The notes beneath the pieces are model-generated. The model saw only the letters and a list, made by a program, of their open reading frames with translations. It made no database searches and was not told where the DNA came from. Source: Candidatus Nomurabacteria bacterium (GTDB lineage: Bacteria; Patescibacteriota; Minisyncoccia; Phycocordibacterales; SBAW01). From it: a stretch of 64,000 nt of DNA. Positions within the stretch are counted from its first letter, which is position 1, and every line of letters starts with the position of its first letter. Positions 1-64,000 of this stretch are shown here, piece after piece. The stretch lies in contig CALQZS010000002.1 in NCBI GenBank assembly GCA_943349945.1, positions 115,750-179,749 on the forward strand, given 5' to 3'. The position numbers and the translations under genes are program-made.

Positions 1-86
1 GCCGCTTGCGGAATTCGCAAACACTACCACGGTGGTGTTTATGGGCACCCTGGGACAAAACGCCCAGAACATCATGAACCTGTAAG
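1..86 (+). CDS. 3' end of an unidentified CDS entering from upstream of the window (…EFANTTTVVFMGTLGQNAQNIMNL*)
   Basis: Open frame from base 2 to TAA at 84-86, followed by a terminator hairpin. 28 residues are too few to name the product. Confidence 0.3.
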
Positions 87-110
87 CCGCCCCATCTACT
101 TGCTCCCTAG

Positions 111-140
111 AGCCGCTCAAACCCTGAGCGGCTTTTTTAT
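111..140 (+). terminator. Rho-independent terminator, probably bidirectional (partial CDS / lysK)
   Basis: Hairpin agccgctcaaaccctgagcggct followed by TTTTTTATTT. It lies between two convergent gene ends. Confidence 0.5.
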
Positions 141-1742
141 TTACCCTATAGCTTCGGCAAGTAGCTTCACGACCAGCGCACGGTCAAGGCTCGAGAGAAA
201 CCATCCCGCTTTGGGGCCACTCTCTTTTGCTAAAAATACGGTGTATATCGCTTTAAAAAGCTCGCCCGGCGCAATAGGCACGCTGTCTTTGAGTCCGTGC
301 AAAAAATGATGCAGCTCTTCCCCGCTTGGCATAGCCTCCGCACTTTGCACGTACTGCGCCAACATACCCAGCGCCTTTTTTTGCATGTCGCTCAAACTTT
401 TTGCCGCCTCGGGCAAAGAGTCCTGTAGTTTAAATACAAACTTCTCTGGCGCATACAACTCGAGCCAGCGCTTGGCATATAATGCGCGCTCCTCAACCTC
501 GGCTTTTTCTGCCTCTGTCAGTGGACTCCCTTTTAGCTTTTCCATCTCATTTTGGAGCTGCATGTGTGGCATCTGCACCACAAACGCCACTTGCGAAAAG
601 CGAGGTAGGAATCCGCTTTGCGGCACAGGTCCTACATGGACCAAGCTAAACAGCCGCGCGTAGTCGTCGTCTTTTGTGGCGACATAGCCCTCTGCCAGTT
701 TGTCGTACAAGTCGTACAGCACGGGGATAGTGTCCCCCTCTGGGTCAAAGTTAATCGCCTGGTTGATATCTTTGGACAGTACGGCGAGGCGGAATATTTT
801 TGGCGGCAAAAGGTCTGCAACTTCGCGCGCACTGGAGCCGCGCCCCTTGGACGACGACATTTTTTTGCCCCCCACCAAAAAGAATTCGTACGGGATATCA
901 AACGGCGGCTCATGGTGAAATATTTCTCGCGCAATGTGCCCCCCAACGTCGCGTGTACCACCCTTGGTCGAGTGGTCTTTACCACCGCCTTCAATATCTA
1001 CGCCCATCACCTTCCACTTTGCGGGCCACTCGACTTTAAACGGAAGGGTTGCGTTGCCTCCAAACGGCGAAACTTTTCCTGTATGACTGCACCCCTGTGC
1101 CCACTCAACCGCGCGAGGCTCACACACATACGTTACCTCTGTCCCGTCAAAGTCTGTCACTCTTGTTGTGCCCACCTTGCCACACTGTTCGCAAATAACC
1201 GAAAGCGGGTACCAGTTTTCTGGCTTTTGCGAACCCGATACCTCTTTGTAGATGCGGCGTATCTCGCCCGCGTGTGTGAGCGCCTCGCGAATAGAGTCGT
1301 CCATTTTGCCCGACAAGTAGAGCTCGCTGACGTTGTAGAACGTTGGCGTAAACCCGCTAGATTCTATAACTTGTTTAAACTCCGACGCAAAGTAGTCTGC
1401 GAAGTTTTTTGCGATACCGTCCGGAGATGGAATACGAAAGAGCGGAAACCCCATATATTTTTTAAACTCCTCTGGCAAATATACCGGGAAGCCGTCCATA
1501 GGGTCGGTGTCGTTTATCTCATACAAAAAAGTGTTGTCGATTCCGCGGTCTTTAAGTGCTTGCGAGACCATGCCGTGTATCATCACGCCGCGCATAGACC
1601 CCACATGCACCCGCCCAGAGGCGGTCTTTTCGTCGCGCACGACCAAAGGGCGTTTTAGCCCGCCTTTTGACAGGTCCCCAAAACGCGCCTCCACCTCGCC
1701 CGCTATACGGTCTGCCCAAAACATATCCCTAGCATACCGCAC
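141..1742 (-). CDS. lysK: Class I (archaeal-type) lysyl-tRNA synthetase
   Basis: 533 aa. N-terminal MFWAD…, HVGS (HIGH-type) motif, KMSSSKG (KMSKS). Length and N-terminus are typical of LysRS-I. Confidence 0.8.
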   Translation of the reverse strand: MRYARDMFWADRIAGEVEARFGDLSKGGLKRPLVVRDEKTASGRVHVGSMRGVMIHGMVSQALKDRGIDNTFLYEINDTDPMDGFPVYLPEEFKKYMGFPLFRIPSPDGIAKNFADYFASEFKQVIESSGFTPTFYNVSELYLSGKMDDSIREALTHAGEIRRIYKEVSGSQKPENWYPLSVICEQCGKVGTTRVTDFDGTEVTYVCEPRAVEWAQGCSHTGKVSPFGGNATLPFKVEWPAKWKVMGVDIEGGGKDHSTKGGTRDVGGHIAREIFHHEPPFDIPYEFFLVGGKKMSSSKGRGSSAREVADLLPPKIFRLAVLSKDINQAINFDPEGDTIPVLYDLYDKLAEGYVATKDDDYARLFSLVHVGPVPQSGFLPRFSQVAFVVQMPHMQLQNEMEKLKGSPLTEAEKAEVEERALYAKRWLELYAPEKFVFKLQDSLPEAAKSLSDMQKKALGMLAQYVQSAEAMPSGEELHHFLHGLKDSVPIAPGELFKAIYTVFLAKESGPKAGWFLSSLDRALVVKLLAEAIG

Positions 1743-1769
1743 AACCGTGCCTTATCAAGGCAGGTACCG

Positions 1770-2231
1770 CTACTCTACTTTTAGAATTTTATACTTCTGC
1801 GCACCTTTGGGTGTATGGAACGAAAACTCATCCCCTTTCTTTTTACCCATCAATGCGCTACCCAAGGGCGAGTGGTAAGAAATTTTGCCCGCAAACAAGT
1901 CTGCCTCTTCGGCACCCACGATGGCGTAGGTGTGTTTATCGTCACCGCTTAAGTTTTGCACCGTTACGGTCGAGCCCATACCCACCGCATCTGTTTTGAC
2001 GCCGCGCACAATTTTTGCATTCTTTAAAATCGCCTCCAACTTTTGCACACGGTCTTCTACCGCTGCTTGTATATCGCGCGCCTCTTGGTACTCTGCGTTT
2101 TCTGACAAGTCGCCCAGTGAGCGAGCGTACTCCAATTGCTCGGCAACCTCTTTGCGACGTTTGGTGTGCAGCTCTTCCAGCTCTTTTGTAAGCTCTTCAA
2201 ATTTTTCTTGCGAGAGAAGTTCTTCAGTCAT
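1770..2231 (-). CDS. greA: Transcription elongation factor GreA
   Basis: 153 aa. Coiled-coil N-terminus with LSENAEY…ARD signature and a C-terminal FKBP-like domain. greA-lysS synteny. Confidence 0.85.
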   Translation of the reverse strand: MTEELLSQEKFEELTKELEELHTKRRKEVAEQLEYARSLGDLSENAEYQEARDIQAAVEDRVQKLEAILKNAKIVRGVKTDAVGMGSTVTVQNLSGDDKHTYAIVGAEEADLFAGKISYHSPLGSALMGKKKGDEFSFHTPKGAQKYKILKVE

Positions 2232-2344
2232 ATAAAATTGTTTTTAGTGGTTAGGAAATAGTGGGAATGGTGGCCGTCGAGGGATAATCTTACCCTTTAG
2301 GGCCCACAAACGCAAGCCCAAAACTCACTCCAAATACAGGAAAC

Positions 2345-4045
2345 TTACGCCTCTTCAAGGTATTCTGGCGCATGCTCGCGCATCCACTGCAGGAACGTAT
2401 ACATCGTCGCAGACGCGCCTATGAGCGTGCCTGTGGGCCCTCGCTCCAACACCACCGCGTACGCATATTTTGGGTTTTCATACGGAAAAAAACCTATCAT
2501 CCACGAGTTGATAAACTCGTTGCGTGCACCCACCTCGGCGGTACCCGTCTTTGCCGCCACATGCACAAAGTCAAACTTCAAAGCCTGCGCCACGCCGTCG
2601 GTGACGCTCATGCGCATACCCTCCTGCACCACCTGTATCACATGCGCCGAAAGCGGGAGCTCAGTACTAGGTGTGTTTGCTTGCCCCTCTGTTTTAATGA
2701 GCGTAGGCGTAAGCAGCGTGCCTCCGTTGGCCAGCGCGGCAGCTGCACGTAGCGCTTGCAGCGGTGTTACTTGCATACCGTACTGGCCAATGGATGTATG
2801 GTACGTGTTGCCCACGCGCCACACGGGGTCATTGGGGAAGGTTTTTTCCTTCCACTCTCTGCTTGGGATATTACCCGTTTTGCTACTAAACCCCACCAGC
2901 CCAGCATCGCTGCCAAATCCAAACATGCGATAGTATTCGCCCAGCTTGTCTATACCCAACCCCTTTTGGTCGCCAAACCCACCTCCCACTTCATAAAAAT
3001 ATATGTCCGACGACACTGCGATTGCCCGACGCAAGTCTGTCCATCCGTTTACCCGCCAGTCGCGAAAGACCGTCGGCTTTTTTGGGTCGTATGGGTTAGG
3101 CACGGTGAGCGCACCGGTCGAGAGTATCTGCTTGTACTCGTCTATCACCCCCTCGGTTAATGCAGCGGCACCTACAATGGGCTTCACGATAGAGCCAGGT
3201 GCATACAACCCGTCGACTGCGCGGTCCAAAAATGGCTGACGTTTATTTGCATTAAGCGATTTAATAACCGCAGCATCTCCGCTCGCTACGGCATTTTGGT
3301 CAAACTCCGGATAGCTCGTCAGCGCCAACACCTCGCCAGTGTGCACATCCATAATAAGCCCCGCACCACCTTGGAACCCAGACTCCTCTGCCCGCGCTGC
3401 TATCGCCTTATACAGTCCCTCTGTAAGTTTTGCGTCAATAGACAGCACCAGTTTTTGCCCAGGCTTGGGTGGTTCTATAACACTCTCCGACACCACCGCC
3501 CCGCGTGCATCTGTCTCTGCCAACCTCGTGCCGTTGGTGCCACCCAGCGCTTGGTCAAACACGTGTTCAGCCCCGTCGACGCCCACAAACGTTTTGCGAA
3601 AATATACTCCGGACGAATCTTTGGTGGGCGGTTGCACATACCCCACTACATGCGCCAAACCCTCAAACGAGGCGTACACGCGCTTGGCAAAGTCGTCGTC
3701 GTTGGTGCGTTCGTTGTACGCAAGTGGCACGTCGTTGCGGTCGACGATAAGGCCACGGTCGGCAAAAATAATATCTTGTGCAAGTTGGTTGTTGCGCGCA
3801 CGCTCTGCATAGGAGGCACCGCGCACCACCTGCAGCTGCCCTGCACGCCCCAGCAACAGCACACAAACACACACTGCCAAAATGCCTGCAGCCACAAACG
3901 AGCGCCGGCTGAGAGGGCGTTCAAGACGACCCTCAAATTGGTCGCGGTCAAAATCGGGCAAGTTGGACGAGTCAATAAGTATCTCGTCTGGGTGGATTTC
4001 TGTGTGTATTTTGCCGCGCCGCTTTCTCCACAAGTACCGCATCAA
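2345..4045 (-). CDS. mrdA: Penicillin-binding protein 2 / peptidoglycan D,D-transpeptidase
   Basis: 566 aa. N-terminal TM helix, SIVKP (SxxK) active site, PBP dimerisation domain. Directly downstream of mreBCD. Confidence 0.8.
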   Translation of the reverse strand: MMRYLWRKRRGKIHTEIHPDEILIDSSNLPDFDRDQFEGRLERPLSRRSFVAAGILAVCVCVLLLGRAGQLQVVRGASYAERARNNQLAQDIIFADRGLIVDRNDVPLAYNERTNDDDFAKRVYASFEGLAHVVGYVQPPTKDSSGVYFRKTFVGVDGAEHVFDQALGGTNGTRLAETDARGAVVSESVIEPPKPGQKLVLSIDAKLTEGLYKAIAARAEESGFQGGAGLIMDVHTGEVLALTSYPEFDQNAVASGDAAVIKSLNANKRQPFLDRAVDGLYAPGSIVKPIVGAAALTEGVIDEYKQILSTGALTVPNPYDPKKPTVFRDWRVNGWTDLRRAIAVSSDIYFYEVGGGFGDQKGLGIDKLGEYYRMFGFGSDAGLVGFSSKTGNIPSREWKEKTFPNDPVWRVGNTYHTSIGQYGMQVTPLQALRAAAALANGGTLLTPTLIKTEGQANTPSTELPLSAHVIQVVQEGMRMSVTDGVAQALKFDFVHVAAKTGTAEVGARNEFINSWMIGFFPYENPKYAYAVVLERGPTGTLIGASATMYTFLQWMREHAPEYLEEA

Positions 4046-4049
4046 CCGA

Positions 4050-4331
4050 TTATAGCGTATCGCCCCCTCGTTTGCGGAGTTTGCCTACGATGACTACGCG
4101 CAGCACGGAGCCCACAACCGCCAAGGCGGTGAGCGGGAAATATATATAGTGCAGCCACCCGGGTGCGCCGTATGCCAAATCAAGCAAAAAACCAAGCAGT
4201 ATCGCCGTAACCCAGTGGCCAGAGACAGTCGCCAGCAACACACCAAAGACTGCCAACGGCCAAAATCCTGCCAAAAAGCCAGTCGCCGTGGTCAAAAACG
4301 ACACTAATATGACTGTTCTATTGCGAAACAT
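4050..4331 (-). CDS. mreD: Small polytopic membrane protein, probable MreD
   Basis: 93 aa, hydrophobic. Sits between mreC and pbp2, overlapping mreC by 14 nt. Confidence 0.45.
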   Translation of the reverse strand: MFRNRTVILVSFLTTATGFLAGFWPLAVFGVLLATVSGHWVTAILLGFLLDLAYGAPGWLHYIYFPLTALAVVGSVLRVVIVGKLRKRGGDTL

Positions 4332-5073
4332 ACGGTTTTACAATTTCTACAAAGCGCAGCTGCAGCGGGTTGGCGGGTAGTTGCATATACAAAGTTTCAA
4401 ACGACTCACCCTCTTTTGCATCCACGTGCGTCACTGTGCCCGTGTAGCCCGCAAACACCCCAGGCAGCACAACGCTGGCGCCCACCACCACCCCCGCACC
4501 CGCAGGCACCTGGGCGCGCATAGACCCGCTGCCCTGACCCTCTACGCGCACCGGCAACACCTGCGCGTCCGCTAATGATACCAGAGCATCGTGCGTCTCG
4601 CCGGGCGCCGAGAGCAGTATCACGCGGGCAGTGGTGGGGTACACTTCTACCACAGTACCTATAACCCCAGCACCTCCTGCCAAGACCAAGTCCCCCGCCC
4701 CAACACCCTCTGCTGCCCCCGCGTCCAACACGAGCGTGTCATAGGGAATGCCGGGTGGGCGAAGCAACACGCCCGCAAGTGTCCGCGCCTGTGTGCTAGT
4801 GCGTCCTAGACGCTGTTTCAAGTCTTTATTTTCTTGCAACAAAAGGTCGCGGTCGGCCCGTGCGGCTTTGGCCGCAGCAAGCTCGCTTTGCAGTATTGCC
4901 ACTTCCGAAGCAGTAACACTATTGCGCACTGCAAGCACCGGCTCAAGCACGCGCCACAGCAGCCCCCCTAGCGCACCCTGGCCATATGCCGCCGCCGCAA
5001 AAAGCAGCGCACCCACCCCAAACACAAGGGCGATGTGTTTTGTTTTTTGCCCACCGCGAGCACGATTACGCAT
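4318..5073 (-). CDS. mreC: Rod shape-determining protein MreC
   Basis: N-terminal TM helix plus coiled coil, then Gly/Val-rich beta domains. Start taken at MRNR… so the overlap with mreB is 8 nt. Confidence 0.7.
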   Translation of the reverse strand: MRNRARGGQKTKHIALVFGVGALLFAAAAYGQGALGGLLWRVLEPVLAVRNSVTASEVAILQSELAAAKAARADRDLLLQENKDLKQRLGRTSTQARTLAGVLLRPPGIPYDTLVLDAGAAEGVGAGDLVLAGGAGVIGTVVEVYPTTARVILLSAPGETHDALVSLADAQVLPVRVEGQGSGSMRAQVPAGAGVVVGASVVLPGVFAGYTGTVTHVDAKEGESFETLYMQLPANPLQLRFVEIVKPYVSQ

Positions 5074-6118
5074 AGTCATCATCATTTTCTAAAAAGAGGT
5101 CGTGGTGCAGGTCTAAGTTTTCTAAAATCACCCCTGTCCCGCGCGCCACAGCAGTCAGCGGGTCGTCCGCCACCATAACCGGCACCTTGAGCCACTGTGC
5201 GAGCAATTGGTCGAGCCCTTTGAGCAGTGCACCCCCACCCGCAAGCGTGATGCCCGTGCGCATCACATCAGAGAGGATTTCTGGCGGCGTAGTTTCGAGC
5301 ACTTCGCGCACCGACTCTATAAGTGTGTCGATTGATTGCGAAATTGCTTCGCGGATATCTTGGTCGGTCAACACAATTTCGCGCGGCAAGCCGGTAATGA
5401 GATCGCGACCACGCACCACCGCTTCGAGCCTGCTCTCGCCTTCGATAACCGAGCCAATAGCCATCTTTACATCTTCGGCCGTTTTTTCTCCTATCAAAAT
5501 TTTAAACTCCGAACGCACGTAGGCGATGATGTCGCGGTTAAGCTTGTCGCCTGCCACGCGCAAATTTTTTGCCCGTACAATCCCGCCCAAAGAGAGCACC
5601 GCAATGTCGACGGTGCCGCCTCCAATGTCGACTATCATACTCCCCACCGCCTCGCGTATAGGCAGCCGCACGCCAAGCGCCGCAGCAATAGGCTCTTCTA
5701 CTATATATACTTCGCGCGCACCGGCGTTTTGTGCAGCGTCTTTAACCGCGCGCATCTCGACGTTGGTGATACCCGCGGGCACCCCAATGACCGTACGTGG
5801 ACCCAATAGTTGGCGCGAGGCACCCTGGGCGCGGTTTATCAAGTACGCAAGCATCTCTTCTGTGGCTTCAAAGTCCGACACCACACCGTCCACCAAAGGG
5901 CGCACGGCCATAAGGTGCCCGGGTGTACGACCCAACATGTCTTTGGCTGCCTGCCCCACCGCTACCACTTGGCCTGTTTTTTGGTTAACCGCCACCACCG
6001 ATGGCTCGGTTACTACGATGCCTTTGCCACGCAAATACACCAGAGTATTTGCAGTACCCAGGTCAATACCTACATCATTTGATACAAACGGCAGCAGCCG
6101 ATTTAAAAACTTAGCCAT
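5066..6118 (-). CDS. mreB: Actin-like rod-shape protein MreB
   Basis: 350 aa. DLGTANTLVY, VVAVNQ…, DIGGGTVD actin-fold motifs. Confidence 0.9.
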   Translation of the reverse strand: MAKFLNRLLPFVSNDVGIDLGTANTLVYLRGKGIVVTEPSVVAVNQKTGQVVAVGQAAKDMLGRTPGHLMAVRPLVDGVVSDFEATEEMLAYLINRAQGASRQLLGPRTVIGVPAGITNVEMRAVKDAAQNAGAREVYIVEEPIAAALGVRLPIREAVGSMIVDIGGGTVDIAVLSLGGIVRAKNLRVAGDKLNRDIIAYVRSEFKILIGEKTAEDVKMAIGSVIEGESRLEAVVRGRDLITGLPREIVLTDQDIREAISQSIDTLIESVREVLETTPPEILSDVMRTGITLAGGGALLKGLDQLLAQWLKVPVMVADDPLTAVARGTGVILENLDLHHDLFLENDDDYA

Positions 6119-7370
6119 TTGCGGTCAGGTGTCCTATCAGCTCTGATATGCTCTTGTGCGAGGTGTGGCCGCTTGCGCGTTCGACACACTCGAACTTGCC
6201 TGCGGCTAGCGTCTTTTCAGACACGACAACGCGCAGCGGCAACCCAAGCAGGTCGCTGTCGGCAAACTTCTCGCCGGCGCGCGCATCGCGATCGTCCCAC
6301 AAGACACTTATCCCTGCTTCAGTCAGCTCGCGATACAGCTCGGCTGCTTCGGTGTGCACGTCGGCGTTGTCTGCACCTCCAAGTTCGACCAAGTGTACGC
6401 GCAGCGGCGCCACAGACTCGGGCCAGACAATACCCCTGTCGTCCGAGAGCGCTTCGACAATAACCCCCATCAACCGGGTAATGCCTATGCCGAAGCAGCC
6501 CATAATAGGATGCGTCTCTATTCCCTCTTTATTTTTGTAGGTAAAGGTAAAGTCTTTTGTGTACTTGGTGCCGAGGTCAAAGATGTTTCCCACCTCGGAC
6601 GCTTTTGCCTGAGAGAGCACACCATTAGCACTGCAACGCGTGCAGGTATCACCCTCTTTCTGATCACTAATTTCAACATTCACACAATACGAGCAGCTGT
6701 TGCAGTACAAAATGTCGTCCTCGCCCGCCTCGGTCAGCACCATAAACTCGTACGAGAGCTTGTTGGTAAAGGCGCCGCCCGAAGCTTCGGTGGCTTTGGC
6801 CACCAACCCCAACCGCTCGTACACGCGCAAGTACGCCTCCTTGGCCTGCGCATAAAAACGGTCGAAGTCTTCTTGCGTCTCGTGGAAGGAGTACATGTCC
6901 TTCATAGTAAACTCGCGCCCGCGCATGATGCCCGACTTGGCGCGCAACTCGTCTCGGTACTTCTGCCCTATTTGATATATCACCACTGGCAGGTCTTTGT
7001 ATGACAGCACATACTCTGCGGCAATGGGGGTTACTATCTCCTCTTCGCTTTGGCCGACGGTATATTCCTTTTCGGTGCGGCTCAAAATTTTAAACACCAC
7101 GTCCACCCCGTCCCACGCGCCTGTTTGCTTCCACGGCTCGCTTGGGTGGAGTGTGGCCATGCGGATCTCTTGCCCGCCGATTTTATCCATCTCTTCGCGG
7201 ACTATCTGCTCGATACGCTCGAGCACGCGCCTCCCCAGCGGCAAGTACGAATATACGCCCGCCATCTCTTTATGGATGTAGCCGCCGCGGATAAGCAGCT
7301 GCGCGTTTTTGGAAACCTCGTCCTTTGGGGCCTCTTTGCGGGTTTTGGTAAATAGTTTGGATTGCAACAT
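6111..7370 (-). CDS. proS: Prolyl-tRNA synthetase (short form, no INS editing domain)
   Basis: 419 aa. Class II motifs 2 and 3 (FREF…SFH; GCFGIGITRL). C-terminal anticodon-binding domain. Cys-rich insert CNSCSYC…CTRC. Confidence 0.85.
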   Translation of the reverse strand: MLQSKLFTKTRKEAPKDEVSKNAQLLIRGGYIHKEMAGVYSYLPLGRRVLERIEQIVREEMDKIGGQEIRMATLHPSEPWKQTGAWDGVDVVFKILSRTEKEYTVGQSEEEIVTPIAAEYVLSYKDLPVVIYQIGQKYRDELRAKSGIMRGREFTMKDMYSFHETQEDFDRFYAQAKEAYLRVYERLGLVAKATEASGGAFTNKLSYEFMVLTEAGEDDILYCNSCSYCVNVEISDQKEGDTCTRCSANGVLSQAKASEVGNIFDLGTKYTKDFTFTYKNKEGIETHPIMGCFGIGITRLMGVIVEALSDDRGIVWPESVAPLRVHLVELGGADNADVHTEAAELYRELTEAGISVLWDDRDARAGEKFADSDLLGLPLRVVVSEKTLAAGKFECVERASGHTSHKSISELIGHLTANG

Positions 7371-7555
7371 ATAGGCATTGTACGGGGAAAAAGCGCAGCA
7401 GGCAAAGGCTGTAAATAAAGGCTATTTTGGCGCCTGCATATCCACACCAAAACCATTGACACTAACCCCTATATATGCTACAATTAGGGGTAGAGAACAC
7501 TTGTTCCTGTGCTGCGTTACACGCGGCAACAAACTATATAGAAAGGTGATAGACC

Positions 7556-8629
7556 ATGTCCGACACAGCAATGTCCGCGGCACTGGTTGCCAGCGGAGTC
7601 TCCGCACCTCGCGCGCTACACAAGAATGGCAAGCGGCGTCAGCCACGATCGTCTGCACGCCGACTCAATGCCATGCATTGGGAAAACCCCGACGTCGGAA
7701 GCCTGGTTATCCAGGCTACCAACTTCGACATCGGCGCCGTCGCCGACGAATGGCCGTTCTCGTACGCCCCCATAGCAACGGGCACCAAAATGCCCGACGT
7801 CTTGGAGGTTGGATTTCAGGTCAATCTGAAATCCGGAGTGTATGTCTACACTCGACACAACACTGCCCCCTCGGGGCAGCAGCAGGTCAAGCCGCACGAA
7901 GACGGGAGCATTCCTTCTTTCTCCGTGAACGTGAAGTGGGATGTGGTGGACGGTCAGCGTCTCGCGTATACGCGAGAAAAAGACATGGACAACATCGACA
8001 TCTTCTTCGTCCTGGAGGATGGAACATTCCTTAACCTCCAGATTGCGGTATTGTATCGAAACGGCGTCTTCTATCTGTCAGTGCAAGAGATGGGGGCGTA
8101 CCCAGTGGTTCGCATCCCGCTCGACCTGCAGCACAACAAGAAGACGGTACGCATCGGCGACGGACGGTATGCGCTGGTGACGCTTCAGGAAGAACAGTCC
8201 TTTCCAAAGGCCGACTTCCTCAAGACCATGGGCCAGATGGGCGAGCAGCTCATCGAGTTCATCGCGCAGGACTGTGTCGACGATTCGGGGAAAAGTCTTA
8301 TTCCCTACGTCGAAGCAATCCCCTGTATGGAGTGGCATCCTCCGGAAACTCCGTCGGTTACTCCGGTGGAGCGGCGTGACGGTTGGATGGGCGGGGTGGT
8401 GAAATTTTGCAACCCAATCGTATCCATCGCCGCAATCGTCTGTGCTGACACGATGGAGCGGTTGTGCAACCTTTCACTCATCCTCGACGAAGACGGCAAG
8501 TCGCTGTTGGAGCAGGGAAAGTTCCCTGTTCTACTGCCGCGCGAGCGAGTGCTGGTGCGGCTCCAAACCGCGACAGTGCGCGGCAAGACCACACAACAGA
8601 TCGTCGCTGTGCGACGCATCACAGACTAA
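7556..8629 (+). CDS. Hypothetical protein, 357 aa, GC-rich gene
   Basis: Long ORF with protein-like composition. Own terminator downstream. Divergent from proS. No motif recognised. Confidence 0.5.
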   Translation: MSDTAMSAALVASGVSAPRALHKNGKRRQPRSSARRLNAMHWENPDVGSLVIQATNFDIGAVADEWPFSYAPIATGTKMPDVLEVGFQVNLKSGVYVYTRHNTAPSGQQQVKPHEDGSIPSFSVNVKWDVVDGQRLAYTREKDMDNIDIFFVLEDGTFLNLQIAVLYRNGVFYLSVQEMGAYPVVRIPLDLQHNKKTVRIGDGRYALVTLQEEQSFPKADFLKTMGQMGEQLIEFIAQDCVDDSGKSLIPYVEAIPCMEWHPPETPSVTPVERRDGWMGGVVKFCNPIVSIAAIVCADTMERLCNLSLILDEDGKSLLEQGKFPVLLPRERVLVRLQTATVRGKTTQQIVAVRRITD

Positions 8630-8645
8630 ACTACCCGTGCACACG

Positions 8646-8690
8646 GGCAAACTGGGGCGAGAATTCTACACAGAATTCTCGCCCTTTCTC
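8646..8690 (+). terminator. Rho-independent terminator
   Basis: ggcgagaattctacacagaattctcgcc hairpin followed by a T-rich tract. Confidence 0.5.
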
Positions 8691-8747
8691 TTTTTTTATA
8701 CTTCCTATACTTGGGGCCAAATGGTGCGCTACTATATACAGTAACGC

Positions 8748-10211
8748 ATGGACAAAAACCCTTACCACCCTAGCGACTGGAAGCGCCTTATACCCGATGT
8801 CGATTCGGTGCTCGAGAAACTAGAAACATACAACACTATCGCAGTGGGCATTACCCCCTACACCCGCATCATCCCTGGTTTTTTCTTAAAAAACTTTTCT
8901 GTATACGCTATAAAAAACTCCAGTGATACAGACGTTCTTAAGCAACATATGCGCGTGCATATATTAGAAGACCATCAACCTGCCCTTGCCAAGCGTGTAC
9001 ACGGCACCGGGTACCTAATCGGCAGCGGTGCATTTAAAGCCTTCCTTGCTTCTCGTAAAACTCCACCAACACTTATGCTCAACACGGTCAGCGAAAAGAC
9101 CGCAGAAGAGCTTACTCGCACGGGGACCCGGTGGATAGGTAACCACCCCAAAACCTTCGCCACTGTTGCACACAAGGGCTCATTTCGTGCATTGGTCAAA
9201 AAACTTGGACTCCCGTCTTTGCAGTCAGACATATATACCAAAGAAGCCTTCTTTTCTTCTATGTGGGGAGTGTTGTGGGACACGTACGATGGACCGTTTG
9301 TGGTGCAACGCGCCGACAAAGAAGTGGGTGGCAACGAGGGTACTTTTTTTATTCGTACTGAATCTGATTTGAGCGCGTGTATGGAGGTGCTGCACAAAGA
9401 CACACAATTTGAAAGCGTATTACTCTCGCCCTTCGTTGAAGGCTACTCCACCTCGATGCTTGGCTGTGTCATGCCAAACGGCACACTCTCTGGCCCGCTG
9501 CAATTACAGCTTATAGACGTGCCCGAGGCGCGCAACGGCCTGCCTGCAAACGGTATCTTTTTTGGAAACGATATAGGTTTTCACCCATGGGACAGCACCA
9601 TAGAATATCAGGCGCGCAAAGTGGTCGAAGCTGTAGGCGCACATCTTCAAACACAAGGGTACAAGGGTATTTTTGGTATCGATTTTCTATACGACAAGAA
9701 TCGCTCCGCAATTTATCCCAACGAATGTAATCCACGCTTTACCGGCTCCCTCATGCTCCACTCTCTTATGTTGCTTCAAGAAAAAATTCCACCGCTGGAG
9801 CTGTTTCACCTTATGGCGCACACACAGACCCAATCCAGTTTTGATTTTGAGACAGTTAACCGTGCACTGAGAACACGCGTACCCTGCTCACACGTTGCTT
9901 TTTCTCCTCGTGGGATAACCACCATGGAACTTCCTCTGCTAACTGGTGTATACGAGTATCGTGCAGAAGTGCCTTCTTTGGAGTATAAGCGGCCAGGTAT
10001 ATCCCTTGCCGACCTACACAGCGACAAAGAGTTTTTGATAATAGACACCGTACCAGCGTTAGGAAGCCGTATCGAGCAAGCGGTGCCTCGGTTGTTTAAA
10101 TTTATATTCCCCAGAAGTATCGCCACATCTTCATACGAGATAGATGCGGATTCTAGTTTTTTGATAGAGCGTTTTGCAAAAGTACTGCGAGACGCAGTAC
10201 TCGAAAAGTAG
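8748..10211 (+). CDS. ATP-grasp fold ligase of unknown specificity
   Basis: 487 aa. C-terminal half has GIFGIDFLYD…IYPNECNPRFTGS (ExNxR-type ATP-grasp signature), after a pre-ATP-grasp domain. Confidence 0.6.
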   Translation: MDKNPYHPSDWKRLIPDVDSVLEKLETYNTIAVGITPYTRIIPGFFLKNFSVYAIKNSSDTDVLKQHMRVHILEDHQPALAKRVHGTGYLIGSGAFKAFLASRKTPPTLMLNTVSEKTAEELTRTGTRWIGNHPKTFATVAHKGSFRALVKKLGLPSLQSDIYTKEAFFSSMWGVLWDTYDGPFVVQRADKEVGGNEGTFFIRTESDLSACMEVLHKDTQFESVLLSPFVEGYSTSMLGCVMPNGTLSGPLQLQLIDVPEARNGLPANGIFFGNDIGFHPWDSTIEYQARKVVEAVGAHLQTQGYKGIFGIDFLYDKNRSAIYPNECNPRFTGSLMLHSLMLLQEKIPPLELFHLMAHTQTQSSFDFETVNRALRTRVPCSHVAFSPRGITTMELPLLTGVYEYRAEVPSLEYKRPGISLADLHSDKEFLIIDTVPALGSRIEQAVPRLFKFIFPRSIATSSYEIDADSSFLIERFAKVLRDAVLEK

Positions 10212-10236
10212 GAAGCTACACAGGCAGCTCAAGAAG

Positions 10237-11328
10237 CTATCCCACCAACCGCGCGATGTCGTGGAAGGAGACGACCACCATAAGCCCAATAAGCAACGCA
10301 AAGCCAGCGATGGTCAGACGTAGTGAAAGTTTTTCCGAAATAGGGCGGCGGATAATTGCTTCAATAACGATGAAGAGTAGTCGCCCGCCGTCGAGCCCCG
10401 GGATAGGCAGCAGGTTAATAATCGCCAAGTTAACCGAGATAAGCGACATCAAAATAATAGTGGCCACAAGCCCGTCTTGCACCGCCGAGGCACCAATGCC
10501 CGCGATGCCAATAGGCCCCGCTACCCCGCCCCAGTTGGCTGTGCCGGTTACAATCGAATAGAAGAACCCTCCCAACCCCACCGCGGTACCCACCGTCATG
10601 TGGTACGCCAAGACCGCACCTTGCACCAGCGCCAGGTGCACCGGCAACTGCAGCTGACCCACGTCGTCGAGGCTCACCCCGAGTGCTTTTTGGCCAGCCA
10701 CCAACCCTTCTGCTGGTTTAGCAAGAAATGTTTTCTCTTCTTCGCCGCGCATCACGGTAAGCAGCACGCTTTCTTCTTGGTGTGCGGCAATAAACGCACG
10801 CAACTCGTCGGACGTAGCACCCTCTTGTATTTGCGCTGTGCCTGTCTGCGCCGCCACGACCACATCCTGTGCCTGCAGCCCAGCCTTGGCTGCAGGCGAG
10901 TCAGGCAACACACCAAGAACAGTGGTGCGCGCATCCTCTACCTGCCCCACCACCGCACTCCCCGCCGCTGTGGGCAGCCCATGCATATAGCCCGCCGAAA
11001 GCGCGAGCCATGCAAACAAAATATTAAACACCACGCCGGCCACAATGACCGCAGCCTGCACTAGGCGAGGCTTGCGCACCAAGCTGCGCGGGTCGGTCTG
11101 TACCCCATCTTCCTTGGCGGACTCACCAAAGATTTTTACAAACCCGCCGAACGGAAGCGCGTTAAACGAGTACTCGGTTTCGCCACGTTTAAACGCAAAC
11201 AAGCGGGGCGGGAAAAATATACCAAACTCGTCGACGCGGATACCAAAAAACTTGGCCACGCTAAAGTGCCCAAACTCGTGGACCAAAATAAGCACAACAA
11301 GGAGGACTATAAAAAGGAAGAGGCTCAT
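10237..11328 (-). CDS. rseP: Site-2 protease RseP (zinc metalloprotease, PDZ)
   Basis: 363 aa. HEFGH motif in TM1, PDZ domain, LDGG motif. Downstream of frr. Confidence 0.8.
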   Translation of the reverse strand: MSLFLFIVLLVVLILVHEFGHFSVAKFFGIRVDEFGIFFPPRLFAFKRGETEYSFNALPFGGFVKIFGESAKEDGVQTDPRSLVRKPRLVQAAVIVAGVVFNILFAWLALSAGYMHGLPTAAGSAVVGQVEDARTTVLGVLPDSPAAKAGLQAQDVVVAAQTGTAQIQEGATSDELRAFIAAHQEESVLLTVMRGEEEKTFLAKPAEGLVAGQKALGVSLDDVGQLQLPVHLALVQGAVLAYHMTVGTAVGLGGFFYSIVTGTANWGGVAGPIGIAGIGASAVQDGLVATIILMSLISVNLAIINLLPIPGLDGGRLLFIVIEAIIRRPISEKLSLRLTIAGFALLIGLMVVVSFHDIARLVG

Positions 11329-11341
11329 GTATATGTATTAG

Positions 11342-11893
11342 TTAATTACTTATTTCTTTTTCTTTGCGTACCAACATATCGTCAAATGCTTTGTTTGCCG
11401 CATCGACGCGTTTTTGCATTTCGTCTTTGGAGCGGAATTTGTCGTCCTCGGGCATGGTGCCTTCGCGCTCCAACTTTTGGATGTCCGACCACACGTCGTC
11501 GCGCGCCACGCGCAGCGCTGTGCGAGACTCTTCTACCTTTTCTTTTGCCAACTTAAGCAGCCCGACCCGACGCTCGGAGGTCAACTCGGGGAAGGATACA
11601 CGCACGCCTTTTTCATCTACACCGATAGAGAGCCCAAGGTTTGCCGTCGTGATTGCTTTCTCTATTTCTTTGGACACACTCGCATCCCACGGCGCCACAC
11701 GCAGCGTGCGCGCATCCTCGACCGCAATGTTGGCCACCTGGTTGAGCGGCATGCGGGTGCCGTAGCTTTCTACCTGGATGCCGTCGAGTATAGCGGGGGT
11801 CGCACGCCCGGTGCGCACCCCGCCCAAGTCTTTGCCCAAACGCTCGGTTATTTCTGCAATGCGCTTTTCAAATGGTTTAAAATCGTATGCCAT
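11342..11893 (-). CDS. frr: Ribosome recycling factor
   Basis: 183 aa. Full-length RRF pattern (…VRTGRA…VESYG…). Confidence 0.9.
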   Translation of the reverse strand: MAYDFKPFEKRIAEITERLGKDLGGVRTGRATPAILDGIQVESYGTRMPLNQVANIAVEDARTLRVAPWDASVSKEIEKAITTANLGLSIGVDEKGVRVSFPELTSERRVGLLKLAKEKVEESRTALRVARDDVWSDIQKLEREGTMPEDDKFRSKDEMQKRVDAANKAFDDMLVRKEKEISN

Positions 11894-12045
11894 GGACCGA
11901 TTATATCATGACGATAAATAAGATGTTTGGAGGGGGTTTTGAGCGCGTCGTCTGCCGACCCTGGACAGCGAAAACTTCAGCGATTTTTTAGCAGAAAAAA
12001 TCGCGTACCCGGAAAACGCTTATTTATTGGAATGAACTACCTCAT

Positions 12046-12723
12046 CTACACTCGGAACCGCTTTGCTGCAGGCGGGTAGATTTTGACCAGCGGGTCTTTT
12101 GTGGTGTCGTAGGCGCGTGCCGGGGCTAGGTAGCGCCCATAGTGGATGATGCGGTGCGTAATATGCCCCCACTCTTTTTTGGGTACCAACTGCATCAAGT
12201 CTTTTTCTATCCGCACCGCGTCTTTGTAGTCCGACAAGTCAAACCGCTGCACAAACCGTATCACATGCGTATCGACGGTAATGCCCGCTACGACCCCATG
12301 CGCCTCTTTAAGCACCACCGTGGCAGTTTTCCGCGCCACACCAGGGAGCGTGAGCATCTCTTGCATAGTGCGCGGCACCTCGCCCCCAAAACGCTCGTGT
12401 AGTATTTTTGCCGCACCCAAAATATTTTTGGTCTTTGCGCGATAAAACCCAGAAGCAAAAATATCTTTTTCAAACTCCTCTATCCCCTTCTTTGTACTGC
12501 CCGCACGCACATAGTTGGCAAGAGTTGTATATTTTTTAAAAAGTTTCTCAGTAATTTTGTTTACCCCTTTGTCGGTCGACTGGGCCGAAAGCTGCACCGC
12601 GACCACAAGCTCCCAAGGCGTACTGTAGCCGAGCTCTATCGAGGCAGTTGGGTAGAGTGTTTTAAGTACTCGGTCCAACCTCGCTAGCCTAGCTTTTCTT
12701 TCTGCTAATTGAGCCGGTTTCAT
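12046..12723 (-). CDS. nth: HhH-GPD DNA glycosylase, endonuclease III-like (no Fe-S cysteine cluster)
   Basis: 225 aa. HhH motif LPGVARKTATVV, catalytic Lys/Asp region. C-terminus lacks the Cx6Cx2Cx5C cluster. Confidence 0.75.
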   Translation of the reverse strand: MKPAQLAERKARLARLDRVLKTLYPTASIELGYSTPWELVVAVQLSAQSTDKGVNKITEKLFKKYTTLANYVRAGSTKKGIEEFEKDIFASGFYRAKTKNILGAAKILHERFGGEVPRTMQEMLTLPGVARKTATVVLKEAHGVVAGITVDTHVIRFVQRFDLSDYKDAVRIEKDLMQLVPKKEWGHITHRIIHYGRYLAPARAYDTTKDPLVKIYPPAAKRFRV

Positions 12724-12771
12724 ATCCTGTACGAGGGTTGTTCTTAACTACATAGGCCGGGCCTATGTAGT

Positions 12772-13425
12772 TTATTTTATAGTCGGAAGTGTGGCAGCAA
12801 AGTGCTCGAGTATCATTTTGACCGATGGCGCACGATCTGCCAGATAGCGTCTAAAGTGCGCCACATCTGCCAGGCCCGCGCGCACAGGCGCAGTGGGCAA
12901 ACGCTGGTGCTCTGCATACAGCACCGCTTCCAGGTCGTCTACAAACGCACGCACCTGCTCGCGTGCACCATCTTCTTTTTTTACAAACGCGGTTACCCAC
13001 GCACTGCGCTTGGCGTATGGCCAACTCAAAAACTCTGCTGCCGCAGTATCAGCATGCGACTTTGCTATTTTCCCTGGATACTCCAAAAAGCGCGAGCGGA
13101 GCGTTGGCAACAAGCTGCCGTGCGGCACCAGCACTACAAACACCACACCCACTTGCGGCTCTTCAAACAACTTCAACAGCGCCTGCTGCGCTTCGCTGGT
13201 TATAGACACTATACCCAACACAAACAGCGCCCGCCCTGTCGCGCTACGCAGCGACGTTTGCGTCACCAAGGCACGCGACTCGTCTATCCCAAACTTCTCC
13301 CACAGCTCTACCTGCACCTCGGCAGTCCCCGCTCCCTCAAATCCAAATCGCGTCCGAGCGTCTGTCGCCAAAGCCCCAAGCAGTGCCGCCGGACCTTCAT
13401 ACACATATGCGTGGTGCGCCTGCAT
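12772..13425 (-). CDS. holB: DNA polymerase III delta-prime-like clamp-loader subunit
   Basis: LLKLFEEP motif (compare LLKTLEEP). Start moved to the internal Met so the gene just follows the mreB paralog. Confidence 0.55.
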   Translation of the reverse strand: MQAHHAYVYEGPAALLGALATDARTRFGFEGAGTAEVQVELWEKFGIDESRALVTQTSLRSATGRALFVLGIVSITSEAQQALLKLFEEPQVGVVFVVLVPHGSLLPTLRSRFLEYPGKIAKSHADTAAAEFLSWPYAKRSAWVTAFVKKEDGAREQVRAFVDDLEAVLYAEHQRLPTAPVRAGLADVAHFRRYLADRAPSVKMILEHFAATLPTIK

Positions 13426-13430
13426 AGTTT

Positions 13431-14444
13431 TTATCTTTTTGCGATAACCGCTTTTTTGTATGTATCCAAATGCTCCAACGCAATACCCGTCCCGCGTGCC
13501 ACACAAAACAGTGGGTCTTCTGCTACCGCAGCTTTAACGCCAGTGCGGCGCAGCACCAACTCGGGGAAATGGCGGAGCATCGAGGTACCGCCGGTCATGA
13601 TGATGCCGCGGTCTATAATGTCGCTAGCCAGCTCGGGCGGCGTTTCTTGCAAGACGTCGCGTATCGCTTTGATTATCTCGCGCAGCTCTTTGCCCATGGC
13701 CTTAACTATGTCGTTTGTCTTGAGCTCGGCCGAGCGGGGCAAACCCGTAATAAAATCGCGGCCGCGCACGGTGGTCACCAACTCCTCTTCCACAGGCACC
13801 GCAGAGCCTACAGCAATTTTTACATTCTCTGCAGTTTTTTCTCCAATACCAAGGTTGTATGTTTTTTTAATATAGTCGGCTATTGCATGGTCGAGCTTGT
13901 CGCCGCCACATTTGACCGAGGTTGATGCAACAATGCCGCCCAAAGAAATCACCGCAACGTCTGCGGTACCGCCACCAATGTCTACCACCATGTTGCCTCG
14001 TGGCTCGTGTATAGGAATGCCGGCACCAATTGCCGCCAAGACTGACTCTTTGACCACGTATGCATTTTTTGCACCAGCGCGTATCGCAGCCTCCACCACC
14101 GCACGACGTTCGGTCGAGGTAACACCCGTGGGCACCGACACCATCACCTCCGGACGAAACAAACTAAACCGCCCCATCGCTTTGGATATAAAGTAGCGCA
14201 GCATCGCCTGGGTTACGCGATAGTCGGCGATGACTCCGTCTTTGAGCGGGCGGTAGGCAATAATCTCGCCCGGGGTGCGGCCTATCATCTCTTTTGCCTC
14301 GACCCCCACCGCCAAGATGCGCTTGTCGACTTCGGAAATGGCTACGACCGACGGCTCGTTAAGTACCACGCCCCGCCCCGGCACAAACACGAGCGTGTTT
14401 GCGGTGCCGAGGTCGATGCCAAGCTTGGGAGTAAAAAAAGCCAT
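13431..14444 (-). CDS. Second MreB-family actin homolog
   Basis: 337 aa. DLGTANTLVF, DIGGGTAD motifs. A paralog of mreB at 5066-6118. Confidence 0.8.
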   Translation of the reverse strand: MAFFTPKLGIDLGTANTLVFVPGRGVVLNEPSVVAISEVDKRILAVGVEAKEMIGRTPGEIIAYRPLKDGVIADYRVTQAMLRYFISKAMGRFSLFRPEVMVSVPTGVTSTERRAVVEAAIRAGAKNAYVVKESVLAAIGAGIPIHEPRGNMVVDIGGGTADVAVISLGGIVASTSVKCGGDKLDHAIADYIKKTYNLGIGEKTAENVKIAVGSAVPVEEELVTTVRGRDFITGLPRSAELKTNDIVKAMGKELREIIKAIRDVLQETPPELASDIIDRGIIMTGGTSMLRHFPELVLRRTGVKAAVAEDPLFCVARGTGIALEHLDTYKKAVIAKR

Positions 14445-14484
14445 ACAGAAGGCAATAATACCCGAGCTGCTCTACTAAAACAAA

Positions 14485-15723
14485 TTATTTGGATTCTTCG
14501 CGCTGTATGTTGAGCCCCAGCGCCCGCAGCCGCTCTTCAATATGTTCGTAACCGCGGTCAATAAGGTATGCGTTGTCTATAGACGACGTGCCCTTGGCAA
14601 CTGTTGCAGCAAGCAGGTAGGCAAGCCCGCCGCGCAAGTCGGGGCTCTCTAGATTTTTGCGTGTAAATTCTTTGGGGCCGCGGATAAACACGCGATGCGG
14701 ATTCATCACCGCCATGTCTGCGCCCATCACCACCAGGTCGTCGACATAGCGGAAGCGACCATCAAATATTGTTTCTAAAATACTTCCCTCGCCTTGGCAC
14801 TGGCTCATAAAGACTGCCATAGGCGCTTGAAGGTCGGTAGGAAATCCGGGGTACTCGTGCGTGCGCACCGACACCATTTTGTATGGCGTGCTACTGCTCT
14901 GCACGCGGATACTCGTCGGCGTCGTTTCTATAGACACCCCTGCTTGCCGCAGCAGTGCAATAGGCACTTCGAGCCACGATGGGTTGCAGTGGGTAATGTG
15001 CACGTCGCTCCCCGCAAGCGCAGCCAAAATCACAAAACTCCCCGCCTCTATACGGTCGGCAGGTACCACAAACGGCCGCCCCGCCGCATGCAGCAGGCCA
15101 CCACCCATAATGCGCACCGTTGGAGTGCCCGCACCTTCTATATGCGCACCACAGTCATTTAGGTACTGTGCCAAGTAGCCAACCTCGGGCTCCATGGCTG
15201 CGTTTTGGAGCACCGTCTCCCCCTCTGCCAACACCGCAGCCATCATCAGCGTCTCGGTGCCTGTTACAGACACTAGCGGAAAGGTAATATGCGCCCCGCG
15301 GAGCTTGCCTCCCGAAGCAGTAATCCTAAAAAATCCGTCCTCTTCTTCGACTGCAGCACCCATGGCTTTAAAACCATTCAAGAAAAGATCTATCGAGCGC
15401 TCGCCCAGCACACATCCACCAGGAAACGGGAACTCCACCTTGCCGTAGCGTGCCAACACCGGCCCCGCAAGCACAATAGACGCGCGAAACTTTTCGGCAA
15501 TATCTTTGCGCAACACCGTGTTGTCTTCCTTGAGCGCCTCCAACAACTCGCGCATGCGTTTTACATCTTCGATATCGGGCACGTTTTCCAAAGGCACCTC
15601 ATCTTCAAACAGCACGCTCGCAGGCAAAATTTTAAGCACCGCGTTTTTTGCACCGCGCACCGCTATCTCGCCCTTAAGCGTACGTGCACCAGAGAGCCCC
15701 TCGACAACAAATCTTTCACGCAT
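14485..15723 (-). CDS. murA: UDP-N-acetylglucosamine 1-carboxyvinyltransferase
   Basis: 412 aa. GAKNAVL motif, two EPT domains, catalytic Cys-region. Confidence 0.9.
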   Translation of the reverse strand: MRERFVVEGLSGARTLKGEIAVRGAKNAVLKILPASVLFEDEVPLENVPDIEDVKRMRELLEALKEDNTVLRKDIAEKFRASIVLAGPVLARYGKVEFPFPGGCVLGERSIDLFLNGFKAMGAAVEEEDGFFRITASGGKLRGAHITFPLVSVTGTETLMMAAVLAEGETVLQNAAMEPEVGYLAQYLNDCGAHIEGAGTPTVRIMGGGLLHAAGRPFVVPADRIEAGSFVILAALAGSDVHITHCNPSWLEVPIALLRQAGVSIETTPTSIRVQSSSTPYKMVSVRTHEYPGFPTDLQAPMAVFMSQCQGEGSILETIFDGRFRYVDDLVVMGADMAVMNPHRVFIRGPKEFTRKNLESPDLRGGLAYLLAATVAKGTSSIDNAYLIDRGYEHIEERLRALGLNIQREESK

Positions 15724-16069
15724 GGTAGTTTCTTTTTATATGGGTAGTAGGGGCTGTTTTTGATTGTAGCGCACTTTTGCCCTCGTGGTTTTTGGGGTTG
15801 ACCTCCCACCAAAATTTCTTTGAAAACGAGCTGGCGTTGCCGCGTTTTGCCGCATCGTCGCAAATGCTTTTAAGGTAGTACAGGTCTTTGGTGGGCACAC
15901 CCAAAAACACCCTACCCAACCGCCCCATAGACAGCGGCCCCAGCCCGTCGCGCGCTCTGGTCGCGTTTAGTTTGCTTAGAAAATATTCCATCAACTCCCC
16001 CCGCTCGGTGTCACGGCTTTTCTTTGGGGGTGCGCTTGCTTTGGGCATGTGCGAGCCTATATGGTCCAT
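15716..16069 (-). CDS. Small hypothetical protein upstream of murA
   Basis: 4-nt overlap with the murA start. Coding-like composition (…GLGPLSMGRLGRVFLGVPTKDLYYL…). Start is uncertain (Met56 or Met82 of the track ORF). Confidence 0.35.
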   Translation of the reverse strand: MDHIGSHMPKASAPPKKSRDTERGELMEYFLSKLNATRARDGLGPLSMGRLGRVFLGVPTKDLYYLKSICDDAAKRGNASSFSKKFWWEVNPKNHEGKSALQSKTAPTTHIKRNYHA

Positions 16070-16134
16070 TGCACCCCAGTATAGCAAACAGTCAGGAGCT
16101 TTATTTTTTAGAAAAAAATGGTATTGTGTGTTGC

Positions 16135-16671
16135 ATGAAGGACAGTGTCGTACAGATGGGGGCGTCGGTGTTGCGTGACATAGCAAAGCCGGTAGCCCAA
16201 AAAGAGTTTGGCACCAAAGAGCTGGCTGCCACAATCAAAAAGATGCAGAAGCTCGTCGCCACCGAAGAGTTCGGCGTGGCTATTGCCGCACCGCAAATTG
16301 GTGTATCCAAGCGGATTTTTATATTGGCAGATAAGGCCTTCGACGCGGGCCTCGCACCCGACAAAATTGCAGCCGCGCATAAAGTATTTATCAACCCCGA
16401 AATAATGCGCCTCTCGCGCAAAAAAGAAGAGATGGCCGAGGGGTGCCTGTCGGTGCGGGGCAAGTACGGCACCGTCATCCGCCACGAAAAAGCGAGCGTC
16501 CGCGCGTATACGCCAGAGGGCAAGGTATTTGTCTACCACGGCACCGGCCTTATCGCACAGATATTCCAACACGAGTATGACCACCTCGACGGCATATTGT
16601 ATGTCGATAAAGCAGAAAAACTACGCAACGAAAAAACAAGCAGCCCATTAAAAAAAGAAGTCGTAGCGTAA
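16135..16671 (+). CDS. def: Peptide deformylase
   Basis: GVAIAAPQIG, EGCLSV, HEYDHLDG motifs. Start at the internal Met (MKDSVVQ…). Confidence 0.85.
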   Translation: MKDSVVQMGASVLRDIAKPVAQKEFGTKELAATIKKMQKLVATEEFGVAIAAPQIGVSKRIFILADKAFDAGLAPDKIAAAHKVFINPEIMRLSRKKEEMAEGCLSVRGKYGTVIRHEKASVRAYTPEGKVFVYHGTGLIAQIFQHEYDHLDGILYVDKAEKLRNEKTSSPLKKEVVA

Positions 16672-16674
16672 TAT

Positions 16675-17535
16675 ATGTCAGCAAAAAAACCTCTCTTTGT
16701 ATTTTTTGGTACCCCCGACTTGTCGGTGTGTGTACTTGAGGCACTTGCCGCGCACGGCCAGCTGCCGGCACTTGTGGTTACCGCACCACCACAGCCAAAA
16801 GGGCGCGGACTCGTGTTGACCCCTACCCCTGTGGCCGCATGGGCAGCAGAGCGCGGTATAGACACACTCACTCCAAAAAAGTTGGACCAGGACTTTGTCG
16901 ACATGCTCGCCAACAGTGACTGGGATGTGTTTGTGGTGGCTATGTATGCAAAACTCCTGCCCAAGCAAGTGCTGGACTTGCCGCGTCGCGGCACGCTCAA
17001 CGTGCACCCCTCGCTCTTGCCCAAATTCCGTGGACCTTCGCCCGTGCTCTCTGCTATTTTGGCAGACGAGCGCACCACCGGCGTCACTATTATGCAACTC
17101 ACCGAAAAAATGGACGCGGGGCCTATTGTCGCCCAGGCGCGCATCGAGGTAGACGAAGACACGGGCCAAGGTGGCTGGCCACCAAAAGGCAGCGAGTTTG
17201 AAATATTTTTGGCTACCGAAGGCGGCAACCTGTTGGCCGAGACACTCGGGCCGTGGGTTGCGGGAGATATACCCGCCGAGCCACAAGACGAAAGTGCCGC
17301 AACCTACACCAAGAAGTTTGCGCCCGAAGATGCACTCATAGACCCTGCGGGCGACCCACGCACACAGCTGCTTAAAATCCGCGCCTTCGACAAAAGCCCT
17401 CGTGCGCACTTTTTCCAAAACGGCAAACGGTTTATAGTCACCGACGCCACCGTCGAAGCGGGTGTGCTCAAGATACTCCGCGTCATCCCCGAAGGTAAAA
17501 AAGAGACCGACTACCAAAACGTTATCCACACCTAA
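16675..17535 (+). CDS. fmt: Methionyl-tRNA formyltransferase
   Basis: 286 aa. N-terminal formyltransferase domain (FFGTP…) and a C-terminal domain. def-fmt operon. Confidence 0.9.
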   Translation: MSAKKPLFVFFGTPDLSVCVLEALAAHGQLPALVVTAPPQPKGRGLVLTPTPVAAWAAERGIDTLTPKKLDQDFVDMLANSDWDVFVVAMYAKLLPKQVLDLPRRGTLNVHPSLLPKFRGPSPVLSAILADERTTGVTIMQLTEKMDAGPIVAQARIEVDEDTGQGGWPPKGSEFEIFLATEGGNLLAETLGPWVAGDIPAEPQDESAATYTKKFAPEDALIDPAGDPRTQLLKIRAFDKSPRAHFFQNGKRFIVTDATVEAGVLKILRVIPEGKKETDYQNVIHT

Positions 17536-17539
17536 CCCC

Positions 17540-17575
17540 ACGAAGGTCAGTCCTTCGCGAAGGACTGACCTTCGT
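17540..17575. terminator. Bidirectional terminator hairpin between fmt and hpf
   Basis: Perfect 16-bp inverted repeat acgaaggtcagtccttcgcgaaggactgaccttcgt. Confidence 0.5.
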
Positions 17576-17610
17576 AAAGAAAACTGGGGATAACTCTGCG
17601 ACCGGGGGGC

Positions 17611-17976
17611 CTAGACGCTGCGGCGGAAGCCGCGGATATATTCCTTTACCCGCATCGCGCTGCGGCGGAAGACGTGTTGGCGCTTCTTTTTGGTTTGCGA
17701 CAAGTCGCGGGCCAACTCGCCTGCCGCGATGTCTATCGCCTCGTGCAGTGCGTCTCCGTGTGCCTCGGCTCGGTGGACGTCGCTGCCCAACGCCAGGGTA
17801 AACTCTGCGCGATATTTTTTGCCCTCTTTGTTTGCCGCATGCTCCAGCTCGACGTCTGCATGCGCCGCGTCGGTGTGTACAAACTTGTCACTCGCGCTGA
17901 GTTTTTTTTCTACATAGGTGCGCAACTCGTCGGATATGTCTACGCCAGTGCCTTTGATGTTGTAGTTGAGTGCCAT
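17611..17976 (-). CDS. hpf: Ribosome hibernation promoting factor (RaiA/HPF family, short form)
   Basis: 121 aa. Sigma-54-modulation-protein fold pattern (NIKGTGVDISDELRTYVEKKL…). Confidence 0.8.
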   Translation of the reverse strand: MALNYNIKGTGVDISDELRTYVEKKLSASDKFVHTDAAHADVELEHAANKEGKKYRAEFTLALGSDVHRAEAHGDALHEAIDIAAGELARDLSQTKKKRQHVFRRSAMRVKEYIRGFRRSV

Positions 17977-18193
17977 AGATTATATTTTTTTATTGAGACT
18001 GATAAGAAGTACTTGTGGCAAACTCTGCGCTGCCCGGAGTGGGCGACTTTTTTGTGGGCGCAACCAAAAGCACCACGAGCGCCAACACCTCTATAACTCC
18101 GATAATCCCCAAAACGATGTATGCGCGCCTGGTTCCTGGTTGCATACCCCTAGTCTACCACTCCACCTGCCGCAGGTGTGCTAGTGTAGCCAT

Positions 18194-18415
18194 ATGTATA
18201 TAAAAGTCCGAGTCCAAACAGGGGCTAAAAAGGAGGTCTGCACCCCGCTTGGCGACAACACCTTTGCTATTGCGGTCAAAGAAAAGGCCAAGCAAAACTT
18301 GGCAAACAGGCGCGTGTTGGCGATTATTGCCGCAGAGTACCAAACGACGCCGCAAGCAGTGCACATAGTCAGCGGCCATCATTCGCCCAGCAAAATGCTC
18401 AAATTGCGCTCTTGA
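18194..18415 (+). CDS. DUF167 (YggU-like) small protein
   Basis: 73 aa. IKVRV…AKKE…AIAVKEKA…ANRRVLAIIA…VHIVSG…S…K matches the YggU pattern. Confidence 0.5.
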   Translation: MYIKVRVQTGAKKEVCTPLGDNTFAIAVKEKAKQNLANRRVLAIIAAEYQTTPQAVHIVSGHHSPSKMLKLRS

Positions 18416-18426
18416 GACGCCCCAGG

Positions 18427-18819
18427 TTACTCGGTGGTCTTGCCGTCAAAATGCTCCTCGTCGGCCTGTGCCTGTGCTTTGGTTTGGTGGACCACTCCGT
18501 CTTTGTGGTGCGGCGGCATGTACAGCGTATAGAGCTTCATCTCGCCTGCCCCCGTGTTAGTGAGGTTGTGCGTAACGCCCGCCGGAACCACCACCACACT
18601 TCCGTCTGTAAGGTCGTGCGACACACCGTCTAAAATTGCCACACCGCTACCCTGCTCGACACGCAAAAATTGATCGACGTCGTGCACCTCTTGGCCAATG
18701 TCCTCGTTGGGCAACAGCGACATCAGCACCAGCTGACTGTTTTTGTCGGTGTATAAAACTTTTCTAAAATTAGCGTTCTCGAGCGCGAGCTTTTCTATGT
18801 TTGCTATGTATCCTTGCAT
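18427..18819 (-). CDS. Cupin-domain protein
   Basis: 130 aa. Two His-containing cupin motifs (GQEVH…; VVVPAGVTHN). Confidence 0.7.
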   Translation of the reverse strand: MQGYIANIEKLALENANFRKVLYTDKNSQLVLMSLLPNEDIGQEVHDVDQFLRVEQGSGVAILDGVSHDLTDGSVVVVPAGVTHNLTNTGAGEMKLYTLYMPPHHKDGVVHQTKAQAQADEEHFDGKTTE

Positions 18820-18856
18820 ACCGTTAGGGTAGCACGGGTTTAGTGCAATAAAAAAA

Positions 18857-18879
18857 CGACCGCTTCAGTGAAGCGGTCG
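18857..18879 (-). terminator. Terminator hairpin for the minus-strand gene above
   Basis: cgaccgcttcagtgaagcggtcg preceded by A7 on plus, which is T7 on minus. Confidence 0.45.
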
Positions 18880-18892
18880 CGTGGGTAGGTCG

Positions 18893-19264
18893 TTAGGCAT
18901 CCATCCCTGTCGCCCAATACCCGTGTCGGACGTCGAATGTACGCACCACGCATTGGATATACGCATCAGGCGTCATCTCGTGCGTAACCTGGAAGAAGGC
19001 GCTTGCCACCTCGTCCATATTGTCCGGCCCAAGCATGAAGTGGGCAGGCACATCCGCCTCGATGAGGATATTCTTCCCTGCCCCATAGGCAATTATGTCC
19101 AAGGGGAAAAGGATGATGATGTCGTTCTCGTCCCTGACGCGAAGCGCGGTGACAGAGCATGCCGCACGCAGCAGTTGGTTGAAGTAGGACTGATAGTCTA
19201 CTTCTACCCACGGGTTTGGTAGCCAATACGCCCTGACGATGGGCTTTGCGGGTCTCTCTAACAT
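18893..19264 (-). CDS. Hypothetical protein (island gene)
   Basis: Start at MLERPAKP… with an AAGGAGA RBS 7 nt upstream. The shared promoter-like motif lies upstream. Confidence 0.45.
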   Translation of the reverse strand: MLERPAKPIVRAYWLPNPWVEVDYQSYFNQLLRAACSVTALRVRDENDIIILFPLDIIAYGAGKNILIEADVPAHFMLGPDNMDEVASAFFQVTHEMTPDAYIQCVVRTFDVRHGYWATGMDA

Positions 19265-19300
19265 TTGTAGTCTCCTTTTTGTTGTGTCTAATATGACTAT

Positions 19301-19325
19301 AACACAAAATATAAAAATTACTAGC
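19301..19325 (-). promoter_or_regulatory. Copy A of the repeated promoter-like motif (minus-strand gctagtaatttttatattttgtg)
   Basis: 23/24 nt identical to the copy at 20032-20054. Each copy lies 35-45 nt upstream of an RBS and start codon. Confidence 0.35.
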
Positions 19326-19374
19326 TCTTGCACCTTAAGTCCGAATTGCCCGCAAATGGGTGTGTATAAAAAAA

Positions 19375-19400
19375 CCGCCCTCAGAAAACTCTGGGGGCGG
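19375..19400 (-). terminator. Terminator (ccgccc…ggggcgg hairpin) with shared gtttgtataaaaaa flank
   Basis: Hairpin plus T-tract on minus. The flank recurs at 22367 and 23478. Confidence 0.45.
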
Positions 19401-19406
19401 TAGTGC

Positions 19407-19793
19407 TTAATGCAGCGTCTGTGCAGAAACAGTGATAGTCTGCGGGCCGTTTTTTGACACAGGCTGCAGCGTCTGCATAAACATGCTTTGAAAAAAGTGC
19501 GACAGGACGGTGCACGCGCTCAGAGCCTTTGCGGTGTCCACCAAGTTTACCTTTTTCTTTTGCGCCAAGAGGTCGAGCGTCGGCGTTGGTGCAGTTGCAC
19601 CAGCTTCTGTTGCAAACGCATCAAACCGAGCAAGGAAGGGCCGAAGCTGTTGCAGCCTTTCCAGTGCTTTGATCATCAAGTCTGGAGGCGCTACACCTTG
19701 CACTACCAGACTCATGCACAAAAACAAATGACTCACCTCGAGCAAGTGTCTTTGCTCGCTGACATGGATGGTAGCCTGTGCTGGCTTGTTCAT
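19407..19793 (-). CDS. Hypothetical protein (island gene)
   Basis: Start at MNKPAQAT… with a GGAG RBS. Immediately downstream of a 62-aa ORF. Confidence 0.4.
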   Translation of the reverse strand: MNKPAQATIHVSEQRHLLEVSHLFLCMSLVVQGVAPPDLMIKALERLQQLRPFLARFDAFATEAGATAPTPTLDLLAQKKKVNLVDTAKALSACTVLSHFFQSMFMQTLQPVSKNGPQTITVSAQTLH

Positions 19794-19809
19794 TACAAAC
19801 TCCGATCCG

Positions 19810-19998
19810 CTATTTCCTTTGTATTGGGTCGGTGGCTTTTTGGCCGCTGCCGGTGCAGTTTTGCGCCGGCACGCGCACGCTGTAGTGCGCCTGCAGCCTT
19901 GCCTCACCATCTCTCGTAACTTTGCAGACCACCTTCAAGGCACCACAAATGTGGCAAGTTGCCCTGACTGTGCCGCCATCAACAACAAAAGTATTCAT
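19810..19998 (-). CDS. Small Cys-containing hypothetical protein (62 aa)
   Basis: AGGAGT RBS 8 nt upstream. CHIC…C…C pattern. Preceded by promoter-like motif copy B. Confidence 0.35.
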   Translation of the reverse strand: MNTFVVDGGTVRATCHICGALKVVCKVTRDGEARLQAHYSVRVPAQNCTGSGQKATDPIQRK

Positions 19999-20031
19999 GT
20001 ACTTACTCCTATATGTCTGTGGAAACGATAC

Positions 20032-20054
20032 CACAAAATATAAAAATTACTAGC
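20032..20054 (-). promoter_or_regulatory. Copy B of the repeated promoter-like motif
   Basis: Same 23-mer as copy A, with a TATATT -10-like hexamer. Confidence 0.35.
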
Positions 20055-20125
20055 GCTGCTAGGGTTGAAATTTGTACAAAAGAAAGAGTCGCAGCGAAGC
20101 TGCGACTCAGTGTGGAAAGGCCGGG

Positions 20126-20305
20126 TTAGTTGAGCACCCTGTCTCCCCTGTTAGTGGTGTCGGACAGACAGTTTGCGGCATTGCGTGCCGCACGAGCAGC
20201 ATACTCTTGCGCCGCCCTCCTTTCGATTGCGGCAAGTTCGGCGCGCGTTTCGGCACGCCACACCAAACGGATGCGCCGTTGGTAAAAGAAGCTTCCCGTA
20301 TCCAT
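20126..20305 (-). CDS. Small Ala/Arg-rich hypothetical protein (~59 aa)
   Basis: Terminator hairpin 20086-20108 just downstream. Weakly supported. Confidence 0.3.
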   Translation of the reverse strand: MDTGSFFYQRRIRLVWRAETRAELAAIERRAAQEYAARAARNAANCLSDTTNRGDRVLN

Positions 20306-20483
20306 ACCACTTCTCCTGTAGGTTGGCGTCTTTGCATAGAAACACAAAGACCTAGCTAAAATTAAAATACCATTACCGCCCAGGTTTGTAAAGAATTTAT
20401 GCACAGGTCTGACCTGCGCAACCAAAGTGCATATGTTGCTATAAAAAAAGGCCGGTCTTCGTACAGAAGACCGGCCAACGCCC

Positions 20484-20915
20484 CTAGTGACGTGTCGGTG
20501 TGTGGCGCAGATCGTAAAACCGATACAGCTCCGGCACAGGAAACGGCTCCGCCGAATCGAGCCACTTTTCTCCCTCGCCCTCCATCATCTCGCGAAGCAC
20601 TTCCGCACCTCGCTCCAAGTCGCTCGTACTGAGCAGGAAGTTGACCTTGCAGCCGCCTCCCTCCCAGTCAAACTGAGAATGAAAGAGGACCCCAGACCGG
20701 GCGCCGACCATATGCGACGCCCAGTAAGTCTCGATGACGCCATCCAGATGACCCACCAGCGGCATACGGTCTCTGCTCTTGAGGTGCAGCTCGCACGCCG
20801 CCTTCTTGAGCGCGGCACACACCGCATCCGGCAGCATCCCCGGACCATCCGAAACAAGCAGACACGACCACGAATCATGGAGCACAGCGGCTCTCCCCTT
20901 GTCCAAACTCGGCAT
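20484..20915 (-). CDS. Hypothetical protein (island gene)
   Basis: 143-aa ORF. Terminator hairpin 20450-20476 downstream. Confidence 0.4.
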   Translation of the reverse strand: MPSLDKGRAAVLHDSWSCLLVSDGPGMLPDAVCAALKKAACELHLKSRDRMPLVGHLDGVIETYWASHMVGARSGVLFHSQFDWEGGGCKVNFLLSTSDLERGAEVLREMMEGEGEKWLDSAEPFPVPELYRFYDLRHTPTRH

Positions 20916-21036
20916 ATAGTAACACGTTTTTAAAATTTGTCTGCTCTAGCCTTCGAGCTCTATAAACGAAGGGACTCTGCGTATAGGGAATAAAAAAAAT
21001 ACCCCAGACTTTGCTGTCTGGGGTGGGTGCGAGAGC

Positions 21037-21321
21037 CTACTGATTGTATATTGTCTCAAGCACCGCAAAGGGGTTTAGGCCTTCGAACTGCCAATTCAAG
21101 ATGTCTTCGATGAGCATGGCCCCTGTATCTGTTTCTGCCCACCAACACATGAATTGATGTAGCGTCATGTGCATGTACGGCGCAAAGGCCTCCTGCACCG
21201 ACTCGTGGTCGTCGGCAACTGGCGGATAGAGCTTGAGCACGTCGTGCACGGACGTATCAAGAAGTGCAATAACTTCAGCAAGCCGGTGGGCGACCAGGGA
21301 AACAGTGAGAGCGTTTGGCAT
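21037..21321 (-). CDS. Hypothetical protein (island gene, ~94 aa)
   Basis: Start at MPNALTV…. Terminator hairpin 21002-21023 downstream. Confidence 0.4.
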   Translation of the reverse strand: MPNALTVSLVAHRLAEVIALLDTSVHDVLKLYPPVADDHESVQEAFAPYMHMTLHQFMCWWAETDTGAMLIEDILNWQFEGLNPFAVLETIYNQ

Positions 21322-21851
21322 TGGGGCATCCTTACAAGGTCTGTAGCGAGTTTGAAAATAACACTTTTTATAAAGAGTACAAGTCCTTGGAAGTTGTAAC
21401 ATTCCCGTTTCTACTATAGCTTGGAGGAGGAGCAAAGCGAGCCAAAAGCTCAGGTCCCAAAATCATGGCTCAGCGTGAGGACTTAAGCCATGTGCCGAAG
21501 CTTTGGACTTTTGTGCGCAAGCACAAACAGTGATATGTTCCTGATGGAGGTACTTATGTGTAGTGTTAGCTCTTTGGGGCTATAAGCTGCATATTTGCCT
21601 TGAGGCGGGGTTACAACCCCATAATGTCTCCGGACCAAAACGCACCTCAAGCGAGGCCTTTGGTATCGTGTTGAAACGCCTAGTTGGTGAGGTAACGGCT
21701 TACCAAGGGGATGTGCCAACTTCTTGCGATATGCTTTGTGCAACGAAGAAGCCACTCATGGGGCCAGTACGTCATCGAACGTACGGCCCCATTTGCTTTT
21801 CTTTAAAATAAAAACCTGCTGCAGAGTTACCTCGCAGCAGGTTTTGGTGTG

Positions 21852-22316
21852 TTAGGCACGCATCAATCCTCGAAAGCGACCGCCAATACGCCTGGCTTCA
21901 ACGTAACTTTCGCCCGCGAAACGTACCACACGAATAGTCTCTCCGAAGGAGAAGCGCATTGCGTGCATCCACGCACCGACCGTAGCATCCTGAAGAGTGA
22001 TACCTTCTCTCCTCAACGCATCAGCAGTTGGTGCGAGCGGCGTGTTTGCCAGCCATTCGCGCCTAAACGCATCAGCCCCCATGCGCCGGACATTGTTCAT
22101 TGTGGGCAACATTCGTACGCCTAGGTTTTGATACGCGGTCGCGCATATGGCCAACTTTTCGTTGCGGGCCAGACGACTTGGATTTTGTGTGCGAGTCGCA
22201 GGTTGCCTAAAAGGTCCTCTGACGGCCCTTCCAAGTACCTTTTGGACAGGCCTACTGCTTTTATGCTTCACGGCTTTTCTCCCACAAAATGGAGCCTTCT
22301 GATGCCAGGATAGCAT
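21852..22316 (-). CDS. Hypothetical protein (island gene; the true start may be an internal Met)
   Basis: ORF followed by terminator 21815-21841. Confidence 0.35.
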   Translation of the reverse strand: MLSWHQKAPFCGRKAVKHKSSRPVQKVLGRAVRGPFRQPATRTQNPSRLARNEKLAICATAYQNLGVRMLPTMNNVRRMGADAFRREWLANTPLAPTADALRREGITLQDATVGAWMHAMRFSFGETIRVVRFAGESYVEARRIGGRFRGLMRA

Positions 22317-22426
22317 AATTCACTACTTTTTCATGAACATATTTAGAGTAAGGAGATGCAGAGCTTGGGGTTTGTATAAAAAAGAAAGCCGCTAGTTTCC
22401 TAGCGGCCAGTTGTAGACGTCTGACT

Positions 22427-23386
22427 TTATTTTACTTGATCCATAGCAGCCAGAGCTGCCGCCAGATCTTCTTGAGCAAGTGTAATTTCCGTTCGATAAG
22501 ACACTCGCGCAACCCAGCCCCGAATAATTGCTGGGGGCGCCGTTTCAAGAAGTTCTCGAACCTCCCTACACTCAGATCGAGCCTGGCTTATACGTCGCTC
22601 GATGGCTCGCCGTTGGCTGTGTGGGTCGGACATTCGTCCCCGAGTCGTTAGCCCCTCTTGTGTAGACAAGGCTTCGATTTCTCCACGCAAGGAACGTACA
22701 CTCACTTTCCCGTCGCGGACCCGCCGAGCAAGGGGGGCTTGTAGATCCTGCGGAAGGCGCGAAATCTCAATTGCCGCCGCAGGAGGGAGCACCTTCTTTC
22801 CCTTAGGCACTAGTTCGGGGTCGAGCATGTCCCTAACTTCGATAGTCAACCGACGAAGACCGTAGAGGTTTGTGGCATAGATTGGGTGGAAGCCAATAGA
22901 GTCAGCAATTTCTTGTATGGTCAGCTTCAACTGCTCGTGCATGTTGACGATCGAGTCGACGATCTCGAGTACTGTATGACCTTCGCGATTAAAGTTTGCA
23001 ATCGCCGACACAAGATATTGCGCCGCCTCGTCATCGATATCAACAATCATTGCTCGGTATGTAGGAATGTTGGCCAGCACTATTGCCCGCCAACGACGCT
23101 CTCCATCCACCAACTCGAAGTCGTGTCCGCCTTCTCCACCTGGTACTACGCGCAAATATCCAGGCATCAGTTGCCCTATCTGGGTAATAGATGACTGGAG
23201 CTTCTGTAGACGGTCGGGGTTGAAGAATTTGCGAGGCTGGTTCGTCATGGGACGTATCCTATGAACAGGGACAACCTCATATCGAGCCGAAGCAATTGCT
23301 ACACGGGCTTTTTCGAGCAAGGCCCGACCTTCTTCACGAGTCTGAACCCCCACAGAGGTCGGCAAGTCGCTAAGTAACTGGTCCAT
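22427..23386 (-). CDS. ParB/Srx-fold (ParB N-terminal domain) protein
   Basis: GERRWRA motif with preceding VPVHRIRP…. AAGGAGGG RBS. Terminator at 22387-22408. Confidence 0.65.
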   Translation of the reverse strand: MDQLLSDLPTSVGVQTREEGRALLEKARVAIASARYEVVPVHRIRPMTNQPRKFFNPDRLQKLQSSITQIGQLMPGYLRVVPGGEGGHDFELVDGERRWRAIVLANIPTYRAMIVDIDDEAAQYLVSAIANFNREGHTVLEIVDSIVNMHEQLKLTIQEIADSIGFHPIYATNLYGLRRLTIEVRDMLDPELVPKGKKVLPPAAAIEISRLPQDLQAPLARRVRDGKVSVRSLRGEIEALSTQEGLTTRGRMSDPHSQRRAIERRISQARSECREVRELLETAPPAIIRGWVARVSYRTEITLAQEDLAAALAAMDQVK

Positions 23387-23541
23387 AGGATCCCTCCTTT
23401 TTGTGTACTCAAGCACTCCTAACGAAAACGCTATCCGCCCCCACTGTAATAGATATGAGCCTAAAACACAAAATAAGGGTTTGTATAAAAAAGCCGCCTT
23501 GCACAAGACGGGGCGGGACGGCTAGGTGCTATGATGGGCGT

Positions 23542-24012
23542 GTGGTGAAAAAATATACCGACGAAGAGTACGCAGCCCTGCTGCCCAAGAAACAGGTTGG
23601 GACGGCTGTGTTGTTTTTTAATTCCAAAAACGAGTTGCTTGTAGTCAAACCAGATTACAGGGAAGAGTGGCTTGTGCCAGGCGGTGCCGCCGACGAAGAC
23701 GAATCACCACTCCACTGTGCCCTGCGCGAAACAGAGGAAGAAATTGGACTAAAGATGACCACACTACAACTGGTAGGAATATATTTTGCACATAAAAATG
23801 GAGTCTATACAGACTCTCTTAAATTTGTCTTTTATGGCGGAATACTAACCGAGGATCAAATTGCATCAATTAAACTAGATACAGAAGAACTGGAAGAATA
23901 TACTTTTATGCCTCTAGAAAATGCCCTACCCCTGCTGTCCCCTAGTTTGCAAAAGTGCGTACCCAAAAGTGTGGAGGCTATAAAAACTAACGCGGTGGTG
24001 TATGTGGAATAA
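23542..24012 (+). CDS. NUDIX hydrolase
   Basis: Nudix box GGAADEDESPLHCALRETEEEIGL. Probable GTG start. AT-richer than its flanks. Confidence 0.7.
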   Translation: MVKKYTDEEYAALLPKKQVGTAVLFFNSKNELLVVKPDYREEWLVPGGAADEDESPLHCALRETEEEIGLKMTTLQLVGIYFAHKNGVYTDSLKFVFYGGILTEDQIASIKLDTEELEEYTFMPLENALPLLSPSLQKCVPKSVEAIKTNAVVYVE

Positions 24013-24048
24013 AAAACGAGCCCCCATCTTGCGACAGGGGCTTAGCCT

Positions 24049-24417
24049 TTAGGGCTCGCAGACAAGGTACCCGTCGCTTATACACACCACCCAGTCCATG
24101 TCTTGGAGGCGTGTACTAACAGGTCCCATATGAGGTTGTTTGCCTTTCGACCACCCAAAGACGCTCACACAGCTTCCGTCGTAAAACGGAACAAATATGG
24201 GGTCTTTAACATTTAGCCCCAACTTAAGAGCCTCAACAACTTCTCCTGGAGAAAGTAATATACATTCCAAACGCAATCGCGCCAGAAAAGTATTCCAAGG
24301 AAGATACTGAAGCTCAAAGAATTGAGGATAAATAACTCTGGTTTTATACCCAGAGCGGAGTCGGACGGACTCAAGTATACAAGGCACGGCCTCTTCCTTT
24401 CCCCATGGATCATCCAT
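24049..24417 (-). CDS. Hypothetical protein
   Basis: 122-aa ORF with an AGGAGA RBS. Convergent with the NUDIX gene. Confidence 0.4.
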   Translation of the reverse strand: MDDPWGKEEAVPCILESVRLRSGYKTRVIYPQFFELQYLPWNTFLARLRLECILLSPGEVVEALKLGLNVKDPIFVPFYDGSCVSVFGWSKGKQPHMGPVSTRLQDMDWVVCISDGYLVCEP

Positions 24418-24689
24418 GTGGATGTCTCCTTATGTGTGTGTTCTGTAGCCATATGCATACTAACACAAGTATATGTTTTTGTAAAGTTTTTGCTCCGGCG
24501 CCAAGATAGGACTCGGCTCCGCATAAAAACTTTATCGTCATAAAGTTTTTTGCTAGCCGCGCCTCGCTCCCACGTCTGCTGACGCGGGGCCCGCTCCGGC
24601 GTTCGAGTCCTGGACGGAAGTGTCCCACACTTCCTCGCCTGGGGCTTGTAACGCAAAAATCGCCCAAAGGCGATTTGTTGCTAACCAAG

Positions 24690-24991
24690 CTCCGGCGCCA
24701 GGACTCGAACCTGGAACCAACTCCTTACACGTGAATCCCCCATTGCTGCGGGCGTGGACTATATCATCATCCCAACTTACAGGAAGTTGTCGGATGCGAG
24801 GCGCTTCGCGCTGCAAATCGCAGAGCTACTCCCTTGCGGGATAGTCTCTACACCTTCCCCAACATAACGTCGGGACTTGGCTCGGGATTGCCCCAAAGGG
24901 GTTTCCCCGAATTCACCTCGTTTTTCAATTCAGATTCCTCTGAAAGGCTGCCTTTAGACAGGGAGCTGCTCTACCATTGAGCTACACCGGA
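24690..24991 (-). tRNA. tRNA-Asn(GUU), interrupted in the anticodon loop by a 230-nt group I intron
   Basis: Exons fold as UCCGGUG-UA-GCUC-AAUGGUA-GAGC-A-GCUCC-CUGU|UAA-GGAGU-UGGUU-CCAGG-UUCGAGU-CCUGG-CGCCGGA-G. UCC acceptor start and G73 fit Asn. Confidence 0.65.
24728..24957 (-). ncRNA. Group I self-splicing intron
   Basis: P7 with R element GUAGAGACUAUC and S element GAUAUAGUCC. GCCAAGUCC P-like element. U at -1 paired to an internal guide GCAG. Terminal omega-G before UAAGGAGU. Confidence 0.65.
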
Positions 24992-25065
24992 ATATATCGA
25001 ACATTCAATATTATACATGTGTTTTTATTAATAACAAACTTAACACCTTGTGTTATACTTTTTGT

Positions 25066-25410
25066 ATGGATAAGGTTTGTAAAAAACATGGACAAACGAA
25101 ACATTTCCTGCGACCAGACGGGGCTTTCCGCTGCGGTAAGTGCGCTTCGAGTTGGGTAATACGAAACCGCCAGAAAAAGAAAATAAAACTAGTAGAGCAG
25201 TTTGGAGGAAAATGTATTGTCTGTGGTTATAAAAAATATGCCGGTGCATTAGATTTTCACCATCTAAATCCAAAGGAAAAGAGTTTTGCTCTGAGTGTCA
25301 AAGGCCTTTCCTATTCTTGGGAAAGTATTTTAGAAGAGGCAAAAAAGTGCGTGCTGGTGTGTAAAAATTGCCACACCGAAATTGAAGCTGGTATGACTGT
25401 GCTACAGTAA
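25066..25410 (+). CDS. HNH endonuclease
   Basis: CxxC…CxxC zinc knuckles, DFHHLNP…N…CKNCH HNH motif. About 40% GC. 74 nt from the tRNA 5' end. Confidence 0.75.
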   Translation: MDKVCKKHGQTKHFLRPDGAFRCGKCASSWVIRNRQKKKIKLVEQFGGKCIVCGYKKYAGALDFHHLNPKEKSFALSVKGLSYSWESILEEAKKCVLVCKNCHTEIEAGMTVLQ

Positions 25411-25648
25411 AGTCAGAACGGGTTTGAGAATGTCGGCACCGTTAGTCCAGGTGCTCCCTGGGCTCTGTGCTCTATGATTCTCAAAGGGAGGCGTGGGTGG
25501 TGCGAAACACCCACGCATTCTCTCTTTCAAAACAGGTGACTTACTGCTTTTTTGTACTACTTTTTTAGCGCACCATTGCCTATAGACAAATATTTTTACT
25601 GTACTATCGTATAGCAAGAAGTAACCATAAAACGCCCTGGAGGGACGC

Positions 25649-26158
25649 ATGCGTATACGTCGTCATTTAATTGAAGTGGATTTTACGTGCCCACACAAAG
25701 CGGCGGGCATGCCCGCCGTCCACACAGTCGAAGAGCGCGCCCGCGGCGCCGCACCACCCTACACCACTGTGCGCTTTCGCGACCTGCACGGCGAGGTGGT
25801 GGCATTTGCACGCCATACACACCAGCTGGGTAAAACTGCAGAGAAGTTGCGCAAGCAGCATGAGACTGCAAGAGGTTGGCACATGCGGGCCATTGAGTGG
25901 CAGCTCCGCCTAAGCATAGCGCGCGTACCTTCGCTCCACGACGTTGCACAATGTGCAGCACAGCAGCTGGAAGCAGCTATAGAAGCAAAGCAGAGTGTTG
26001 CTATCCAAACTGTCGACCTCAAGTGGCGCATAGTGCTGGGCGAAGAGTTGGACACCCTTGTGGCCACAGCGCAGCGGGCAACCTCTGCACATATTTTTGT
26101 CTACCCGCCACGTTCGTTATTGGCATACATGCCGCCTCTTTTACTGAACATAGGATAG
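25649..26158 (+). CDS. Hypothetical protein in a high-GC patch
   Basis: 169-aa ORF ending at a strong terminator. Many overlapping antisense ORFs, as expected at high GC. Confidence 0.4.
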   Translation: MRIRRHLIEVDFTCPHKAAGMPAVHTVEERARGAAPPYTTVRFRDLHGEVVAFARHTHQLGKTAEKLRKQHETARGWHMRAIEWQLRLSIARVPSLHDVAQCAAQQLEAAIEAKQSVAIQTVDLKWRIVLGEELDTLVATAQRATSAHIFVYPPRSLLAYMPPLLLNIG

Positions 26159-26162
26159 CCAG

Positions 26163-26197
26163 CACCCCCACCTGCCAAGTGGGGGTGTTTTTTTATT
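26163..26197 (+). terminator. Rho-independent terminator
   Basis: cacccccacctgccaagtgggggtg followed by TTTTTTTATTT. Confidence 0.6.
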
Positions 26198-26916
26198 TAT
26201 CCCAGCAGGCTATACCCCGGCGGCGGCCACGCATGCAACACCAACGCGAGCGCGATATAGAAAAGAAGATGTATGAGGTAGCTGTAGATAAACCCGCCTC
26301 GCACCCGCAGCAACAAGTATGGGAATACTAGCCCCGACAAGATTGCCGCAAGCGTCATCACCGCGGCATGCGGCGTGGGTGCGCTGCTGAGCAAAAACAG
26401 CGCCACGTGTCCCCCGCCAAACAGCAGGCTGTAACTCCGCATCACACGCGAGAGCGAATGGAAGTGGTGCCACAAGCCCCACACCAACGCCGCAATGAGC
26501 ACCTGTTGCATCAAAAGCTCGGCAGCTTTGGGCAAAAAGTACCAAGGTGTAGCAAGCAGCAGGTCGGTATAGGGCGCCAACACCGGCCCCTGTAGGGTGG
26601 GCAAAAAAGAAAACAAGCACACCAAGACCCATACCAACGCCGCAGACGCCAGGCACAGCCCGCCATACGCCCACAAAAGCGACGTGCGCGCAAAACGCGG
26701 GGCAAACAAATCCCAAAATACCCACACACTCGCCACAGCCCAAAACAAAAAGTACAGCGCCATGGTGATGGGCGATGCGTTGTAGCTGGCATCATAGCCA
26801 AACACCGGTGCAAACAAAAAATACCCGACGTTTGCCACCGCCCAAAGCGCCGTAACCTTGCCCAGAGTGGTATACAGCGGCGCCTCGTAGGAGTGTGTAT
26901 GTGCAATAGTCCTCAT
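26197..26916 (-). CDS. Polytopic membrane protein (CPBP-like is uncertain)
   Basis: 239 aa, about 7 hydrophobic helices. FGGGH and HxxxY patterns are only loosely CPBP-like. Confidence 0.45.
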   Translation of the reverse strand: MRTIAHTHSYEAPLYTTLGKVTALWAVANVGYFLFAPVFGYDASYNASPITMALYFLFWAVASVWVFWDLFAPRFARTSLLWAYGGLCLASAALVWVLVCLFSFLPTLQGPVLAPYTDLLLATPWYFLPKAAELLMQQVLIAALVWGLWHHFHSLSRVMRSYSLLFGGGHVALFLLSSAPTPHAAVMTLAAILSGLVFPYLLLRVRGGFIYSYLIHLLFYIALALVLHAWPPPGYSLLG

Positions 26917-26919
26917 ATT

Positions 26920-27495
26920 TTAGCCGCCGGTCTGCCAACGCTCAATTATTTCGAACGGGTAGGCAAGGTTTACAATATTGAGCAGCAGCCCGTCGCGTAT
27001 TTGGTATCCCACAAACAGCTCAAGCATCAACACCAGCGCCACACTCGCCCACAGCGGCAGCCGCCATGCCAACAAAAAGCCGCCCACCATAGCAAGCGTG
27101 TCGGAAAGCGAATTGAGTATGCTGTCGCCTACGTAGCCCTGGGCCAGTGCTTGGTTGCGGTAGTGCTCTATAACCATGGGCGTGTTTTCCAAAATCTCCC
27201 AAGCCACCTCGGCACCAAGCGCCACGACAAGCAGCCAGTGCCGCGGCACGCGAGGAAAGAACTTCCACAGCACTGCATAAAAAATGACTCCGTGGATGAT
27301 GTGCGAAAAGGTATACCAGTCAGAGAGGTGTTGCGAGTTACCCACCGAAGCGACCACACCCTCCCACACCTTTACATACCCACACTCGCACAAGGCAGGC
27401 TGCCCCAACAAAAAAAGTATAAACGCCTGCACAGCCAGGAAGCCTCCCGTGGCAAGCAAGCTTATGCGCCAAGACATGGCCTTATAGTACCGCAC
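26920..27495 (-). CDS. Membrane protein resembling the DUF2585/UPF0314 family
   Basis: GQPALCECG motif, NSQHLSDWYTFSHIIHG. About 190 aa with 4-5 TM helices. Confidence 0.45.
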   Translation of the reverse strand: MRYYKAMSWRISLLATGGFLAVQAFILFLLGQPALCECGYVKVWEGVVASVGNSQHLSDWYTFSHIIHGVIFYAVLWKFFPRVPRHWLLVVALGAEVAWEILENTPMVIEHYRNQALAQGYVGDSILNSLSDTLAMVGGFLLAWRLPLWASVALVLMLELFVGYQIRDGLLLNIVNLAYPFEIIERWQTGG

Positions 27496-27547
27496 CCTAG
27501 GTACCTTCGTTGTATACTAGTGGGCATTAGTACTAACACAATTCAGT

Positions 27548-27976
27548 ATGATGAATATTCTGTTTAAAAAAGGCCCCGTAGCACTTACCAACGCAGGTCC
27601 GCTGGTGTTGCGTTTGGCGCTCGGTGCCATCTTTGTCTACCACGGCTATGACAAAGTGTTTCTTAAAGGTATCCCTACCATAACCGGGTTTATGGCAAGC
27701 TTGGGGCTGCCATTCCCCACGCTTATGGCATACCTGTTGTCGTACGGCGAGCTAGTGGGTGGTGTGCTGCTTATCCTTGGGCTCCTTACCTACTGGGTAA
27801 GTATTGTGGACATGGTTATAGCCACTGTCGCCTTTGTAACGGTGCACATGGCAAACGGCTTTAGCGTCGGCCAAGGCGGGTATGAGTTTATGATGCTTAT
27901 CTTTGCTGCAGCGTTTGCATTGTTTGTAAGCGGTGCGGGCAAATATTCCCTCGACTGCGTATTGCGTAAAAACTAA
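27548..27976 (+). CDS. DoxX-family membrane protein
   Basis: 142 aa, four TM helices, LRLALGAIFVYHGYDK signature. Confidence 0.7.
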   Translation: MMNILFKKGPVALTNAGPLVLRLALGAIFVYHGYDKVFLKGIPTITGFMASLGLPFPTLMAYLLSYGELVGGVLLILGLLTYWVSIVDMVIATVAFVTVHMANGFSVGQGGYEFMMLIFAAAFALFVSGAGKYSLDCVLRKN

Positions 27977-28000
27977 CCATCCGTACATCAAATAAAAAAA

Positions 28001-28024
28001 GACCCTTCACGGGGTCTTTTTTTG
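28001..28024 (+). terminator. Rho-independent terminator
   Basis: gacccttcacggggtc followed by a T-tract. Confidence 0.6.
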
Positions 28025-28162
28025 TTTTTGTACAAGGTGAGATATAAATAGAAGAAAGTTTGACTACTGTAAAGGTATATGGTACAAAGGTCTTGGAGAG
28101 AGAAACCCCTCCTCCGAACCCACCGTGCCGCGGCCCAGGCCGCAGCCAGGAAAGGAAGTACG

Positions 28163-28498
28163 ATGTCCAAACAACCTGTAGATCGTTCCGTTATTGAACC
28201 GTTCCTCAAGGCCGTCGTCGGCCTGGTGCGGCAGGAGCACCCGGACCTGACGGCCAGACAGATGGCCACCTTGCTCATCTGCTACACGGAGAGTGAGTTA
28301 CAGACCGTCCGCGGCCTGGCCGTGAAGTTGAATGTCTCGAAGCCGGCCGTAAGCCGGGCGCTCGACCGGCTGGCCGAATTCGACTTCATCCAGCGCAAGA
28401 CCGACCCGACCGACAAGCGGAGTGTGCTGATGCAACGCACGCTCCGAGGCAACCAGTTCGTGAAAGGCCTGGAGCGCATCCTCAAGTCCAAAGCGTAA
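28163..28498 (+). CDS. MarR-family transcriptional regulator
   Basis: Winged-helix region LAVKLNVSKPAVSRALDRL…DPTDKR. AAGGAAG RBS. GC-rich. Confidence 0.7.
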   Translation: MSKQPVDRSVIEPFLKAVVGLVRQEHPDLTARQMATLLICYTESELQTVRGLAVKLNVSKPAVSRALDRLAEFDFIQRKTDPTDKRSVLMQRTLRGNQFVKGLERILKSKA

Positions 28499-28571
28499 CC
28501 GGCGAACGTCCCCCAAACCTACATAGGCTTGGGGGATACTTTTTTTACTTTAAAATAAAGAGCGTATACTT

Positions 28572-29054
28572 ATGCGTATGGATAATGACATAAGCCGCGC
28601 GCGCACCGATGCATTAGTATTTTTAAAACGTCACAAAACAGCAGTACTTGCCACCTCGTCTTTGACCGGCGAGCCGCACGCGAGCATGGTCTTTTATGTC
28701 GCGGACAACAACTTCGGCGTCCACTTTATCACCCGCATAGACAGCCGAAAGTACGAAGCAATTAAAGCCAATCCGCATGTGGCCATAACCGTCGCTACCG
28801 CCGACATCCCCCAAACACTACAGATAGAAGGCATCGCCACAGACATCAGCCAAAACAATCAGATATCCAGCATGAAGCCCGAGCTGTTTGAGGTGTTGCA
28901 GTCCAACCACTGGTTTTATGCACCTATTACCAAACTCGACCCATCGTCCCCTGTCGAAATTCGCATCGAGCCTACGTGGATACGCTGGGCAGACTATGCC
29001 TTTGAGCAAGACGGCAACGAGCACGTCTTTAAAGAAATCCCTATCCTTGGATAG
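28572..29054 (+). CDS. Pyridoxamine 5'-phosphate oxidase-like FMN-binding split-barrel protein
   Basis: 160 aa. The pattern of the KTAVLAT…VFYV…ITVA strands is PNPOx-like. Confidence 0.6.
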   Translation: MRMDNDISRARTDALVFLKRHKTAVLATSSLTGEPHASMVFYVADNNFGVHFITRIDSRKYEAIKANPHVAITVATADIPQTLQIEGIATDISQNNQISSMKPELFEVLQSNHWFYAPITKLDPSSPVEIRIEPTWIRWADYAFEQDGNEHVFKEIPILG

Positions 29055-29067
29055 GTTGGTTTTTTGC

Positions 29068-30351
29068 TTAGGGAATTTTGATACTCCCCGCAGCTGCTTC
29101 GTCGTTTCTTTGTACAACACCAGGGGGCACTTCGGGTACAGCTTTTGGCCGGAGCGCCACGAGCGCAAAAGCAGCGGTGAGCACCGCGGCAATACCGCCC
29201 ACCCCAAGCGCCCACCTGCCGCCTGCAAACTCGCCTACAAAACCTATGATCGGCCCACCTATCGGGGTCGAGCCCATCATAGCCATCCCCCACAGAGCCA
29301 TCACACGCCCGCGCATGTGCGGCGCGCTTTCTAGCTGGAGCATGGTGTTGCCCAGCGAGGTTACGTTTATAGAAAAAAATCCGACCACCACCATACCCAC
29401 CGCCGCAAGCAGCAGCGTAGGCATCAACGCCACAGCCAACAAGCTTGCACCAAAGAGTCCTATAAACACACTCAGGTGGTGCGGCGCCACGCTGTGCCTC
29501 CCCGCCGCAAACAAACCACCCACCACCGAGCCCGCCCCCATAGCCGCCAAAAGCAGCGCGTAGCTTTTTGCATCACCCCAAAAGACGTCGTGCGCCAAAA
29601 GCGCCAGACTGATTTGAAATTCGAATACAAACGTACCAATAACCGCCATCATCAAAAGCGTGTTGCGTATCAGCGGCACCGACCACACATACCGCAAACC
29701 CTCGAGCACTTGGCCGCGCTGTTTTTGCTTGGTGGGGGCGCCGTGGAGCGAGGCGCCCCGCATCCGCCACAGCGTGGCAAGCGCCACTAGGTAGGTAAAG
29801 GCATTAAACAAAAAACAAAACCCGATACCAATGCCCGCAATAAGCACGCCCGCGATAGACGGCCCCACCGCACGCGCCAAGTTGTTGACCGTGGCGTTTA
29901 GGCTTATGGCGTTTTTAAGATGCTCTTGCCCCACCAACTCTACGACGAACGTCTGCCGCGCCGGGTTATCGAAAAGGCGCACCACCCCAAAGAGGGTTGC
30001 AAAGATATAGAGCAAAGGTAGCGTTACCATACCGACCATAATCAGCACCGAAAACCCGAGCGTCAAAATAAAAAAAGCGGCTTGGGTAGCGTAGAGCACA
30101 TGGCGTTTGTTGTACCTGTCTGCCACAAGCCCGCCCCACGGCCCGAGCAGCAGCATAGGCACAAACTGCAACGCCACCACCACCCCCAACTGCGTACCCG
30201 AACCAGTAACCACCAACACCAGCCAGCCCAGCGCCACTGTTTGCATCCAGGTACCAGAAAGCGACACGGCTTGCCCGATGCTGTACAGCCGATAGTTCCT
30301 TATGGCTAATGATGAAAAAGTTACGCGCCCAAAACGCCTGATGCGGTCCAT
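29068..30351 (-). CDS. MFS transporter (efflux-type, 12 TM)
   Basis: 427 aa, 12 predicted helices. The GxLaDrxGrr-like motif is seen as GGLVADRYNKR. Confidence 0.8.
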   Translation of the reverse strand: MDRIRRFGRVTFSSLAIRNYRLYSIGQAVSLSGTWMQTVALGWLVLVVTGSGTQLGVVVALQFVPMLLLGPWGGLVADRYNKRHVLYATQAAFFILTLGFSVLIMVGMVTLPLLYIFATLFGVVRLFDNPARQTFVVELVGQEHLKNAISLNATVNNLARAVGPSIAGVLIAGIGIGFCFLFNAFTYLVALATLWRMRGASLHGAPTKQKQRGQVLEGLRYVWSVPLIRNTLLMMAVIGTFVFEFQISLALLAHDVFWGDAKSYALLLAAMGAGSVVGGLFAAGRHSVAPHHLSVFIGLFGASLLAVALMPTLLLAAVGMVVVGFFSINVTSLGNTMLQLESAPHMRGRVMALWGMAMMGSTPIGGPIIGFVGEFAGGRWALGVGGIAAVLTAAFALVALRPKAVPEVPPGVVQRNDEAAAGSIKIP

Positions 30352-30435
30352 GTTACTGCTCTTTGCTTACGCACAACGCCCAATAATATATGTACTGTAC
30401 GCTACAGCGCGCTATATACCAAATATACACATCAA

Positions 30436-30456
30436 CCCACAAGTCAGACTTGTGGG
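30436..30456. promoter_or_regulatory. 21-nt perfect palindrome cccacaagtcagacttgtggg (candidate operator)
   Basis: 10-1-10 palindrome about 28 nt upstream of a consensus -35. A second imperfect palindrome lies at 30460-30482. The same 17-mer recurs at 42692. Confidence 0.4.
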
Positions 30457-30484
30457 AGACTAACACAGTCTGACTGCGTTAGAT

Positions 30485-30513
30485 TTGACAAAACGGTTTA
30501 AGTTTGATATAAT
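30485..30513 (+). promoter_or_regulatory. Consensus sigma-70-type promoter (TTGACA-17-TATAAT)
   Basis: TTGACA at 30485-30490, 17-nt spacer, TATAAT at 30508-30513, then TAAAGGA and ATG at 30521. Confidence 0.55.
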
Positions 30514-30520
30514 TAAAGGA

Positions 30521-30829
30521 ATGGCTGATATAAGCACCTACCAGTGTTCCAACCAAAAATGCAGTTTTGTGGTGCGCCTTGCAGGCGACTTCCCGCTGTG
30601 GCATGCAGACACCCCCAAAGAGCTGCGCACCCCAAAGGTGGCACCCCATGCCGCCAAGCACCTCGTGCGCATGCGCACCGAGACACTCTGCCGCGGCTGC
30701 CAAAAGGTAGTCGAGCTTGTGGACGCACCGTGCCCCCACTGCCAAGCCGCACTTGCGCCCACGGGGACAAACCACCCCTGCCCACGCTGCGCGGGCGTGT
30801 TTGTGCTCACCAAGCTTTCGGTACTCTAG
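30521..30829 (+). CDS. Cys-rich zinc-ribbon hypothetical protein
   Basis: Start MADISTYQC…. The CxxC…CxxC…CPHC…CPRC pairs suggest two zinc ribbons. GC-rich. Confidence 0.45.
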   Translation: MADISTYQCSNQKCSFVVRLAGDFPLWHADTPKELRTPKVAPHAAKHLVRMRTETLCRGCQKVVELVDAPCPHCQAALAPTGTNHPCPRCAGVFVLTKLSVL

Positions 30830-30996
30830 CCGTGCTTCTTATCCACACACAGGCCTTGCGCACGCGTGATTGACAAAAAGGTTAGATATGCTATCCTAGG
30901 TTCATCAAGTCAGCGCTGTCTCTATGAGACAAGGATCGACTCTCCTCTGGCGGCAAACTGTTTGATATTTTATCCACCTCTCTTACAACCAACAAA

Positions 30997-31197
30997 ATGG
31001 AAGAAGGAATTGTAGCCCGCGTCACTGACAAAGGCTTTGGTTTCATCAAGCGCGATGGTCAGGAAAAAGATCTCTTTTTTCACTCCAACGAGCTCGTGAA
31101 CATCGCATTCAACGACATCCGCGAAGGTGACAAAGTGACTTTTGAAGTTGCAGACAGTCCAAAAGGACCAAACGCAATCAAGGTCAGCAAAATCTAA
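30997..31197 (+). CDS. cspA: Cold-shock protein (CspA family)
   Basis: 66 aa. KGFGFI and FFHS RNP motifs. Long 5' UTR. Confidence 0.9.
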   Translation: MEEGIVARVTDKGFGFIKRDGQEKDLFFHSNELVNIAFNDIREGDKVTFEVADSPKGPNAIKVSKI

Positions 31198-31216
31198 GCG
31201 TTTGTTTGATAAAAAA

Positions 31217-31250
31217 ACACCCCCGGTAAAACGGAGGTGTTTTTTTATTT
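31217..31250. terminator. Bidirectional terminator
   Basis: cacccccggtaaaacggaggtg followed by TTTTTTTATTT. Lies between the convergent cspA and SET genes. Confidence 0.55.
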
Positions 31251-31673
31251 CTCAGGCTGGCACTTACTGCAACGACACCCTTTTGGCTTTATGTATTCGT
31301 CAAAAAACTCGGTGTCGTAGTCGTAGTTAAGCTCCTCGCCCTCTTTTATATTGCGCTTTGCTAAAATAAACACGCGCTCTTTGTGGATGTCTATCTCGCA
31401 GTTAGGGCGGCACGAGTGGTTTATATAGCGCGCCGTGTTGGAACGTGCGCCACCGTCTATGGTTTTGGTCTTGCTTACCTCAAACAAGTACTGACTGGTG
31501 ATGGTCTCGTCCTCGCCCTTTTCGAGCGTACGGCCCACATACTCGATAACGCACGCGCCTTTGGGTATTGGCTCGCCCGCAAACAGCCCCAACCCCGCCT
31601 TTGAGCGCTTGACCTTAAGCACAAAACCGCGTGGCTCGAACTTTTTCCATTTCTTTTTTTGCATAGTATTCAA
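31245..31673 (-). CDS. SET-domain protein (lysine methyltransferase fold)
   Basis: NHSCRPNC and ELNYDYD motifs, with the post-SET cysteines CRCSKC. Confidence 0.75.
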   Translation of the reverse strand: MNTMQKKKWKKFEPRGFVLKVKRSKAGLGLFAGEPIPKGACVIEYVGRTLEKGEDETITSQYLFEVSKTKTIDGGARSNTARYINHSCRPNCEIDIHKERVFILAKRNIKEGEELNYDYDTEFFDEYIKPKGCRCSKCQPEK

Positions 31674-31741
31674 TATGTCTGCCCTATCACAACACTACCG
31701 CACCCACTTTGAGGATGCGGTAGCCGTGATACGCAGAGCGG

Positions 31742-31900
31742 TTATTCTGTTTTTGCTTTGCCCAAGATCTTGAACATCTTTGTGCCGCACACGGTGCACA
31801 CGCCTTGCATTGCCCGGCGACCACCCTTCATCTCTACCTCGTTTGGATCCTGCATGTCGCGCTTCTCTCGGCACTTAACACAATAGGCTACTTCTGCCAT
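31742..31900 (-). CDS. Mini zinc-ribbon protein (52 aa, DUF5679-like)
   Basis: MAEVAYCVKC…CTVCGTK. It occupies the C-terminal part of a longer track ORF. Confidence 0.45.
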   Translation of the reverse strand: MAEVAYCVKCREKRDMQDPNEVEMKGGRRAMQGVCTVCGTKMFKILGKAKTE

Positions 31901-31970
31901 AGCAAAATTACTAATGAATAATACACACCAGTATACCCCACCCTGTGCCGCTTGCGTATACCAGTGTGGT

Positions 31971-32444
31971 CTAGCGCGTATACCACTCTCTGGTACGAAC
32001 CAGCACATACACCCCACCAACCACCATCCCGGCAATAGCAGCACTGGCTGCAATATCAACCACATGATGGACATCTGCCAATACACGCGACACGCCGACA
32101 CACAACGCAAGCGCCCATAGCAGCAGCCCAACAGGGCGGCTGTATACCAACACCACAGACGCCAAGGCGGTGGCCAACAAGGTATGGTCTGAGGGGAAGC
32201 CGTTGTCCGCCACATGCGCCACCAAAGGCGTGCTGTTTTCTACCACAAACGGTCGTGCGTTGTAATAGAGAAGCGACACGGTCTTTGCAACGCCATAGGC
32301 AAGCGGCAAGGCCAATGCCGCCAAAGCGAACAAGCGTCGCCGCACCACAGAGGGTGCATACAGTACATACAAAAGAAACACCAAGACCGAGAGCGCAATA
32401 AGATACTTGGCACCAAAAATAACCAGCATATCTGCAACGGGCAT
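31971..32444 (-). CDS. PAP2-family membrane phosphatase (undecaprenyl-diphosphatase / PgpB-like)
   Basis: KX6RP (YNARPF), PSDH, SRVLADVHHVVD motifs. Confidence 0.7.
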   Translation of the reverse strand: MPVADMLVIFGAKYLIALSVLVFLLYVLYAPSVVRRRLFALAALALPLAYGVAKTVSLLYYNARPFVVENSTPLVAHVADNGFPSDHTLLATALASVVLVYSRPVGLLLWALALCVGVSRVLADVHHVVDIAASAAIAGMVVGGVYVLVRTREWYTR

Positions 32445-32515
32445 GCCTTATAGTGTACCGCATGTTTTCCCCAAGCACCCTTGGCAGGCAAAATTTCAGC
32501 GTATACTGGGTATAC

Positions 32516-32869
32516 ATGGAGCACCTCGCACACTACGAAAAAGAAGAACGACCGTGGGGCACTTTTGAGCGCTTTACCCAAAACGAAGCGACGACAGTCA
32601 AGATAATTACCGTGCACGAAGGCGAGGCACTTAGCCTGCAGACACACGCACACCGCGACGAATTTTGGCGCATACTCTCGGGCACGGGTACAGCAACACG
32701 AGGCACCGACACATTGCAGATGCAGGCAGGAGACACACTACACTGCCCGCGCGCCACACCGCACCGCATGGAGGGCGGCAAAGGCGGCATAGTGTTTTTA
32801 GAAATTGCATTCGGGGACTTTGACGAAGGAGATATCGTCCGGTTGGAAGACCGCTACAATAGAGCATGA
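32516..32869 (+). CDS. Cupin resembling the mannose-6-phosphate isomerase type-II C-terminal domain
   Basis: ERPWGTFE…ITVHEGEALSLQTHAHRDEFWRIL. Start at the internal Met. Confidence 0.6.
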   Translation: MEHLAHYEKEERPWGTFERFTQNEATTVKIITVHEGEALSLQTHAHRDEFWRILSGTGTATRGTDTLQMQAGDTLHCPRATPHRMEGGKGGIVFLEIAFGDFDEGDIVRLEDRYNRA

Positions 32870-33954
32870 CGTTTGTGTACATAGGGTTTTTGGTATTTTT
32901 ACTTATAGCTTTTGTAGCGCTGTACCTGCGCGGCCGCACCCGCGCCCCGCTTGCCCTAGCGCGCGTAGCACAAAACCCCATACTCGAGCCCATTGCCGAA
33001 CATGCCTGGGAGTCTGAAGGGGTGTTTAACCCTGCTGCTATATATGAAGGCGGGCGAGTGCATTTGTTGTATCGTGCGCTCGGCTCGGACGGCATCTCGC
33101 GCATAGGCTATGCGTCCAGCAAAGACGGCCTACACTTTGACGAGCGGCTTCCCTACCCTATTTATTCGCCAACGCGCGACTTTGGCGTACCCACCAAACC
33201 AAAAGGCCCTCTTTCGTATGACACTGTGGTGTACCCGTCGGGCGGCGGGTGGGGCGGGTCGGAAGACCCGCGGACAGTGCGCATAGACGACCATGTGTAC
33301 ATGTCGTTTGTAGCGTTTGACGGGTGGGGGTTTGTACGGATGGCGTTGACCTCGATTTTGCACCGCAATTTGCTCGAAAAAAATTGGGACTGGAAGAAGC
33401 CCGCGTTCCTCTCGCCTCCGGGCGAAATACAAAAAAATTGGCTGCTCTTTCCTAAAAAAATAGGCGGTAAGTACGCCATACTCCACAGTATTTCGCCCGA
33501 GGTACGCATCGCCTACGTCGATACTTTAGAAGAATTTGACGGTACCAAGTTTATCGAAGGCTCGTACCGCAGTGGCGGCCGCCCCGAACACTGGGACAAG
33601 TCGGTACGCGGCGCCGGCGCCCCACCCATAGAGACCCCCGAAGGTTGGTTGCTCTTTTATCATGCTATGGACCCGGGCGACCCTAGCGTGGGCTACAAAG
33701 TGGGCGCGCTGCTGCTCGACCTCGACGACCCTAGTGTGGTGCGTTATCGCTCGAAGGCCCCCGTGCTTGAGCCCACACAGTGGTATGAAAACGACTGGAA
33801 GCCCGGCGTGGTGTATGTATCGGGCGCGGTGGTTGTGGGTGGTGACTTGTTGGTCTACTACGGAGGAGGAGACAAACGCATCGCCGCCGCAAAAACAAAT
33901 CTTGCTGCTTTTGTGCGGGCACTTACCCGCGGCGAGCACGCAGTGCTGACGTAG
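32866..33954 (+). CDS. GH130-family (DUF377) beta-mannoside phosphorylase-like protein with N-terminal TM anchor
   Basis: QNPILEP…WE…GVFNPAA…LLYRA and GSEDPR motifs. N-terminal hydrophobic helix. Confidence 0.7.
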   Translation: MTFVYIGFLVFLLIAFVALYLRGRTRAPLALARVAQNPILEPIAEHAWESEGVFNPAAIYEGGRVHLLYRALGSDGISRIGYASSKDGLHFDERLPYPIYSPTRDFGVPTKPKGPLSYDTVVYPSGGGWGGSEDPRTVRIDDHVYMSFVAFDGWGFVRMALTSILHRNLLEKNWDWKKPAFLSPPGEIQKNWLLFPKKIGGKYAILHSISPEVRIAYVDTLEEFDGTKFIEGSYRSGGRPEHWDKSVRGAGAPPIETPEGWLLFYHAMDPGDPSVGYKVGALLLDLDDPSVVRYRSKAPVLEPTQWYENDWKPGVVYVSGAVVVGGDLLVYYGGGDKRIAAAKTNLAAFVRALTRGEHAVLT

Positions 33955-34007
33955 CGCACCGACAAAACGCATACTCGAAAAAATAGTGGGGTATACTAAA
34001 TACAAAC

Positions 34008-35933
34008 ATGTACGTTATACGACGCTCACCACACAACCCGCTTATCTCCCCCATCGCCGACAAGCAGTGGGAGTCTCGGGGCACCTTTAACCCAAGCCCT
34101 ATCAAAAAAGGTAACATCACGCACCTGCTCTATCGCGCACTAAGCCGCCCCGACACACTGTTGGCGCCGTCGGGCATATCCACCATAGGCAAAGCGCTGT
34201 CGCTCGACGGCAAGCACTTTCAAAACCGACGACAATTTATTGTCCCAGAAGAGCCGTGGGAGAAATACGGCTGCGAAGACCCGCGCGTGACCTTTTTTGA
34301 GGGACAATACTTCATTTTTTATACTGCACTGGGTGGCATGCCTTTTGGCCCAGGGAATATTAAAGTTGCATGCGCCATATCCAAAGACCTAGAGACGATA
34401 CAGTCCAAACACCTAGTAACACCCTTTAACGCCAAGGCTATGGCGCTCTTTCCTGACCGAATAAACGGCAAGATAACGGTGATTTTGACCGCACACACCG
34501 ACCAACCGCCTGCGCGCATCGCCATAGCCCAGTGCGACCGTATAGAAGAGCTGTGGGATTTGTCGTTTTGGGAAAAATGGCACGCCGAGATGGATGAAAA
34601 CGTCATCAACCCGCTGCGGTTCGAGAACGACCATGTCGAAGTAGGCTCGGCACCCATCAAAACAAAAGACGGCTGGCTGCTGTTTTATTCCTACATCCAC
34701 AATTACTTTGGTGGCGGCGAACGCGTGTTTGGTGTAGAAGCCTTGCTGCTCGACTTGCAGGACCCACGGCAAATTATAGGACGCACCAAAGGCCCCATGC
34801 TGGTGCCCGAAGAAATTTACGAAAAGTACGGCATCGTACCCAACATCGTCTTCCCTACTGGAGCCTTGCTCGACAAAAACGGCTGTGTCGACGTGTACTA
34901 TGGTGCTGCAGACACGGTGTGCGCTAAAGCATCGCTCCACCTACCCGACCTGTTGAGCGCTATGATACCCGAACGCCGCGTCGACTTGGCTATACGCGCA
35001 AAAGAAAACCCAATACTTAAACCCATAGAAAGCCACCCTTGGGAGCGGCGTGCCGTCTTTAACCCCGCAGTACTCGACCTGGGCGGCATCGTACACATCC
35101 TGTACCGCGCCATGGGAGACGACAACACCTCTGTTATTGGTTATGCGGCATCCAAGAACGGCGTAAAAATAACCGAGCGCCTACCGGAGCCTATATACGT
35201 CCCCAGGGAAGACTTTGAGCTTAAAAAAGGTTCTCCGGACGGCAACTCTGGCTGCGAAGACCCACGCATCACCGTACTAGACGACATGGTGTATATGACC
35301 TACACCGCCTACGACGGCGTACATGCAACGCGTGTTGCCCTAACCTCTATGTCTTGCGAAGACTTTTTGGCACGCCGGTGGGACAAGTGGAGCAAGCCTG
35401 TACTCACCACACCCGAAGACATTAACGACAAAGACACTGCACTGATGCCCGAGAAAATAGGCGGCCAGTACATGTTGCTACACCGCATCGACCCGCAACT
35501 GTGCGCAGACTTCCTTGATACGCTCGACTTTAAAAAGAGCCGCCTTACGCGCTGTATCGAGATAATGGGCCCGCGCCCCGGCATGTGGGATTCCAAAAAG
35601 ATAGGTATTGCAGGGCCACCTATTAAAACAGACAAGGGCTGGCTGCTTATATACCACGGCGTGTCTAAAACCGGCACCTACCGCCTGGGAGCGGTACTGC
35701 TCGACCTTGCAAACCCTTCTATCGTACTGTCGCGCTCGGTGGATACCATTTTTGAACCTCTAGAGGAGTACGAGCGCATAGGCCTGGTGCATAACGCCGT
35801 TTTTTCTTGTGGTACGGTACTGCGCGACGACACACTCTATATATATTACGGTGGTGCAGATACGGTTATTGGCGTAGCCAAGGTATCACTCAAAAAATTG
35901 CTCAAAATCTTGCTACCGGATACACTGCAGTAA
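34008..35933 (+). CDS. Tandem double GH130-domain protein (641 aa)
   Basis: Two repeats of NP(L/I)…P(I)…WE…FNP…LYRA plus GCEDPR(V/I) motifs. Confidence 0.7.
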   Translation: MYVIRRSPHNPLISPIADKQWESRGTFNPSPIKKGNITHLLYRALSRPDTLLAPSGISTIGKALSLDGKHFQNRRQFIVPEEPWEKYGCEDPRVTFFEGQYFIFYTALGGMPFGPGNIKVACAISKDLETIQSKHLVTPFNAKAMALFPDRINGKITVILTAHTDQPPARIAIAQCDRIEELWDLSFWEKWHAEMDENVINPLRFENDHVEVGSAPIKTKDGWLLFYSYIHNYFGGGERVFGVEALLLDLQDPRQIIGRTKGPMLVPEEIYEKYGIVPNIVFPTGALLDKNGCVDVYYGAADTVCAKASLHLPDLLSAMIPERRVDLAIRAKENPILKPIESHPWERRAVFNPAVLDLGGIVHILYRAMGDDNTSVIGYAASKNGVKITERLPEPIYVPREDFELKKGSPDGNSGCEDPRITVLDDMVYMTYTAYDGVHATRVALTSMSCEDFLARRWDKWSKPVLTTPEDINDKDTALMPEKIGGQYMLLHRIDPQLCADFLDTLDFKKSRLTRCIEIMGPRPGMWDSKKIGIAGPPIKTDKGWLLIYHGVSKTGTYRLGAVLLDLANPSIVLSRSVDTIFEPLEEYERIGLVHNAVFSCGTVLRDDTLYIYYGGADTVIGVAKVSLKKLLKILLPDTLQ

Positions 35934-35941
35934 CTACCTCC

Positions 35942-36712
35942 ATGGCAATCCAACCAAAACTAATGGTATTTGACCTCGACGGCACCCTGGCCGAGAGCAA
36001 ACAGCGGATGTCCGCACAAATGGGAGACCTGCTTTCTGAGCTATTGCAAAAAATGCCTGTGGCCATTATGTCTGGCGGCAGTTGGAAGCAGTTTGAAAAG
36101 CAGTTTTTACCTGCACTCCCCACCGAAGAGAATCTTGATCGTTTGTACATATTTCCCGACAATGCGGCACAGTGTTTTGTGCACAAAAACGGCGCATGGC
36201 ATCCACAGTACGATAATGCATTTACTACTACGGAGCGGGACCATATCTTGCAAGCACTCGACGAAGCCTTAGCCGAAGTAGGCTTGGCCGACCCAGGCGC
36301 TAAAGTGTGGGGTAACCGTATAGAAGACCGCGGGGCAGAGATAACCTTTTCTGGTTTGGGACAAGATGCTCCACCAGAGGAAAAGCGCAATTGGGACCCC
36401 GACGGAAGCAAAAAACGCGCCTTGCGCGACGCGGTGGCTAAACGCCTACCGGAGTTTGCAGTGGGGGCAAACGGCTCTACATCTGTAGATATTACCCGCA
36501 AGGGCATCACCAAAGCCTACGGCATCAAGCGCCTCACCGAGATGACCCAGATATCGGCCGAGCAGATGCTGTACGTGGGCGACGCCCTGGACGAAGGCGG
36601 AAATGACGCGGTGGTTATCGAAACGGGCGTACCTACACACGCTGTTTTTGCCCCACGCGAAACAGAGGCCTTAATTGAAACCATCCTCCACTCCCACCAC
36701 ACAGCGCTGTAG
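35942..36712 (+). CDS. HAD-IIB hydrolase, eukaryote-type phosphomannomutase-like
   Basis: FDLDGTL motif I, MSGGS motif II, VGDALDEGGND motif IV. Start at the internal Met. Confidence 0.65.
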   Translation: MAIQPKLMVFDLDGTLAESKQRMSAQMGDLLSELLQKMPVAIMSGGSWKQFEKQFLPALPTEENLDRLYIFPDNAAQCFVHKNGAWHPQYDNAFTTTERDHILQALDEALAEVGLADPGAKVWGNRIEDRGAEITFSGLGQDAPPEEKRNWDPDGSKKRALRDAVAKRLPEFAVGANGSTSVDITRKGITKAYGIKRLTEMTQISAEQMLYVGDALDEGGNDAVVIETGVPTHAVFAPRETEALIETILHSHHTAL

Positions 36713-36925
36713 CAATTTTTTGACTCAAGTGGGAGAAAACTCTCGTTTTTGCACAAAAACGAGCACATAATTTGAATTAATGTATCTGTTTTGTGATTTT
36801 TTTGCGCGCAAGAGTTGATTTTTTATAAAAAAGTTCTCGGATTTGCTATACACATGCAAAAAACACCCGGGACAGGGGTATAATGTACTTCCCACTACCA
36901 GTTTTACTCATTTAAGAAAACGCGC

Positions 36926-39889
36926 ATGGCAATAACCCAAAAAATAAAGAAGCGGAACGGAGAAATAGTTGACTTTGTGCCGACCAATATCACCTTGGCA
37001 GTACAAAAGGCATTTGCCGCAACTTTGGGCGATGCGCATGAAGCAGATGCTGTGGACATCACACGGGTAGTGGTGGATTCGATAGACATGAAGTTTGGCA
37101 CTACGGCCTTTATCCCTACTGTCGAAGACATCCAGGACTTGGTAGAAAACGCACTGATGGAACGCGGCTACTTTGGCGTTGCAAAATCGTACATCATCTA
37201 CCGCTACGAGCACGACAAAATCCGCCAAGAGAAAAAACTCGAAGTGGCAGAAAAAATCACTGAAAACGCTCTTTTGATAACTAAACGCAACGGCTCTAGA
37301 GAAGCCTTTAGCGAGAGCAAGCTCACCCGCACACTGCTGCGCGCTGCAGAAGGGCTAGAGCGCGTCATTGACGTACCTTCAATTATTGGCCGCGTGCGCC
37401 AAGAAATGTACGACAGCATCAAAACAAAAGACATCCATGAGGTGCTTATTATGGTGGTGCGCTCTATGATCGAGCGCGACCCAGCGCACTCGAGTGTTGC
37501 AGCACGATTGTTGCTACAGTCGCTCTACCGCGACGTATTGGGCGAGATAGACTACACCAAATTGGAAGAGGCTCATAAAGAAGCTTTTGTCCGCACAATT
37601 AAACGCGGCGTCGAGATAGGCCAGTTTGACCCACAGATGCTCGAGTTTGACCTTGCTCGCCTTGCCGACACTTTAGTGGTCGAACGTGACCGCGACTTTA
37701 AATACTTGGGGCTCCAAACACTCCAAGCAAACTACCTCTCCAAAGAGCACGGCAGCCGCAAGCTTTTGGAGACTCCGCAGATATTCTGGATGCGCGTTGC
37801 TATGGGCTGTGCCTTGGCAGAAAAGACCCCTATGGAGCGCAACGCACAGGCGGTGGAGTTTTACGAGGTGATGTCTGCAATGTACTACACCCCAAGCTCC
37901 CCAACGCTCTATCACGCCGGGCTGATGAAGCCACAACTGTCTTCATGCTTCCTCAGCACCGTACCCGACGACTTGCATGCGATTTTTAAACAATACTCCG
38001 ACGGTGCACAGCTGCTTAAGTACGCAGGCGGTCTTGGCACCGACTGGACCCCAGTGCGCGCAACCGGCTCGCTAGTTAAGACAACCGGCGTCGAGAGCCA
38101 GGGCGTTATCCCCTTCCTTAAAATCGCCAACGACGTAACCATATCCATTAACCGCTCGGGCCGTCGTCGTGGCGCAGCCGCTGTGTACTTGGAGTATTGG
38201 CACGCCGACATCGAGGACTTTATCGAGCTGCGCAAAAACACCGGCGACGAGCGCCGCCGCGCACACGACCTCAACACGGCTGCCTGGATACCTGACCTGT
38301 TTATGAAGCGCTTAGCCGAAAACGGCTACTGGACGCTCTTTAGCCCGTCCGACGTGCCCGACCTGCACGACCTCTTTGGCCGTAAGTTTGAAGAGGCCTA
38401 CGTCCGCTACGAACAGTTGGCCGAAGAAGGTAAGATGCCGATGTTTAAAAAAATCCGCGCGGCAGACTTGTGGCGCAAGCACTTGACCATGCTCTTTGAA
38501 ACAGGGCACCCATGGATCACCTGGAAAGACCCTAGCAACATCCGATCTCCGCAAGACCATGTGGGCGTGGTGCACTCGAGCAACCTCTGCACCGAAATTA
38601 CTCTCAACACTTCTGCAAACGAGACAGCCGTGTGTAACCTCGGCAGCATCAACATGGCAAAGTTTGTGCAGGCAAGCGGCGCCTTTGACCGCGACTTGGT
38701 GGCCCGCATTGTGCCCGTTGCCATGCGCATGCTCGACAACGTTATCGACGTGAACTTCTACCCTACTGAAGACACGCGCCGCTCTAACATGCGCCACCGC
38801 CCAGTGGGACTGGGGCTCCGTGGGCTCCAAGACGCACTCTACAAAGCAAACATTACCTTTGACTCCGACGAGGCAGTGCGGTTTTCTGACGAAAGTATGG
38901 AGACAATTGCCTACCACACCATCCTGGCATCCGCATTGTTGGCAAAAGAGCGCGGCACGTACGAGACATACAAAGGCTCCAAGTGGGACCGTGGCATTTT
39001 GCCTCAAGACACACTGACCTTGCTCGAGCAAGAGCGCGGCGTGCGCATTGACGTGCCTCGGCACGAGACGCTCAACTGGCAGTTGGTGCGCGAGGCAGTG
39101 CGGCAATGGGGCATGCGCAACTCCAACACCATGGCAAACGCGCCAACCGCATCCACCGCAAACATCGCCGGCTGCTACCCTACTATTGAACCTATCTACA
39201 AAAACCTCTACGTGAAGTCCAACATGGCGGGCGACTTTATGATCGTCAACGAGTACCTGGTAGAGGACTTGAAAAAACTCGGCCTTTGGAGTATGGACAT
39301 GCTCGAGAAAATTAAGTTCTACGACGGCAGCGTGCAGCAGATAGACGAGATACCGCCTGCACTACGCGCAAAATACAAAGAGGCGTTCGAGATAGACCCG
39401 CAGTGGCTCGTTAAAGCAGCCGCATACCGTGGCCGCTGGATAGACCAGTCACAATCATTAAACATCTTCTACAGCGGTACCTCTGGCAAAGCGCTCTCCG
39501 AGATTTACCAGTACGCATGGGCACTGGGGCTCAAGACCACCTACTACCTACGTTCGATGGGCGCATCCCGCGTCGAAAAAGCGACCGTTAACATGCAGAA
39601 ATTTGGCGGCACATCCAAAACTGACGCGAGCGTAAGCAGCACCCCCGGCAGCGTACCGTCTACAATTATGGTTGAAGAGACAGTCACCGTAACTACCCTC
39701 AACACAGTGGCCACGCCGTCGCCCTTGATGATGAGTGCCACAGGGTATGTGTCTATGAGCACCGCACAAAAATCACAAACAGCAGAGGTGGTTGCACTCC
39801 AAGAGCCACGTCACGCAGAGGTTGCCTTTGACCTCCCCAAAAACAAGATAGAGGTGGTTGGCGAAGCGTGCGAGAGTTGCAGTGCGTAA
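36926..39889 (+). CDS. nrdA: Class I ribonucleotide reductase alpha subunit
   Basis: 987 aa. ATP-cone N-terminus, SSNLCTEI active-site motif, C-terminal CESC redox tail. Confidence 0.85.
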   Translation: MAITQKIKKRNGEIVDFVPTNITLAVQKAFAATLGDAHEADAVDITRVVVDSIDMKFGTTAFIPTVEDIQDLVENALMERGYFGVAKSYIIYRYEHDKIRQEKKLEVAEKITENALLITKRNGSREAFSESKLTRTLLRAAEGLERVIDVPSIIGRVRQEMYDSIKTKDIHEVLIMVVRSMIERDPAHSSVAARLLLQSLYRDVLGEIDYTKLEEAHKEAFVRTIKRGVEIGQFDPQMLEFDLARLADTLVVERDRDFKYLGLQTLQANYLSKEHGSRKLLETPQIFWMRVAMGCALAEKTPMERNAQAVEFYEVMSAMYYTPSSPTLYHAGLMKPQLSSCFLSTVPDDLHAIFKQYSDGAQLLKYAGGLGTDWTPVRATGSLVKTTGVESQGVIPFLKIANDVTISINRSGRRRGAAAVYLEYWHADIEDFIELRKNTGDERRRAHDLNTAAWIPDLFMKRLAENGYWTLFSPSDVPDLHDLFGRKFEEAYVRYEQLAEEGKMPMFKKIRAADLWRKHLTMLFETGHPWITWKDPSNIRSPQDHVGVVHSSNLCTEITLNTSANETAVCNLGSINMAKFVQASGAFDRDLVARIVPVAMRMLDNVIDVNFYPTEDTRRSNMRHRPVGLGLRGLQDALYKANITFDSDEAVRFSDESMETIAYHTILASALLAKERGTYETYKGSKWDRGILPQDTLTLLEQERGVRIDVPRHETLNWQLVREAVRQWGMRNSNTMANAPTASTANIAGCYPTIEPIYKNLYVKSNMAGDFMIVNEYLVEDLKKLGLWSMDMLEKIKFYDGSVQQIDEIPPALRAKYKEAFEIDPQWLVKAAAYRGRWIDQSQSLNIFYSGTSGKALSEIYQYAWALGLKTTYYLRSMGASRVEKATVNMQKFGGTSKTDASVSSTPGSVPSTIMVEETVTVTTLNTVATPSPLMMSATGYVSMSTAQKSQTAEVVALQEPRHAEVAFDLPKNKIEVVGEACESCSA

Positions 39890-39970
39890 AGTGCCCGTTC
39901 ATTGATAACTTAAAAAACGAAAACTCCTTCTCGAAAGGTCGAAAAGGAGTCTCGCTCAGAAGAATTTGAG

Positions 39971-40088
39971 GTCTGAGCAGAGGAAGTAACGCTACAAATC
40001 TAACTAGTAATGGCGCAATATACCTCCAAAGACTACGTACGTAGCTTATTTTACTAGTTAGCGCTGTTGCTTCCTCTACCAAGCTCTC
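39971..40088. repeat. ~118-nt imperfect palindrome centred on tacgtacgta
   Basis: Arms share tgag…agaggaag…aacgc…taactagtaa and its reverse complement ttactagtta. Confidence 0.4.
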
Positions 40089-40358
40089 AAAGATCACCCA
40101 ACGCTGGGTACTTAAAGTATACAAAATAGCTCCCAGTTTCAACCGAAAAGCTATCCACAGTACTCTAAAAAGAAACCGTCCTGGCCAATCAGAGCTCAAC
40201 GTAAAGCTTTTTCTGTCTCTTGTACTTTTCGTATTTAGTTTTCGGATAATGACCATCCGAGGCTACAGACGTCAACAAAGGTAGAAATCGCGCCAATCCC
40301 CGGAGGAATTGACGCGACTGTTGTGAGAGCGGGAGCCAAAGCTACGGCTAGCACCCTC

Positions 40359-40727
40359 TCACGAAAGACTGTTGATCCAAGTCGCGATGGCGCGCGCCTC
40401 AGCAACATGCTGATGTGAAAAGCGCGAAAACGTTTCTTGGCCTGCCAGATACACCAGCATCATGTCCTTCAGTTGAGGTACATGATTATCTGACATACGC
40501 GCGCCCGTCTTTAGCATAAGACGGATCATGCTCGCAAACGCAGGCATTGCTGCCTCTCCCTGGTTGCCCATAGCTTCCAGAGCCTGATGTGCCGAGAGGA
40601 TTTGCATATCTATAATCTCCTGGGGAACTTTCCCCCTAATTGTATCATATATATAAATATCTGTCAATCCCCTATACAGCCCACAAAAACAGAGGTTCTG
40701 TGCTGAAAAACCTTGTCCATTGCCCAC
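40359..40727 (-). CDS. Hypothetical protein antisense between nrdA and nrdB
   Basis: 122-aa ORF with protein-like composition. No motif recognised. Confidence 0.35.
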   Translation of the reverse strand: MGNGQGFSAQNLCFCGLYRGLTDIYIYDTIRGKVPQEIIDMQILSAHQALEAMGNQGEAAMPAFASMIRLMLKTGARMSDNHVPQLKDMMLVYLAGQETFSRFSHQHVAEARAIATWINSLS

Positions 40728-40786
40728 CCCGTCGATACAATAAAGAGGTATTAAAAATAAACTTTTATTTGCTCACTCACTAGATT

Positions 40787-41779
40787 ATGGGAATCATCAA
40801 CGGCTCATCAACGACAGATCCAAACAAAATCCTCCCTATGAAGTACCCATGGGCGCGTACGCACTACAAAAAAGGCGTGGCCAACAACTGGGTGCCAGAA
40901 GAGGTGTCTATGCAGCAAGATGTCGAGCTGTGGAAGAAAGCTGGCGCACTGTCCGAAGATGAGCGTCGCATGATCTTGTGGAATCTTGGGTTTTTCTCGA
41001 CAGCAGAGTCGCTGACCGCCAACAACTTGGTGTTGGCCATTTACCGCCACATCACCAACCCCGAGGCGCGGCAGTACATACTTCGCCAGTCGTACGAAGA
41101 GGCGGTGCACACCGACACCTTCATCTACTGCTGCGACACGCTGGGCCTCAACCCCGACGAGATCTACAACATGTACCAGACCATCCCCTCTATCAAAGAA
41201 AAGGATGACTTTGTTGTAGAGATGACAAAGTCGGTGTTTGACCCAAGCTTTACGACCGAAGGCACCGAGAATATCCAAAAATTTGTGCACGACCTGGTGG
41301 GCTACTACGTAATTATGGAGGGCATCTTCTTTTACGCGGGCTTTGCCATGATGTTGTCGATGTTGCGCAAAAACCGCATGGTGGGTATTGGCGAGCAATT
41401 CCAGTTTATCCTCCGCGACGAGTCGGTACACTTGGCCTTTGGCGCAGACCTTATAAACACTATTGTGCAAGAAAATCCGCAAATCTGGACTCCTGAATTT
41501 AAAAAGACCCTTGTCGAGAACATTGTCCGCGGTACCGAGCTAGAGAAAAAATATGCAGACGATGCGTTGCCACGAGGCATCTTGGGGCTGACCCCCGGCT
41601 CTGTAAAGCAGTATGTCGAGCACGTTGCCGACCGCCGCCTAGAGCGCATCGGGCTGGAGCGCCAGTACCACAAAGACAATCCCTTCCCTTGGATGTCGGA
41701 GATTATGGATGTGCCAAAAGAGAAAAACTTCTTCGAAACCCGCGTGACGGAATATAAGACTGGAGAACTCGACTGGTAA
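40787..41779 (+). CDS. nrdB: Class I ribonucleotide reductase beta subunit
   Basis: 330 aa. Ferritin-like diiron ligand pattern (E…EAVH…, E…H) and a tyrosyl-radical region. Confidence 0.85.
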   Translation: MGIINGSSTTDPNKILPMKYPWARTHYKKGVANNWVPEEVSMQQDVELWKKAGALSEDERRMILWNLGFFSTAESLTANNLVLAIYRHITNPEARQYILRQSYEEAVHTDTFIYCCDTLGLNPDEIYNMYQTIPSIKEKDDFVVEMTKSVFDPSFTTEGTENIQKFVHDLVGYYVIMEGIFFYAGFAMMLSMLRKNRMVGIGEQFQFILRDESVHLAFGADLINTIVQENPQIWTPEFKKTLVENIVRGTELEKKYADDALPRGILGLTPGSVKQYVEHVADRRLERIGLERQYHKDNPFPWMSEIMDVPKEKNFFETRVTEYKTGELDW

Positions 41780-41806
41780 GAAAAAGACTCTTCTATAAAA
41801 AATTAA

Positions 41807-41835
41807 GGGCGACACCAGTTGGTGTCGCCCTTTTG
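41807..41835. terminator. Bidirectional terminator
   Basis: gggcgacaccagttggtgtcgccc followed by TTTTGG, with A-rich sequence on the other side. Confidence 0.55.
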
Positions 41836-41836
41836 G

Positions 41837-42226
41837 TCAATTGCCCAGAGCAAGTGGGTATTTCCGCACGAACTCTCTGCCCTTCTCACGGGCGACTTCG
41901 AGCTGGCGATGTGCCCGATTGTTATCCGCCGACTGCACAGATCTGTACGCAGCATTTTGCGTGTCGGCGATGTAGCTGGCCATCGCGCCCTGCAGTCCAA
42001 CTTGCCTAGCATTCTCGAACATGGTGTCCACCATGTCGATCATTTCGACGCACTCACGCTGTTGGTTCAGCGTATATGCATCGCAGCCGCGACGCAGTTC
42101 TTGTACATATGTAGTGCTCATCACCGGCTCAACTGTGCCGTTTATGCGAATTGTCGACTCCCGCGCTTGCACGGAGAGAGTCAGAACAGCAGCAAAGATA
42201 AGCCCAAACAGAACACGAGCAAACAT
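41837..42226 (-). CDS. Secreted hypothetical protein (signal peptide)
   Basis: MFARVLFGLIFAAVLTLSVQA signal-like N-terminus. Confidence 0.45.
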   Translation of the reverse strand: MFARVLFGLIFAAVLTLSVQARESTIRINGTVEPVMSTTYVQELRRGCDAYTLNQQRECVEMIDMVDTMFENARQVGLQGAMASYIADTQNAAYRSVQSADNNRAHRQLEVAREKGREFVRKYPLALGN

Positions 42227-42261
42227 GTTGTCCCCCAATCAAAGAGCGTTTCAGTTCGGAT

Positions 42262-42351
42262 TTAATTATACTCCAAAATACAGATTGTGTCAATAGCTAT
42301 GCTCAGGGCTCTATTTAAGGCTCTTTCCGACCTCGTAGTCCCCTACCTTGG
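42262..42351. repeat. Direct repeat copy 1 (~90 nt) containing a truB C-terminal pseudo-fragment
   Basis: About 90% identical to 43168-43257. The reverse complement encodes …KVGDYEVGKSLK*, against the real truB end …KVGDYEVSKSLK*. Confidence 0.6.
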
Positions 42352-42421
42352 AAACCCGCGGGACAAAGTCTAAAAACGGAATAAGTTGATTAGTAAAAGA
42401 ATCTGGGTGTATATTTAAGGC

Positions 42422-42691
42422 ATGAGCGAGCAACTCTCAAAACTAGAGAAGAGTGTGGAGGATGTTCTTGAGATTGTCGTATCCATGAAAGACTACATGG
42501 AGAAAAATCTTGTAACAAAAGCCGAATTATCTGAAGAACTTAATTCTTTAGAAAAAAGAATAGATGTTCGTTTTGAAGAAGTAAACAGCAAAATCGATGG
42601 CTTGGGCCGTCGCATCGACAACGAGGTAGAAAATCGCGCACAAATAGAGACACGTGTGCGGAAAGTAGAGGAAGCAGTCTTTCCTGTATAA
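42422..42691 (+). CDS. Small coiled-coil hypothetical protein
   Basis: 89 aa, heptad-rich. Terminated by the 17-nt palindrome hairpin. Confidence 0.45.
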   Translation: MSEQLSKLEKSVEDVLEIVVSMKDYMEKNLVTKAELSEELNSLEKRIDVRFEEVNSKIDGLGRRIDNEVENRAQIETRVRKVEEAVFPV

Positions 42692-42714
42692 ACACACAAG
42701 TCAGACTTGTGTGT
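42692..42714 (+). terminator. Palindromic hairpin acacacaagtcagacttgtgtgt (second copy of the 17-mer at 30438)
   Basis: Perfect palindrome immediately after the stop codon, followed by tgtgggtgttt. Confidence 0.4.
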
Positions 42715-42800
42715 TGTGGGTGTTTAAAATAGCAAAACCCCTACATCATCTGTGTGTAGGGGTTCCCGTTAGAGGCTATTCGGGTGAGCCTTGGAGGTTT

Positions 42801-43199
42801 TTAGACGACCACAGTCTTCTTTGTGATTATCTGCATGTCAATGAGGTGAGTAGGCTCTCCACTGTCTGCCTTCATTGCTTGGCAAATTTTACTTACGCAC
42901 GCCTCGAAGGCGTGTAGTTGACTCTCCTTCAAGATCAGCTCCCTTGACTGAAGGTACTCCCCTGGCGTTTGCCAGAAAAAGACCAATTGACCGTTGCGCC
43001 ACGGATTGTGTTCCATGGCTTTCGCCAATAAAGCTCGCGCAACACTTTCATTGCGGGCGTTATTGCCCCAACTCAAAATGGAAACAGTGACAACATATGA
43101 AGAATCAGATGTGGTGCTCACTGAGCAACCTCCTATATGGGAAAGAGCTTGATTACCCTTATCCTCTTTAATTATACTCCAAAATACGGAACGTGTCAA
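42801..43199 (-). CDS. Hypothetical protein on the inserted segment (TTG start)
   Basis: 132-aa ORF. Its start lies inside direct-repeat copy 2. Confidence 0.4.
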   Translation of the reverse strand: MTRSVFWSIIKEDKGNQALSHIGGCSVSTTSDSSYVVTVSILSWGNNARNESVARALLAKAMEHNPWRNGQLVFFWQTPGEYLQSRELILKESQLHAFEACVSKICQAMKADSGEPTHLIDMQIITKKTVVV

Positions 43200-43257
43200 T
43201 AGTTATGCTCGAGGCTCTATTTAAGGCTTTTGGAGACCTCGTAGTCCCCTACTTTGG
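43168..43257. repeat. Direct repeat copy 2 (~90 nt) overlapping the genuine truB 3' end
   Basis: See copy 1. Contains the truB stop (43217-43219) and its last 13 codons. Confidence 0.6.
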
Positions 43258-44035
43258 TGCGCAAAATGTGTAGTGCCAGTGCGGGGACACCCAGGTCTTG
43301 GCCCATACCATGGGCAATAGAGCGCGCGTACGTGCCGCTCGAGCACGAGAGTTTGATGGTCGCGCAGGGGAACTCACGGTCGCCGTCTTTGCGCAAGTTG
43401 CGGTGCCACAGCCGCAAGATTTCTTCTTGGCGAAAGTCGCCAGTAATTTTTTCTATACTGGTTTCAATATACTGCAACAGCGTAGCTTCTTTTATTTTAT
43501 ACATACCCTCGAGGCTGATGTCGTACACGGTCACCGTCTTGCGCGGCAAGACCAACGCACCAAGCATCCCCGAGCGCGCCCACTCGAACAAAGACTTACC
43601 TTCTACTGTTTTGGATGAAAACGGCGGATACTCCTGAGACACTTGCCCGCGAAACTGGTTAAGCTCTCGCTCGACTACTTTTTTGTTTATCGACGCCGCA
43701 TCACCCGTCTCCATCACCCGACCCAACAGGTCGTACGTATCGGTAGAAAATCCAAACAACACATCAAACACATACTCTTTGCTCATGTCTAAATATGCGT
43801 CGCGCATTTTGTTTGCCGAACCCACAAGCGTGATCATCACCCCCTCGGCCATAGGGTCGAGGCGACCTGCGTAGGAGAGCACCTCGTGCATATACTCGGG
43901 CTTTTGTGTGCGTAGGCGCTCTAGGCGCTCGCGCGGCGTCTCCCCCGCTTGTTTGTAGAGGTTAAGCACCTTGCCGCCCACGGTGCGCGGGGTGACCATA
44001 GGGTCTTTGGGAGTGTGACTGTTATCTCTATCCAT
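43217..44035 (-). CDS. truB: tRNA pseudouridine(55) synthase
   Basis: GRLDPMAEGVMIT catalytic-Asp motif, C-terminal PUA-like region. Start at the internal Met to keep clear of the hisS start. Confidence 0.8.
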   Translation of the reverse strand: MDRDNSHTPKDPMVTPRTVGGKVLNLYKQAGETPRERLERLRTQKPEYMHEVLSYAGRLDPMAEGVMITLVGSANKMRDAYLDMSKEYVFDVLFGFSTDTYDLLGRVMETGDAASINKKVVERELNQFRGQVSQEYPPFSSKTVEGKSLFEWARSGMLGALVLPRKTVTVYDISLEGMYKIKEATLLQYIETSIEKITGDFRQEEILRLWHRNLRKDGDREFPCATIKLSCSSGTYARSIAHGMGQDLGVPALALHILRTKVGDYEVSKSLK

Positions 44036-44054
44036 TTCTGCTAGAATACAGAAG

Positions 44055-45302
44055 ATGAGCAAAAAAGAGAAGCTTTCTGTCGAGTCATACAAAGGGGTGC
44101 GCGACTTCTACCCTGCCGACCAAGCATTTTTAAACTATCTTTTGGCGACATACCGCGCTGTGGCCGAGCGCATGGGGTACGTCGAGTACCACGCATCCGT
44201 GCTCGAACCAGCAGAACTATACAAATCAAAAGGCGCCGACAATGAAGAGTTGGTGAACGAACAGACCTACACCTTTGTCGACCGGGGTGGCCGCGAGGTT
44301 ACGCTTCGCCCCGAGATGACGCCCACCGTAGCCCGCATGGTTTCGGCCAAGCGCCGCGAGCTGGGCTTCCCCTTGCGCCTGTTTTCTATACCCAACGTCT
44401 TTCGCTACGAGCGCCCACAGCGCGGCCGTCTGCGCGAGCACTGGCAGCTTAACGTCGACCTCTTTGGCTCGCCATCTTTGGCTGCAGACGCCGAGGTGAT
44501 TGCGGTGGCGCACACGCTGATGAAAGAGTTCGGCGCAGAGGACAAAGATTTTGTCATCAAATTGGGTAGCCGTACGTTTTTAAACACGCTCATGGACACC
44601 TACGCTTTGGGCGACGAGGCGCGTATGCGCTTTTTGGGCCTACTCGACCGTCGGGCAAAAATGCCTGCAGAGGAGTTTGCTGCGGCACTAGGGGAAATGA
44701 ATGTGCCTTTGGATGCACTGTCTGCAGACACCGCACCAGCAGATGTAGCCGAAGTGCTCGACCTACTTGCAACACTTGGTATCCAAAACGCCGTATTTGA
44801 CCCAAGCATTGTCCGCGGATTTGCCTACTACAGCGGCATGGTGTTTGAGGTATTCGACACGCACCCCGAAAATAATCGCGCACTCTTTGGTGGCGGACGC
44901 TACGACAACCTTACCTCCCTCTTTGATGATGAACCAATAACGGGCGTTGGGTTTGGTATGGGCGATGTCACTATGCACGACTTTTTGTCGGTACGGGGCC
45001 TCTTGCCCGCCTACATCCCACCCACCAAGCTCTACGTAGCAGTGGCAGATAAAGAAATGGTGCCACATGCACTGAGCATAGCCGCAGACCTGCGCGCACA
45101 AGGTGTTGCCACGGCGGTCGATTTTGGCGACAAAAAGCTCTCCGACCAAATTAAGGCGGCCACCAAGCACAGCATCCCCTACTTGCTTGTAGTGGGCTCA
45201 AACGAAGTAACCTCCGGCACGTTTGTGGTGCGCGACCTCGCCTCCGGCACCGAAGAGTCGCTCAAGCGCGCAGAGCTCTCTGCATTTTTCCTTAACCTCT
45301 AA
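44055..45302 (+). CDS. hisS: Histidyl-tRNA synthetase
   Basis: 415 aa. Class II motifs, FRYERPQRGR (motif 2), GGGRYD (motif 3), C-terminal anticodon-binding domain. Confidence 0.9.
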   Translation: MSKKEKLSVESYKGVRDFYPADQAFLNYLLATYRAVAERMGYVEYHASVLEPAELYKSKGADNEELVNEQTYTFVDRGGREVTLRPEMTPTVARMVSAKRRELGFPLRLFSIPNVFRYERPQRGRLREHWQLNVDLFGSPSLAADAEVIAVAHTLMKEFGAEDKDFVIKLGSRTFLNTLMDTYALGDEARMRFLGLLDRRAKMPAEEFAAALGEMNVPLDALSADTAPADVAEVLDLLATLGIQNAVFDPSIVRGFAYYSGMVFEVFDTHPENNRALFGGGRYDNLTSLFDDEPITGVGFGMGDVTMHDFLSVRGLLPAYIPPTKLYVAVADKEMVPHALSIAADLRAQGVATAVDFGDKKLSDQIKAATKHSIPYLLVVGSNEVTSGTFVVRDLASGTEESLKRAELSAFFLNL

Positions 45303-45307
45303 CCTCT

Positions 45308-45901
45308 ATGTCAGCAGCACCAAAAATGCGCCGTATTGTCTTTGATATTGAAACAACCGGACAGATGAACGGCGGCAGTATCGACTTTACTAACCAAGAG
45401 CTCACTATTGTCTGTATCTACGACTCCTACACAGGCGAATACTCGAGCTATCTTAAAGAAGAGCTGCCAAAGCTGTGGGGCATTTTGGAGCGTGCCGACA
45501 TGTTGGTGGGCTACAACTCCGACCACTTCGACATTCCCATACTCAACAAATACTACCCCGGCGACCTAACCCAAATAAAAAGCCTCGACCTCCTTAAAGA
45601 GGTGCGCGCGGTGTTGGGCCGTCGGCTCAAGATGGATAACCTTGCCGCAGCAACGCTTGGTGTAGGCAAAATAGCCAGCGGCCTGGATGCTGTTAAATGG
45701 TGGCAAGAGGGCAATATAGAAAAACTGCGCGAGTACTGCCTCGACGACGTGCGGGTTACCAAAGAATTGTACGACTATGCCAAAAAGCACAAATCACTCA
45801 AATATAAAGACTTCGACGGCGTGCGCGAAATAAAGATAAACCCATCCAACTGGGAGACCGCAGAAGACTCCCCCGCCCTAAACCACACCCTGCCATTTTA
45901 A
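45308..45901 (+). CDS. DEDD-family 3'-5' exonuclease (DnaQ/RNase T-like)
   Basis: FDIETTG (Exo I), YNSDHFDIPIL (Exo II), YCLDDV (Exo III). Confidence 0.65.
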   Translation: MSAAPKMRRIVFDIETTGQMNGGSIDFTNQELTIVCIYDSYTGEYSSYLKEELPKLWGILERADMLVGYNSDHFDIPILNKYYPGDLTQIKSLDLLKEVRAVLGRRLKMDNLAAATLGVGKIASGLDAVKWWQEGNIEKLREYCLDDVRVTKELYDYAKKHKSLKYKDFDGVREIKINPSNWETAEDSPALNHTLPF

Positions 45902-45914
45902 TTCTTGCAAGGGT

Positions 45915-46685
45915 GTGGGCCATGTTATACTGACTTCCAAGCAGCTAATTAACCATCCAGAATATATGCAATCTTCATACGTACTCCCTATAACCATCGT
46001 GGTCGCAGGCGCACTAATAGCCGGTGCAGTGTTTTTTGTAGGCAAAAACAACACCCCAGGCAACACAGACGGCACTGCAAAGACAGACGTCCGTGCCTAT
46101 GACCCATCACTCGACCATATTTTGGGTAATCCAAACGCCGCAGTTAAGGTGGTTGAGTACGCAGACCTAGAGTGCCCCTACTGCAAAACCTTCCACACCA
46201 CCATGCACCAAATCATGGACCACTACGGCACCTCGGGCGACGTTGCATGGATATACCGCCACTTCCCCCTCGGACAGCTCCACTCTAAAGCACCGCAAGA
46301 AGCAGCCGCAGCAGAGTGTGCCGCAGACCAAGGAGGCGACGTCGCATTCTACAAATACATAGACAAAGTCTACGAAGTTACCCCAAGCAGCAATGGTCTC
46401 GATTTAGCTCAGCTCCCTGTCTTGGCCGGGCAAATTGGACTCGATGTTGAAGTCTTTACCCAGTGCCTCTCGAGCGGCAAGTTTGCTAAAAAGGTACAAA
46501 ATAGCTATGACGAAGCCATAGCCGCAGGCGGCCAAGGCACCCCACACGTCATCATCATGGTAGGCAACGACTCGGTTACGCTCCAAGGCTCACAGCCATA
46601 CGACTCTATGCGCGCAGCCATAGACGCAGTGCTCGGCCAAGTAACTACCCCTGCCCCAGCAGCTACTGCAACCACCACACAGTAA
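45915..46685 (+). CDS. DsbA-like thiol:disulfide oxidoreductase with N-terminal membrane anchor
   Basis: CPYC active site in a thioredoxin-fold context. TM helix near the N-terminus. Confidence 0.7.
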   Translation: MGHVILTSKQLINHPEYMQSSYVLPITIVVAGALIAGAVFFVGKNNTPGNTDGTAKTDVRAYDPSLDHILGNPNAAVKVVEYADLECPYCKTFHTTMHQIMDHYGTSGDVAWIYRHFPLGQLHSKAPQEAAAAECAADQGGDVAFYKYIDKVYEVTPSSNGLDLAQLPVLAGQIGLDVEVFTQCLSSGKFAKKVQNSYDEAIAAGGQGTPHVIIMVGNDSVTLQGSQPYDSMRAAIDAVLGQVTTPAPAATATTTQ

Positions 46686-46689
46686 CTTT

Positions 46690-47559
46690 TTACTCGTCTG
46701 GCCTAAAGTGCGCGTCGTATTCTTCGGGCGCTAGATTGATGCGATATATATCGAAGGAATTCTCCCCTTCAAACATATCCGATGGATTGGGCAAGAACAC
46801 CTTCGTGTGCGCCAGCGCCACCGTGGCGTCGCGCACCAGACGGTTAAAGATAATAAATTCGCTACGGAAAGGGCGGAAGTCTATGATATGCCGCCGCATC
46901 TGTGGCGAGCCGTCTGCGTTGCGAGATATTTTGCACTCATGGACAATAAACCGACGTACCGGTTTGCCGTATGTCTTTTTGACCGTGTAGTAATTAAAAA
47001 TAGCCTGCAAGACAAACAGCGACTTGTCCGCCCCGTAGGGGGTAAAGGCCGAGACAAACTTGTGGTCGACAATGTCTATACCCTTGGGGTCTACTTTTGA
47101 CGCGACCACCAAGTCGGATACGGCTTTGATAGGCAGTGGCAAACCTTCTACCGACACCGTCGCCTTAACCTCTACCCCAAGCACTTTGTAGCGGGGCGGC
47201 TTTTCTAGATAAAACTGCACCGCCTGTGTGTACTCGCGCTCCATCTGCTCGCGCTTTTTCTTTTTGTCTGTCTTGGTTTTAGCCTTACCAAAATTAATCT
47301 CAAAGTCTGCAACGTCGCGCAAATACTCCAGCCCCAACTGCAGCGCACCTTCCTTACTAATGCCGCCGTAGTAGTGTTGGAGCGCTGTGTGCGCCGCCCG
47401 ACCTACCACCGCTGCCGGGCCCGACGGCGTATCGTACACCAGCTCGACATAGCGCTTGTGCCAGGCAAGCGGGTTGCGCAAAAAGGCCAAAAGCGACGAG
47501 TGGCTCCAGTATTTAATCGGGAGCTCGGGTACTTTGCTTTTCTTGGCAGCCATACGCAT
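46690..47559 (-). CDS. Putative PD-(D/E)xK-fold nuclease-family protein
   Basis: 289 aa. Candidate D…(I)VDHK catalytic triad region. N-terminal YWSHSSLLAF…. Weak call. Confidence 0.4.
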   Translation of the reverse strand: MRMAAKKSKVPELPIKYWSHSSLLAFLRNPLAWHKRYVELVYDTPSGPAAVVGRAAHTALQHYYGGISKEGALQLGLEYLRDVADFEINFGKAKTKTDKKKKREQMEREYTQAVQFYLEKPPRYKVLGVEVKATVSVEGLPLPIKAVSDLVVASKVDPKGIDIVDHKFVSAFTPYGADKSLFVLQAIFNYYTVKKTYGKPVRRFIVHECKISRNADGSPQMRRHIIDFRPFRSEFIIFNRLVRDATVALAHTKVFLPNPSDMFEGENSFDIYRINLAPEEYDAHFRPDE

Positions 47560-47614
47560 TTAGTATACACAAACGCCACCCTTGTTTGGGTGGCGTTTGG
47601 CCGTGTACTCGCTA

Positions 47615-48928
47615 TTAGTAGCTGCGGAGGCGTTTTGCTTTATCGTGGGTACGGATGCGCTCCAGGGCCTTGGCCTCGATTTGGCGAATGCGCTCGCGGG
47701 TCACGCCAAACTTCTTGCCCACCTCTTCGAGCGTGTGGTATATACCGTCTTCAAGCCCGTGGCGGAGTTTAAGGATTTCGCGCTCTTTGGGAGATAGCTC
47801 GTCCAAAATCTCGTGCAGCTGGTCGCCCAAAATGCGGCGCGACACTTCTTGGTCGGGAGAAAGGATTTTGTCGTCTTTGATAAAGTCGCCCAAAACAGAC
47901 TTACCATCATCATCGTCGGAGCCAACCGGACTCTCGAGCGACACGGTGTCTTGGTCGATTTTTTCTATCTGGTAGATTTTGTCTACATCCACACCCATCT
48001 CAAGTGCAATTTCCTCGGCAAGTGGGTCGCGGCCCAGGTCTTGGCTCAAGCGACGCGACACCTGTTTGTATTTGGCTATGGTTTCTACCATGTGCACAGG
48101 GATGCGAATAGTGCGCGACTGGTCGGCCAAGGCGCGGGTAATAGCCTGGCGGATCCACCATGTAGCATAGGTCGAGAATTTAAATCCTTTGGTGAAGTCG
48201 AATTTGTCGACCGCCTTAAAGAGGCCAAGGTTGCCTTCTTGGATGAGGTCCAAAAGTGTGAGGTCTGGACTACGGCCTACATACTTCTTTGCAATAGAGA
48301 CCACCAAACGGAGGTTTGCACGGGCAAGCAAGTTGCGTGCCTCTGCATCCCCTTCGACGATACGCTTGGCGAAGTCGCGCTCTTGCTGTGCGTTAAGCAG
48401 CGGGTACTTACCAATTTCGCGCAGGTACATCTGGATGGAGTCGTACGAGGAGTCCGAGCGAGAGTAGCCCTTTTCTACAGGGTCTTCGGTGATCTCGAGC
48501 ATGCCGCCGCCTTCGAGCACGTCTATGTGCGCTGTGGAGAGCTTTTCGTACAGCTCTTCCAAAAAGACCACGTCGTCTTCTATATTAGGGAAAGCTTTAA
48601 GAATTTCGTCGTAGGTGATAAACCCTATTTCGCGGCCACGCGCCATCAGCTGCTCGGCCTTTTTGGTTTGCTCGTCGACTTTTTTAGAAACTTTTGCACT
48701 GGCCTTAGGAGCCACCTTCTTTACAGCCTTAGACGAGGCTACGACTTTACGGGGCTTAGGCGCCAACTTTGCACGACGTTTTGCAGCAACCTCGCGAAGT
48801 TGCCGTGCTTTTTTGACCACACTTGCACGCGCTGGAGCCGCCTTACGGACAGGGGCTTTTGCCTTCTTCTGCACCGCCTTTTTAGCAACCTTTTTCTTTT
48901 TCGCCATTTGCCACGCAGTATACCCCAA
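47615..48928 (-). CDS. rpoD: RNA polymerase sigma-70 factor RpoD with Lys/Ala-rich histone-like N-terminal tail
   Basis: Regions 1.2 through 4 are present ([16 protein letters not shown] in region 4). The first ~90 aa are a KKAxK repeat tail. Confidence 0.9.
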
Positions 48929-48955
48929 GAGTGGTAAAAAATAAAGGGTGGGTGT

Positions 48956-50581
48956 CTATAAGAATTTTTGCCGCAAGCGCTCTTTCGCCACCACACGCTC
49001 TATGTCGCCCAACAAATCGCTGGCGATTATTTCGGCCGACGAATGTTCGCCCACTTCCCGCTCAAAATCAAAACGTAGACGCTCGGCCTCGCCCGCAAGC
49101 ATGGTCTGTATCTCCTCTAGCCGCTCTGCCCCCAACAATTCAAGCAAGCGCTCTCGCTCTGAAGACGTTGCGGCAAAATAAAAAAGTAGCATACCTGCCT
49201 TGCGCTCCAGCGGCGTTGCAGGCAGAGGCTCGGGCGCAGGCACCGCTACAGACACATCGCCTTGTGGCAACGTGGGGCGTTTAGCCACTTCGGCGTGCAC
49301 CGCCGCCTCGGGCACACGCAGGCGCTCGGCCACAATGCGTATAAAGTGCGCCTGGTCTATTTTGCTCGAGAGGGCTGCAATAAGCGGCAGCAACTGCGCC
49401 TCGATAATTTTTTTGTATACGCGCTCGTCTCCTTGTCTGCCTTGCGGCACAGTGGTGCGGAGCGCATCAAGAAAAAACTCCACGGCGGTTTTGGACTGAC
49501 GCACTGCAGCGCGCAGCGCCTCTGGGTCTGCCTTGGCAATATCTGCCGGATCTTGGCCTTCGGGGAAAGTAGGTATCTTTACATCAAACCCCGCAGCAAA
49601 TGCCATAGCCGTGCTCTTGAGCCCCGAGCGCAGGCCCGCCGGGTCTGCATCAAGCGCCAGGACTAAACGCTTAGAAAGCCGCCCCAAGAGCGCTAGGTGG
49701 TCTGGGGTGAGTGCTGTACCCGAGAGTGCCGCAGTGTAGGGCAAGCCGCTTTGGTGTGCCAATACGAGATCAAATTGTCCCTCCACCAACAACATACAAT
49801 CTGCTTTGCGGATGGCATTTTTTGCCTTGTCGAACCCATAGAGTATTTTGGATTTTTTAAAAAGCGCAGTCTCAGGGCTGTTTACATATTTTGCAGGCTC
49901 CCCTTCTTCTTTGGAGCCTTCTACTTTTTCAAAATAGCGACCAGAGAAAGCGACTACCCTCCCCAAAGGGTCGCTGATGGGAAACATGATCCGCCCGCGA
50001 AATCGGTCGTACACCTCTCCTTGCCGCTTTTCTGAGCGAGCCGCGAGCCCCGCGTCTACTATTTCATCTTTTGAAAACCCTAACGCGGTAAGGTGCTCAG
50101 ACACGCTGTGCCAAGTCGCCGGCGCATATCCCAGTCGCCAGGTTTTTTTACTCTCTTCGTTTACTCCCCGCTTCGCTAGATATTCTTGTATATCGCTACG
50201 GGCAGCAAGTGTGTGTTCAAAAAAGACGGTTGCTGCCTCGCACACCTCGCGCAAGCGCTCTTCTTTGTCTTTGTCGCCTGCATCTTTTTGACCCTGGTAT
50301 TGTTTGAGCACCACCCCTGCTCGCTCGGCCAACTGCTTAAGCGCAGTAGGAAAATCAATACTCTCCATTTTTTGTACAAAAGAAAAAACATCTCCACGCT
50401 CGCCACAACCAAAGCAGATGTACGTCCCCCGCTCGGGAGAGACGTGGAAAGACGGTGTTTTTTCTTTATGAAAGGGGCACCGTGCAGTAAAGGTGCGACC
50501 CGCCTTGTTCAGCTGCACATACTGCCCCACCACTTCTGTGATATTCAACTTGTCTTTTATCTCCTGCACCTGAGAGTCCAT
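48956..50581 (-). CDS. dnaG: DNA primase
   Basis: CHC2 zinc finger (CPFHKEKTPSF…CFGCG), TOPRIM domain (EG…D…DxD). dnaG-rpoD operon. Confidence 0.9.
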   Translation of the reverse strand: MDSQVQEIKDKLNITEVVGQYVQLNKAGRTFTARCPFHKEKTPSFHVSPERGTYICFGCGERGDVFSFVQKMESIDFPTALKQLAERAGVVLKQYQGQKDAGDKDKEERLREVCEAATVFFEHTLAARSDIQEYLAKRGVNEESKKTWRLGYAPATWHSVSEHLTALGFSKDEIVDAGLAARSEKRQGEVYDRFRGRIMFPISDPLGRVVAFSGRYFEKVEGSKEEGEPAKYVNSPETALFKKSKILYGFDKAKNAIRKADCMLLVEGQFDLVLAHQSGLPYTAALSGTALTPDHLALLGRLSKRLVLALDADPAGLRSGLKSTAMAFAAGFDVKIPTFPEGQDPADIAKADPEALRAAVRQSKTAVEFFLDALRTTVPQGRQGDERVYKKIIEAQLLPLIAALSSKIDQAHFIRIVAERLRVPEAAVHAEVAKRPTLPQGDVSVAVPAPEPLPATPLERKAGMLLFYFAATSSERERLLELLGAERLEEIQTMLAGEAERLRFDFEREVGEHSSAEIIASDLLGDIERVVAKERLRQKFL

Positions 50582-50672
50582 GTACCCTCATTCTAGCCGT
50601 TTTCGCCTGTCTTGCACACAAAACCCCCGAAGGTCTAACCTTCGGGGGTTTTGCTACAAACTATTTTGAAGT

Positions 50673-53600
50673 TTAGATAACTTCGGACTCTACTACCTCG
50701 GGTGCCGCAGCATATTTATTGACCAGGCGCTCTTTAGGAGAACCTTTGAAGCCAGTACCTGCTGGAATAAGACGACCGATGATAACGTTTTCTTTAAGAC
50801 CTTCGAGGCGGTCTACACTACCGTACATTGCTGCTTTGATAAGCATACGAGTGGTGTTTTGGAAGGACGCTGCAGAGAGGAAGCTCTGACGAGAAAGCGA
50901 GACGTCCAAAATTCCCATCACCAATGGCTCGCTCTTTGCAGGCTCGCCACCATCTTGTACCGCTTTTTCGCTTGCATCGCGCAAGTCGCTTTCGCTGGTT
51001 ACATCGCCGACAGAGTACTCGGTGCCACCTTGGTCGGTGACGCGCACGCGCGAGAACATCTGGCGCACAATGGTCTCCAAGTGTTTTGCCGAGATACTTG
51101 CACCCTGGAGTTCGTAGATTTTTACCACCTCCGAGATCAAGTACTCTTGTGTACGCTCTTTGCCCGCGTACTTAAAGAGGTCGGACAGGTCGGCTGAACC
51201 GTCGGTCAAGAGTTGCCCCTTGGTGATGCGCTCCCCAACTTTGACAAGCGGGATGCGGCGGAAGTTTACATCGTACTCAATAGTTTCTTTTTTGCCTTTA
51301 CCACGGAATTCGAGGTCTGGAGTTATAACCAACACCTTTTCTTTGCCTTCGTCGCGGATCTCGAGCACCTCGCCCGAGACAGTTGCCACAATGGCAGGGT
51401 TGCGTGGCATGCGGCGCTCGAAGATTTCTTCAACACGTGGCAAACCTTGGGTGATGTCGCCACCTACAGAGGCTGCACCGCCGGCGTGGAAGGTACGCAT
51501 AGTGAGCTGGGTTCCTGGCTCGCCGATCGCCTGTGCGGCCACAGTACCCACAGCCTCGCCGAGTGCCACTGGTTTGGTGGTACCGAGGTCTGCACCATAA
51601 CAGCGGGCACAGATACCACGGCCTGCACGGCAGCCAATAGGAGAGCGTACATAGACAGACGCGACACCCATCTCTTCAATATGCTTGGCGTCTGCTCCCG
51701 TCACAAAGTGGCCTTTTTTGTAGATAACCTTACCTTCGGCTTCTACATCGCCTGCCAAGTAACGGCCAGTGATGTTTTGTGCCAAGAAGGTGCCGATACC
51801 CGACGCACTTTCGCGCTTAATAGTGAGGCCTTCTTTAGTGTCGCAATCATCGTGGGCAATAACCACGTCCTGCGCAACATCAAAGAGTCGGCGTGTCAGG
51901 TACCCTGCTTTTGCAGTGTTGAGCGCGGTGTCCGACAGACCTTTACGCGAACCGTGTGTAGTGATGAAGTACTCCAGCGGAGTCAAACCTTCTTTCATAG
52001 ACTTGGTAATTGGGAACTCAATTGCCTCGCCCGTTGGAGATGCGATGAGGCCTTTCATACCGGCCATCTGCGTTACTTGCGCCACCGAACCGCGGGCGCC
52101 CGAGCGCAACATGTCAGACACCGAGCCGTTGTCCGGCAGGGTCGCTGGCATCAACTTCTCTACCTCAGACTTGGCAGCATGCCAGACTTCGATGTTCATA
52201 CGGTAACGCTCTTCTTCCGACAACAAGCCGTCTTGCCAGTGTTTGACCACCTGTGCAGATTTTGCTTCTGCGGCTTCGACGATGTCGTTCTTCTCTTTTG
52301 GTACGCGGATGTCGTCGAGCGACCAAGTGATACCCGACTGGGTAACGTAGCGGAAGCCGAAGTTCTTGATACGGTCCAAGATCTCTGGGATTTTCTCTAG
52401 GCCGTAGCGTGCAATAAGGTCGTCTATCAACTTGGACAGCGCCTTCTTGTCGATACTTGCGTTAATGAATGGATAGTCACTTGGGAAGACTGTGTTGAAG
52501 AGCAGTCGGCCGACAGTAGTTTCGAAGATCTGACCACCAAAGGCGGCATACTTCTCTTTTTCTGACGGCATGACTTTTATCTTTGCTTGGAAGCCCACAT
52601 GACCGTAGTCGTATGCAAGGATGGCGCTGTTTGGATTTGGGAATGCCATACCCTCGCCCTTTGCACCCACCACCTCTTTGGTCATCCAGTAGGTGCCGAG
52701 CAAGATGTCGAGCAACTTGGTCGCAACCACAGGTTCTGAGTTACCAGGTTTGAGGATGTTTTTGGTTGCGGACATAATCTCGCGTGCCTCGGTTTGAGCC
52801 TCGGGAGACAACGGCACGTGCACCGCCATTTGGTCGCCGTCGAAGTCTGCGTTAAACGCTGGACATACAAGCGGGTGGAGCTGGATAGCGTTACCCTCGA
52901 TCAAGATAGGCTGGAAAGCTTGGATACCCAGACGGTGCAAGGTTGGTGCGCGGTTAAGCAACACGTACTTGTCGCGGATAACATCTTCGAGTATCGCCCA
53001 CACCTCTGGTACTCCTTCGTCTATAAGACGACCAGCGCCACGAATGTTGTAGGCAAGCTCTTTTTCGAGCAATTTGCCGATAACGAATGGGCGGAAGAGT
53101 TCCAGCGCCATGTGTTTTGGCAAACCACATTGATTAAGGCGAAGTTCAGGACCCACCACGATAACCGAGCGGCCCGAGTAGTCGACGCGCTTACCAAGCA
53201 AGTTCTGACGGAAGAGACCGTGTTTGCCCTTCAAGTTATCAGAGAGCGATTTGAGCGGACGTGTGCGAGCCTGGGTCGTAGCCGAAAACGCTGCACCACC
53301 GTGGCGTATAGAGTTGTCGACAAGTGCGTCGATTGCCTCCTGCAAGATGCGCTTCTCGTTGCGCAAGATAACGTCTGGCGCGTGGATTTCTATCAGTTTT
53401 TTGAGACGGTTGTTGCGGTTTATCACGCGGCGGTAGAGGTCGTTTACATCCGAAGTTGCATGACGGCCGCCGTCGAGCGCAACCATAGGGCGTAGACCCG
53501 GTGGGATAACAGGAATGCGGGTTAGGAACATCCACTCTGGGCGAACGTTTGCCCGGATCATACCGCGCAAAATAGAGAGACGCTTGCCAAGTTTTTCGCG

Positions 53601-56600
53601 CTCAGCGGCACCTGCCTTCAAAAGTGCAGTCTCGGTATTTTCTGCCATCTCTTTGAGGTTGAGCTTTTTGCACAAGTCGTACATTGCCTCGGCGCCAATA
53701 CCCGCCTCGAACATTGCACCGTACTTGATTACATAACGGTGGTATTTTGGCTCGTCAAGCACAGAGCCGACAAAGATAGACTCGATGTCGCGCTTTGCCT
53801 CGAGGAAGAGTTCTTTCATTTTGTCCTTAGACTTTTCGTCTTGAAGGTTTTTGAGTTTTTGTTTGTATTCGCTCTCAAGTTCGCCTACGATGCGCTCCTT
53901 TTCTGCTTTGTGCACCTGCGTCACTATGTAGCCTGCGAAGTAGACTACCTTTTCGAGGTCGCCACCGGAGATGCCAAGCACCATAGAGAGGCGCGACGGA
54001 ATAGCGCGAAGGAACCATACGTGCGCTACCGGCACTGCCAAGTCGACATGGCCCATGCGCTCGCGACGCACAATTGCACGAGTGATTTCGACGCCACATT
54101 TTTCACAGACAATACCTTTGTAGCGGATGCCGCGGTATTTGCCACAGTAACATTCGTAGTCGCGCTCTGGCCCGAAGATCTTTTCGTCAAAGAGTGAGTT
54201 TTTCTCTGGGCGCTGGGTACGGTAGTTGATGGTTTCTGGCTTGGTAACCTCGCCGTGCGACCATTCAAGAATTTTTTCAGGAGACGCTGGGCGGATGCGG
54301 ACAGCGTCAAAGTCAGACACCTCAGACCCAGGACCTTTGCGCACGCCCATAGGCTGGCCGCCGCGCATAAGCTCTACGTCGAGTGCCAAACCGCGAAGGG
54401 TGTGCAAGAGAACGTTAAACGACGCTGGTGCGTAGTGGTGGTTGATACGCTCGCCACGGACAATAGAGTCGAATGCAGCAGAGCGGCCCATGATGTCGTC
54501 GGACTTGATGGTGAGCATCTCGCGAAGGGTGTAGGCAGCACCATAGCCCAGGAGCGCCCACACTTCCATTTCTCCAAAACGCTGACCACCACCTTGCGCC
54601 TTACCACCAAGCGGCTGCTGGGTAATAAGCGAGTAGGGTCCAATAGAGCGCATGTGGATTTTATCTTCCACCATGTGGTGCAGCTTGAGGATGTACATGT
54701 AGCCAACGGAGATATCCTGCTCGAACTGCTCGCCGGTGCGGCCGTCGAAGAGCTTCATCTTGCCGTTTTCGTTGAAGCCTGCTTTTTTGAGCTCGCCGCG
54801 GATTTCTTCGTCAGTTGCTCCTGCAAATGGAGGACAAATTGCTTGGTAGTTGAGGCTGTTTGCCGCAAGCCCCAAGTGGAGCTCGAGGATTTGTCCTAGG
54901 TTCATACGGCTTGGCACACCAAGTGGGGTCAGAATCACGTCCACTGGGCGACCATCTTCCATGTATGGCATGTCTTCCTCGGGCAAGATGCGCGAGATAA
55001 CACCTTTGTTACCGTGGCGGCCTGCAAGTTTGTCGCCCACAGACACAGTGCGGAGCTGTGCTATTTCGATATGAATGCGCTTGATGATACCGCTTTCGAG
55101 CTGGTGCCCTGCTTCGCGGGAAAATACCTTAACGCCAATGATGCGGCCACGCTTGCCGTTTTCCATCCGGAGAGACGAGTCTTTTACATCGCGCGCTTTG
55201 TCGCCAAAGATACTGCGGAGCAAACGTTCCTCTGGGGTAAGTTGTGTTTCGCCTTTTGGTGTGATTTTACCTACCAAGATGTCGCCTGGGCGGACTTCCG
55301 AGCCAGTGCGGATAACGCCGTCCTCGTCGAGGTTGCGGAGCTTTGCTTCCGACACGTTAGGGATGTCGTGAGTGGTCTCTTCTGGCCCAAGCTTGGTGTC
55401 ACGGACGTTGCAGACAAACTCTTCGATATGGATAGAGGCGAATTTAGAATTTTTGACGAGACGCTCAGAGATGATGATTGCGTCTTCGTAGTTTGCACCC
55501 GACCAGCACATAAACGCCACGAGGGCGTTCTGGCCAAGCGCCAACTGACCTTGGTCTGAGGTAGAAGTATCGGCAAGCAAGTCGCCTTTTTTGACCTTGG
55601 TACCCACAGACACTGCTGGGCGGCCGTGCAGCGCGGTGAAGCCGTTGGTGCGTACGAAGTTAACAATTGGGTACTCTACTTCTTTACCCTTTTCGTTTTT
55701 GACCTTGATGCGCTTACCGTCTGCCTGAGTTACCACACCTGCCTCTTTGGCAATAATCAAACGGCCAGTGTCGCGCGCAGCGCGTTCTTCCATGCCGGTT
55801 GCCACAAGCGGAGCTTCAGGGATGATGCAGGGAGTAGCCTGCTTTTGCATGTTCGAACCCATGAGTGCGCGGTTTGCGTCGTCGTGCTCGAGGAATGGGA
55901 TCATCGAGGTTGCGATAGAAAATGGCTGCGCTGGGTCAACGTCGATGTAGTTTACGTCTTTGCGGGCAACACGGGTTGGTGAGCCGTTGAGGCGCACCTC
56001 CACCATGTCCTCAACAATCTTGCCGTCGTCTGCAACTTTTGTTGCACCGTGTGCAATTATTTGTTTTTCTTCTTCGGCTGCGTTTAGGTACACTACCTCG
56101 CCTGTAACATGGCCGTTCGCCACCTTTACATACGGAGTTTCGATCATGCCGAACTCATTGAGCCGCGCAAAAGTCGAGAGACGCAAAATAAGGCCGATGT
56201 TGGGGCCTTCTGGGGTGTGGATTGGGCACAGACGTCCGTAGTGCGATGGGTGCACGTCGCGTACCTCAAAACCGGCACGCTCGCGGGTCAAACCTCCTGG
56301 ACCCAAGGCCGAGAGTGTACGCAAGTGCTCGAGCTCGGTCAGCGCGTTTTCTTGCTGCATGAACTGCGAAAGCTGGTTGGTGGTGAAAAATTCTTTGATG
56401 CGTGCTTGCAGCGGGCGCGGGTTTACGAACTGCTGCGGCATAGTTGCATCCGTGTCGATAGTCGACATGCGGTCCTGGATATTGCGCTTCATGTGGGTCA
56501 AACCAACACGCAAGCGCTGCTGGAGCATCTCGCCCACATAGCGTACGCGGCGGGACCCAAGGTGGTCGATGTTGTCTTCCATCGCCTCTGGGTCATGCTC

Positions 56601-57506
56601 GAGCTTGAGCACATGGTCGAGCACGACCACCACGTCTGCGAGAGAGAGTGTTTTACGGGTAAGCTCTTTTTCGTCGAGCGACTTTTCGAATCGCTGGTTA
56701 AAGCGGTAGCGACCAACACGAGAAAGGTCGTAGCGGTCTTCGCTAAAGATAGAGTCTATATATTCGCGGGCGTTTGCGGCCGTTGCCAAGTCGCCATCGC
56801 GCAGGCGCTTGTGGATTTCGATGTATGCCTCCTCGACTGTTTTTGCAGGATCGTTTTCGAGCGCCTCTGCCATCCACTGCTTGCCGTACTCTGACTGCGC
56901 AAACAATGCCTGCAAGTCTTGGTTGCTGTGTGCACCAAGCACTCGGAGCAAGGAAGTTGCGGGGAACTTGCGCTTGCGGTCGATGCGCACCTGGAGCTGG
57001 CCGTCGGCATCTGCCTCTATTTCTATCCATGCGCCACGGGCAGGGATTATCTTTGCACCAAAGTGGCGCTTGCCCTTGACCTCGTCTGCGGTAAAAAATA
57101 CGCCGTATGAGCGTGCGAGCTGTGGCACGATAACGCGCTCGACACCGTTTATCACAAAGGTGCCGTGCTCGGTCATCATAGGAAAATCAGCAAGAAAGAT
57201 TTCTTGCTCTTTTTCTGTACCCTGGGCTTTGTTTTTGAGCTTCACAATCGCACGCAATGGGATGTCGAGCGACATCTTTTGCGCCTTTGCGTAGTGCTCG
57301 TCGAACTTTGGCTCGCCCAACTCTATCTTTGAAAACTCAAGATCAAACTTTTTGCCCGAATAGTCCTTGATGGGGGTGAACTCTTTAAAAATTTCGCGAA
57401 CTCCTTCGGTGAGGAGCTGCTTGTATGAGTCTACTTGGGCAGCGACGAGGTTTGGGGTTTCTACGCGTGGGGTGCGGTAGCGGCTGAAAAACTTTTGTTC
57501 TCGCAT
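50673..57506 (-). CDS. rpoBC: Fused RNA polymerase beta-beta-prime subunit (RpoB-RpoC in one ORF)
   Basis: The RpoB C-terminus (…SFNVLLHTLRGLALDVELM) joins through an ~18-aa linker to the RpoC N-terminus (…FDAVRIRPASPEKILEWSHGEV…CGKYRG…CEKCGVEITR). NADFDGD is present. 2277 codons from the internal Met. Confidence 0.85.
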   Translation of the reverse strand: MREQKFFSRYRTPRVETPNLVAAQVDSYKQLLTEGVREIFKEFTPIKDYSGKKFDLEFSKIELGEPKFDEHYAKAQKMSLDIPLRAIVKLKNKAQGTEKEQEIFLADFPMMTEHGTFVINGVERVIVPQLARSYGVFFTADEVKGKRHFGAKIIPARGAWIEIEADADGQLQVRIDRKRKFPATSLLRVLGAHSNQDLQALFAQSEYGKQWMAEALENDPAKTVEEAYIEIHKRLRDGDLATAANAREYIDSIFSEDRYDLSRVGRYRFNQRFEKSLDEKELTRKTLSLADVVVVLDHVLKLEHDPEAMEDNIDHLGSRRVRYVGEMLQQRLRVGLTHMKRNIQDRMSTIDTDATMPQQFVNPRPLQARIKEFFTTNQLSQFMQQENALTELEHLRTLSALGPGGLTRERAGFEVRDVHPSHYGRLCPIHTPEGPNIGLILRLSTFARLNEFGMIETPYVKVANGHVTGEVVYLNAAEEEKQIIAHGATKVADDGKIVEDMVEVRLNGSPTRVARKDVNYIDVDPAQPFSIATSMIPFLEHDDANRALMGSNMQKQATPCIIPEAPLVATGMEERAARDTGRLIIAKEAGVVTQADGKRIKVKNEKGKEVEYPIVNFVRTNGFTALHGRPAVSVGTKVKKGDLLADTSTSDQGQLALGQNALVAFMCWSGANYEDAIIISERLVKNSKFASIHIEEFVCNVRDTKLGPEETTHDIPNVSEAKLRNLDEDGVIRTGSEVRPGDILVGKITPKGETQLTPEERLLRSIFGDKARDVKDSSLRMENGKRGRIIGVKVFSREAGHQLESGIIKRIHIEIAQLRTVSVGDKLAGRHGNKGVISRILPEEDMPYMEDGRPVDVILTPLGVPSRMNLGQILELHLGLAANSLNYQAICPPFAGATDEEIRGELKKAGFNENGKMKLFDGRTGEQFEQDISVGYMYILKLHHMVEDKIHMRSIGPYSLITQQPLGGKAQGGGQRFGEMEVWALLGYGAAYTLREMLTIKSDDIMGRSAAFDSIVRGERINHHYAPASFNVLLHTLRGLALDVELMRGGQPMGVRKGPGSEVSDFDAVRIRPASPEKILEWSHGEVTKPETINYRTQRPEKNSLFDEKIFGPERDYECYCGKYRGIRYKGIVCEKCGVEITRAIVRRERMGHVDLAVPVAHVWFLRAIPSRLSMVLGISGGDLEKVVYFAGYIVTQVHKAEKERIVGELESEYKQKLKNLQDEKSKDKMKELFLEAKRDIESIFVGSVLDEPKYHRYVIKYGAMFEAGIGAEAMYDLCKKLNLKEMAENTETALLKAGAAEREKLGKRLSILRGMIRANVRPEWMFLTRIPVIPPGLRPMVALDGGRHATSDVNDLYRRVINRNNRLKKLIEIHAPDVILRNEKRILQEAIDALVDNSIRHGGAAFSATTQARTRPLKSLSDNLKGKHGLFRQNLLGKRVDYSGRSVIVVGPELRLNQCGLPKHMALELFRPFVIGKLLEKELAYNIRGAGRLIDEGVPEVWAILEDVIRDKYVLLNRAPTLHRLGIQAFQPILIEGNAIQLHPLVCPAFNADFDGDQMAVHVPLSPEAQTEAREIMSATKNILKPGNSEPVVATKLLDILLGTYWMTKEVVGAKGEGMAFPNPNSAILAYDYGHVGFQAKIKVMPSEKEKYAAFGGQIFETTVGRLLFNTVFPSDYPFINASIDKKALSKLIDDLIARYGLEKIPEILDRIKNFGFRYVTQSGITWSLDDIRVPKEKNDIVEAAEAKSAQVVKHWQDGLLSEEERYRMNIEVWHAAKSEVEKLMPATLPDNGSVSDMLRSGARGSVAQVTQMAGMKGLIASPTGEAIEFPITKSMKEGLTPLEYFITTHGSRKGLSDTALNTAKAGYLTRRLFDVAQDVVIAHDDCDTKEGLTIKRESASGIGTFLAQNITGRYLAGDVEAEGKVIYKKGHFVTGADAKHIEEMGVASVYVRSPIGCRAGRGICARCYGADLGTTKPVALGEAVGTVAAQAIGEPGTQLTMRTFHAGGAASVGGDITQGLPRVEEIFERRMPRNPAIVATVSGEVLEIRDEGKEKVLVITPDLEFRGKGKKETIEYDVNFRRIPLVKVGERITKGQLLTDGSADLSDLFKYAGKERTQEYLISEVVKIYELQGASISAKHLETIVRQMFSRVRVTDQGGTEYSVGDVTSESDLRDASEKAVQDGGEPAKSEPLVMGILDVSLSRQSFLSAASFQNTTRMLIKAAMYGSVDRLEGLKENVIIGRLIPAGTGFKGSPKERLVNKYAAAPEVVESEVI

Positions 57507-57910
57507 AATGAGTTTTGGATGAAGGCCGTTAATAATAAGTTGCTTGTAATCGCACGTTACTAAAAAATCTCGGGAGCTGCTTTGCCATAAACCAACTATG
57601 GTCAAGAGAGCTATCCACAGAGCCAAAACGCGAAAAAAGCGAGCGCATATACGCTCCCCCGCTTGGCCTCTGCGCCTCGCTTTAGGTGATTATTGCTAAC
57701 CACTATTCAATTGTGTCGAAACTTCAGCCCATAACTCATTCAATTTGAAGGTTTTAGCCTCCAAATGCCCCGCTTTGTTTCATTTACTATTGTACTCCCC
57801 TGGTTTGGGGTGTCAAGCGAATTTCCCCAGCCATGCCTAGTTTTAGAGTTCTGCACACCTTTTACTATATAAAACTGGACAAAAACTGACATTTACTGCA
57901 TATTATTTTC

Positions 57911-58957
57911 ATGGAAACAACCCGAGAAATCCCGTTTGTGCACATGAGCGGCTCTCCTAAAGAACGCGGAGTGGCTCATGGAACCGCAGTAGCATCACGT
58001 ATTGCAGACAATATTGCATTTTATAAGAGACTTTTAAAATTAGATGAGGGTGTTCGTGTTGCTCAGTCAAACAAATTCGCCTCCATTGTAGAATCCTTCA
58101 ACCCTGCCCTTAAAGAAGAGATGGACGGTATTGCAGAGGGCGCAAAAGTTGATCCGACAGATATTTACATGCTCAATGCTCGTACAGAGCTTTTGAGCAT
58201 GAGCGGCGTTGTACAAAGCGAATGCGCAACCTTCTTTTTTGGCAAAAGCGGACTTTTGTTTGAAAACTGGGACTGGTCAGAGCCATCCAAAGACATGACC
58301 GTGCTGCTTTCTATCGAACTACAAAATGGCAACAAAATACTAACCTTTACGGAAGCCGGCATGGTGGGCAAGGTGGGGATGTCTTCCGCTGGTTTTGGGG
58401 TTGCGTTTAACTATCTCTACCCTACAGGTGTCTTGGACGGAGTACCCATCCACGCCCTACTTCGCACATTATTGGAAGCAGATTCTTTTAAAGATGCCGT
58501 AGAATTGCTTTCTAAAAGCCAGTACAAGGGCACGAGCGGCAATATCCTCCTTGCGAACGCAGAAGGCCAAGCCATTGATTTTGAACTTTCAGGATCAAGC
58601 ATTAGCAGTATACCTATGACCGGCAACTCCATTGCGCACACTAATCACTACTTGGGCGGCACCGTTAATGACCCTGAGGCTGGTATGGGATTCCTCAACA
58701 ACTCATACGACCGCTATGCCCGCGCAGAGACAATACTAAAAGAAACAACTCAGTACGGGGTTGCAGAAGCAAAAAAGATTTTGACTGACCGCGCCACAGG
58801 AAACGGCATGCTCTGCCGTGACTTTATCCCAGAAGAACCCGGCCACACTCCAACTGGGACTATTGCAAGCATGGTCATGGATCTCCCAAACAAAACGCTA
58901 CACATCACACTCGACCCACAAGAAACTGGTTTGGAGTTTGTCACCTATACCCTATAG
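57911..58957 (+). CDS. Ntn-hydrolase, acyl-CoA:6-APA acyltransferase / peptidase C45-like protein
   Basis: 348 aa. Architecture, including a candidate Cys nucleophile (SECATFFFGKSG), resembles the C45/AAT family. About 45% GC. Weak call. Confidence 0.45.
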   Translation: METTREIPFVHMSGSPKERGVAHGTAVASRIADNIAFYKRLLKLDEGVRVAQSNKFASIVESFNPALKEEMDGIAEGAKVDPTDIYMLNARTELLSMSGVVQSECATFFFGKSGLLFENWDWSEPSKDMTVLLSIELQNGNKILTFTEAGMVGKVGMSSAGFGVAFNYLYPTGVLDGVPIHALLRTLLEADSFKDAVELLSKSQYKGTSGNILLANAEGQAIDFELSGSSISSIPMTGNSIAHTNHYLGGTVNDPEAGMGFLNNSYDRYARAETILKETTQYGVAEAKKILTDRATGNGMLCRDFIPEEPGHTPTGTIASMVMDLPNKTLHITLDPQETGLEFVTYTL

Positions 58958-59013
58958 ATTAGGAAACTCAATATCAAAAAAAGAGGCCCCACACAAACTG
59001 TGTGGGGCCTTTG

Positions 59014-59973
59014 TTACTCGAAGGAGTATCCTTCTCCTTCCTTCTCAGCTCTCTCAGCCGCAGAGTACAGGATGATATCTCCTGCTCCGTGATGTAGAGA
59101 CTTGCTGAAGTTCTCGATCAAGTGCTTGAAGTGGTCTTTGTAGACGCTAAATGCTGCGCACGTTTCGAAGTCGGACGTGGTGCGTTTACCGCTCCACGCA
59201 TAGATGGCTCGAACCGCGCCCAACAACATGAGTTTGTCGAGAACGCACCCGAACGTGCGAGCCATGAGGTGTTCCGTGACCGCCCCAGCTTCTTCTGTGG
59301 GGAGACCTGTGGCTCGATGGAACTCGAGAGACGATTGCTGGAAGGCAACTTCGCGATAGGTCCACGTACCCGTAGGCACGTAGATGCGCTTCCTGCCTGT
59401 AGTATTCCACACCGTTTCCGAACCGTTGGTGCAGTCCCCCACAACAAGCTTGAGTTCTTCTTCACGAACATGCGCGTCGATAGCTGCCTGCATGAGCGAG
59501 CACGTAAACAGCTCACGCATGAGGCCAAATCGGCGGTGAGTATTTCGCGTTGCCGCATACGTCCCCACAAACACCGACTGCCCTTTGCCCATACTGATTA
59601 AGAATCCAGCATGAGCGGCCACAATCTCGTTGGTACACGCCTCGATTGCAATAAACAGCCGGTAGCGAGTAAGCTTACCCAACAACACTGCGCCTTCGAG
59701 GTTCGTCCTGAAGCGAGACAGGGCTTCCACTTCATTGGCAGCGAGATGCTGACAAAAAAGATTATGCGCAACCTCGACTTCGTCCGGCGCAGCCATTCGC
59801 ACCGTGAACACGGATCCATCGCGCGACAAATCGCACTCCGGCAACAATCCTTGGTCTCGAGCACTCTTAGAGGCTCGCTGCAGACCCATAATCGCCTCCC
59901 ATACGGAAGACTGAGAGATCATGGATTCAGCCGCCAGGCGCCACGAGTCAAGCGGTTTTTTGTCTATGTGCAT
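59014..59973 (-). CDS. Hypothetical protein (319 aa)
   Basis: Long ORF convergent with the C45-like gene. No motif recognised. Confidence 0.45.
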   Translation of the reverse strand: MHIDKKPLDSWRLAAESMISQSSVWEAIMGLQRASKSARDQGLLPECDLSRDGSVFTVRMAAPDEVEVAHNLFCQHLAANEVEALSRFRTNLEGAVLLGKLTRYRLFIAIEACTNEIVAAHAGFLISMGKGQSVFVGTYAATRNTHRRFGLMRELFTCSLMQAAIDAHVREEELKLVVGDCTNGSETVWNTTGRKRIYVPTGTWTYREVAFQQSSLEFHRATGLPTEEAGAVTEHLMARTFGCVLDKLMLLGAVRAIYAWSGKRTTSDFETCAAFSVYKDHFKHLIENFSKSLHHGAGDIILYSAAERAEKEGEGYSFE

Positions 59974-60076
59974 GTGCTTCCCCTCTAGACCCTTAGTAAG
60001 GGCATTTGATGGTAAACGTACTGGAAAAAACTATATAGTATATATAAAAATATGTCAAGTTTGCCTGTGTATAACC

Positions 60077-60754
60077 CTATTCTGGCTTACTTCGACTCCC
60101 CTCCTTCCACGCGTCCATCTGGGCATGATTGCCCGAAAGCAGCACCTTGGGCACCCGGTATTTTTTTCCTTTATGTTCAAAAATCTCTGGCCTTGTGTAG
60201 GTCTCGTGGCTAGCGACCCGCCCCTCTTCGAGCGACTCAAATTTGCCCAGCACGCCGGGGATTTGTCTGGCCGTTGTATCGATAATAGTAAGTGCCGGCA
60301 ACTCGCCGCCAGTTAAAATGTAGGGACCAACAGACACTTCTTTTGCTTTGAGAATTTTCTTAACGCGCGCATCTATCCCCTCGTAGCGTCCGCACAAAAT
60401 AACTACGTCTTTTTGTGTAGAAAGCTTTTTAGCATATGCATTGGTCAGCGGCACACCACCCGCCGCAGTAATAAGCACCGTGACTTTTTTATGTTTCTTG
60501 CGCAAAGCTTCCACGGCACGCACAAACGGCTCGGCCTGCAGCACCATGCCGGGCCCACCACCGTAGGGCCGCTCATCTGCCTTGCCCCACTTATTCATCA
60601 CAAAGTCGCGCAGCTGGTAGCTTTTTATCGTTAATAATTTTTCCCTCGGCCGTGCCCGGCCTACGGGCGAGGCCTTTTGTGCACGACCCAAAATAGACGC
60701 ACTCGCGTAGGCGTCTATCACTTCGGGGAATAATGTTACAACGTGGAAGTTCAT
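60077..60754 (-). CDS. trmD: tRNA (guanine37-N1)-methyltransferase
   Basis: 225 aa. SPOUT-knot motifs, GRYEGIDARV region. Confidence 0.9.
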   Translation of the reverse strand: MNFHVVTLFPEVIDAYASASILGRAQKASPVGRARPREKLLTIKSYQLRDFVMNKWGKADERPYGGGPGMVLQAEPFVRAVEALRKKHKKVTVLITAAGGVPLTNAYAKKLSTQKDVVILCGRYEGIDARVKKILKAKEVSVGPYILTGGELPALTIIDTTARQIPGVLGKFESLEEGRVASHETYTRPEIFEHKGKKYRVPKVLLSGNHAQMDAWKEGSRSKPE

Positions 60755-61200
60755 AGAATATCTCGATATTTATCGAACGAAAGTTCGAAGTGTTTGTGTA
60801 GCGGCTCCTCAAAAGCCTCAAGCTCTGCCAAGGTCACCCACCGCACGCCATCACATTTGTGTGGCTCACCAATTTTTACCTGGCCCGGGTCAACATGGAC
60901 TTTAAAGTCAAACATTATCCAGTGGGTTTGTACCCCTTCTTGCTCTCGCAAGATATCACGGTATCCAATAAATTCCACCGCAAGCGGCGTGGCACAATAC
61001 TCTTCTTTAATTTCGCGACGCAAACCGTCTTCTACCTTCTCTCCAAACTTCAATCCGCCTCCGCCATTCTCCCAGGTTTCTTGTTCGTCCCGTGCGTTTT
61101 TTGACCGCTTAGAAATTACATACTTCCCCGCCCCATCGTGGCAGTAAAAACTCACTCCTGTTCGTATAATGCCGTCCATAGATATAAAAATCCGCACCAT
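60751..61200 (-). CDS. NUDIX hydrolase
   Basis: Nudix box GGGLKFGEKVEDGLRREIKEEYC. 4-nt overlap with trmD. Confidence 0.75.
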   Translation of the reverse strand: MVRIFISMDGIIRTGVSFYCHDGAGKYVISKRSKNARDEQETWENGGGGLKFGEKVEDGLRREIKEEYCATPLAVEFIGYRDILREQEGVQTHWIMFDFKVHVDPGQVKIGEPHKCDGVRWVTLAELEAFEEPLHKHFELSFDKYRDIL

Positions 61201-61230
61201 TACTATAGCGCGGATTTTTGTATTCGTGTC

Positions 61231-61593
61231 TTAAAGATTGTCGAGACTGCCCATCGCTTCGTCTATCGACTTCATCGTAGGAGATGCCGAGACTCCTTCT
61301 GCGTGGCTGCCGTCCCAACCGGTGTCGGCCGAGCTCTTGATGCCGCCTGCTGGTTCGTTTATTTTGAGGTTTACGCGAGCGTTATGCTTCATCCCCACTA
61401 CGCGCAGCAGTGTACGGATTGCTTTGGCGGTGTTGCCCGAGCGGCCAATCACCTTACCCATATCTTCTGGACTCAAGTCCAGTGTAAGCAGCACGCCCAT
61501 CTCGTCGACTGTGCGGTTAATCTTTACTTCTTCTGGATGCTCTACCAAACCTTTGACTACAAACTCCAAAAATTCTTGGTCTCTCTCTGCCAT
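61231..61593 (-). CDS. KH-domain RNA-binding protein (YlqC/UPF0109-like) with C-terminal extension
   Basis: GKVIGRSGNTAKAIR KH motif. Sits in the rpsP-trmD operon. Confidence 0.65.
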   Translation of the reverse strand: MAERDQEFLEFVVKGLVEHPEEVKINRTVDEMGVLLTLDLSPEDMGKVIGRSGNTAKAIRTLLRVVGMKHNARVNLKINEPAGGIKSSADTGWDGSHAEGVSASPTMKSIDEAMGSLDNL

Positions 61594-61631
61594 GTCAGTA
61601 TATTTAGTTTACTAAAAGCCCTGAGTTTAGT

Positions 61632-62042
61632 TTAGGCAGCAGGTGCTTCTTGTGCAACTGAGTTATCCTCTGTTTGCGCAACCTCCTCTGCGGGAGTCTC
61701 TACTTGTGCGGCAGCCTCTGGTGCTGGTGCTTCTGGCTCTGCCACCACTTCTTTTGCGGCAACAGTCTTCTTTGGAAGTACGTTGATTTTTTTAGCGTCG
61801 ATTATTTTTTGAGACACAAGGAGGTTGTGCACAGTGTCTGATGCTTGTGCGCCGTTTTTGAGCCAGTGGAGCACGCGGTCGCCCTTGATTTCTACACGGT
61901 CTGCACGAGGGTCGTACGAGCCAACCATCTCCAAATAGTTACCAGTTTTAGGCTTCTTTTTTGAGTCAACGACAACAACCCGGAAACTCGGGTCGTTCTT
62001 TCTGCCGCGACGCTGTAGGCGAATGTTTATCACGTAGCCCAC
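61632..62042 (-). CDS. rpsP: 30S ribosomal protein S16 with C-terminal Ala/Glu-rich extension
   Basis: MGYVINIRLQRRGRKNDPSFRVVVVDS… canonical S16 N-terminus. Confidence 0.9.
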   Translation of the reverse strand: MGYVINIRLQRRGRKNDPSFRVVVVDSKKKPKTGNYLEMVGSYDPRADRVEIKGDRVLHWLKNGAQASDTVHNLLVSQKIIDAKKINVLPKKTVAAKEVVAEPEAPAPEAAAQVETPAEEVAQTEDNSVAQEAPAA

Positions 62043-62081
62043 TGTAGCAGCCTATGGTAAAAAGTCAACAACTACGCTATA

Positions 62082-64000
62082 GTGGGGCCTATTGTGGGCA
62101 CAAAACACGTCTCTGGCATCCTCCAAGTAACTCGCAAAGCCGTAGGATATTTGGCATTCCCTATTGAGGCCGGAGTCAAGAAAACACTCGAAGATATCGA
62201 GGTAGGCCCCGAGCATTTAGGTGGTGCGCTCAATGGCGACACTGTGTCTGTCGAAGTAACCGGCACCTCGCCGCGCACCAAAGGCAAAGTCACAAAGGTA
62301 GAGAAGCGCGCAAAGACAGAATTTGTGGGCACACTCAAACACATCAATGACCAATGGGTGGTGTTGGCAAGTGATATTAAATTTTATCGCCCCATACACG
62401 TCGCGCATCCACCCAAAGATGCCGCAGCAGGTGCAAAGGTGCTTGTGGAGCTTTTGTCTTTTGATGGTACACGCGACCCAGAGGGCAAGGTAGTCGAGGT
62501 TATAGGCCTCGCCGGCGAACACCGCGCCGAGATGAACGCCATTGTACTTGAGCACGGATTTAAAACCGAGTTCCCACCAGAAGTCACTGCTGAGGCACAA
62601 AAAATCGAAAAAGAGCACGCAGCCATAATCGCAAGCGAGCTCCCCAACCGTGCCGACTTCCGCGACACCACCACCATGACCATCGACCCTTTGGATGCAA
62701 AGGACTTTGACGACGCGCTATCGCTGCGCAAACTCGAAAACGACGAGTGGGAGGTCGGGGTGCACATAGCGGACGCAACCTTTTTTGTCCGCCCGGGTAC
62801 CGCACTCGACGACGAGGCCGTAAAGCGCGGCACGTCTGTATACTTGGTAGACGCAACCATACCCATGCTCCCGCTCGAGCTCTCGGGCAACGTGTGTAGT
62901 TTGCGCGAAGGAGAAGACCGCCTGGCCTTCTCTGCCGTGTTTCGTATCAACCAAAAGGGGCAGGTATTGGATCGCCGCTTTACCAAGTCGGTCATACGCT
63001 CAAACAAACGCTTTACCTACGAAGAGGCGCAGCAAATTTTGAATGATGCAGATGCCAACAAAAACCCTGACTCCCCTTTTACACAAGATTTGCTGACGCT
63101 GCGTGCTTTGTCCCGCATTTTGCGCAAAGAGCGCAACGAAGAGGGTGCTATAGACTTTGGCGACAATGAAGTGAAGTTTATCCTTGATGAAAAAGGCGTA
63201 CCCACCGGCGTGGTACGCAAAGAGCGCATCGAGACTAACCAACTTATCGAAGAGTTTATGCTTTTGGCAAACCGCGAGGTGGCCGCCTACATATCCAAGC
63301 TGGCAGAAAATGTCCCCGAAAAAGGCTTGGTCTTTTTGTATCGCATCCACGACACCCCAAAGGAAGACCGCATAGAGGAGCTTGCCACCTTTGTGCACGC
63401 TATTGGGTATGAGTTTGGCCAGATGAAGTCTAACAAAGGCAAACACAAATATTCTGCCCGCGACATAGCGCACCTGCTTAAACAAATAGAGGGTAAACCC
63501 GAGGAGCATTTGATCCGCACCGCGACGCTCCGCACCATGGCCAAGGCTATATACTCGACCAAGAACATCGGCCACTTTGGTTTGGCTTTTGAGTATTACA
63601 CACACTTTACCTCGCCTATACGCCGCTACCCCGACATGCTCGTGCACCGCATCCTCGAGAGCCACTTAAATGGCAAGCCTATGAGCCGCCGCGAGTTTAC
63701 CAACCTCGAGAGCATGTGCATCACTGCCAGCGAACAAGAAGCAAAAGCAGTTTCTGCGGAGCGCGACTCTATTCGCTACAAACAGGTAGAGTATTTGAGC
63801 AGCAAAATTGGCCAAGAGTTTGACGTTGTCATTTCTGGAGTAACCGAGTGGGGCTTGTATGTAGAAGACCTCGTGAGCGCCTCGGAAGGCTTGGTGCGTG
63901 TGCGCACCATAGGCGACGACTTTTATAACTACAATCAAAAAGAGTATGCGTTAGTAGGCCAGCGGACAAAAAAAGCCTTCACCTTGGGTGACAAGGTGAA
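62082..64000 (+). CDS. rnr: Ribonuclease R / RNase II-family exoribonuclease (partial, runs off the window end)
   Basis: Frame +3 is open from about 62061 to the window end. RNB-domain motifs are present (TMTIDPLDAKDFDDALS, VHIADATFFV). It is absent from the ORF track, apparently because it has no stop in the window. Probable GTG start. Confidence 0.8.
   Translation, partial: MGPIVGTKHVSGILQVTRKAVGYLAFPIEAGVKKTLEDIEVGPEHLGGALNGDTVSVEVTGTSPRTKGKVTKVEKRAKTEFVGTLKHINDQWVVLASDIKFYRPIHVAHPPKDAAAGAKVLVELLSFDGTRDPEGKVVEVIGLAGEHRAEMNAIVLEHGFKTEFPPEVTAEAQKIEKEHAAIIASELPNRADFRDTTTMTIDPLDAKDFDDALSLRKLENDEWEVGVHIADATFFVRPGTALDDEAVKRGTSVYLVDATIPMLPLELSGNVCSLREGEDRLAFSAVFRINQKGQVLDRRFTKSVIRSNKRFTYEEAQQILNDADANKNPDSPFTQDLLTLRALSRILRKERNEEGAIDFGDNEVKFILDEKGVPTGVVRKERIETNQLIEEFMLLANREVAAYISKLAENVPEKGLVFLYRIHDTPKEDRIEELATFVHAIGYEFGQMKSNKGKHKYSARDIAHLLKQIEGKPEEHLIRTATLRTMAKAIYSTKNIGHFGLAFEYYTHFTSPIRRYPDMLVHRILESHLNGKPMSRREFTNLESMCITASEQEAKAVSAERDSIRYKQVEYLSSKIGQEFDVVISGVTEWGLYVEDLVSASEGLVRVRTIGDDFYNYNQKEYALVGQRTKKAFTLGDKV

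What the first reader, a model, noticed from the sequence alone, without database searches (positions are those of the whole stretch)
18893..24640. Cassette-like genomic island of co-oriented small hypothetical genes, each with its own terminator, ending at a tRNA
Between the cupin gene and tRNA-Asn, eight or more minus-strand ORFs of 59-154 aa are each followed by their own A-tract plus hairpin terminator. On plus-strand coordinates these lie at 18857, 19375, 20086, 20450, 21002, 21815 and 22387. A ParB N-terminal-domain protein (GERRWRA) and an AT-rich NUDIX gene sit with them. The segment shows local GC heterogeneity (58-60% in places, 45% in others). It abuts a tRNA gene, the classic integration target, yet I can see no integrase, relaxase or transposase. 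None of the small proteins shows a motif I recognise. They could be a toxin/immunity, defence or phage-remnant set.
Basis: partly seen in the sequence, partly recalled or inferred. Interest (0 to 1): 0.65.

Follow-up and report, generated by a model that had tools for sequence, protein, structure and literature searches.

The report
Variable accessory-gene patch beside tRNA-Asn
This is a species-specific patch of small, individually switched genes next to a tRNA gene in a tiny-genome (CPR) bacterium; it marks a spot where related species swap gene content, but it belongs to a familiar kind of genome feature and is not a new system.

Summary
Between a cupin gene and tRNA-Asn lie eight co-oriented small genes (59-154 aa), a ParB-like gene and an opposite-strand NUDIX gene. 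The 9 kb around them holds 9 strong intrinsic terminators (plus 2 read by eye), against 6 in the other 55 kb.

Corrections: the tRNA-Asn is split by a 230-nt group I intron at position 35/36, a published Patescibacteria trait. s62 shares a terminator with s128. ORF 21483-21755 is not coding.

The window matches CPR (Paceibacteria-type) MAG GCA_943359535.1 over the region compared. The small ORFs are real genes: exhaustive HMMER finds homologues for all nine, and s123 has a tautomerase-superfamily fold. Homologues elsewhere occur singly in unrelated chromosomal contexts, never together.

In 12 related species the 5' side of tRNA-Asn is largely conserved, while the 6 kb on its 3' side shares essentially nothing with the window. 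The sister species has a viperin-NUDIX-kinase block inserted exactly at the tRNA 3' end, with a 10-12-nt duplication.

No integrase, phage, plasmid, integron or known defence signature was found. Best reading: a lineage-specific mosaic of self-contained promoter-gene-terminator units in a tRNA-Asn-flank hotspot. Most functions are unknown. It is ordinary in kind and moderately interesting for CPR biology.

The parts
18194..18415 (+). DUF167 (PF02594-like) gene at the left edge of the block missing from the sister species. It is an ancestral resident, inverted relative to hpf compared with L006 and L011.
   Evidence: (Pfam PF02594); 89% identical to the DUF167 in L095.
18427..18819 (-). Cupin_2 gene with core-like codon usage, possibly leaderless.
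   Evidence: 2e-13; score 0.186; reading.
18856..18880 (-). Intrinsic terminator of s123.
   Evidence: 11-bp stem, 7 GC, T7.
18893..19264 (-). s123: tautomerase-superfamily-fold protein without Pro-1, from a Parcubacteria-wide family.
   Evidence: pLDDT 93.6; top 50 PDB hits all TSF, TM about 0.7; 291 homologues.
19296..19328 (-). Promoter module copy 1 (contains the exact 22-mer CTAGTAATTTTTATATTTTGTG and an extended -10), upstream of s123.
   Evidence: D1; 2 exact copies, expected 0.00.
19368..19400 (-). Intrinsic terminator of the s62-s128 unit, with the shared tail TTTTTTATACACACCC.
   Evidence: reading; D2.
19407..19793 (-). s128: unknown protein, small conserved family (8 homologues).
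19810..19998 (-). s62: Cys-rich small protein, first gene of the s62-s128 unit. The pairing is not conserved elsewhere.
   Evidence: (P0267).
20025..20057 (-). Promoter module copy 2 (91% identical to copy 1), upstream of s62.
   Evidence: (D1).
20086..20108 (-). Intrinsic terminator of s59.
20126..20305 (-). s59: small protein of unknown function (one homologue); promoter-like site at 20364-20392.
   Evidence: (P0250), (weak SHOCT-like hit, E 0.067, not significant).
20400..20420 (.). Near-palindromic hairpin (CAGGTCAGACCTG). In L006 the same hairpin directly abuts a NUDIX-3'-end relic.
20450..20476 (-). Intrinsic terminator of s133.
   Evidence: 11-bp stem, 8 GC.
20484..20885 (-). s133: alpha+beta protein of unknown fold class (about 55 homologues in the best 150), GC 0.60.
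   Evidence: pLDDT 88; no significant fold match; solitary elsewhere.
20981..21026 (.). s94 terminator (21001-21024) plus a 17-nt relic of the NUDIX 3' end; 98% identical over 47 nt to L006 20292-20337.
   Evidence: (D9).
21037..21321 (-). s94: small acidic protein, one weak homologue.
   Evidence: (P0281, 1.4e-4).
21436..21804 (.). Gene-free spacer. The ORF at 21483-21755 has no coding signal.
   Evidence: (no RNA family).
21805..21843 (-). Intrinsic terminator of s154 (10-bp stem, 10-nt loop).
   Evidence: reading.
21852..22316 (-). s154: basic N-terminus with a possible wHTH C-terminus (8 homologues).
   Evidence: (HTH hints, not significant).
22387..22408 (-). Intrinsic terminator of the ParB-like gene, with the shared tail.
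22427..23386 (-). Orphan ParB-like protein (CTP-binding N-domain with GERRWRA, plus HTH) from a Patescibacteria-only clade with ANFNRE in place of ENxQRE.
23401..24012 (+). NUDIX hydrolase gene, AT-rich; an ancestral neighbour of tRNA-Asn (88% aa identity to the L006 copy).
   Evidence: (PDC-S07, 3e-5).
24019..24042 (-). Terminator of s122 (faces the NUDIX stop).
24049..24417 (-). s122: unknown protein (one homologue at 52%); promoter-like site at 24457-24485.
   Evidence: (P0150).
24488..24689 (-). Conserved, structured tRNA 3' trailer (terminator plus a second hairpin) containing fragments of the tRNA 3' end (24492-24502 and 24602-24613). This is the right boundary of the species-specific block.
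24690..24991 (-). tRNA-Asn(GUU) gene split by a 230-nt group I intron (24728-24957) at position 35/36; promoter at 25010-25037.
   Evidence: PMC13011429.
25066..25410 (+). Free-standing HNH-type gene, divergent from the intron-bearing tRNA. It lies outside the finding but travels with the tRNA.
   Evidence: sub-threshold HNH; 83% and 76% in L011 and L015; remnant in L005.

Best explanation
The segment (about 18147-24487) is the cargo of a hypervariable chromosomal hotspot on the 3' flank of the tRNA-Asn gene of a Paceibacteria-type CPR bacterium. It is a mosaic and not one element.

A few ancestral residents (DUF167, NUDIX, and probably the tautomerase-like s123) are interspersed with lineage-specific genes: cupin, s128, s62, s59, s133, s94, s154, an orphan ParB-like protein and s122. 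These belong to small, patchily distributed and apparently CPR-restricted families.

Almost every gene is a self-contained expression unit with a promoter-like site (several with an extended -10), an AGGAG-type ribosome-binding site and its own rho-independent terminator. Each would therefore be transcribed on its own and insulated from the hpf-fmt operon and the tRNA (inferred from sequence, not shown).

The patch was assembled by repeated insertion, replacement and local recombination of such units, not by one integrase-mediated event. No mobility gene remains. What most of the proteins do is unknown. By position, accessory or phage/host-interaction roles are the most likely, but this is inference.
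For: LINEAGE-SPECIFIC CONTENT AT A CONSERVED SITE. murA-def-fmt-hpf is conserved in L005-L022, but none of the block's genes is found there. DNA homology with the sister species L005 stops at 18146 and resumes near 24488. tblastx of the 6 kb 3' of tRNA-Asn across 13 genomes gives 0 nt shared by the window with 11 relatives and 107 nt with L005. The 5' flanks share 2-4.5 kb among the seven relatives where the tRNA directly follows hpf/fmt.

ACTIVE INSERTION AT THIS SITE. L005 carries a 3.66-kb block placed exactly at the tRNA 3' end, bounded by AACCAA(TT)GCTC repeats. That block encodes a pVip viperin (5e-22), a NUDIX (PDC-S07, 7e-14) and a kinase-like protein.

REAL GENES. All nine small ORFs have homologues, with good family alignments. 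The annotated frame scores best of six for most of them.

INDEPENDENT UNITS. Homologues sit alone in unrelated contexts and never co-occur in the 100 loci held. Terminators are enriched about ten-fold. The s133 homologue in L094 also has its own terminator.

MOSAIC WITH ANCESTRAL PARTS. NUDIX is 88% identical in L006, near the same tRNA trailer. DUF167 lies next to hpf in L006 and L011. An s123-like gene lies next to an 89%-identical DUF167 in L095.

RECOMBINATION SCARS. NUDIX-3'-end relics and shared hairpins occur at block junctions in both the window and L006. tRNA-end fragments lie in the trailer. Island-only repeated promoter and terminator modules are present.

ATYPICAL CODON USAGE. Island genes score about -0.2 to 0.03, core genes 0.20+-0.10.
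Against: No direct repeats bracket the whole block, and no empty-site sequence was recovered. The polarity (gain in this lineage versus loss in L005) is therefore unresolved for much of it.

Only about a dozen related species, all MAGs, could be compared, and no within-species presence/absence variation was seen.

Promoters and terminators are sequence predictions only.

A run of monocistronic small genes with promoter-like sites and terminators also occurs in L089 around ordinary genes. Part of the 'cassette' look may therefore be a general Patescibacteria habit in accessory regions, not something particular to this locus.

The function of the cargo is not established.
Confidence: 0.6

Rival explanations
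1. This is a single decayed integrative element (prophage, plasmid or ICE remnant) that entered at tRNA-Asn and later lost its integrase. ParB would be its maintenance gene, and the small ORFs would be its early or moron genes.
For: The block lies on the tRNA 3' flank, and tRNA-end fragments occur nearby. The ParB-like gene hits phage ParB PHROGs. Codon usage is atypical. L005 shows a true insertion at this site.
Against: There are no integrase, replication, structural or relaxase genes. No relative of the ParB-like gene was found on viral contigs, there is no phage DNA match, and the only plasmid match is a generic cupin gene. No small ORF hits a PHROG. ParB-clade members sit in ordinary chromosomal contexts with no ParA, integrase or phage genes. 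The small-gene families occur singly in core-gene contexts. The block includes ancestral genes. No att pair brackets it.
Confidence: 0.14
2. This is a defence, anti-defence or toxin-immunity island: the small proteins, NUDIX and the ParB-like protein would form one or more undescribed phage- or host-interaction systems.
For: The same hotspot in the sister species holds a viperin-NUDIX-kinase block. The window's NUDIX weakly matches PADLOC candidate PDC-S07 (3e-5). One s133 homologue sits beside a type I restriction-modification system and a recombinase fragment. Variable, hotspot-located, atypical-composition genes are the usual profile of defence cargo (established knowledge).
Against: PADLOC finds nothing for the eight small ORFs scanned or the ParB-like protein. 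Families do not co-occur as systems. The only two-gene unit, s62-s128, is not conserved as a pair. s123 belongs to a broad Parcubacteria tautomerase-like family that looks metabolic or housekeeping. Another s133 homologue is embedded among FtsA, YbeY, S21 and an aminoacyl-tRNA synthetase.
Confidence: 0.15
3. This is an integron-like gene-cassette array: promoterless ORFs separated by attC recombination sites and captured by an integron integrase.
For: The genes are co-oriented small ORFs of unknown function, each followed by a hairpin.
Against: No IntI or tyrosine-recombinase gene occurs in or near the array. The hairpins are 20-33 nt perfect GC stems followed by T-runs, which makes them terminators, not 57-141-nt attC sites with extrahelical bases. 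Most units have their own promoter-like site and ribosome-binding site.
Confidence: 0.02
4. This is ordinary core genome: fast-evolving but vertically inherited small genes, with apparent absence in relatives caused by divergence beyond detection.
For: s123 evolves much faster than its neighbour DUF167 (53% against 89% identity). All the families appear CPR-restricted.
Against: The relatives' intervals contain different, recognisable genes and not diverged versions: pVip in L005, an 813-aa protein in L009, and hpf followed directly by DUF167 and the membrane genes in L006. Interval length varies from 0.26 kb to more than 6 kb. Profile-level homologues are found elsewhere, but not at this locus.
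Confidence: 0.04

Closest known systems
tRNA-linked genomic islands / chromosomal integration hotspots (plasticity zones)
   Same: The block lies on the 3' flank of a tRNA gene, is absent from related species and has atypical codon usage. The sister species has an insertion at the tRNA 3' end with a short duplication. Cargo at the site differs between species and includes a defence gene in L005.
   Different: There is no integrase and no full tRNA-derived direct repeats bracketing the block. The block is a mosaic that includes ancestral genes. The cargo consists of monocistronic units whose families are distributed independently. The host is a CPR bacterium, for which my literature search found no description of such hotspots.
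Integron cassette arrays
   Same: Co-oriented small ORFs of unknown function separated by hairpin-containing junctions, plus repeated junction sequences.
   Different: There is no IntI and no attC. The hairpins are rho-independent terminators. The units carry their own promoter-like sites instead of relying on a common Pc promoter.
Defence islands (for example prokaryotic viperin pVip loci)
   Same: The equivalent site in the sister species carries pVip, NUDIX and a kinase-like gene. The window has a NUDIX gene with weak similarity to PADLOC candidate PDC-S07.
   Different: No window protein reaches a convincing match to any PADLOC model, and no multi-gene system is conserved.
ParB/Spo0J/Noc/KorB family of CTP-dependent DNA clamps
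   Same: The protein has the N-terminal ParB domain with an intact GERRWRA box and a ParB-type HTH. Its nearest solved relatives are ParB, Spo0J and Noc.
   Different: There is no adjacent ParA, no parS-like site in the window and no Pfam ParB C-terminal dimerisation domain. The conserved Glu of the ENxQRE motif is replaced by Ala or Ser across the aligned Patescibacteria clade, and the clade's chromosomal contexts are unrelated to partition.
Tautomerase superfamily (fused 4-OT, MIF, cis-CaaD, 'NonPro1' members)
   Same: s123 has the duplicated beta-alpha-beta fold (TM about 0.7 to 4lkb, 6vvm and 6vvn). Many family members start with Met-Pro, and three are annotated by JGI as 4-OT family.
   Different: No Pfam or NCBIfam tautomerase model is matched. 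The window copy and its closest subfamily have an N-terminal extension in place of Pro-1. Some members are fused to RNAP alpha-CTD, GNAT or wHTH domains.
Group I introns at position 35/36 of Patescibacteria tRNA-Asn (Nakagawa et al., mSystems 2026, PMC13011429)
   Same: Same tRNA, same insertion site, and the same failure of standard tRNA finders. The intron length (230 nt) is within the reported range.
   Different: The HNH gene here lies outside the intron, divergent from the tRNA. The paper reports only intron-encoded HNH genes.

Membership tests
Integron cassette array | Integron integrase (IntI, tyrosine recombinase) adjacent to the array | tested here: not met
   No recombinase domain in any called gene from 12 to 33 kb.
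Integron cassette array | attC sites (57-141 nt imperfect palindromes with conserved cores) after each ORF | tested here: not met
   The hairpins are 20-33 nt GC stems followed by T-runs. I did not run a dedicated attC covariance model.
Integron cassette array | Promoterless cassettes expressed from a common promoter | tested here: not met
   Separate promoter-like sites and terminators for most units. These are sequence predictions only.
Classical tRNA-integrated genomic island | Location at the 3' end of a tRNA gene | tested here: met
   The tRNA-Asn 3' end is at 24690 and the block extends from its 3' side.
Classical tRNA-integrated genomic island | Integrase gene at one end | tested here: not met
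   The insert in L005 also lacks one.
Classical tRNA-integrated genomic island | Flanking direct repeats derived from the tRNA 3' end | tested here: inconclusive
   Only 11-12-nt fragments within 200 bp of the tRNA and none at the distal end. The L005 insert does have a 10-12-nt duplication.
Classical tRNA-integrated genomic island | Absence from close relatives and atypical composition | tested here: met
Prophage or phage remnant | Phage structural, replication or lysis genes, or similarity to viral sequences | tested here: not met
   Among the ORFs scanned, PHROGs match only the generic ParB. No relative of the ParB-like gene on viral contigs, no phage DNA match and no BFVD fold match for s133.
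Known anti-phage defence systems (PADLOC 2.0) | Match of component proteins to system models | tested here: not met
   Only NUDIX against candidate PDC-S07 at 3e-5.
ParABS partition system | ParB N-terminal CTP-binding domain and HTH | tested here: met
   Pfam ParB_N 4e-14, HTH_ParB 3.7e-4, TIGR00180 1.7e-22; PDB ParB, Spo0J and Noc.
ParABS partition system | Adjacent ParA ATPase | tested here: not met
   None at this locus or next to four homologues.
ParABS partition system | parS centromere sites | tested here: not met
   No canonical parS-like site within 3 mismatches above chance in the window. A non-canonical site cannot be excluded.
ParABS partition system | Conserved ENxQRE motif and C-terminal dimerisation domain | tested here: not met
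   The clade has [IV][AS]NFNRE (only a few members carry another residue at that position; none has Glu). PF23552 is absent from the clade but present in canonical hits.
Tautomerase superfamily (s123) | Duplicated beta-alpha-beta fold | tested here: met
   AF2 pLDDT 93.6. All 50 top Foldseek PDB hits are TSF members.
Tautomerase superfamily (s123) | Catalytic N-terminal Pro-1 | tested here: not met
   The window copy starts MLERPAKPIV. Many homologues do start MP[IV][IL]KVW.
Tautomerase superfamily (s123) | Sequence match to curated family models | tested here: not met
   No Pfam or NCBIfam hit. The profile against PDB gives 4-OT only at E 0.12.
Group I intron in tRNA-Asn at 35/36 (Patescibacteria) | Group I ribozyme structure | tested here: met
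   RF00028, 67.2 bits against a gathering score of 50.
Group I intron in tRNA-Asn at 35/36 (Patescibacteria) | Exons join to a canonical tRNA-Asn(GUU) with the intron between anticodon positions 35 and 36 | tested here: met
   (ARAGORN on the spliced sequence). (identical D-arm, anticodon arm and T-arm to the intron-less genes of relatives; the same junctions in 5 relatives).
Group I intron in tRNA-Asn at 35/36 (Patescibacteria) | Self-splicing activity | not testable with these tools
   Shown in vitro for related introns in PMC13011429.

The most novel reading that the evidence does not exclude
The array could represent an integrase-independent gene-cassette mechanism of CPR bacteria. In this reading, self-contained promoter-ORF-terminator units are captured and exchanged at the tRNA-Asn flank and at NUDIX-3'-end junctions through shared junction modules: the T-run-ATACAMACCC terminator tail, the 22-nt promoter block and the small hairpins. 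The cargo would be undiscovered phage-defence or host-interaction proteins, as the viperin block at the same site in the sister species hints. The Glu-less ParB-like CTP-switch protein might act on these junctions.
Probability: 0.07. Interest if true: 0.75.

Novelty: new member of a known kind. Interest (0 to 1): 0.33.

Why it matters
CPR/Patescibacteria genomes are small and streamlined, and little is documented about where and how they take up accessory genes. This locus gives a concrete, comparable example. The 3' flank of tRNA-Asn is a replacement hotspot across a group of Paceibacteria-type species. In one species it holds a known defence gene (viperin). In this species it holds a set of CPR-restricted genes of unknown function, each arranged as its own transcription unit.

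It also flags three protein families that could be studied directly:
- a Patescibacteria-only ParB-like clade that lacks the conserved Glu of the ENxQRE motif;
- a Parcubacteria-wide tautomerase-fold family without a Pfam model;
- the s133 family, which has a confident predicted structure but no fold match.

None of this overturns current understanding. Its value is as a catalogued hotspot and a source of candidate accessory functions.

Tried and rejected
1. Word-index homology search with the nine small ORFs concatenated. It returned nothing, not even self-hits, so I treat it as uninformative. The exhaustive HMMER search with the same query worked.

2. Family alignments A1 and A2 as queries for viral contigs.

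4. The 16-nt direct repeat TGTAGCCATATGYATA at 18185 and 24444 as an att pair. It is non-random but absent from the 'empty' site in L005. It coincides with the promoter/TSS regions of m51 and s122, so I read it as a reused promoter block.

5. s62-s128 as a toxin-antitoxin pair. The pairing is not conserved.

6. Contig ends at 21931, 20085 and 25032 in other assemblies as strain-variation breakpoints. The two halves belong to the same MAG and are identical to the window, so these are assembly breaks.

7. ORF 21483-21755 as a gene. It has no coding signal or homologue.

8. parS search: nothing above chance.

9. A clean single-gene indel for s133 relative to L006. The shared hairpin and relic are real, but the pairwise alignment is too poor to prove it.

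10. A sensitive Rfam scan of the island found only the intron.

11. Profile searches of the s128, s154, s169 and s133 families against PDB sequences found nothing significant.

Full report
WHAT IS THERE. Over the 21 kb compared (12427-33386) the window is 100% identical to contig CALRHU010000001.1 of MAG GCA_943359535.1. Related loci are named Candidatus Nomurabacteria, Adlerbacteria or Paceibacterota, so this is a Parcubacteria-type CPR bacterium. From left to right on the plus strand the region reads as follows.
- fmt(+), hpf(-) and a 51-aa membrane gene(-).
- DUF167(+) 18194-18415 and cupin(-) 18427-18819.
- Seven small minus-strand genes: s123, s128, s62, s59, s133, s94 and s154.
- A ParB-like gene(-) 22427-23386, NUDIX(+) 23401-24012 and s122(-) 24049-24417.
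- A conserved trailer of about 200 nt, then tRNA-Asn(-) 24690-24991 containing a group I intron.
- An HNH-type gene(+) 25066-25410, s169(+) and membrane genes.

CHECK OF THE OBSERVATION.
- The region 17.5-26.5 kb has 32 terminator-like sites against 10.3+-3.6 expected. The other three parts of the window are near expectation.
- Strong hairpins number 9 (11 with the two read by eye) in these 9 kb and 6 in the remaining 55 kb.
- Most genes have an AGGAG-type ribosome-binding site at the right spacing, and several have extended -10 promoter-like sites.
- s62 and s128 are separated by 16 nt and share one terminator.
- The ParB-like protein (GERRWRA), the AT-rich NUDIX, the local GC swings (0.40-0.62 in 300-nt windows) and the lack of any integrase, relaxase or transposase are all confirmed.

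THE tRNA. ARAGORN reports no tRNA in the window. The reason is a 230-nt group I intron (Rfam RF00028, 67 bits).
- Joining exons 24991-24958 and 24727-24690 gives a 73-nt tRNA-Asn(GUU) that ARAGORN accepts.
- Its D-arm, anticodon arm and T-arm are identical to the intron-less tRNA-Asn genes of L007, L008 and L010. Five intron-bearing relatives share the same junctions...CCCTGT|TAAGGAGT....
- The U before the 5' splice site can form a G-U pair with GGCAG in the intron, and the intron ends in G (reading). This favours the Asn frame over ARAGORN's alternative Thr frame.
- The insertion is therefore at position 35/36. That is exactly the situation described for Patescibacteria tRNA-Asn by Nakagawa et al. 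(PMC13011429), so it is already known.

ARE THE SMALL ORFS GENES? Pfam, PHROGs, PADLOC and NCBIfam give nothing for any small ORF they were run on. Each sits in a 90%-identity cluster of 1-4 sequences seen on 6-9 contigs of the same population. An exhaustive phmmer search of 1.84 billion representatives with the nine ORFs concatenated found 177 hits at E<=1e-3.
- s123: about 60 homologues (best 53% identity, 8e-34).
- s133: about 55 homologues (best 55%, 2e-36).
- s128, s154 and s169: eight each.
- s122, s62, s59 and s94: one each.

The family alignments have invariant columns. In a 3-periodic Markov model trained on 31 long genes of the window, the annotated frame is the best of six for s123, s128, s59, s133, s94, s122, s169, ParB and NUDIX. 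Their scores (-0.11 to 0.06) lie between core genes (0.20+-0.10) and shadow ORFs (-0.23+-0.13). The ORF at 21483-21755 scores as non-coding. The N-terminal third of s154 scores poorly, but it aligns with homologues, so the full-length call stands.

WHAT THE PROTEINS ARE.
- s123: with the family alignment AlphaFold2 gives pLDDT 93.6 and two beta-alpha-beta units. All 50 best Foldseek PDB matches are tautomerase-superfamily proteins such as fused 4-OT, MIF, cis-CaaD and CHMI, with TM up to 0.72. A profile search returns 291 proteins. Every source name that gives a taxon is CPR, and three carry the JGI label '4-oxalocrotonate tautomerase family'. Many members begin Met-Pro, but the window copy and its nearest subfamily have an N-terminal extension. 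Some members are fused to RNAP alpha-CTD.
- s133: the model is confident (pLDDT 88) but has no significant match in PDB or BFVD.
- s128, s154 and s169: the profiles match no solved structure. HTH hints for s154 are sub-threshold.
- ParB-like protein: it aligns to the CTP-binding N-domain and HTH of ParB, Spo0J and Noc (TIGR00180 at 1.7e-22). It belongs to a clade of about 65 proteins at 35-53% identity for which every named source is Patescibacteria. In that clade the canonical [IV]EN[ILV]QRE motif is replaced by [IV][AS]NFNRE while GERR is kept. From my own knowledge, that Glu is needed for CTP hydrolysis in canonical ParB, so the clade may bind CTP without normal turnover. This is inference.
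- Four clade members examined lie in ordinary chromosomal contexts, with no ParA, integrase or phage genes nearby. No parS-like site is present in the window.

COMPARISON WITH RELATIVES. The murA-def-fmt-hpf block is conserved in L005-L022, but none of the block's genes is found at this locus in those relatives.
- An uninterrupted tRNA-Asn lies directly after fmt/hpf in L007, L008, L020 and L022. Intron-bearing copies occur in L005, L011, L015, L018 and L021.
- DNA comparison with the sister species L005 (Fmt 81% identical) shows homology ending at window 18146 and resuming near 24488. L005 has only about 260 nt where the window has 6.3 kb.
- Conversely, L005 has its own 3.66-kb block placed exactly between the tRNA 3' end and the conserved trailer, and AACCAA(TT)GCTC is present at both junctions. 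That block encodes a radical-SAM viperin (PADLOC pVip, 5e-22), a NUDIX (PDC-S07, 7e-14) and a guanylate-kinase-like protein, but no integrase.
- tblastx of the 6 kb on the 3' side of tRNA-Asn in 13 genomes shows the window sharing nothing with 11 relatives and 107 nt with L005. Most other pairs also share nothing, apart from three clusters sharing 0.6-1.6 kb. The 5' flanks share 2-4.5 kb among the seven genomes where the tRNA follows hpf/fmt.
- The site is therefore a replacement hotspot.

A MOSAIC, NOT ONE ELEMENT.
- NUDIX is 88% identical (protein) to a gene in L006 that lies about 2 kb from the same tRNA trailer.
- DUF167 is next to hpf in L006 and L011.
- The best s123 homologue (53%) lies next to a DUF167 that is 89% identical to the window's.
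- Elsewhere the small-gene families occur one at a time. An s133-like gene sits alone, with its own terminator, between S21 and an aminoacyl-tRNA synthetase gene. Another sits beside a type I restriction-modification system. An s128-like gene has no s62 partner, and an s62-like gene has no s128 partner.
- No fetched locus holds two of the families.
- No phage record shares DNA with the block, and the only plasmid match is a generic cupin gene.

SCARS AND REPEATED MODULES.
- Short copies of the tRNA 3' end lie within 200 nt of the tRNA (24492-24502 direct, 24602-24613 inverted). None lies at the far end of the block.
- L006 has two extra relics of about 60 nt of the NUDIX 3' end. Each is preceded by the hairpin CAGGTCAGACCTG or a close variant of it. 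One is followed by a terminator 98% identical over 47 nt to the window's s94 terminator. The window keeps the last 17 nt of the relic at 20981-20997 and the hairpin at 20404-20416.
- Three regulatory modules recur only inside the island in this 64-kb window and are absent from all other species' loci. They are an exact 22-mer promoter block before s123 and s62, the terminator tail TTTTTTATACAMACCC at three sites, and TATTTTGTGKTWT at three sites.
- These features fit repeated local recombination and insertion. They do not identify a mechanism.

VERDICT. The phage-remnant and integron-like readings fail their tests. A defence role is unproven, although the viperin block at the same site in the sister species makes it reasonable to test. 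I rate this a new member of a known kind, a tRNA-flank hotspot or plasticity zone, here in a CPR genome and without an integrase. Interest is moderate to low.

Noticed in passing
window 24690-24991 (-); intron 24728-24957: tRNA-Asn(GUU) is interrupted by a 230-nt group I intron between anticodon positions 35 and 36, which is why ARAGORN finds no tRNA in the whole window. This matches the published Patescibacteria phenomenon (PMC13011429).
   Followed up: yes
window 25066-25410 (+); L011 12965-13309; L015 11365-11706; remnant at L005 6507-6654: A 114-aa HNH-type gene (CxxC...HH...N...CxxCH; Pfam sub-threshold) lies just outside and divergent from the intron-bearing tRNA-Asn. It is 83% and 76% identical in L011 and L015, more conserved than Fmt (67% and 64%), is reduced to a 3' remnant in L005, and is absent next to intron-less tRNA-Asn genes. 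It may be a free-standing homing endonuclease. The published survey reports only intron-encoded HNH genes.
   Followed up: partly
L005 2498-6155: The sister species has a 3.66-kb insert exactly at the tRNA-Asn 3' end, flanked by an imperfect 10-12-nt duplication, AACCAA(TT)GCTC. It encodes a prokaryotic viperin (pVip, 5e-22), a NUDIX (PDC-S07, 7e-14), a guanylate-kinase-like protein and two unknowns, with no integrase.
   Followed up: yes
window 22427-23386 (-) and proteins P0001-P0065: The ParB-like protein belongs to a clade for which every named source is Patescibacteria. Across the aligned clade members the conserved Glu of the ENxQRE motif is replaced by Ala or Ser ([IV][AS]NFNRE) while GERRWRA is kept. 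There is no ParA neighbour and no C-terminal dimerisation domain.
   Followed up: partly
window 24488-24689; L005 2313-2497; L006 about 20660-20855: The roughly 200-nt trailer beyond the tRNA 3' end is more conserved (90-96%) than neighbouring coding DNA (73-77%), even where L005 has separated it from the tRNA. It folds strongly (z = -5.3) into a terminator plus a second hairpin that keeps pairing through two compensatory changes in L006. It also contains fragments of the tRNA 3' end in both orientations.
   Followed up: partly
L006 17496-17572, 18630-18695, 20245-20337; window 20981-21026 and 23952-24042: Relics of about 60 nt of the NUDIX 3' end recur in L006. One is joined to a terminator 98% identical to the window's s94 terminator, although the two species' genes are only about 69-86% identical at the DNA level. 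The relics mark junctions between gene blocks in both species.
   Followed up: partly
window 19303-19324 and 20032-20053; 19358-19373, 22368-22383 and 23477-23492: An exact 22-nt promoter block is shared by two unrelated genes (s123 and s62), and a 16-nt terminator tail is shared by three junctions. Both are confined to the island within the 64-kb window and are absent from the other species' loci.
   Followed up: yes
alignment A2 members (for example P0322, P0353, P0357, P0368, P0386): Some members of the s123 tautomerase-fold family carry a C-terminal RNA polymerase alpha-CTD domain (PF03118). Others carry GNAT or wHTH domains, which hints at a non-enzymatic or regulatory role for the fold in Parcubacteria.
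   Followed up: no
L089 2551-10191: In another Patescibacteria genome a ParB-clade gene (49% identical) is followed by a run of co-oriented small genes, most with a consensus TTGACA-17-TATAAT promoter or an intrinsic terminator of their own. None is homologous to the window's small genes.
   Followed up: partly
window 18194-18415 (+) compared with L006 11223-11483 and L011 12660-12923: DUF167 is co-directional with and adjacent to hpf in L006 and L011 but inverted in the window. The tRNA-Asn and HNH pair is likewise inverted relative to L011 and L015, which indicates at least one inversion in this neighbourhood.
   Followed up: partly
window 21436-21804: A gene-free spacer of about 370 nt lies between the s154 terminator and the s94 promoter. 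It contains a 31-nt hairpin (21757-21787) and matches no RNA family. It could be a decayed gene or an unannotated small RNA.
   Followed up: partly

Follow-up and report, generated by a model that had tools for sequence, protein, structure and literature searches.

The window, as we call the whole 64-kb stretch of DNA analysed here, carries on its minus strand (24991-24690) a tRNA-Asn(GUU) gene composed of a 34-nt 5' exon, a 230-nt group I intron and a 38-nt 3' exon. We hold with high confidence that this is an intact gene of a Paceibacteria bacterium, split between tRNA positions 35 and 36 by an intron without an open reading frame (ORF), and the feature is real, rightly interpreted and very probably functional. 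Loci of this kind were published in 2025-26 by Nakagawa, Amikura, Omae and Suzuki (bioRxiv 10.1101/2025.07.03.662931, July 2025; mSystems, January 2026, PMC13011429), so that the novelty which an earlier sequence-only reading of this DNA had implied for an insertion at 35/36 of tRNA-Asn does not stand. The intron described here is absent from the published tables and therefore adds one new member to the published Patescibacteria 35/36 family.

Structure of the gene and its surroundings

Joining the 5' exon (TCCGGTGTAGCTCAATGGTAGAGCAGCTCCCTGT) to the 3' exon (TAAGGAGTTGGTTCCAGGTTCGAGTCCTGGCGCCGGAG) gives 72 nt that form a standard cloverleaf, called tRNA-Asn(gtt) by ARAGORN, with an acceptor stem starting UCC and G73 as the discriminator, as the sequence-only reading had described. 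That reading had also proposed the Asn(GUU) host and the 230-nt group I intron at coordinates that proved exact, leaving the strand (minus) unstated. The 3' exon supplies the UAA, the 3' strand of the anticodon stem, the variable loop, the T arm, the 3' strand of the acceptor stem and G73; because CTT follows G73, CCA is not encoded in the gene. The 230-nt insert spans CTAAAGGCAGCC...TTCACGTG, the intron beginning with CUAAAGGCAGCC and ending in CACGUG. A scan with the Rfam group I intron model (RF00028), proposed as a check in the sequence-only reading, gave 67.2 bits on strand '-' (gathering score 50, E 7.3e-15), and this is the sole Rfam family to reach threshold anywhere in the window; three near-identical contigs (L001-L003) score 65.9 bits. 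With default settings ARAGORN reports zero tRNAs across the whole 64 kb.

Judged by its genes, the window is part of a cellular Patescibacteria chromosome. It carries a fused rpoB-rpoC and genes for ribonucleotide reductase, primase, class I LysRS, HisRS, a PBP and MurA, and the homologues of the neighbouring HNH gene come from metagenome-assembled genomes (MAGs) of Paceibacteria (named Paceibacterota, Kaiser-, Adler-, Nomura-, Campbellbacteria and others). A phage origin was ruled out on the strength of these housekeeping genes and of a megablast of 14000-36000 against phage records, which came back empty.

The coordinates of all features are given in Table 1. The promoter-like site upstream of the gene, where a motif (TGTATAAT) is conserved in relatives, is predicted from its sequence to serve as the tRNA promoter. 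Downstream, the hairpin at 24676-24657 was not called by the terminator scan. The region 24490-24650, in which neither ARAGORN nor Rfam (E <= 1) found a second tRNA or a tmRNA, contains some tRNA-like fragments.

Table 1. Features of the tRNA-Asn locus, in window coordinates
Feature	Position	Strand	Remarks
Promoter-like TTGTTA-16-TATAAT	25010..25037	-	Some 12-19 nt ahead of tRNA position 1; consensus scan 10/12
tRNA-Asn 5' exon	24958..24991	-	tRNA positions 1-35; ends ...CCCUGU, with U35 right before the splice site
Group I intron, 230 nt, no ORF	24728..24957	-	Peripheral helices P7.1/P7.2; omega-G at 24728
tRNA-Asn 3' exon, 38 nt	24690..24727	-	tRNA positions 36-73, UAAGGAG...CGCCGGAG
P1	24948..24961	-	Exon CUGU 24961-24958 / guide GCAG 24951-24948; loop CUAAAG; wobble U35.G at the splice site
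P2 hairpin UUCAGA-GGAA-UCUGAA	24929..24944	-	Compensatory changes in 6/6 pairs
P3	24920-24914 / 24803-24797	-	Compensatory changes in 1/7 pairs; encloses P4, P5, P6 and P6a (24797..24920)
P4	24910-24905 / 24887-24882	-	Compensatory changes in 4/6 pairs
P5	24901-24898 / 24894-24891	-	Compensatory changes in 2/4 pairs
P6	24881-24879 / 24854-24852	-	Invariant
P6a	24875-24869 / 24863-24857	-	Compensatory changes in 7/7 pairs
P7	GACUA 24846-24842 / UAGUC 24761-24757	-	Invariant, 21/21; pseudoknot with P3 (24757..24846)
P7.1	24841-24838 / 24833-24830	-	GCAA loop; 100% paired; compensatory changes in 2/4 pairs
P7.2	24826-24820 / 24814-24808	-	82% paired; compensatory changes in 7/7 pairs
P8/P8a	24795-24784 / 24778-24769	-	Compensatory changes in 7/10 pairs
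P9 hairpin	24737..24752	-	GCAA tetraloop; compensatory changes in 4/6 pairs; 85.7% of cells paired
Terminator-like hairpin AAATCGCC-TTTG-GGCGATTT, then T's	24657..24676	-	Read from sequence; conserved in L002
Partial direct copy of tRNA 3' end, GAGTCCTATCTTGGCGCCGGAGC	24492..24514	-	184 nt downstream of the gene
Palindrome TAACAC-CTT-GTGTTA	25041..25055	+	Overlaps the HNH -10 box (TATACT), 10 nt before the ATG
Free-standing HNH protein gene, 114 aa	25066..25410	+	Divergent from the tRNA; start 75 nt from the tRNA 5' end

Fold of the intron and covariation

The helices of Table 1 were placed manually, with the Rfam alignment and related sequences as guides. That alignment fits the core well from P3 onward; its 5' end (25022-24946) falls wrongly on the promoter and the 5' exon. 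We counted the helix model on a MAFFT alignment (A2) of 21 orthologous introns from different species that had not been fitted to the structure. Standard pairs fill 93.8% of the 1349 cells; sliding the 3' partners by 1-3 columns lowers this to 34-45%. Both sides have changed in 40 of the 69 pairs, and none of 500 shuffles attained the observed covariation score. Variation is complete, pair by pair, in P2, P6a and P7.2, while P1, P6 and P7 never vary and so give no covariation evidence of their own.

P3 and P7 cross to make the group I pseudoknot, and P7.1, P7.2 and P8/P8a sit between the two P7 strands. The motifs GUAGAGACUAUC, GAUAUAGUCC and GCCAAGUCC listed in the sequence-only reading, together with the GCAG at intron nucleotides 7-10, are all present, with GCCAAGUCC corresponding to the P6/P6a 5' strand after the P4 3' strand (Q) and not to a P/Q element as labelled there. 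Its P7 pairing, its 4-bp P1 with a U.G and its terminal omega-G fared better: P7 and J8/7 (GAUGAUAUAGUCC) are invariant, all four pairs of P1 are the same in 21 of 21 introns, the exon CUGU finding its GCAG partner 7-17 nt into the intron, and the final G occurs in every aligned sequence. Published 35/36 introns of tRNA-Asn, tRNA-Asp and tRNA-Tyr have the GCAGC guide as well. An intron of subgroup IA is marked by P7.1 and P7.2, located between P7 and the 3' strand of P3. Their presence here agrees with the published classing of the Patescibacteria 35/36 introns, nearly all of which belong to subgroup IA (PMC13011429).

Relatives and two intron lineages at one site

Relatives were collected in two ways: 80 loci from GTDB species representatives were fetched via the neighbouring HNH protein (see below), and 120 metagenomic contigs were selected for a 28-nt stretch of the 5' exon (D arm to CTGT) identical to that of the window. 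The survey contributes about 40 further species-level examples. Outside the L001-L003 contigs, the most similar intron is that of a Kaiserbacteria MAG (L011, 82% identity).

Two intron lineages occupy this one tRNA-Asn site. Type A, to which the window's intron belongs, carries P7.1/P7.2; type B is compact (179-337 nt), differs from type A in its P3-P6 sequence and has its kin in the published Asn intron of GCA_030583765.1, the Asp intron of GCA_023898525.1 and the Tyr intron of GCA_016699995.1. Type B introns often fall under the Rfam threshold: RF00028 found no match in L005 and L017 and gave 33 bits for L036 and 50.1 for L027. The two types interleave among close relatives with identical tRNA anticodon arms, and the exon sequence TCCGCGG...CCGCGGAG is found with a type A intron, with a type B intron or with none. 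Such alternation in identical tRNA-Asn genes speaks for an intron that is still being gained, lost and replaced. The comparison of related tRNA-Asn loci that the sequence-only reading had called for likewise turned up both states, intron present and intron absent, among syntenic orthologues.

Several metagenomic contigs (L004, L007 and others) stop exactly at the exon/intron junction, breaks of the kind to be expected from coexisting variants in one population. The intron-less tRNA-Asn genes include the variants CTCCCTGTTAAGGAG and CTCGCTGTTAACGAG.

Splicing and functional state

Group I introns of the same family have been shown to self-splice in vitro in a GTP-dependent manner, one from tRNA-Asn (GCA_016700035.1) and one from tRNA-Asp (GCA_001029755.1), the proof consisting of sequencing of the ligated tRNA and a control in which the terminal G was changed to C (PMC13011429). 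By homology to these two relatives we infer that the window's intron self-splices. The likeness to the tested Asn intron, which comes from another class (Saccharimonadia), comes down to short core motifs recognised on visual inspection of its published sequence; blastn of the window's intron against it gave no match.

The gene would be transcribed from its own extended -10 promoter, and the pseudoknotted P3-P7 core would fold together with P4-P6, P8, P9 and the IA-type P7.1 and P7.2. Pairing of the guide GCAG with C32-U35 of the tRNA would then form P1, placing the U35.G wobble at the splice site. An external guanosine would attack after U35, the terminal G (24728) would then take its place in the guanosine site of P7, and U35, by its freed 3'-OH, would attack before U36, restoring the anticodon loop CUGUUAA. 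A by-eye search of the 5' region of the intron found no convincing P10 pairing, so the exons are probably held together by the anticodon stem. Trimming of the tRNA ends would follow, and CCA, not being encoded, would be added after splicing.

The intron might alternatively be a decayed relic that no longer splices, and the locus a tRNA pseudogene; P7.2 and P9 of the window contain one mismatch each, P10 is not recognisable and the intron encodes no endonuclease. This we regard as highly unlikely, for all core elements are intact, the substitutions among relatives are compensatory, and the gene is flanked by a promoter-like site and a terminator-like hairpin. Further, the exons are 100% identical to those of L002 and the intron 95%, a difference of 5% to be set against 0.60 synonymous substitutions per site (dS) in the adjacent HNH gene, which indicates that the intron is evolving under constraint.

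A free-standing HNH gene beside tRNA-Asn

The protein encoded by the divergent gene next to tRNA-Asn combines an N-terminal CxxH...CxxC zinc ribbon with an HNH core. Its residues 31-113 share 46-55% identity (pairwise E 3e-32 to 3e-20) with four intron-encoded HNH ORFs that lie in the P1 loop of published tRNA-Asn introns. The zinc ribbon is an extra feature of the gene's own clade, which also has Glu in place of the last His of the HNH motif (NCHTEIE vs NCHREIH in the intronic proteins), making the catalytic competence of the protein uncertain. Pfam HNH matches weakly in 22 of 26 members. The AlphaFold model is confident (pLDDT 91), and its best Foldseek matches in the PDB are all HNH nucleases, at weak scores (E 0.09-1); an HNH profile searched against the sequences of solved structures gave no meaningful match.

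The full-length gene adjoins tRNA-Asn in 45 of 49 Paceibacteria species, in 37 of them divergently as in the window and in eight with the tRNA following closely in the same orientation; three of the four species without an adjacent tRNA-Asn are contig ends. The adjoining tRNA-Asn bears an intron in 39 of the 45 and is intron-less in six. Short HNH homologues are found inside tRNA-Asn introns of 525-604 nt (about 17 loci) and, in Woesebacteria-like genomes, immediately upstream of tRNA-Asn (4 loci); Acidobacteria have HTH-fused homologues immediately upstream of tRNA-Pro or tRNA-Cys. Across the 80 loci, not one of the seven other ORFs that neighbour the HNH gene in the window recurs at a distance of 2 kb or less from it, so that an ordinary syntenic neighbour can be ruled out.

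Ratios of dN/dS between 0.02 and 0.06, with a maximum of 0.13 in a single pair of greater divergence, indicate that the HNH gene is under strong purifying selection. Decayed copies also occur (a stop in L033, truncations in L053-L055, a remnant in L200). Upstream of the ATG, the palindrome of Table 1 recurs in a looser form, AACA[CT]-N2-4-[GA]TGTT, in 31 of the 37 divergent and six of the eight same-strand loci, over the -10 box and 8-10 nt before the ATG in most of them; the full TAACAC-N3-GTGTTA occurs once in the window.

Metagenomic alleles allow the association to be viewed from the side of the intron. Among 34 evaluable intron-bearing alleles, six have a free-standing HNH gene, five an intronic one and 23 none; the corresponding numbers for the 71 intron-less alleles are one, two and 68 (Fisher p = 0.004 for a free-standing HNH gene and 0.0002 for any HNH gene with the intron, statistics that ignore phylogeny). 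The association is weak in this converse direction, from intron to HNH gene. One short metagenomic contig (L091) represents an HNH-less allele: it is 94% identical to the window over the tRNA and intron and 84% past the HNH stop codon, with about 110 unrelated bases where the window has some 400 nt containing the HNH gene and its promoter.

Some group I introns use endonuclease-derived maturases. Given the linkage described above, the HNH protein could be such a maturase, without which the intron would not be autonomous, yet this is most improbable. Two thirds of the evaluable intron-bearing alleles (the 23 of 34 above) have no HNH gene nearby, so that the intron does not need the protein; L091, whose tRNA and intron are so similar to those of the window, lacks the gene as well; six species keep the gene beside a tRNA-Asn that has no intron; and related introns splice in vitro free of protein (PMC13011429). 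An obligatory maturase is ruled out by the absence of the gene near most intron-bearing alleles.

The HNH gene is possibly a free-standing homing endonuclease or a domesticated derivative of one, for example an autoregulated DNA-binding protein. More specifically, and as a tentative proposal that we think may well turn out to be wrong, it could be a free-standing homing endonuclease aimed at tRNA-Asn that mobilises in trans both itself and the ORF-less intron ('collaborative homing'), in which case it may be derived from, or ancestral to, the endonucleases inside other tRNA-Asn introns. Collaborative homing would explain the alternation of intron-less alleles with two unrelated intron lineages at one site of identical tRNAs, the near-exclusive occurrence of the HNH gene next to tRNA-Asn and its enrichment next to intron-bearing alleles.

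A literature search found no report of a free-standing HNH gene beside tRNA-Asn, and we consider this linkage the part of the locus most worth following up. The authors of the published survey regard horizontal transfer of Patescibacteria tRNA introns as limited (PMC13011429); homing, if true, would revise the view of these introns as essentially immobile, and the various positions of the endonuclease (intronic, just upstream, divergent) would bear on the origin of mobile introns. If the protein is an active endonuclease, the locus would offer a cellular, non-phage system in which to test the movement of ORF-less group I introns and also the passage of endonuclease genes into or out of introns.

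Identity of the host tRNA

Because each of the two junctions contains a GU (CCCU[GU]|C ... CAC[GU]G|UAAGG), the same 230 nt could be removed two bases upstream, giving a tRNA-Thr(UGU) with its intron at 33/34. The sequence-only reading had overlooked this second way of reading the junctions. ARAGORN with the -i option reports precisely this (tRNA-Thr(tgt) i(33,230)), and in the Thr form, too, a U would precede the 5' splice site and the intron would end in G.

The chance that the host is tRNA-Thr is nevertheless negligible, and we consider that reading ruled out by the intron ends, the uninterrupted genes, P1 and the acceptor stem with G73. Orthologous introns of the same gene that end in ...AUG (L024, L025, L029, L053, L054, L031, L038 and others) would end in A if shifted, and U33 would have no G partner in P1, whose CUGU/GCAG pairing never changes. 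The syntenic intron-less orthologues L009, L015, L022, L030, L046 and L055 read CTGTTAA, with anticodon GUU, and the uninterrupted metagenomic genes with the same 5' exon (83 contigs) read CCCTGTTAAGGAG; the best of these match the joined exons at 68 of 72 positions, with differences that are compensatory in stems. U1-A72 and G73, common to all aligned published Patescibacteria tRNA-Asn, are both present in the joined exons, whose identity to the published Patescibacteria sequences is 76-82% for tRNA-Asn and 62-66% for tRNA-Asp. The intron of the validated homologue has an almost identical start, uaaagGCAGCc against cuaaagGCAGCc here, and shows the same GU ambiguity at its junction (PMC13011429). 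Many such genes have been miscalled Thr(UGU) 33/34 by ARAGORN and tFind, a call then disproved by sequencing of spliced products in relatives (PMC13011429). The host is settled as tRNA-Asn(GUU) with the insertion at 35/36; the position given in the sequence-only reading was upheld by the intron-less orthologues and the ...AUG ends.

Default tRNA finders thus give no tRNA at this locus and intron-aware ones give the wrong amino acid. Where tRNA-Asn is missed or miscalled in this way, genomes are scored as lacking it and estimates of completeness are distorted, a problem already raised in the published survey (PMC13011429).

Comparison with known systems

In complete Patescibacteria genomes, group I introns at 35/36 have been described in 15 tRNA-Asn(GUU) and three tRNA-Asp(GUC) genes (PMC13011429). 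The window's intron has the same phylum, host tRNA, insertion site and CUGU/GCAG P1 as this family; its 230 nt fall inside the published range of 184-894 nt, it has IA-like P7.1/P7.2 as in the Paceibacteria members GCA_016699245.1, GCA_026016225.1 and GCA_025999335.1, and it is likewise missed by default tRNA finders and open to the Thr(UGU) miscall. It differs in lying outside the published tables, which take in complete genomes only, and in the free-standing HNH gene beside the tRNA, of which the paper makes no mention. The intron start, GGTGAATT..AGCCAAG..AGAGACTATCCC....GGGAGTAG and GATATAGTCCAC are common to the window's intron and the members in the published Table S3. With blastn, partial matches were obtained to the three Paceibacteria members named above, the strongest (GCA_026016225.1) covering only 118 of the 230 nt.

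The classical bacterial hosts of such introns are the cyanobacterial and plastid tRNA-Leu(UAA) (34/35), tRNA-fMet (33/34), tRNA-Ile(CAU) of Azoarcus and tRNA-Arg(CCU) of Agrobacterium (36/37). These are, like the window's intron, small ORF-less ribozymes in the anticodon loop, whose P1 uses anticodon-loop nucleotides with a U.G at the splice site and which end in G. The classical introns belong to subgroup IC3 and have no P7.1/P7.2. Among bacterial tRNA introns at large, 81% are of type IC (PMC13011429). The window's intron also departs from the classical cases in its host tRNA and in its position of insertion.

Phage IA introns (T4 td, nrdB and nrdD/sunY) have the extra helices P7.1/P7.2 and are associated with HNH or GIY-YIG endonucleases. 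The window's intron shares with them both of these helices, located between P7 and the P3 3' strand, and an association with an endonuclease-type gene, but theirs lie in phage protein-coding genes and this one in a chromosomal tRNA gene of a cell.

For the HNH gene, the cyanophage F-CphI/psbA pair is reportedly a case of 'collaborative homing'. In T4, MobE is a free-standing endonuclease that goes with the nrdB intron, in which I-TevIII is defective (PMC2790892). The arrangement in the window is similar to MobE and F-CphI in that the HNH gene lies outside the intron and adjoins the intron-bearing gene, is present or absent between close relatives and has homologues inside introns at the same site. 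In contrast to the typical sporadic phage endonuclease genes, it is strongly conserved and its inheritance looks largely vertical across a bacterial class.

A free-standing HNH gene accompanies tRNA-Asn

Across loci L009-L088, a free-standing HNH gene adjoins tRNA-Asn in 45 of 49 Paceibacteria species, and its dN/dS values lie mostly between 0.02 and 0.06. The close relative L091 is without it. The positions of this gene and of the other features described here are collected in the table.

Features of the window beside tRNA-Asn, and the RNA polymerase gene
Feature	Position	Strand	Remarks
Free-standing HNH gene	25066-25410	+	Homology to endonucleases inside other tRNA-Asn introns
Palindrome TAACAC-CTT-GTGTTA	25041-25055	+	Overlaps the -10 box of the HNH gene, 10 nt before the ATG
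Two hairpins	25412-25526	+	3' of the HNH stop codon; conserved in the related contigs L001-L003
3' end of tRNA-Asn, partial copy in direct orientation	24492-24514		184 nt downstream of the gene
Inverted T-arm copy	24601-24613		Between the tRNA-Asn gene and the partial direct copy
Single 2317-aa ORF	50673-57626	-	RpoB domains, residues 1-1087, then RpoC domains, 1105-2200

The palindrome preceding the HNH gene occurs only once within the window, and a looser form of it is present at 31 of the 37 loci with divergent genes and at 6 of the 8 with both genes on the same strand. It may be an operator. On the other side of the gene, the first hairpin has arms TTTGAGAAT...ATTCTCAAA enclosing a variable interior, while the second, GCGTGGGTG-loop-CACCCACGC, is followed by a T-rich run and is probably a terminator. 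Both hairpins are retained in L091 despite the absence of the HNH gene there.

Possible rearrangement, and partial copies, around tRNA-Asn

At two related loci, L055 (about 1240-1325) and L057 (about 1910-1990), a 5'-half fragment of tRNA-Asn lies directly 5' of the HNH promoter. The fragment in L055 is followed by TTTGCAGC, similar to the intron start, and in that locus an intact tRNA-Asn is found downstream of the HNH gene. This arrangement suggests rearrangement around the HNH cassette. Metagenomic contigs L004 and L007 break off precisely where exon 1 meets the intron, and L001 precisely at the tRNA 3' end; assembly breaks of this kind are expected at polymorphic or repeated points.

A small integrating element could have left the copies of the tRNA-Asn 3' end as an att-like footprint. 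In L002, the filler separating them from tRNA-Asn is unrelated to that of the window, and in other species (L023, L029, L034, L035, L050 and L078) a second tRNA 3'-end copy is found 97-381 nt downstream.

Elsewhere in the window, the 2317-aa ORF encodes the beta and beta' subunits of RNA polymerase as one fused protein.

A second intron lineage and the wider HNH family

Position 35/36 of tRNA-Asn is also occupied by introns of another, compact lineage, type B, which lacks P7.1/P7.2 and is found in L017/L005, L018, L019, L023, L027, L036 and others. These introns often escape the Rfam group I model RF00028, and the tRNA-Asn genes hosting them at this site have an identical anticodon arm.

In Acidobacteria of the Pyrinomonadaceae (L076-L087), HTH-fused members of the same HNH family lie about 15-30 nt upstream of intron-less genes for tRNA-Pro(UGG) or tRNA-Cys(GCA); the linkage of this family to tRNA genes therefore reaches past Patescibacteria.

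Follow-up and report, generated by a model that had tools for sequence, protein, structure and literature searches.

The window, the 64,000-nucleotide stretch of DNA that we analysed, contains four co-directional ORFs that form an operon (Table 1). As the original prediction had stated, they encode a PMI-type cupin, a GH130 protein with an N-terminal membrane helix (A), a tandem GH130 protein with domains D1 and D2, and a HAD-IIB mutase, and the profile matches agree with each identity. The gene for A begins with an ATG that overlaps the end of the cupin gene by 4 bases. The mutase ORF as listed begins at 35807. The ATG at 35942 ('MAIQPKLMVFDLDGTL') is almost certainly where translation really begins; it lies 8 bases past the stop of the tandem gene, and the resulting length fits the 250–256 aa of the orthologues.

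Table 1. Features of the operon and its upstream neighbour, in window positions.
Feature	Positions	Strand	Basis
PAP2 lipid-phosphate phosphatase, 157 aa, divergent (neighbour only)	31971–32444	-	PF01569, 2.1e-14
PMI-type cupin, 117 aa	32516–32869	+	PF01050; TIGR01479 C-terminal region
A, GH130 protein with N-terminal membrane helix, 362 aa	32866–33954	+	PF04041
Predicted transmembrane anchor of A, residues 2–25	32869–32940	+	AlphaFold2 helix; hydropathy and charge
Tandem GH130 protein, 641 aa	34008–35933	+	PF04041, two stretches
D1, N-terminal GH130 domain of tandem protein, residues 1–326	34008–34985	+	
D2, C-terminal GH130 domain of tandem protein, residues 327–641	34986–35933	+	
HAD-IIB hexose-phosphate mutase, 256 aa	35942–36712	+	PF03332, TIGR01484, 4BND match

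The cupin matched the Pfam profile of the type II PMI C-terminal cupin, PF01050, with 75.5 bits (cut-off 23.6) over profile positions 8–116 of 116. It also matched the C-terminal region of TIGR01479 (355–467), and its sequence contains the metal-site motifs SLQxHxHRxE and PHR. This suggests that the cupin is a stand-alone type II PMI, predicted to interconvert fructose-6-P and mannose-6-P. The mutase matched the HAD-IIB profile TIGR01484 with 59.9 bits (cut-off 41.8) and the eukaryotic PMM profile PF03332 with 32.6 bits (cut-off 22.4). Its best solved match was the Lactococcus lactis α-phosphoglucomutase PgmH (4BND, E = 1e-40), followed by human PMM2 (E = 1.5e-11). With PgmH and PMM1/PMM2 it has in common the HAD-IIB fold, the DxDGT nucleophile motif (here DLDGT) and GDxxxxGGND. 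We predict that this member of the eukaryotic-PMM/L. lactis α-PGM family interconverts mannose-6-P and mannose-1-P; it is only 34% identical to PgmH, and its preference for mannose over glucose phosphates is argued from the operon context.

Sugar sites and phosphate pockets of the GH130 domains

We found that all three GH130 domains match PF04041, with E = 9e-35 for A and E = 1.1e-94, in two stretches, for the tandem protein. The predicted start of the second domain near residue 330, at 'RAKENPILKPIESHPWERRAVFNP', was confirmed. AlphaFold2 modelled A with a pLDDT of 87.1 and a pTM of 0.87, and the tandem protein as two β-propellers with a mean pLDDT of 91.9 and a pTM of 0.84. The nearest solved relatives of all three domains are the Thermoanaerobacter β-1,2-mannoside phosphorylases. 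In a distance tree the three domains cluster with Teth514_1788/1789, and Lin0857 (GH130_4) falls outside. None of them reaches the NCBI equivalog score. The best explanation is that these domains arose long ago as paralogues of the Teth514_1788/1789 type.

Each domain keeps the catalytic Asp, so none looks inactive at this position, and each keeps the Glu/Lys pair that marks β-1,2 specificity in GH130 (PMC7660257, PMC4599007). However, the full phosphate-binding Arg/His/Arg set of a phosphorylase is present in D2 only, and is missing from A and D1. By their residues, then, the three domains are not equivalent.

The signature of a β-1,2-mannoside phosphorylase is complete in D2 (N352, R367, E417, D418, K475, R493, H550, R559 and D618). 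D2 is 46.5% identical to Teth514_1788 and 47.1% identical to Teth514_1789, and Foldseek aligned it with 9FJ8, 9GPH and 7FIP at TM-scores of 0.88–0.92 and an rmsd of 1.7–2.9 Å. The L2 loop is short, as in Teth514_1788. Against the NCBIfam profile for β-1,2-mannobiose phosphorylase D2 scored 275.7 bits, which is under the equivalog cut-off of 450. A published decision tree assigns enzymes with four phosphate contacts to the phosphorylase/transferase class (PMC12814180), and D2 would fall into this class.

Protein A is 45.8% identical to Teth514_1788 and keeps the −1/+1 sugar-site residues N55, R70, E133, D134, K190 and D336. In its phosphate pocket S208 stands in place of the key Arg, H266 is retained, and K278 replaces the second Arg. 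The Arg position is S, A, N, T, L or V in 101/101 orthologues; the His is kept, and the Lys is present in 94 of the 101. Upstream of the EDPR motif A carries a loop of 25–30 residues with an invariant SGGGWGG. The same decision tree predicts a 'GT with no or very weak GP' where a short L2 loop is combined with only three phosphate contacts, and an R202A mutant had 16-fold less phosphorylase activity (PMC12814180). The strict GDP-Man-dependent GT108 transferases MTP1 and MTP2 also lack the Arg (PMC10913872, PMC12814180), although within GT108 the Arg position alone does not settle GT versus GP activity (PMC10913872).

Residues 2–25 of A are predicted to form a helix (block pLDDT about 94). Kyte-Doolittle hydropathy over 19 residues has a median of 2.85 in 99 orthologues, and their net charge is −0.8 ahead of the hydrophobic span and +2.4 behind it. 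In the window protein the n-region has no positive charge, and RGRTR comes after the helix. Since the charge lies after and not before the helix, the positive-inside rule would place the catalytic domain at the cytoplasmic face.

D1 is 36% identical to Teth514_1788, and its sugar-site residues N28, R43, E90, D91, K143 and D302 are invariant. In contrast, all three basic phosphate ligands are gone (T164, S228 and G242), and the invariant E211 and E244 occupy columns that hold glycine in the canonical enzymes. These five residues are the same in 121/121 close orthologues, and the pattern recurs in distant and single-domain members. Both glutamates would lie near the phosphate site, as judged by alignment and strand register rather than by coordinates. 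The secreted GH130_3 β-1,2-mannosidases BT3780 and BACOVA_03624 (PMC4599007) resemble D1 in having lost the basic phosphate ligands and gained two glutamates while retaining the −1 site, the Asp and the β-1,2 Lys. In those enzymes, however, the glutamates replace the basic residues themselves, whereas cytoplasmic D1 has Thr/Ser at the basic columns and its glutamates in neighbouring ones. Moreover, the branch of D1 lies inside or next to the GH130_6-like group and not with GH130_3 (72.5 bits versus 178 bits). On this residue evidence the phosphate pockets of A and D1 are conserved and remodelled, and fit neither the known phosphorylase nor the classical hydrolase signature.

Distribution and conservation of the operon

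Relatives are encoded in at least 585 GTDB species genomes; the cluster is a core operon of the Paceibacteria, which are ultra-small CPR bacteria, and is not peculiar to the source genome. We sampled 80 species loci. A stands immediately upstream of D1-D2 in 77 of them; in 65 the PMI cupin is no more than 4 kb away from the tandem gene, and in 47 the mutase adjoins the GH130 genes, on either the upstream or the downstream side. The neighbourhood that is conserved in these 80 loci includes no transporter, binding protein or secreted glycosidase.

Rosetta-stone fusions join the domains as A-D1-D2 (971 aa), A-D2 and D2-D1. The gene for the triple fusion lies in a polysaccharide-synthesis cluster, where it overlaps the stop codon of the gene for a guanylyltransferase, ManC. 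The fusion protein has no anchor, and in many lineages a degenerate GH130-like domain stands where the anchor would be, so the anchor is not universal. Proteins of about 620 aa in other lineages carry an X domain, a GH130-like propeller that is degenerate and lacks EDPR. Duplication and anchoring had been called atypical; this holds among characterised GH130 enzymes, but within Patescibacteria both forms are the rule. Over 99% of GH130 sequences have a single module, and the 2018 CAZy set contains only four of the GH130-GH130 type (PMC7660257). Those four have the same architecture as the tandem protein, with both modules in one network cluster; they are uncharacterised, and PMC7660257 is silent on unequal active sites, operon context and abundance in Patescibacteria.

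The D1-D2 proteins of the window and of an Adlerbacteria genome are 78.6% identical, compared with 77% for ribonucleotide reductase (RNR) alpha and 61–62% for HisRS and TruB. The conservation of D1-D2 is thus on par with that of ribonucleotide reductase. D1 and D2 are equally conserved, with mean pairwise identities of 61.8% and 61.1% in 37 genomes. This bears on whether D2 could be the sole catalyst, with D1 and the X domain as pseudo-enzymes standing in for the other subunit of a GH130 dimer and A as a weak second phosphorylase. GH130 enzymes do function in dimeric or hexameric form, and loop L2 lies between the subunits; the X domain is degenerate, and the pTM of the tandem model would suggest a fixed D1-D2 arrangement. 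We nevertheless regard this reading as very improbable, since a scaffold is not expected to evolve as slowly as D2, the catalytic Asp and the full set of −1/+1 sugar ligands are retained in all 121 D1 orthologues, and single-domain genes of the D1 type bear the same signature.

A possible β-1,2-mannan cycle

Our data suggest a self-contained cytoplasmic module that would join glycolysis to β-1,2-linked mannosides. The cupin PMI would interconvert fructose-6-P and mannose-6-P, the HAD mutase mannose-6-P and mannose-1-P, and D2 mannose-1-P and β-1,2-mannoside plus Pi, with the work divided among the three GH130 paralogues. D2 would be a phosphorylase and probably a weak transferase too, like all tested β-1,2 GH130 phosphorylases. 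At the cytoplasmic membrane face and without the phosphate-binding Arg, A would most likely be of transferase type with little or no phosphorolysis, and may prime or extend the chain from a donor that we infer to be an activated α-mannosyl. Since its pocket appears to be filled by two glutamates, D1 would be unable to use phosphate, and may provide a hydrolase-like trimming or debranching site or act as a mannoside-binding partner of D2. Together the three would most likely build, and then re-mobilise, an endogenous β-1,2-mannan or oligomannoside.

We put the probability of such a mannogen-like cycle, with a membrane-tethered transferase-like A, a phosphorylase D2 and a non-phosphorolytic partner D1, at roughly 0.45. 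Bacteria with this operon may thus make and recycle their own mannan. Such a cycle would be the bacterial equivalent of mannogen turnover in Leishmania and would release hexose phosphate without ATP cost. Phosphorylases in cells normally work degradatively, and PMI and PMM are equally required for catabolism, which counts against the cycle. The original interpretation is partly supported. Its proposal of making rather than degrading a β-mannoside fits the missing transporter and glycosidase, the Arg-less and tethered A, and the links to ManC and polysaccharide genes, but falls short of proof. Its weakest part is a phosphorylase simply run in reverse, since cellular Pi normally pushes toward phosphorolysis and GDP-mannose pyrophosphorylase is absent from the Paceibacteria operon. 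The same absence, which concerns the operon only, also counts against the cycle. For a compatible solute we found no specific support.

PMC10913872 describes Leishmania mannogen, a cytoplasmic β-1,2-mannan reserve made by the GT108 proteins MTP1–7 (Sernee et al. 2019 as cited there; 6Q4X, 6Q50). These are tandem paralogues, of which some, without the phosphate-pocket Arg, are strict GDP-Man transferases and others, which retain that Arg, are dual phosphorylase/transferases. GT108 and the window domains have the five-bladed propeller and the mechanism in common; the window proteins are GH130 and not GT108, since the likeness is at fold level only (Foldseek E = 5e-11 to 1e-9, 14–18% identity). 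At the Arg position A has Ser, whereas the strict Leishmania transferases have His. In addition, the Leishmania polymer is known, whereas these bacteria are not known to have one, and use of GDP-Man by the window proteins is putative.

The tether of A is also consistent with one-way biosynthesis of an envelope or membrane β-mannoside, either a lipoglycan or a glycan primed on the inner side of the membrane, or alternatively of a small mannosyl solute. Here A would be the synthase, and D1-D2 would set the length of the chain or edit the product, a role like that of the GH94 phosphorylase domain in cyclic β-1,2-glucan synthase (Cgs). Besides the inferred cytoplasmic position of the catalytic domain, the ManC-linked triple fusion fits such a pathway, as do relatives next to GtrA/GT2/PMT_2 (GT-C), a processive GT2, BacA with a small GT2, or DedA-type genes. 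However, these envelope-glycan links are found in a minority of loci (PAP2, PAP2_C or BacA in six), and CPR genomes commonly contain such genes in any case. Many lineages do without the anchor, the module has no conserved flippase or exporter, and nothing points to a non-mannose acceptor, since the +1 site residues match Man-β-1,2-Man enzymes. We therefore consider one-way synthesis unlikely.

The sequences and structures closest to the window domains, Teth514_1788/1789 of Thermoanaerobacter X-514 (PMC4264767; 9FJ8, 7FIP; 36–47% identity, TM-score about 0.9), raise the possibility of pure salvage, in which imported β-1,2-mannooligosaccharides are dismantled in the cytoplasm. The three domains would then differ in chain-length or substrate preference, and Man-1-P would reach glycolysis through the mutase and PMI without ATP, an attractive entry for fermenters without hexokinase. 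Both systems have the Glu/Lys β-1,2 signature, a short L2 loop, no signal peptides, and neighbouring paralogues with divided roles; the X-514 pair, assigned to salvage, is likewise a tandem pair divided by chain length. D2 is a canonical phosphorylase by its residues, catabolism to fructose-6-P needs PMI and PMM, and PMC7660257 describes GH130 phosphorylases as enzymes of intracellular catabolism. Yet both X-514 enzymes are full phosphorylases that cluster with an ABC importer, GH5, ManC and GT4, whereas the window has remodelled phosphate pockets in two of three domains, two domains fused and one membrane-anchored, and PMI and a HAD mutase as partners with no transporter.

Pure salvage is in our view somewhat doubtful. 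Losing the phosphate ligands in two of three domains would waste the energetic gain of phosphorolysis, and no conserved transporter or extracellular glycosidase accompanies the module in the 80 loci. RNR-level conservation in at least 585 groundwater, soil and lake species would demand a ubiquitous external β-1,2-mannan. No such mannan is known in these habitats, the listed sources being trypanosomatid, yeast and a few LPS. As for an endogenous polymer, our literature search found no report of β-1,2-mannan from any patescibacterium, which counts against the cycle. Also against salvage, relatives of the GH130 genes adjoin or are fused with ManC and glycan-synthesis genes.

Operon genes and GH130 membership

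The original prediction described four co-directional genes encoding a phosphomannose isomerase (PMI) type cupin, a GH130 protein with a membrane helix, a protein of two GH130 domains and a mutase-like HAD-IIB enzyme, and ORF and profile matches showed it to be correct in all essentials. We refer to the membrane-tethered GH130 protein as A and to the N- and C-terminal GH130 domains of the tandem protein as D1 and D2. The window is from a member of the Paceibacteria (Patescibacteria/CPR): the best protein matches bear the names Kaiserbacteria, Adlerbacteria and Paceibacterota. Housekeeping genes surround the operon. Among the 39 ORFs of the 64-kb window scanned against Pfam no further mannose genes were found, and promoter and terminator scans gave nothing exceeding shuffled expectation.

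Coordinates of the operon genes, of other features of the window and of features in fetched relative loci (L handles)
Feature	Position	Strand	Remarks
Type II PMI cupin, 117 aa	32516-32869	+	PF01050
A, GH130, 362 aa	32866-33954	+	PF04041; start overlaps cupin stop by 4 bases
D1-D2, two GH130 domains, 641 aa	34008-35933	+	PF04041 E = 1.1e-94; D1 1-326, D2 327-641
HAD-IIB protein, 256 aa	ORF from 35807; start ATG 35942	+	PF03332, TIGR01484
Cold-shock protein	30997-31197	+	upstream of operon
SET-domain protein	31245-31673	-	upstream of operon
PAP2 phosphatase	31971-32444	-	upstream of operon
Class I ribonucleotide reductase alpha	36926-39889	+	two ATP-cone matches
Class I ribonucleotide reductase beta	40787-41779	+	
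RNA polymerase beta + beta' fusion, 2317 aa	50673-57626	-	Rpb2 domains 59-1087, Rpb1 domains 1105-2200
Group I intron match	24736-25022	-	Rfam, 67 bits (gathering score 50)
tRNA-Thr(UGU)	24689-24991	-	ARAGORN, intron option; 230-nt intron
MreB paralogue	5066-6118	-	
MreB paralogue	13431-14444	-	
MreC	4318-5085	-	
PBP2-type transpeptidase	2345-4045	-	
L084, X-bearing A-type protein	7001-8872		
L084, DnaB helicase gene	2034-4076		split by intein with LAGLIDADG endonuclease
L087, A-D1-D2 triple fusion at a ManC-type gene	5947-9916		
L031, cytidylyltransferase-like/PMI cupin fusion	10020-10889	-	PF01467 + PF01050

The cupin scored 75.5 bits against PF01050 (cut-off 23.6) over profile positions 8-116 of 116 and carries the metal-binding His motifs SLQTHAHRDEFW and PHR. 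The match is to the isomerase domain that type II phosphomannose isomerases carry at the C-terminus, and phosphomannose isomerase is its predicted activity. The start of the HAD gene was placed at the internal ATG because this codon lies 8 bases past the preceding stop and yields a protein equal in length to the orthologues. The HAD protein scored 32.6 bits against PF03332 (cut-off 22.4) and 59.9 against TIGR01484 (cut-off 41.8). Its nearest solved relative is the Lactococcus lactis alpha-phosphoglucomutase 4BND (E = 1e-40, 34% identity, residues 5-249), followed by the eukaryotic PMM1 and PMM2, and it contains the HAD motifs FDLDGTL (DxDGT nucleophile) and GDALDEGGND (GDxxxxGGND). This suggests that it is a hexose-phosphate mutase and not a phosphatase. 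We also considered an MPGP/SPP/Cof-type sugar-phosphate phosphatase, which was rejected because the best full-length matches are mutases and the GDxxxxGGND motif is present. Phosphatase models scored far under their cut-offs. Such a phosphatase would have pointed to a two-step compatible-solute pathway.

The predicted GH130 membership of all three domains also held. A scored 120.6 bits against PF04041 (cut-off 26) and D1-D2 317.4 bits in two stretches. AlphaFold2 models of D1-D2 (pLDDT 91.9) and A (87.1) showed the GH130 five-bladed beta-propeller, and all of the top 35 Foldseek matches were GH130 structures. In contrast, the likeness to GT108, the family of the Leishmania mannogen enzymes, is at the level of the fold only (14-18% identity, Foldseek E = 5e-11 to 6e-9); GT108 structures rank below all GH130 structures, and the window proteins do not belong to GT108 by sequence.

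We aligned the domains to solved GH130 enzymes, taking functional residues from the tables of PMC7660257 and PMC4599007; the Teth514_1788/1789, Lin0857, TM1225, UhgbMP and 4BND references were partial sequences rebuilt from HMMER alignments. The proton-donor Asp (D104 of UhgbMP, D142 of the beta-1,2-mannosidase BT3780) was, as expected, found in each domain, as D91 in D1, D418 in D2 and D134 in A. It is invariant in 121 orthologues of D1-D2 and 101 of A, and a distant D1 (locus L075) has Asn. The -1 site Asn and Asp and the +1 site Arg are likewise kept in A, D1 and D2, and the donor Asp lies within EDPR in each. A Glu beside the catalytic Asp together with a Lys at the R150 position marks beta-1,2-mannoside specificity (PMC7660257, PMC4599007), and this pair was present in every sequence examined (E90/K143 in D1, E417/K475 in D2, E133/K190 in A).

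Identity to the Thermoanaerobacter beta-1,2-mannoside phosphorylase Teth514_1788 was 46.5% for D2, 45.8% for A and 36.2% for D1. In a simple neighbour-joining distance tree, which carries no support values, the A, D1 and D2 types formed three separate clades, all grouping with Teth514_1788/1789 (GH130_6), and Lin0857 (GH130_4) fell outside. Each domain stayed under the 450-bit cut-off of NF052550, the beta-1,2-mannobiose phosphorylase equivalog (D2 275.7, A 209.4, D1 178.2); the 449.2 bits of the whole tandem protein is attained only as the sum of two domains.

Phosphate pockets and the membrane anchor

In GH130 phosphorylases phosphate is the nucleophile and is held by conserved basic residues, which are missing from hydrolases, where Glu is gained (PMC4599007). 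We found that among the window domains the phosphorylase Arg/His pair (R168/H231 of UhgbMP) is complete only in D2, which has R493 and H550 at these positions, R559 as the second Arg of beta-1,2 enzymes, and a short L2 loop like that of Teth514_1788. In the same three columns A has S208, H266 and K278; its L2 loop is short and an insertion of 25-30 residues, with an invariant SGGGWGG, precedes EDPR. The Arg168 column of A holds S/A/L/T/V in 101 orthologues and N in two further distant ones, and is never basic. D1 has T164, S228 and G242, and the invariant E211 and E244 take the place of glycines of canonical enzymes. The D1 pocket residues were invariant in 121/121 close orthologues, and distant as well as single-domain D1-type proteins show this pattern too. 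The three GH130 domains are not equivalent: D2 has the full residue set of a mannoside phosphorylase, and the Arg/His pair is incomplete in A and absent from D1.

Such a pocket might be that of a pseudo-enzyme, a reading of D1 that we consider very unlikely. D1 is not decaying: its mean pairwise identity across 37 genomes was 61.8% compared with 61.1% for D2; the values for the cupin, A and the mutase were 52.2%, 51.4% and 45.0%. To weigh a purely hydrolytic reading of D1 by analogy with BT3780, we also set D1 against the published residue pattern of the GH130_3 beta-1,2-mannosidases, which have a secretion signal and Glu in place of the basic phosphate ligands. No signal sequence was found in D1. 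It has Thr/Ser at the basic-residue columns and E211/E244 in adjacent columns; residue counting between landmarks was ambiguous. Alignment and strand register would place both Glu residues in the D1 phosphate pocket.

Every tested beta-1,2 GH130 phosphorylase is also a weak GDP-mannose-dependent transferase, and it has been proposed that among enzymes with a short or outward L2 loop four phosphate contacts give a dual enzyme and three a transferase whose phosphorolysis is weak or absent; the R202A exchange in Uhgb_MS, which takes the Arg away, lowered phosphorylase activity 16-fold (PMC12814180). In Leishmania, tandem GT108 paralogues fall into strict transferases, which lack the Arg, and dual enzymes, which have it. 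Jointly they make and turn over mannogen, a beta-1,2-mannan reserve, although the Arg position alone is insufficient to decide GT108 activity (PMC10913872). We propose that D2 is a phosphorylase and A a transferase-like enzyme, and that D1 would not bind phosphate and would be either hydrolase-like or a sugar-binding partner of D2.

The N-terminus of A was modelled as a single helix (residues 2-25, pLDDT ~94) followed by a confident propeller. Across 99 A orthologues the N-terminal extension had a median 19-residue hydropathy of 2.85, a median uncharged span of 28 residues, and a net charge of -0.8 before and +2.4 after the hydrophobic span. A signal peptide was rejected because the n-region has no positive charge, the uncharged span is long and the positive charge follows it. 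The segment is a predicted reverse signal-anchor rather than a secretion signal, and by the positive-inside rule the catalytic domain of A would lie on the cytoplasmic side.

Conservation, fusions and proposed roles

More than 6,600 homologues of the tandem protein were found at E <= 1e-10 among the scored candidates, and the best 120 of these were all ~640 aa and 75-97% identical. At least 585 genomes of the GTDB species set have a relative; the named ones among the matches listed were all Patescibacteria. The architecture, originally called atypical, is rare among characterised GH130 enzymes; >99% of GH130 sequences are mono-modular and four are GH130-GH130 (PMC7660257). Within Patescibacteria it is the norm. 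In the literature searched, what connects GH130 or mannoside phosphorylases with Patescibacteria is a brief reference to two GH130 genes of a Microgenomates genome.

A lies directly upstream of D1-D2 in 77/80 fetched loci (median gap 7 bases), with the cupin within 4 kb in 65/80 and the mutase within 4.5 kb in 47/80. Three gene orders are common: cupin-A-D1D2, cupin-A-D1D2-mutase and mutase-cupin-A-D1D2. Between the window and an Adlerbacteria genome, identity was 78.6% for D1-D2, 77.1% for ribonucleotide reductase alpha and 61-62% for HisRS and TruB. Of the non-informational gene sets in the Paceibacteria loci examined, the operon is one of the most conserved; it is real, strongly conserved and apparently not described before. 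Its components belong to known families; what is new compared with other beta-1,2-mannoside phosphorylase systems is that a canonical GH130 domain is combined with two re-tooled ones, one of the three being membrane-tethered and two fused, and with a PMI and a HAD mutase.

The ribonucleotide reductase genes lie immediately downstream of the operon, a synteny common to Adlerbacteria and other loci (L001, L005, L007, L013, L020, L022, L025). Homologues of the upstream SET and/or PAP2 genes occur on the same side in L007, L013, L015, L016, L019, L023, L061, L083 and L088.

Clustering every ORF of 83 loci, viewed over ~8 kb either side, gave no transporter, ManC or glycosyltransferase as an extra conserved member; besides the four operon genes the recurrent neighbours were housekeeping only (HisRS, fmt, def, RNR). 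This bears on the main rival explanation, in which imported mannosides would be salvaged at a saving of ATP, as has been proposed for the Thermoanaerobacter cluster. That cluster encodes related phosphorylases and has an ABC transporter and a GH5 enzyme (PMC4264767), neither of which is conserved with the Paceibacteria operon, and we regard salvage as somewhat unlikely.

A search with wider reach gave 4,674 relatives as representatives of 50%-identity clusters, and domain-specific profiles were used to sort the best 150 of these together with nine long A homologues. Among the sorted set were an A-D1-D2 triple fusion (971 aa), an A-D2 fusion with the helix retained, a protein of reversed order (D2-D1), single D1 and single D2 proteins, and more than 100 proteins of ~620 aa that have an N-terminal domain X instead of the helix of A. 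X is a degenerate propeller of GH130-like type that lacks EDPR (hhalign probability 97.6-99.1%). Examples of such X-bearing proteins are P0214, P0209 and P0225 and those of loci L038, L046, L080, L082 and L084; the A-type domains of L046 and L038 again have Arg at the R168 position, with Asn at that of the His. The fusions indicate that A, D1 and D2 work jointly within a single compartment. The contig of L084, with its X-A + D1-D2 pair, also carries an intein-split DnaB gene.

The triple fusion P0241 in L087 lacks a membrane helix, and its gene overlaps the stop codon of one for a ManC-type mannose-1-phosphate guanylyltransferase. It lies within a polysaccharide-synthesis cluster (UDP-sugar dehydrogenase, epimerase, processive GT2), and its contig, with PBP1 and alpha-2-macroglobulin genes, does not appear to be patescibacterial. 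One X-A + D1-D2 pair is flanked by GtrA, small GT2 and PMT_2-type (GT-C) genes, one D2-D1 + X-A pair adjoins a processive GT2, and one X-A + single D1 pair adjoins BacA and a small GT2. In L031, from Paceibacteria, a cytidylyltransferase-like domain precedes the PMI cupin in a single fused protein, which may form a nucleotidyltransferase/isomerase analogous to bifunctional ManC with another nucleotidyltransferase fold. These contexts link the GH130 set to activated-mannose and glycan-synthesis genes recurrently, though in a minority of cases. They would also suit a one-way envelope-glycan synthase with D1-D2 as length controller, which we judge improbable. GDP-mannose as donor would be supported indirectly by the phosphate-contact rule (PMC12814180) and by the ManC gene adjoining the triple fusion.

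The cupin, the mutase and the GH130 domains would form an unbroken path from fructose-6-P to beta-1,2-mannoside; which way flux runs along it, which donor A uses and what reaction D1 carries out are inferred. We favour an endogenous make-and-recycle role for the operon (probability roughly 0.45), because there is no conserved importer or secreted glycosidase, evolution is very slow across species of many habitats, the membrane tether is cytoplasmic, and ManC and glycan genes are associated. More tentatively, carriers of A and D1-D2 in Paceibacteria and other bacteria might both build and constantly recycle a beta-1,2-mannan of their own. Such a bacterial 'mannogen' would be an ATP-free store of hexose phosphate or a membrane-associated glycan, and transferase (A), phosphorylase (D2) and hydrolase-like (D1) chemistries would have evolved in one GH130 lineage and be kept in one operon. 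In that case D1 would represent a new GH130 subfamily in which the catalytic base is arranged in its own way.

Patescibacteria account for much of bacterial diversity, and to our knowledge next to nothing is established about how they store carbon or about their envelope glycans. Given its conservation, the product or substrate of the operon is probably central to Paceibacteria physiology. An internal beta-1,2-mannan cycle, if true, would give the mannogen reserve of Leishmania its first counterpart in bacteria and would explain hexose-phosphate buffering in cells without hexokinase or spare ATP. The pockets of A (Ser/His/Lys) and D1 (Thr/Ser/Gly and two Glu) are natural experiments in switching between GH130 phosphorylase, transferase and hydrolase, an active research question (PMC12814180, PMC10913872), and both domains may provide catalysts for beta-mannoside synthesis.

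Other features of the window

The boundaries of the intron-containing tRNA-Thr called by ARAGORN disagree with the group I intron match, and splicing trials gave no clean tRNA. RNA polymerase beta and beta' are fused in one ORF. This ultra-small-genome bacterium also encodes two MreB paralogues, MreC and a PBP2-type transpeptidase.
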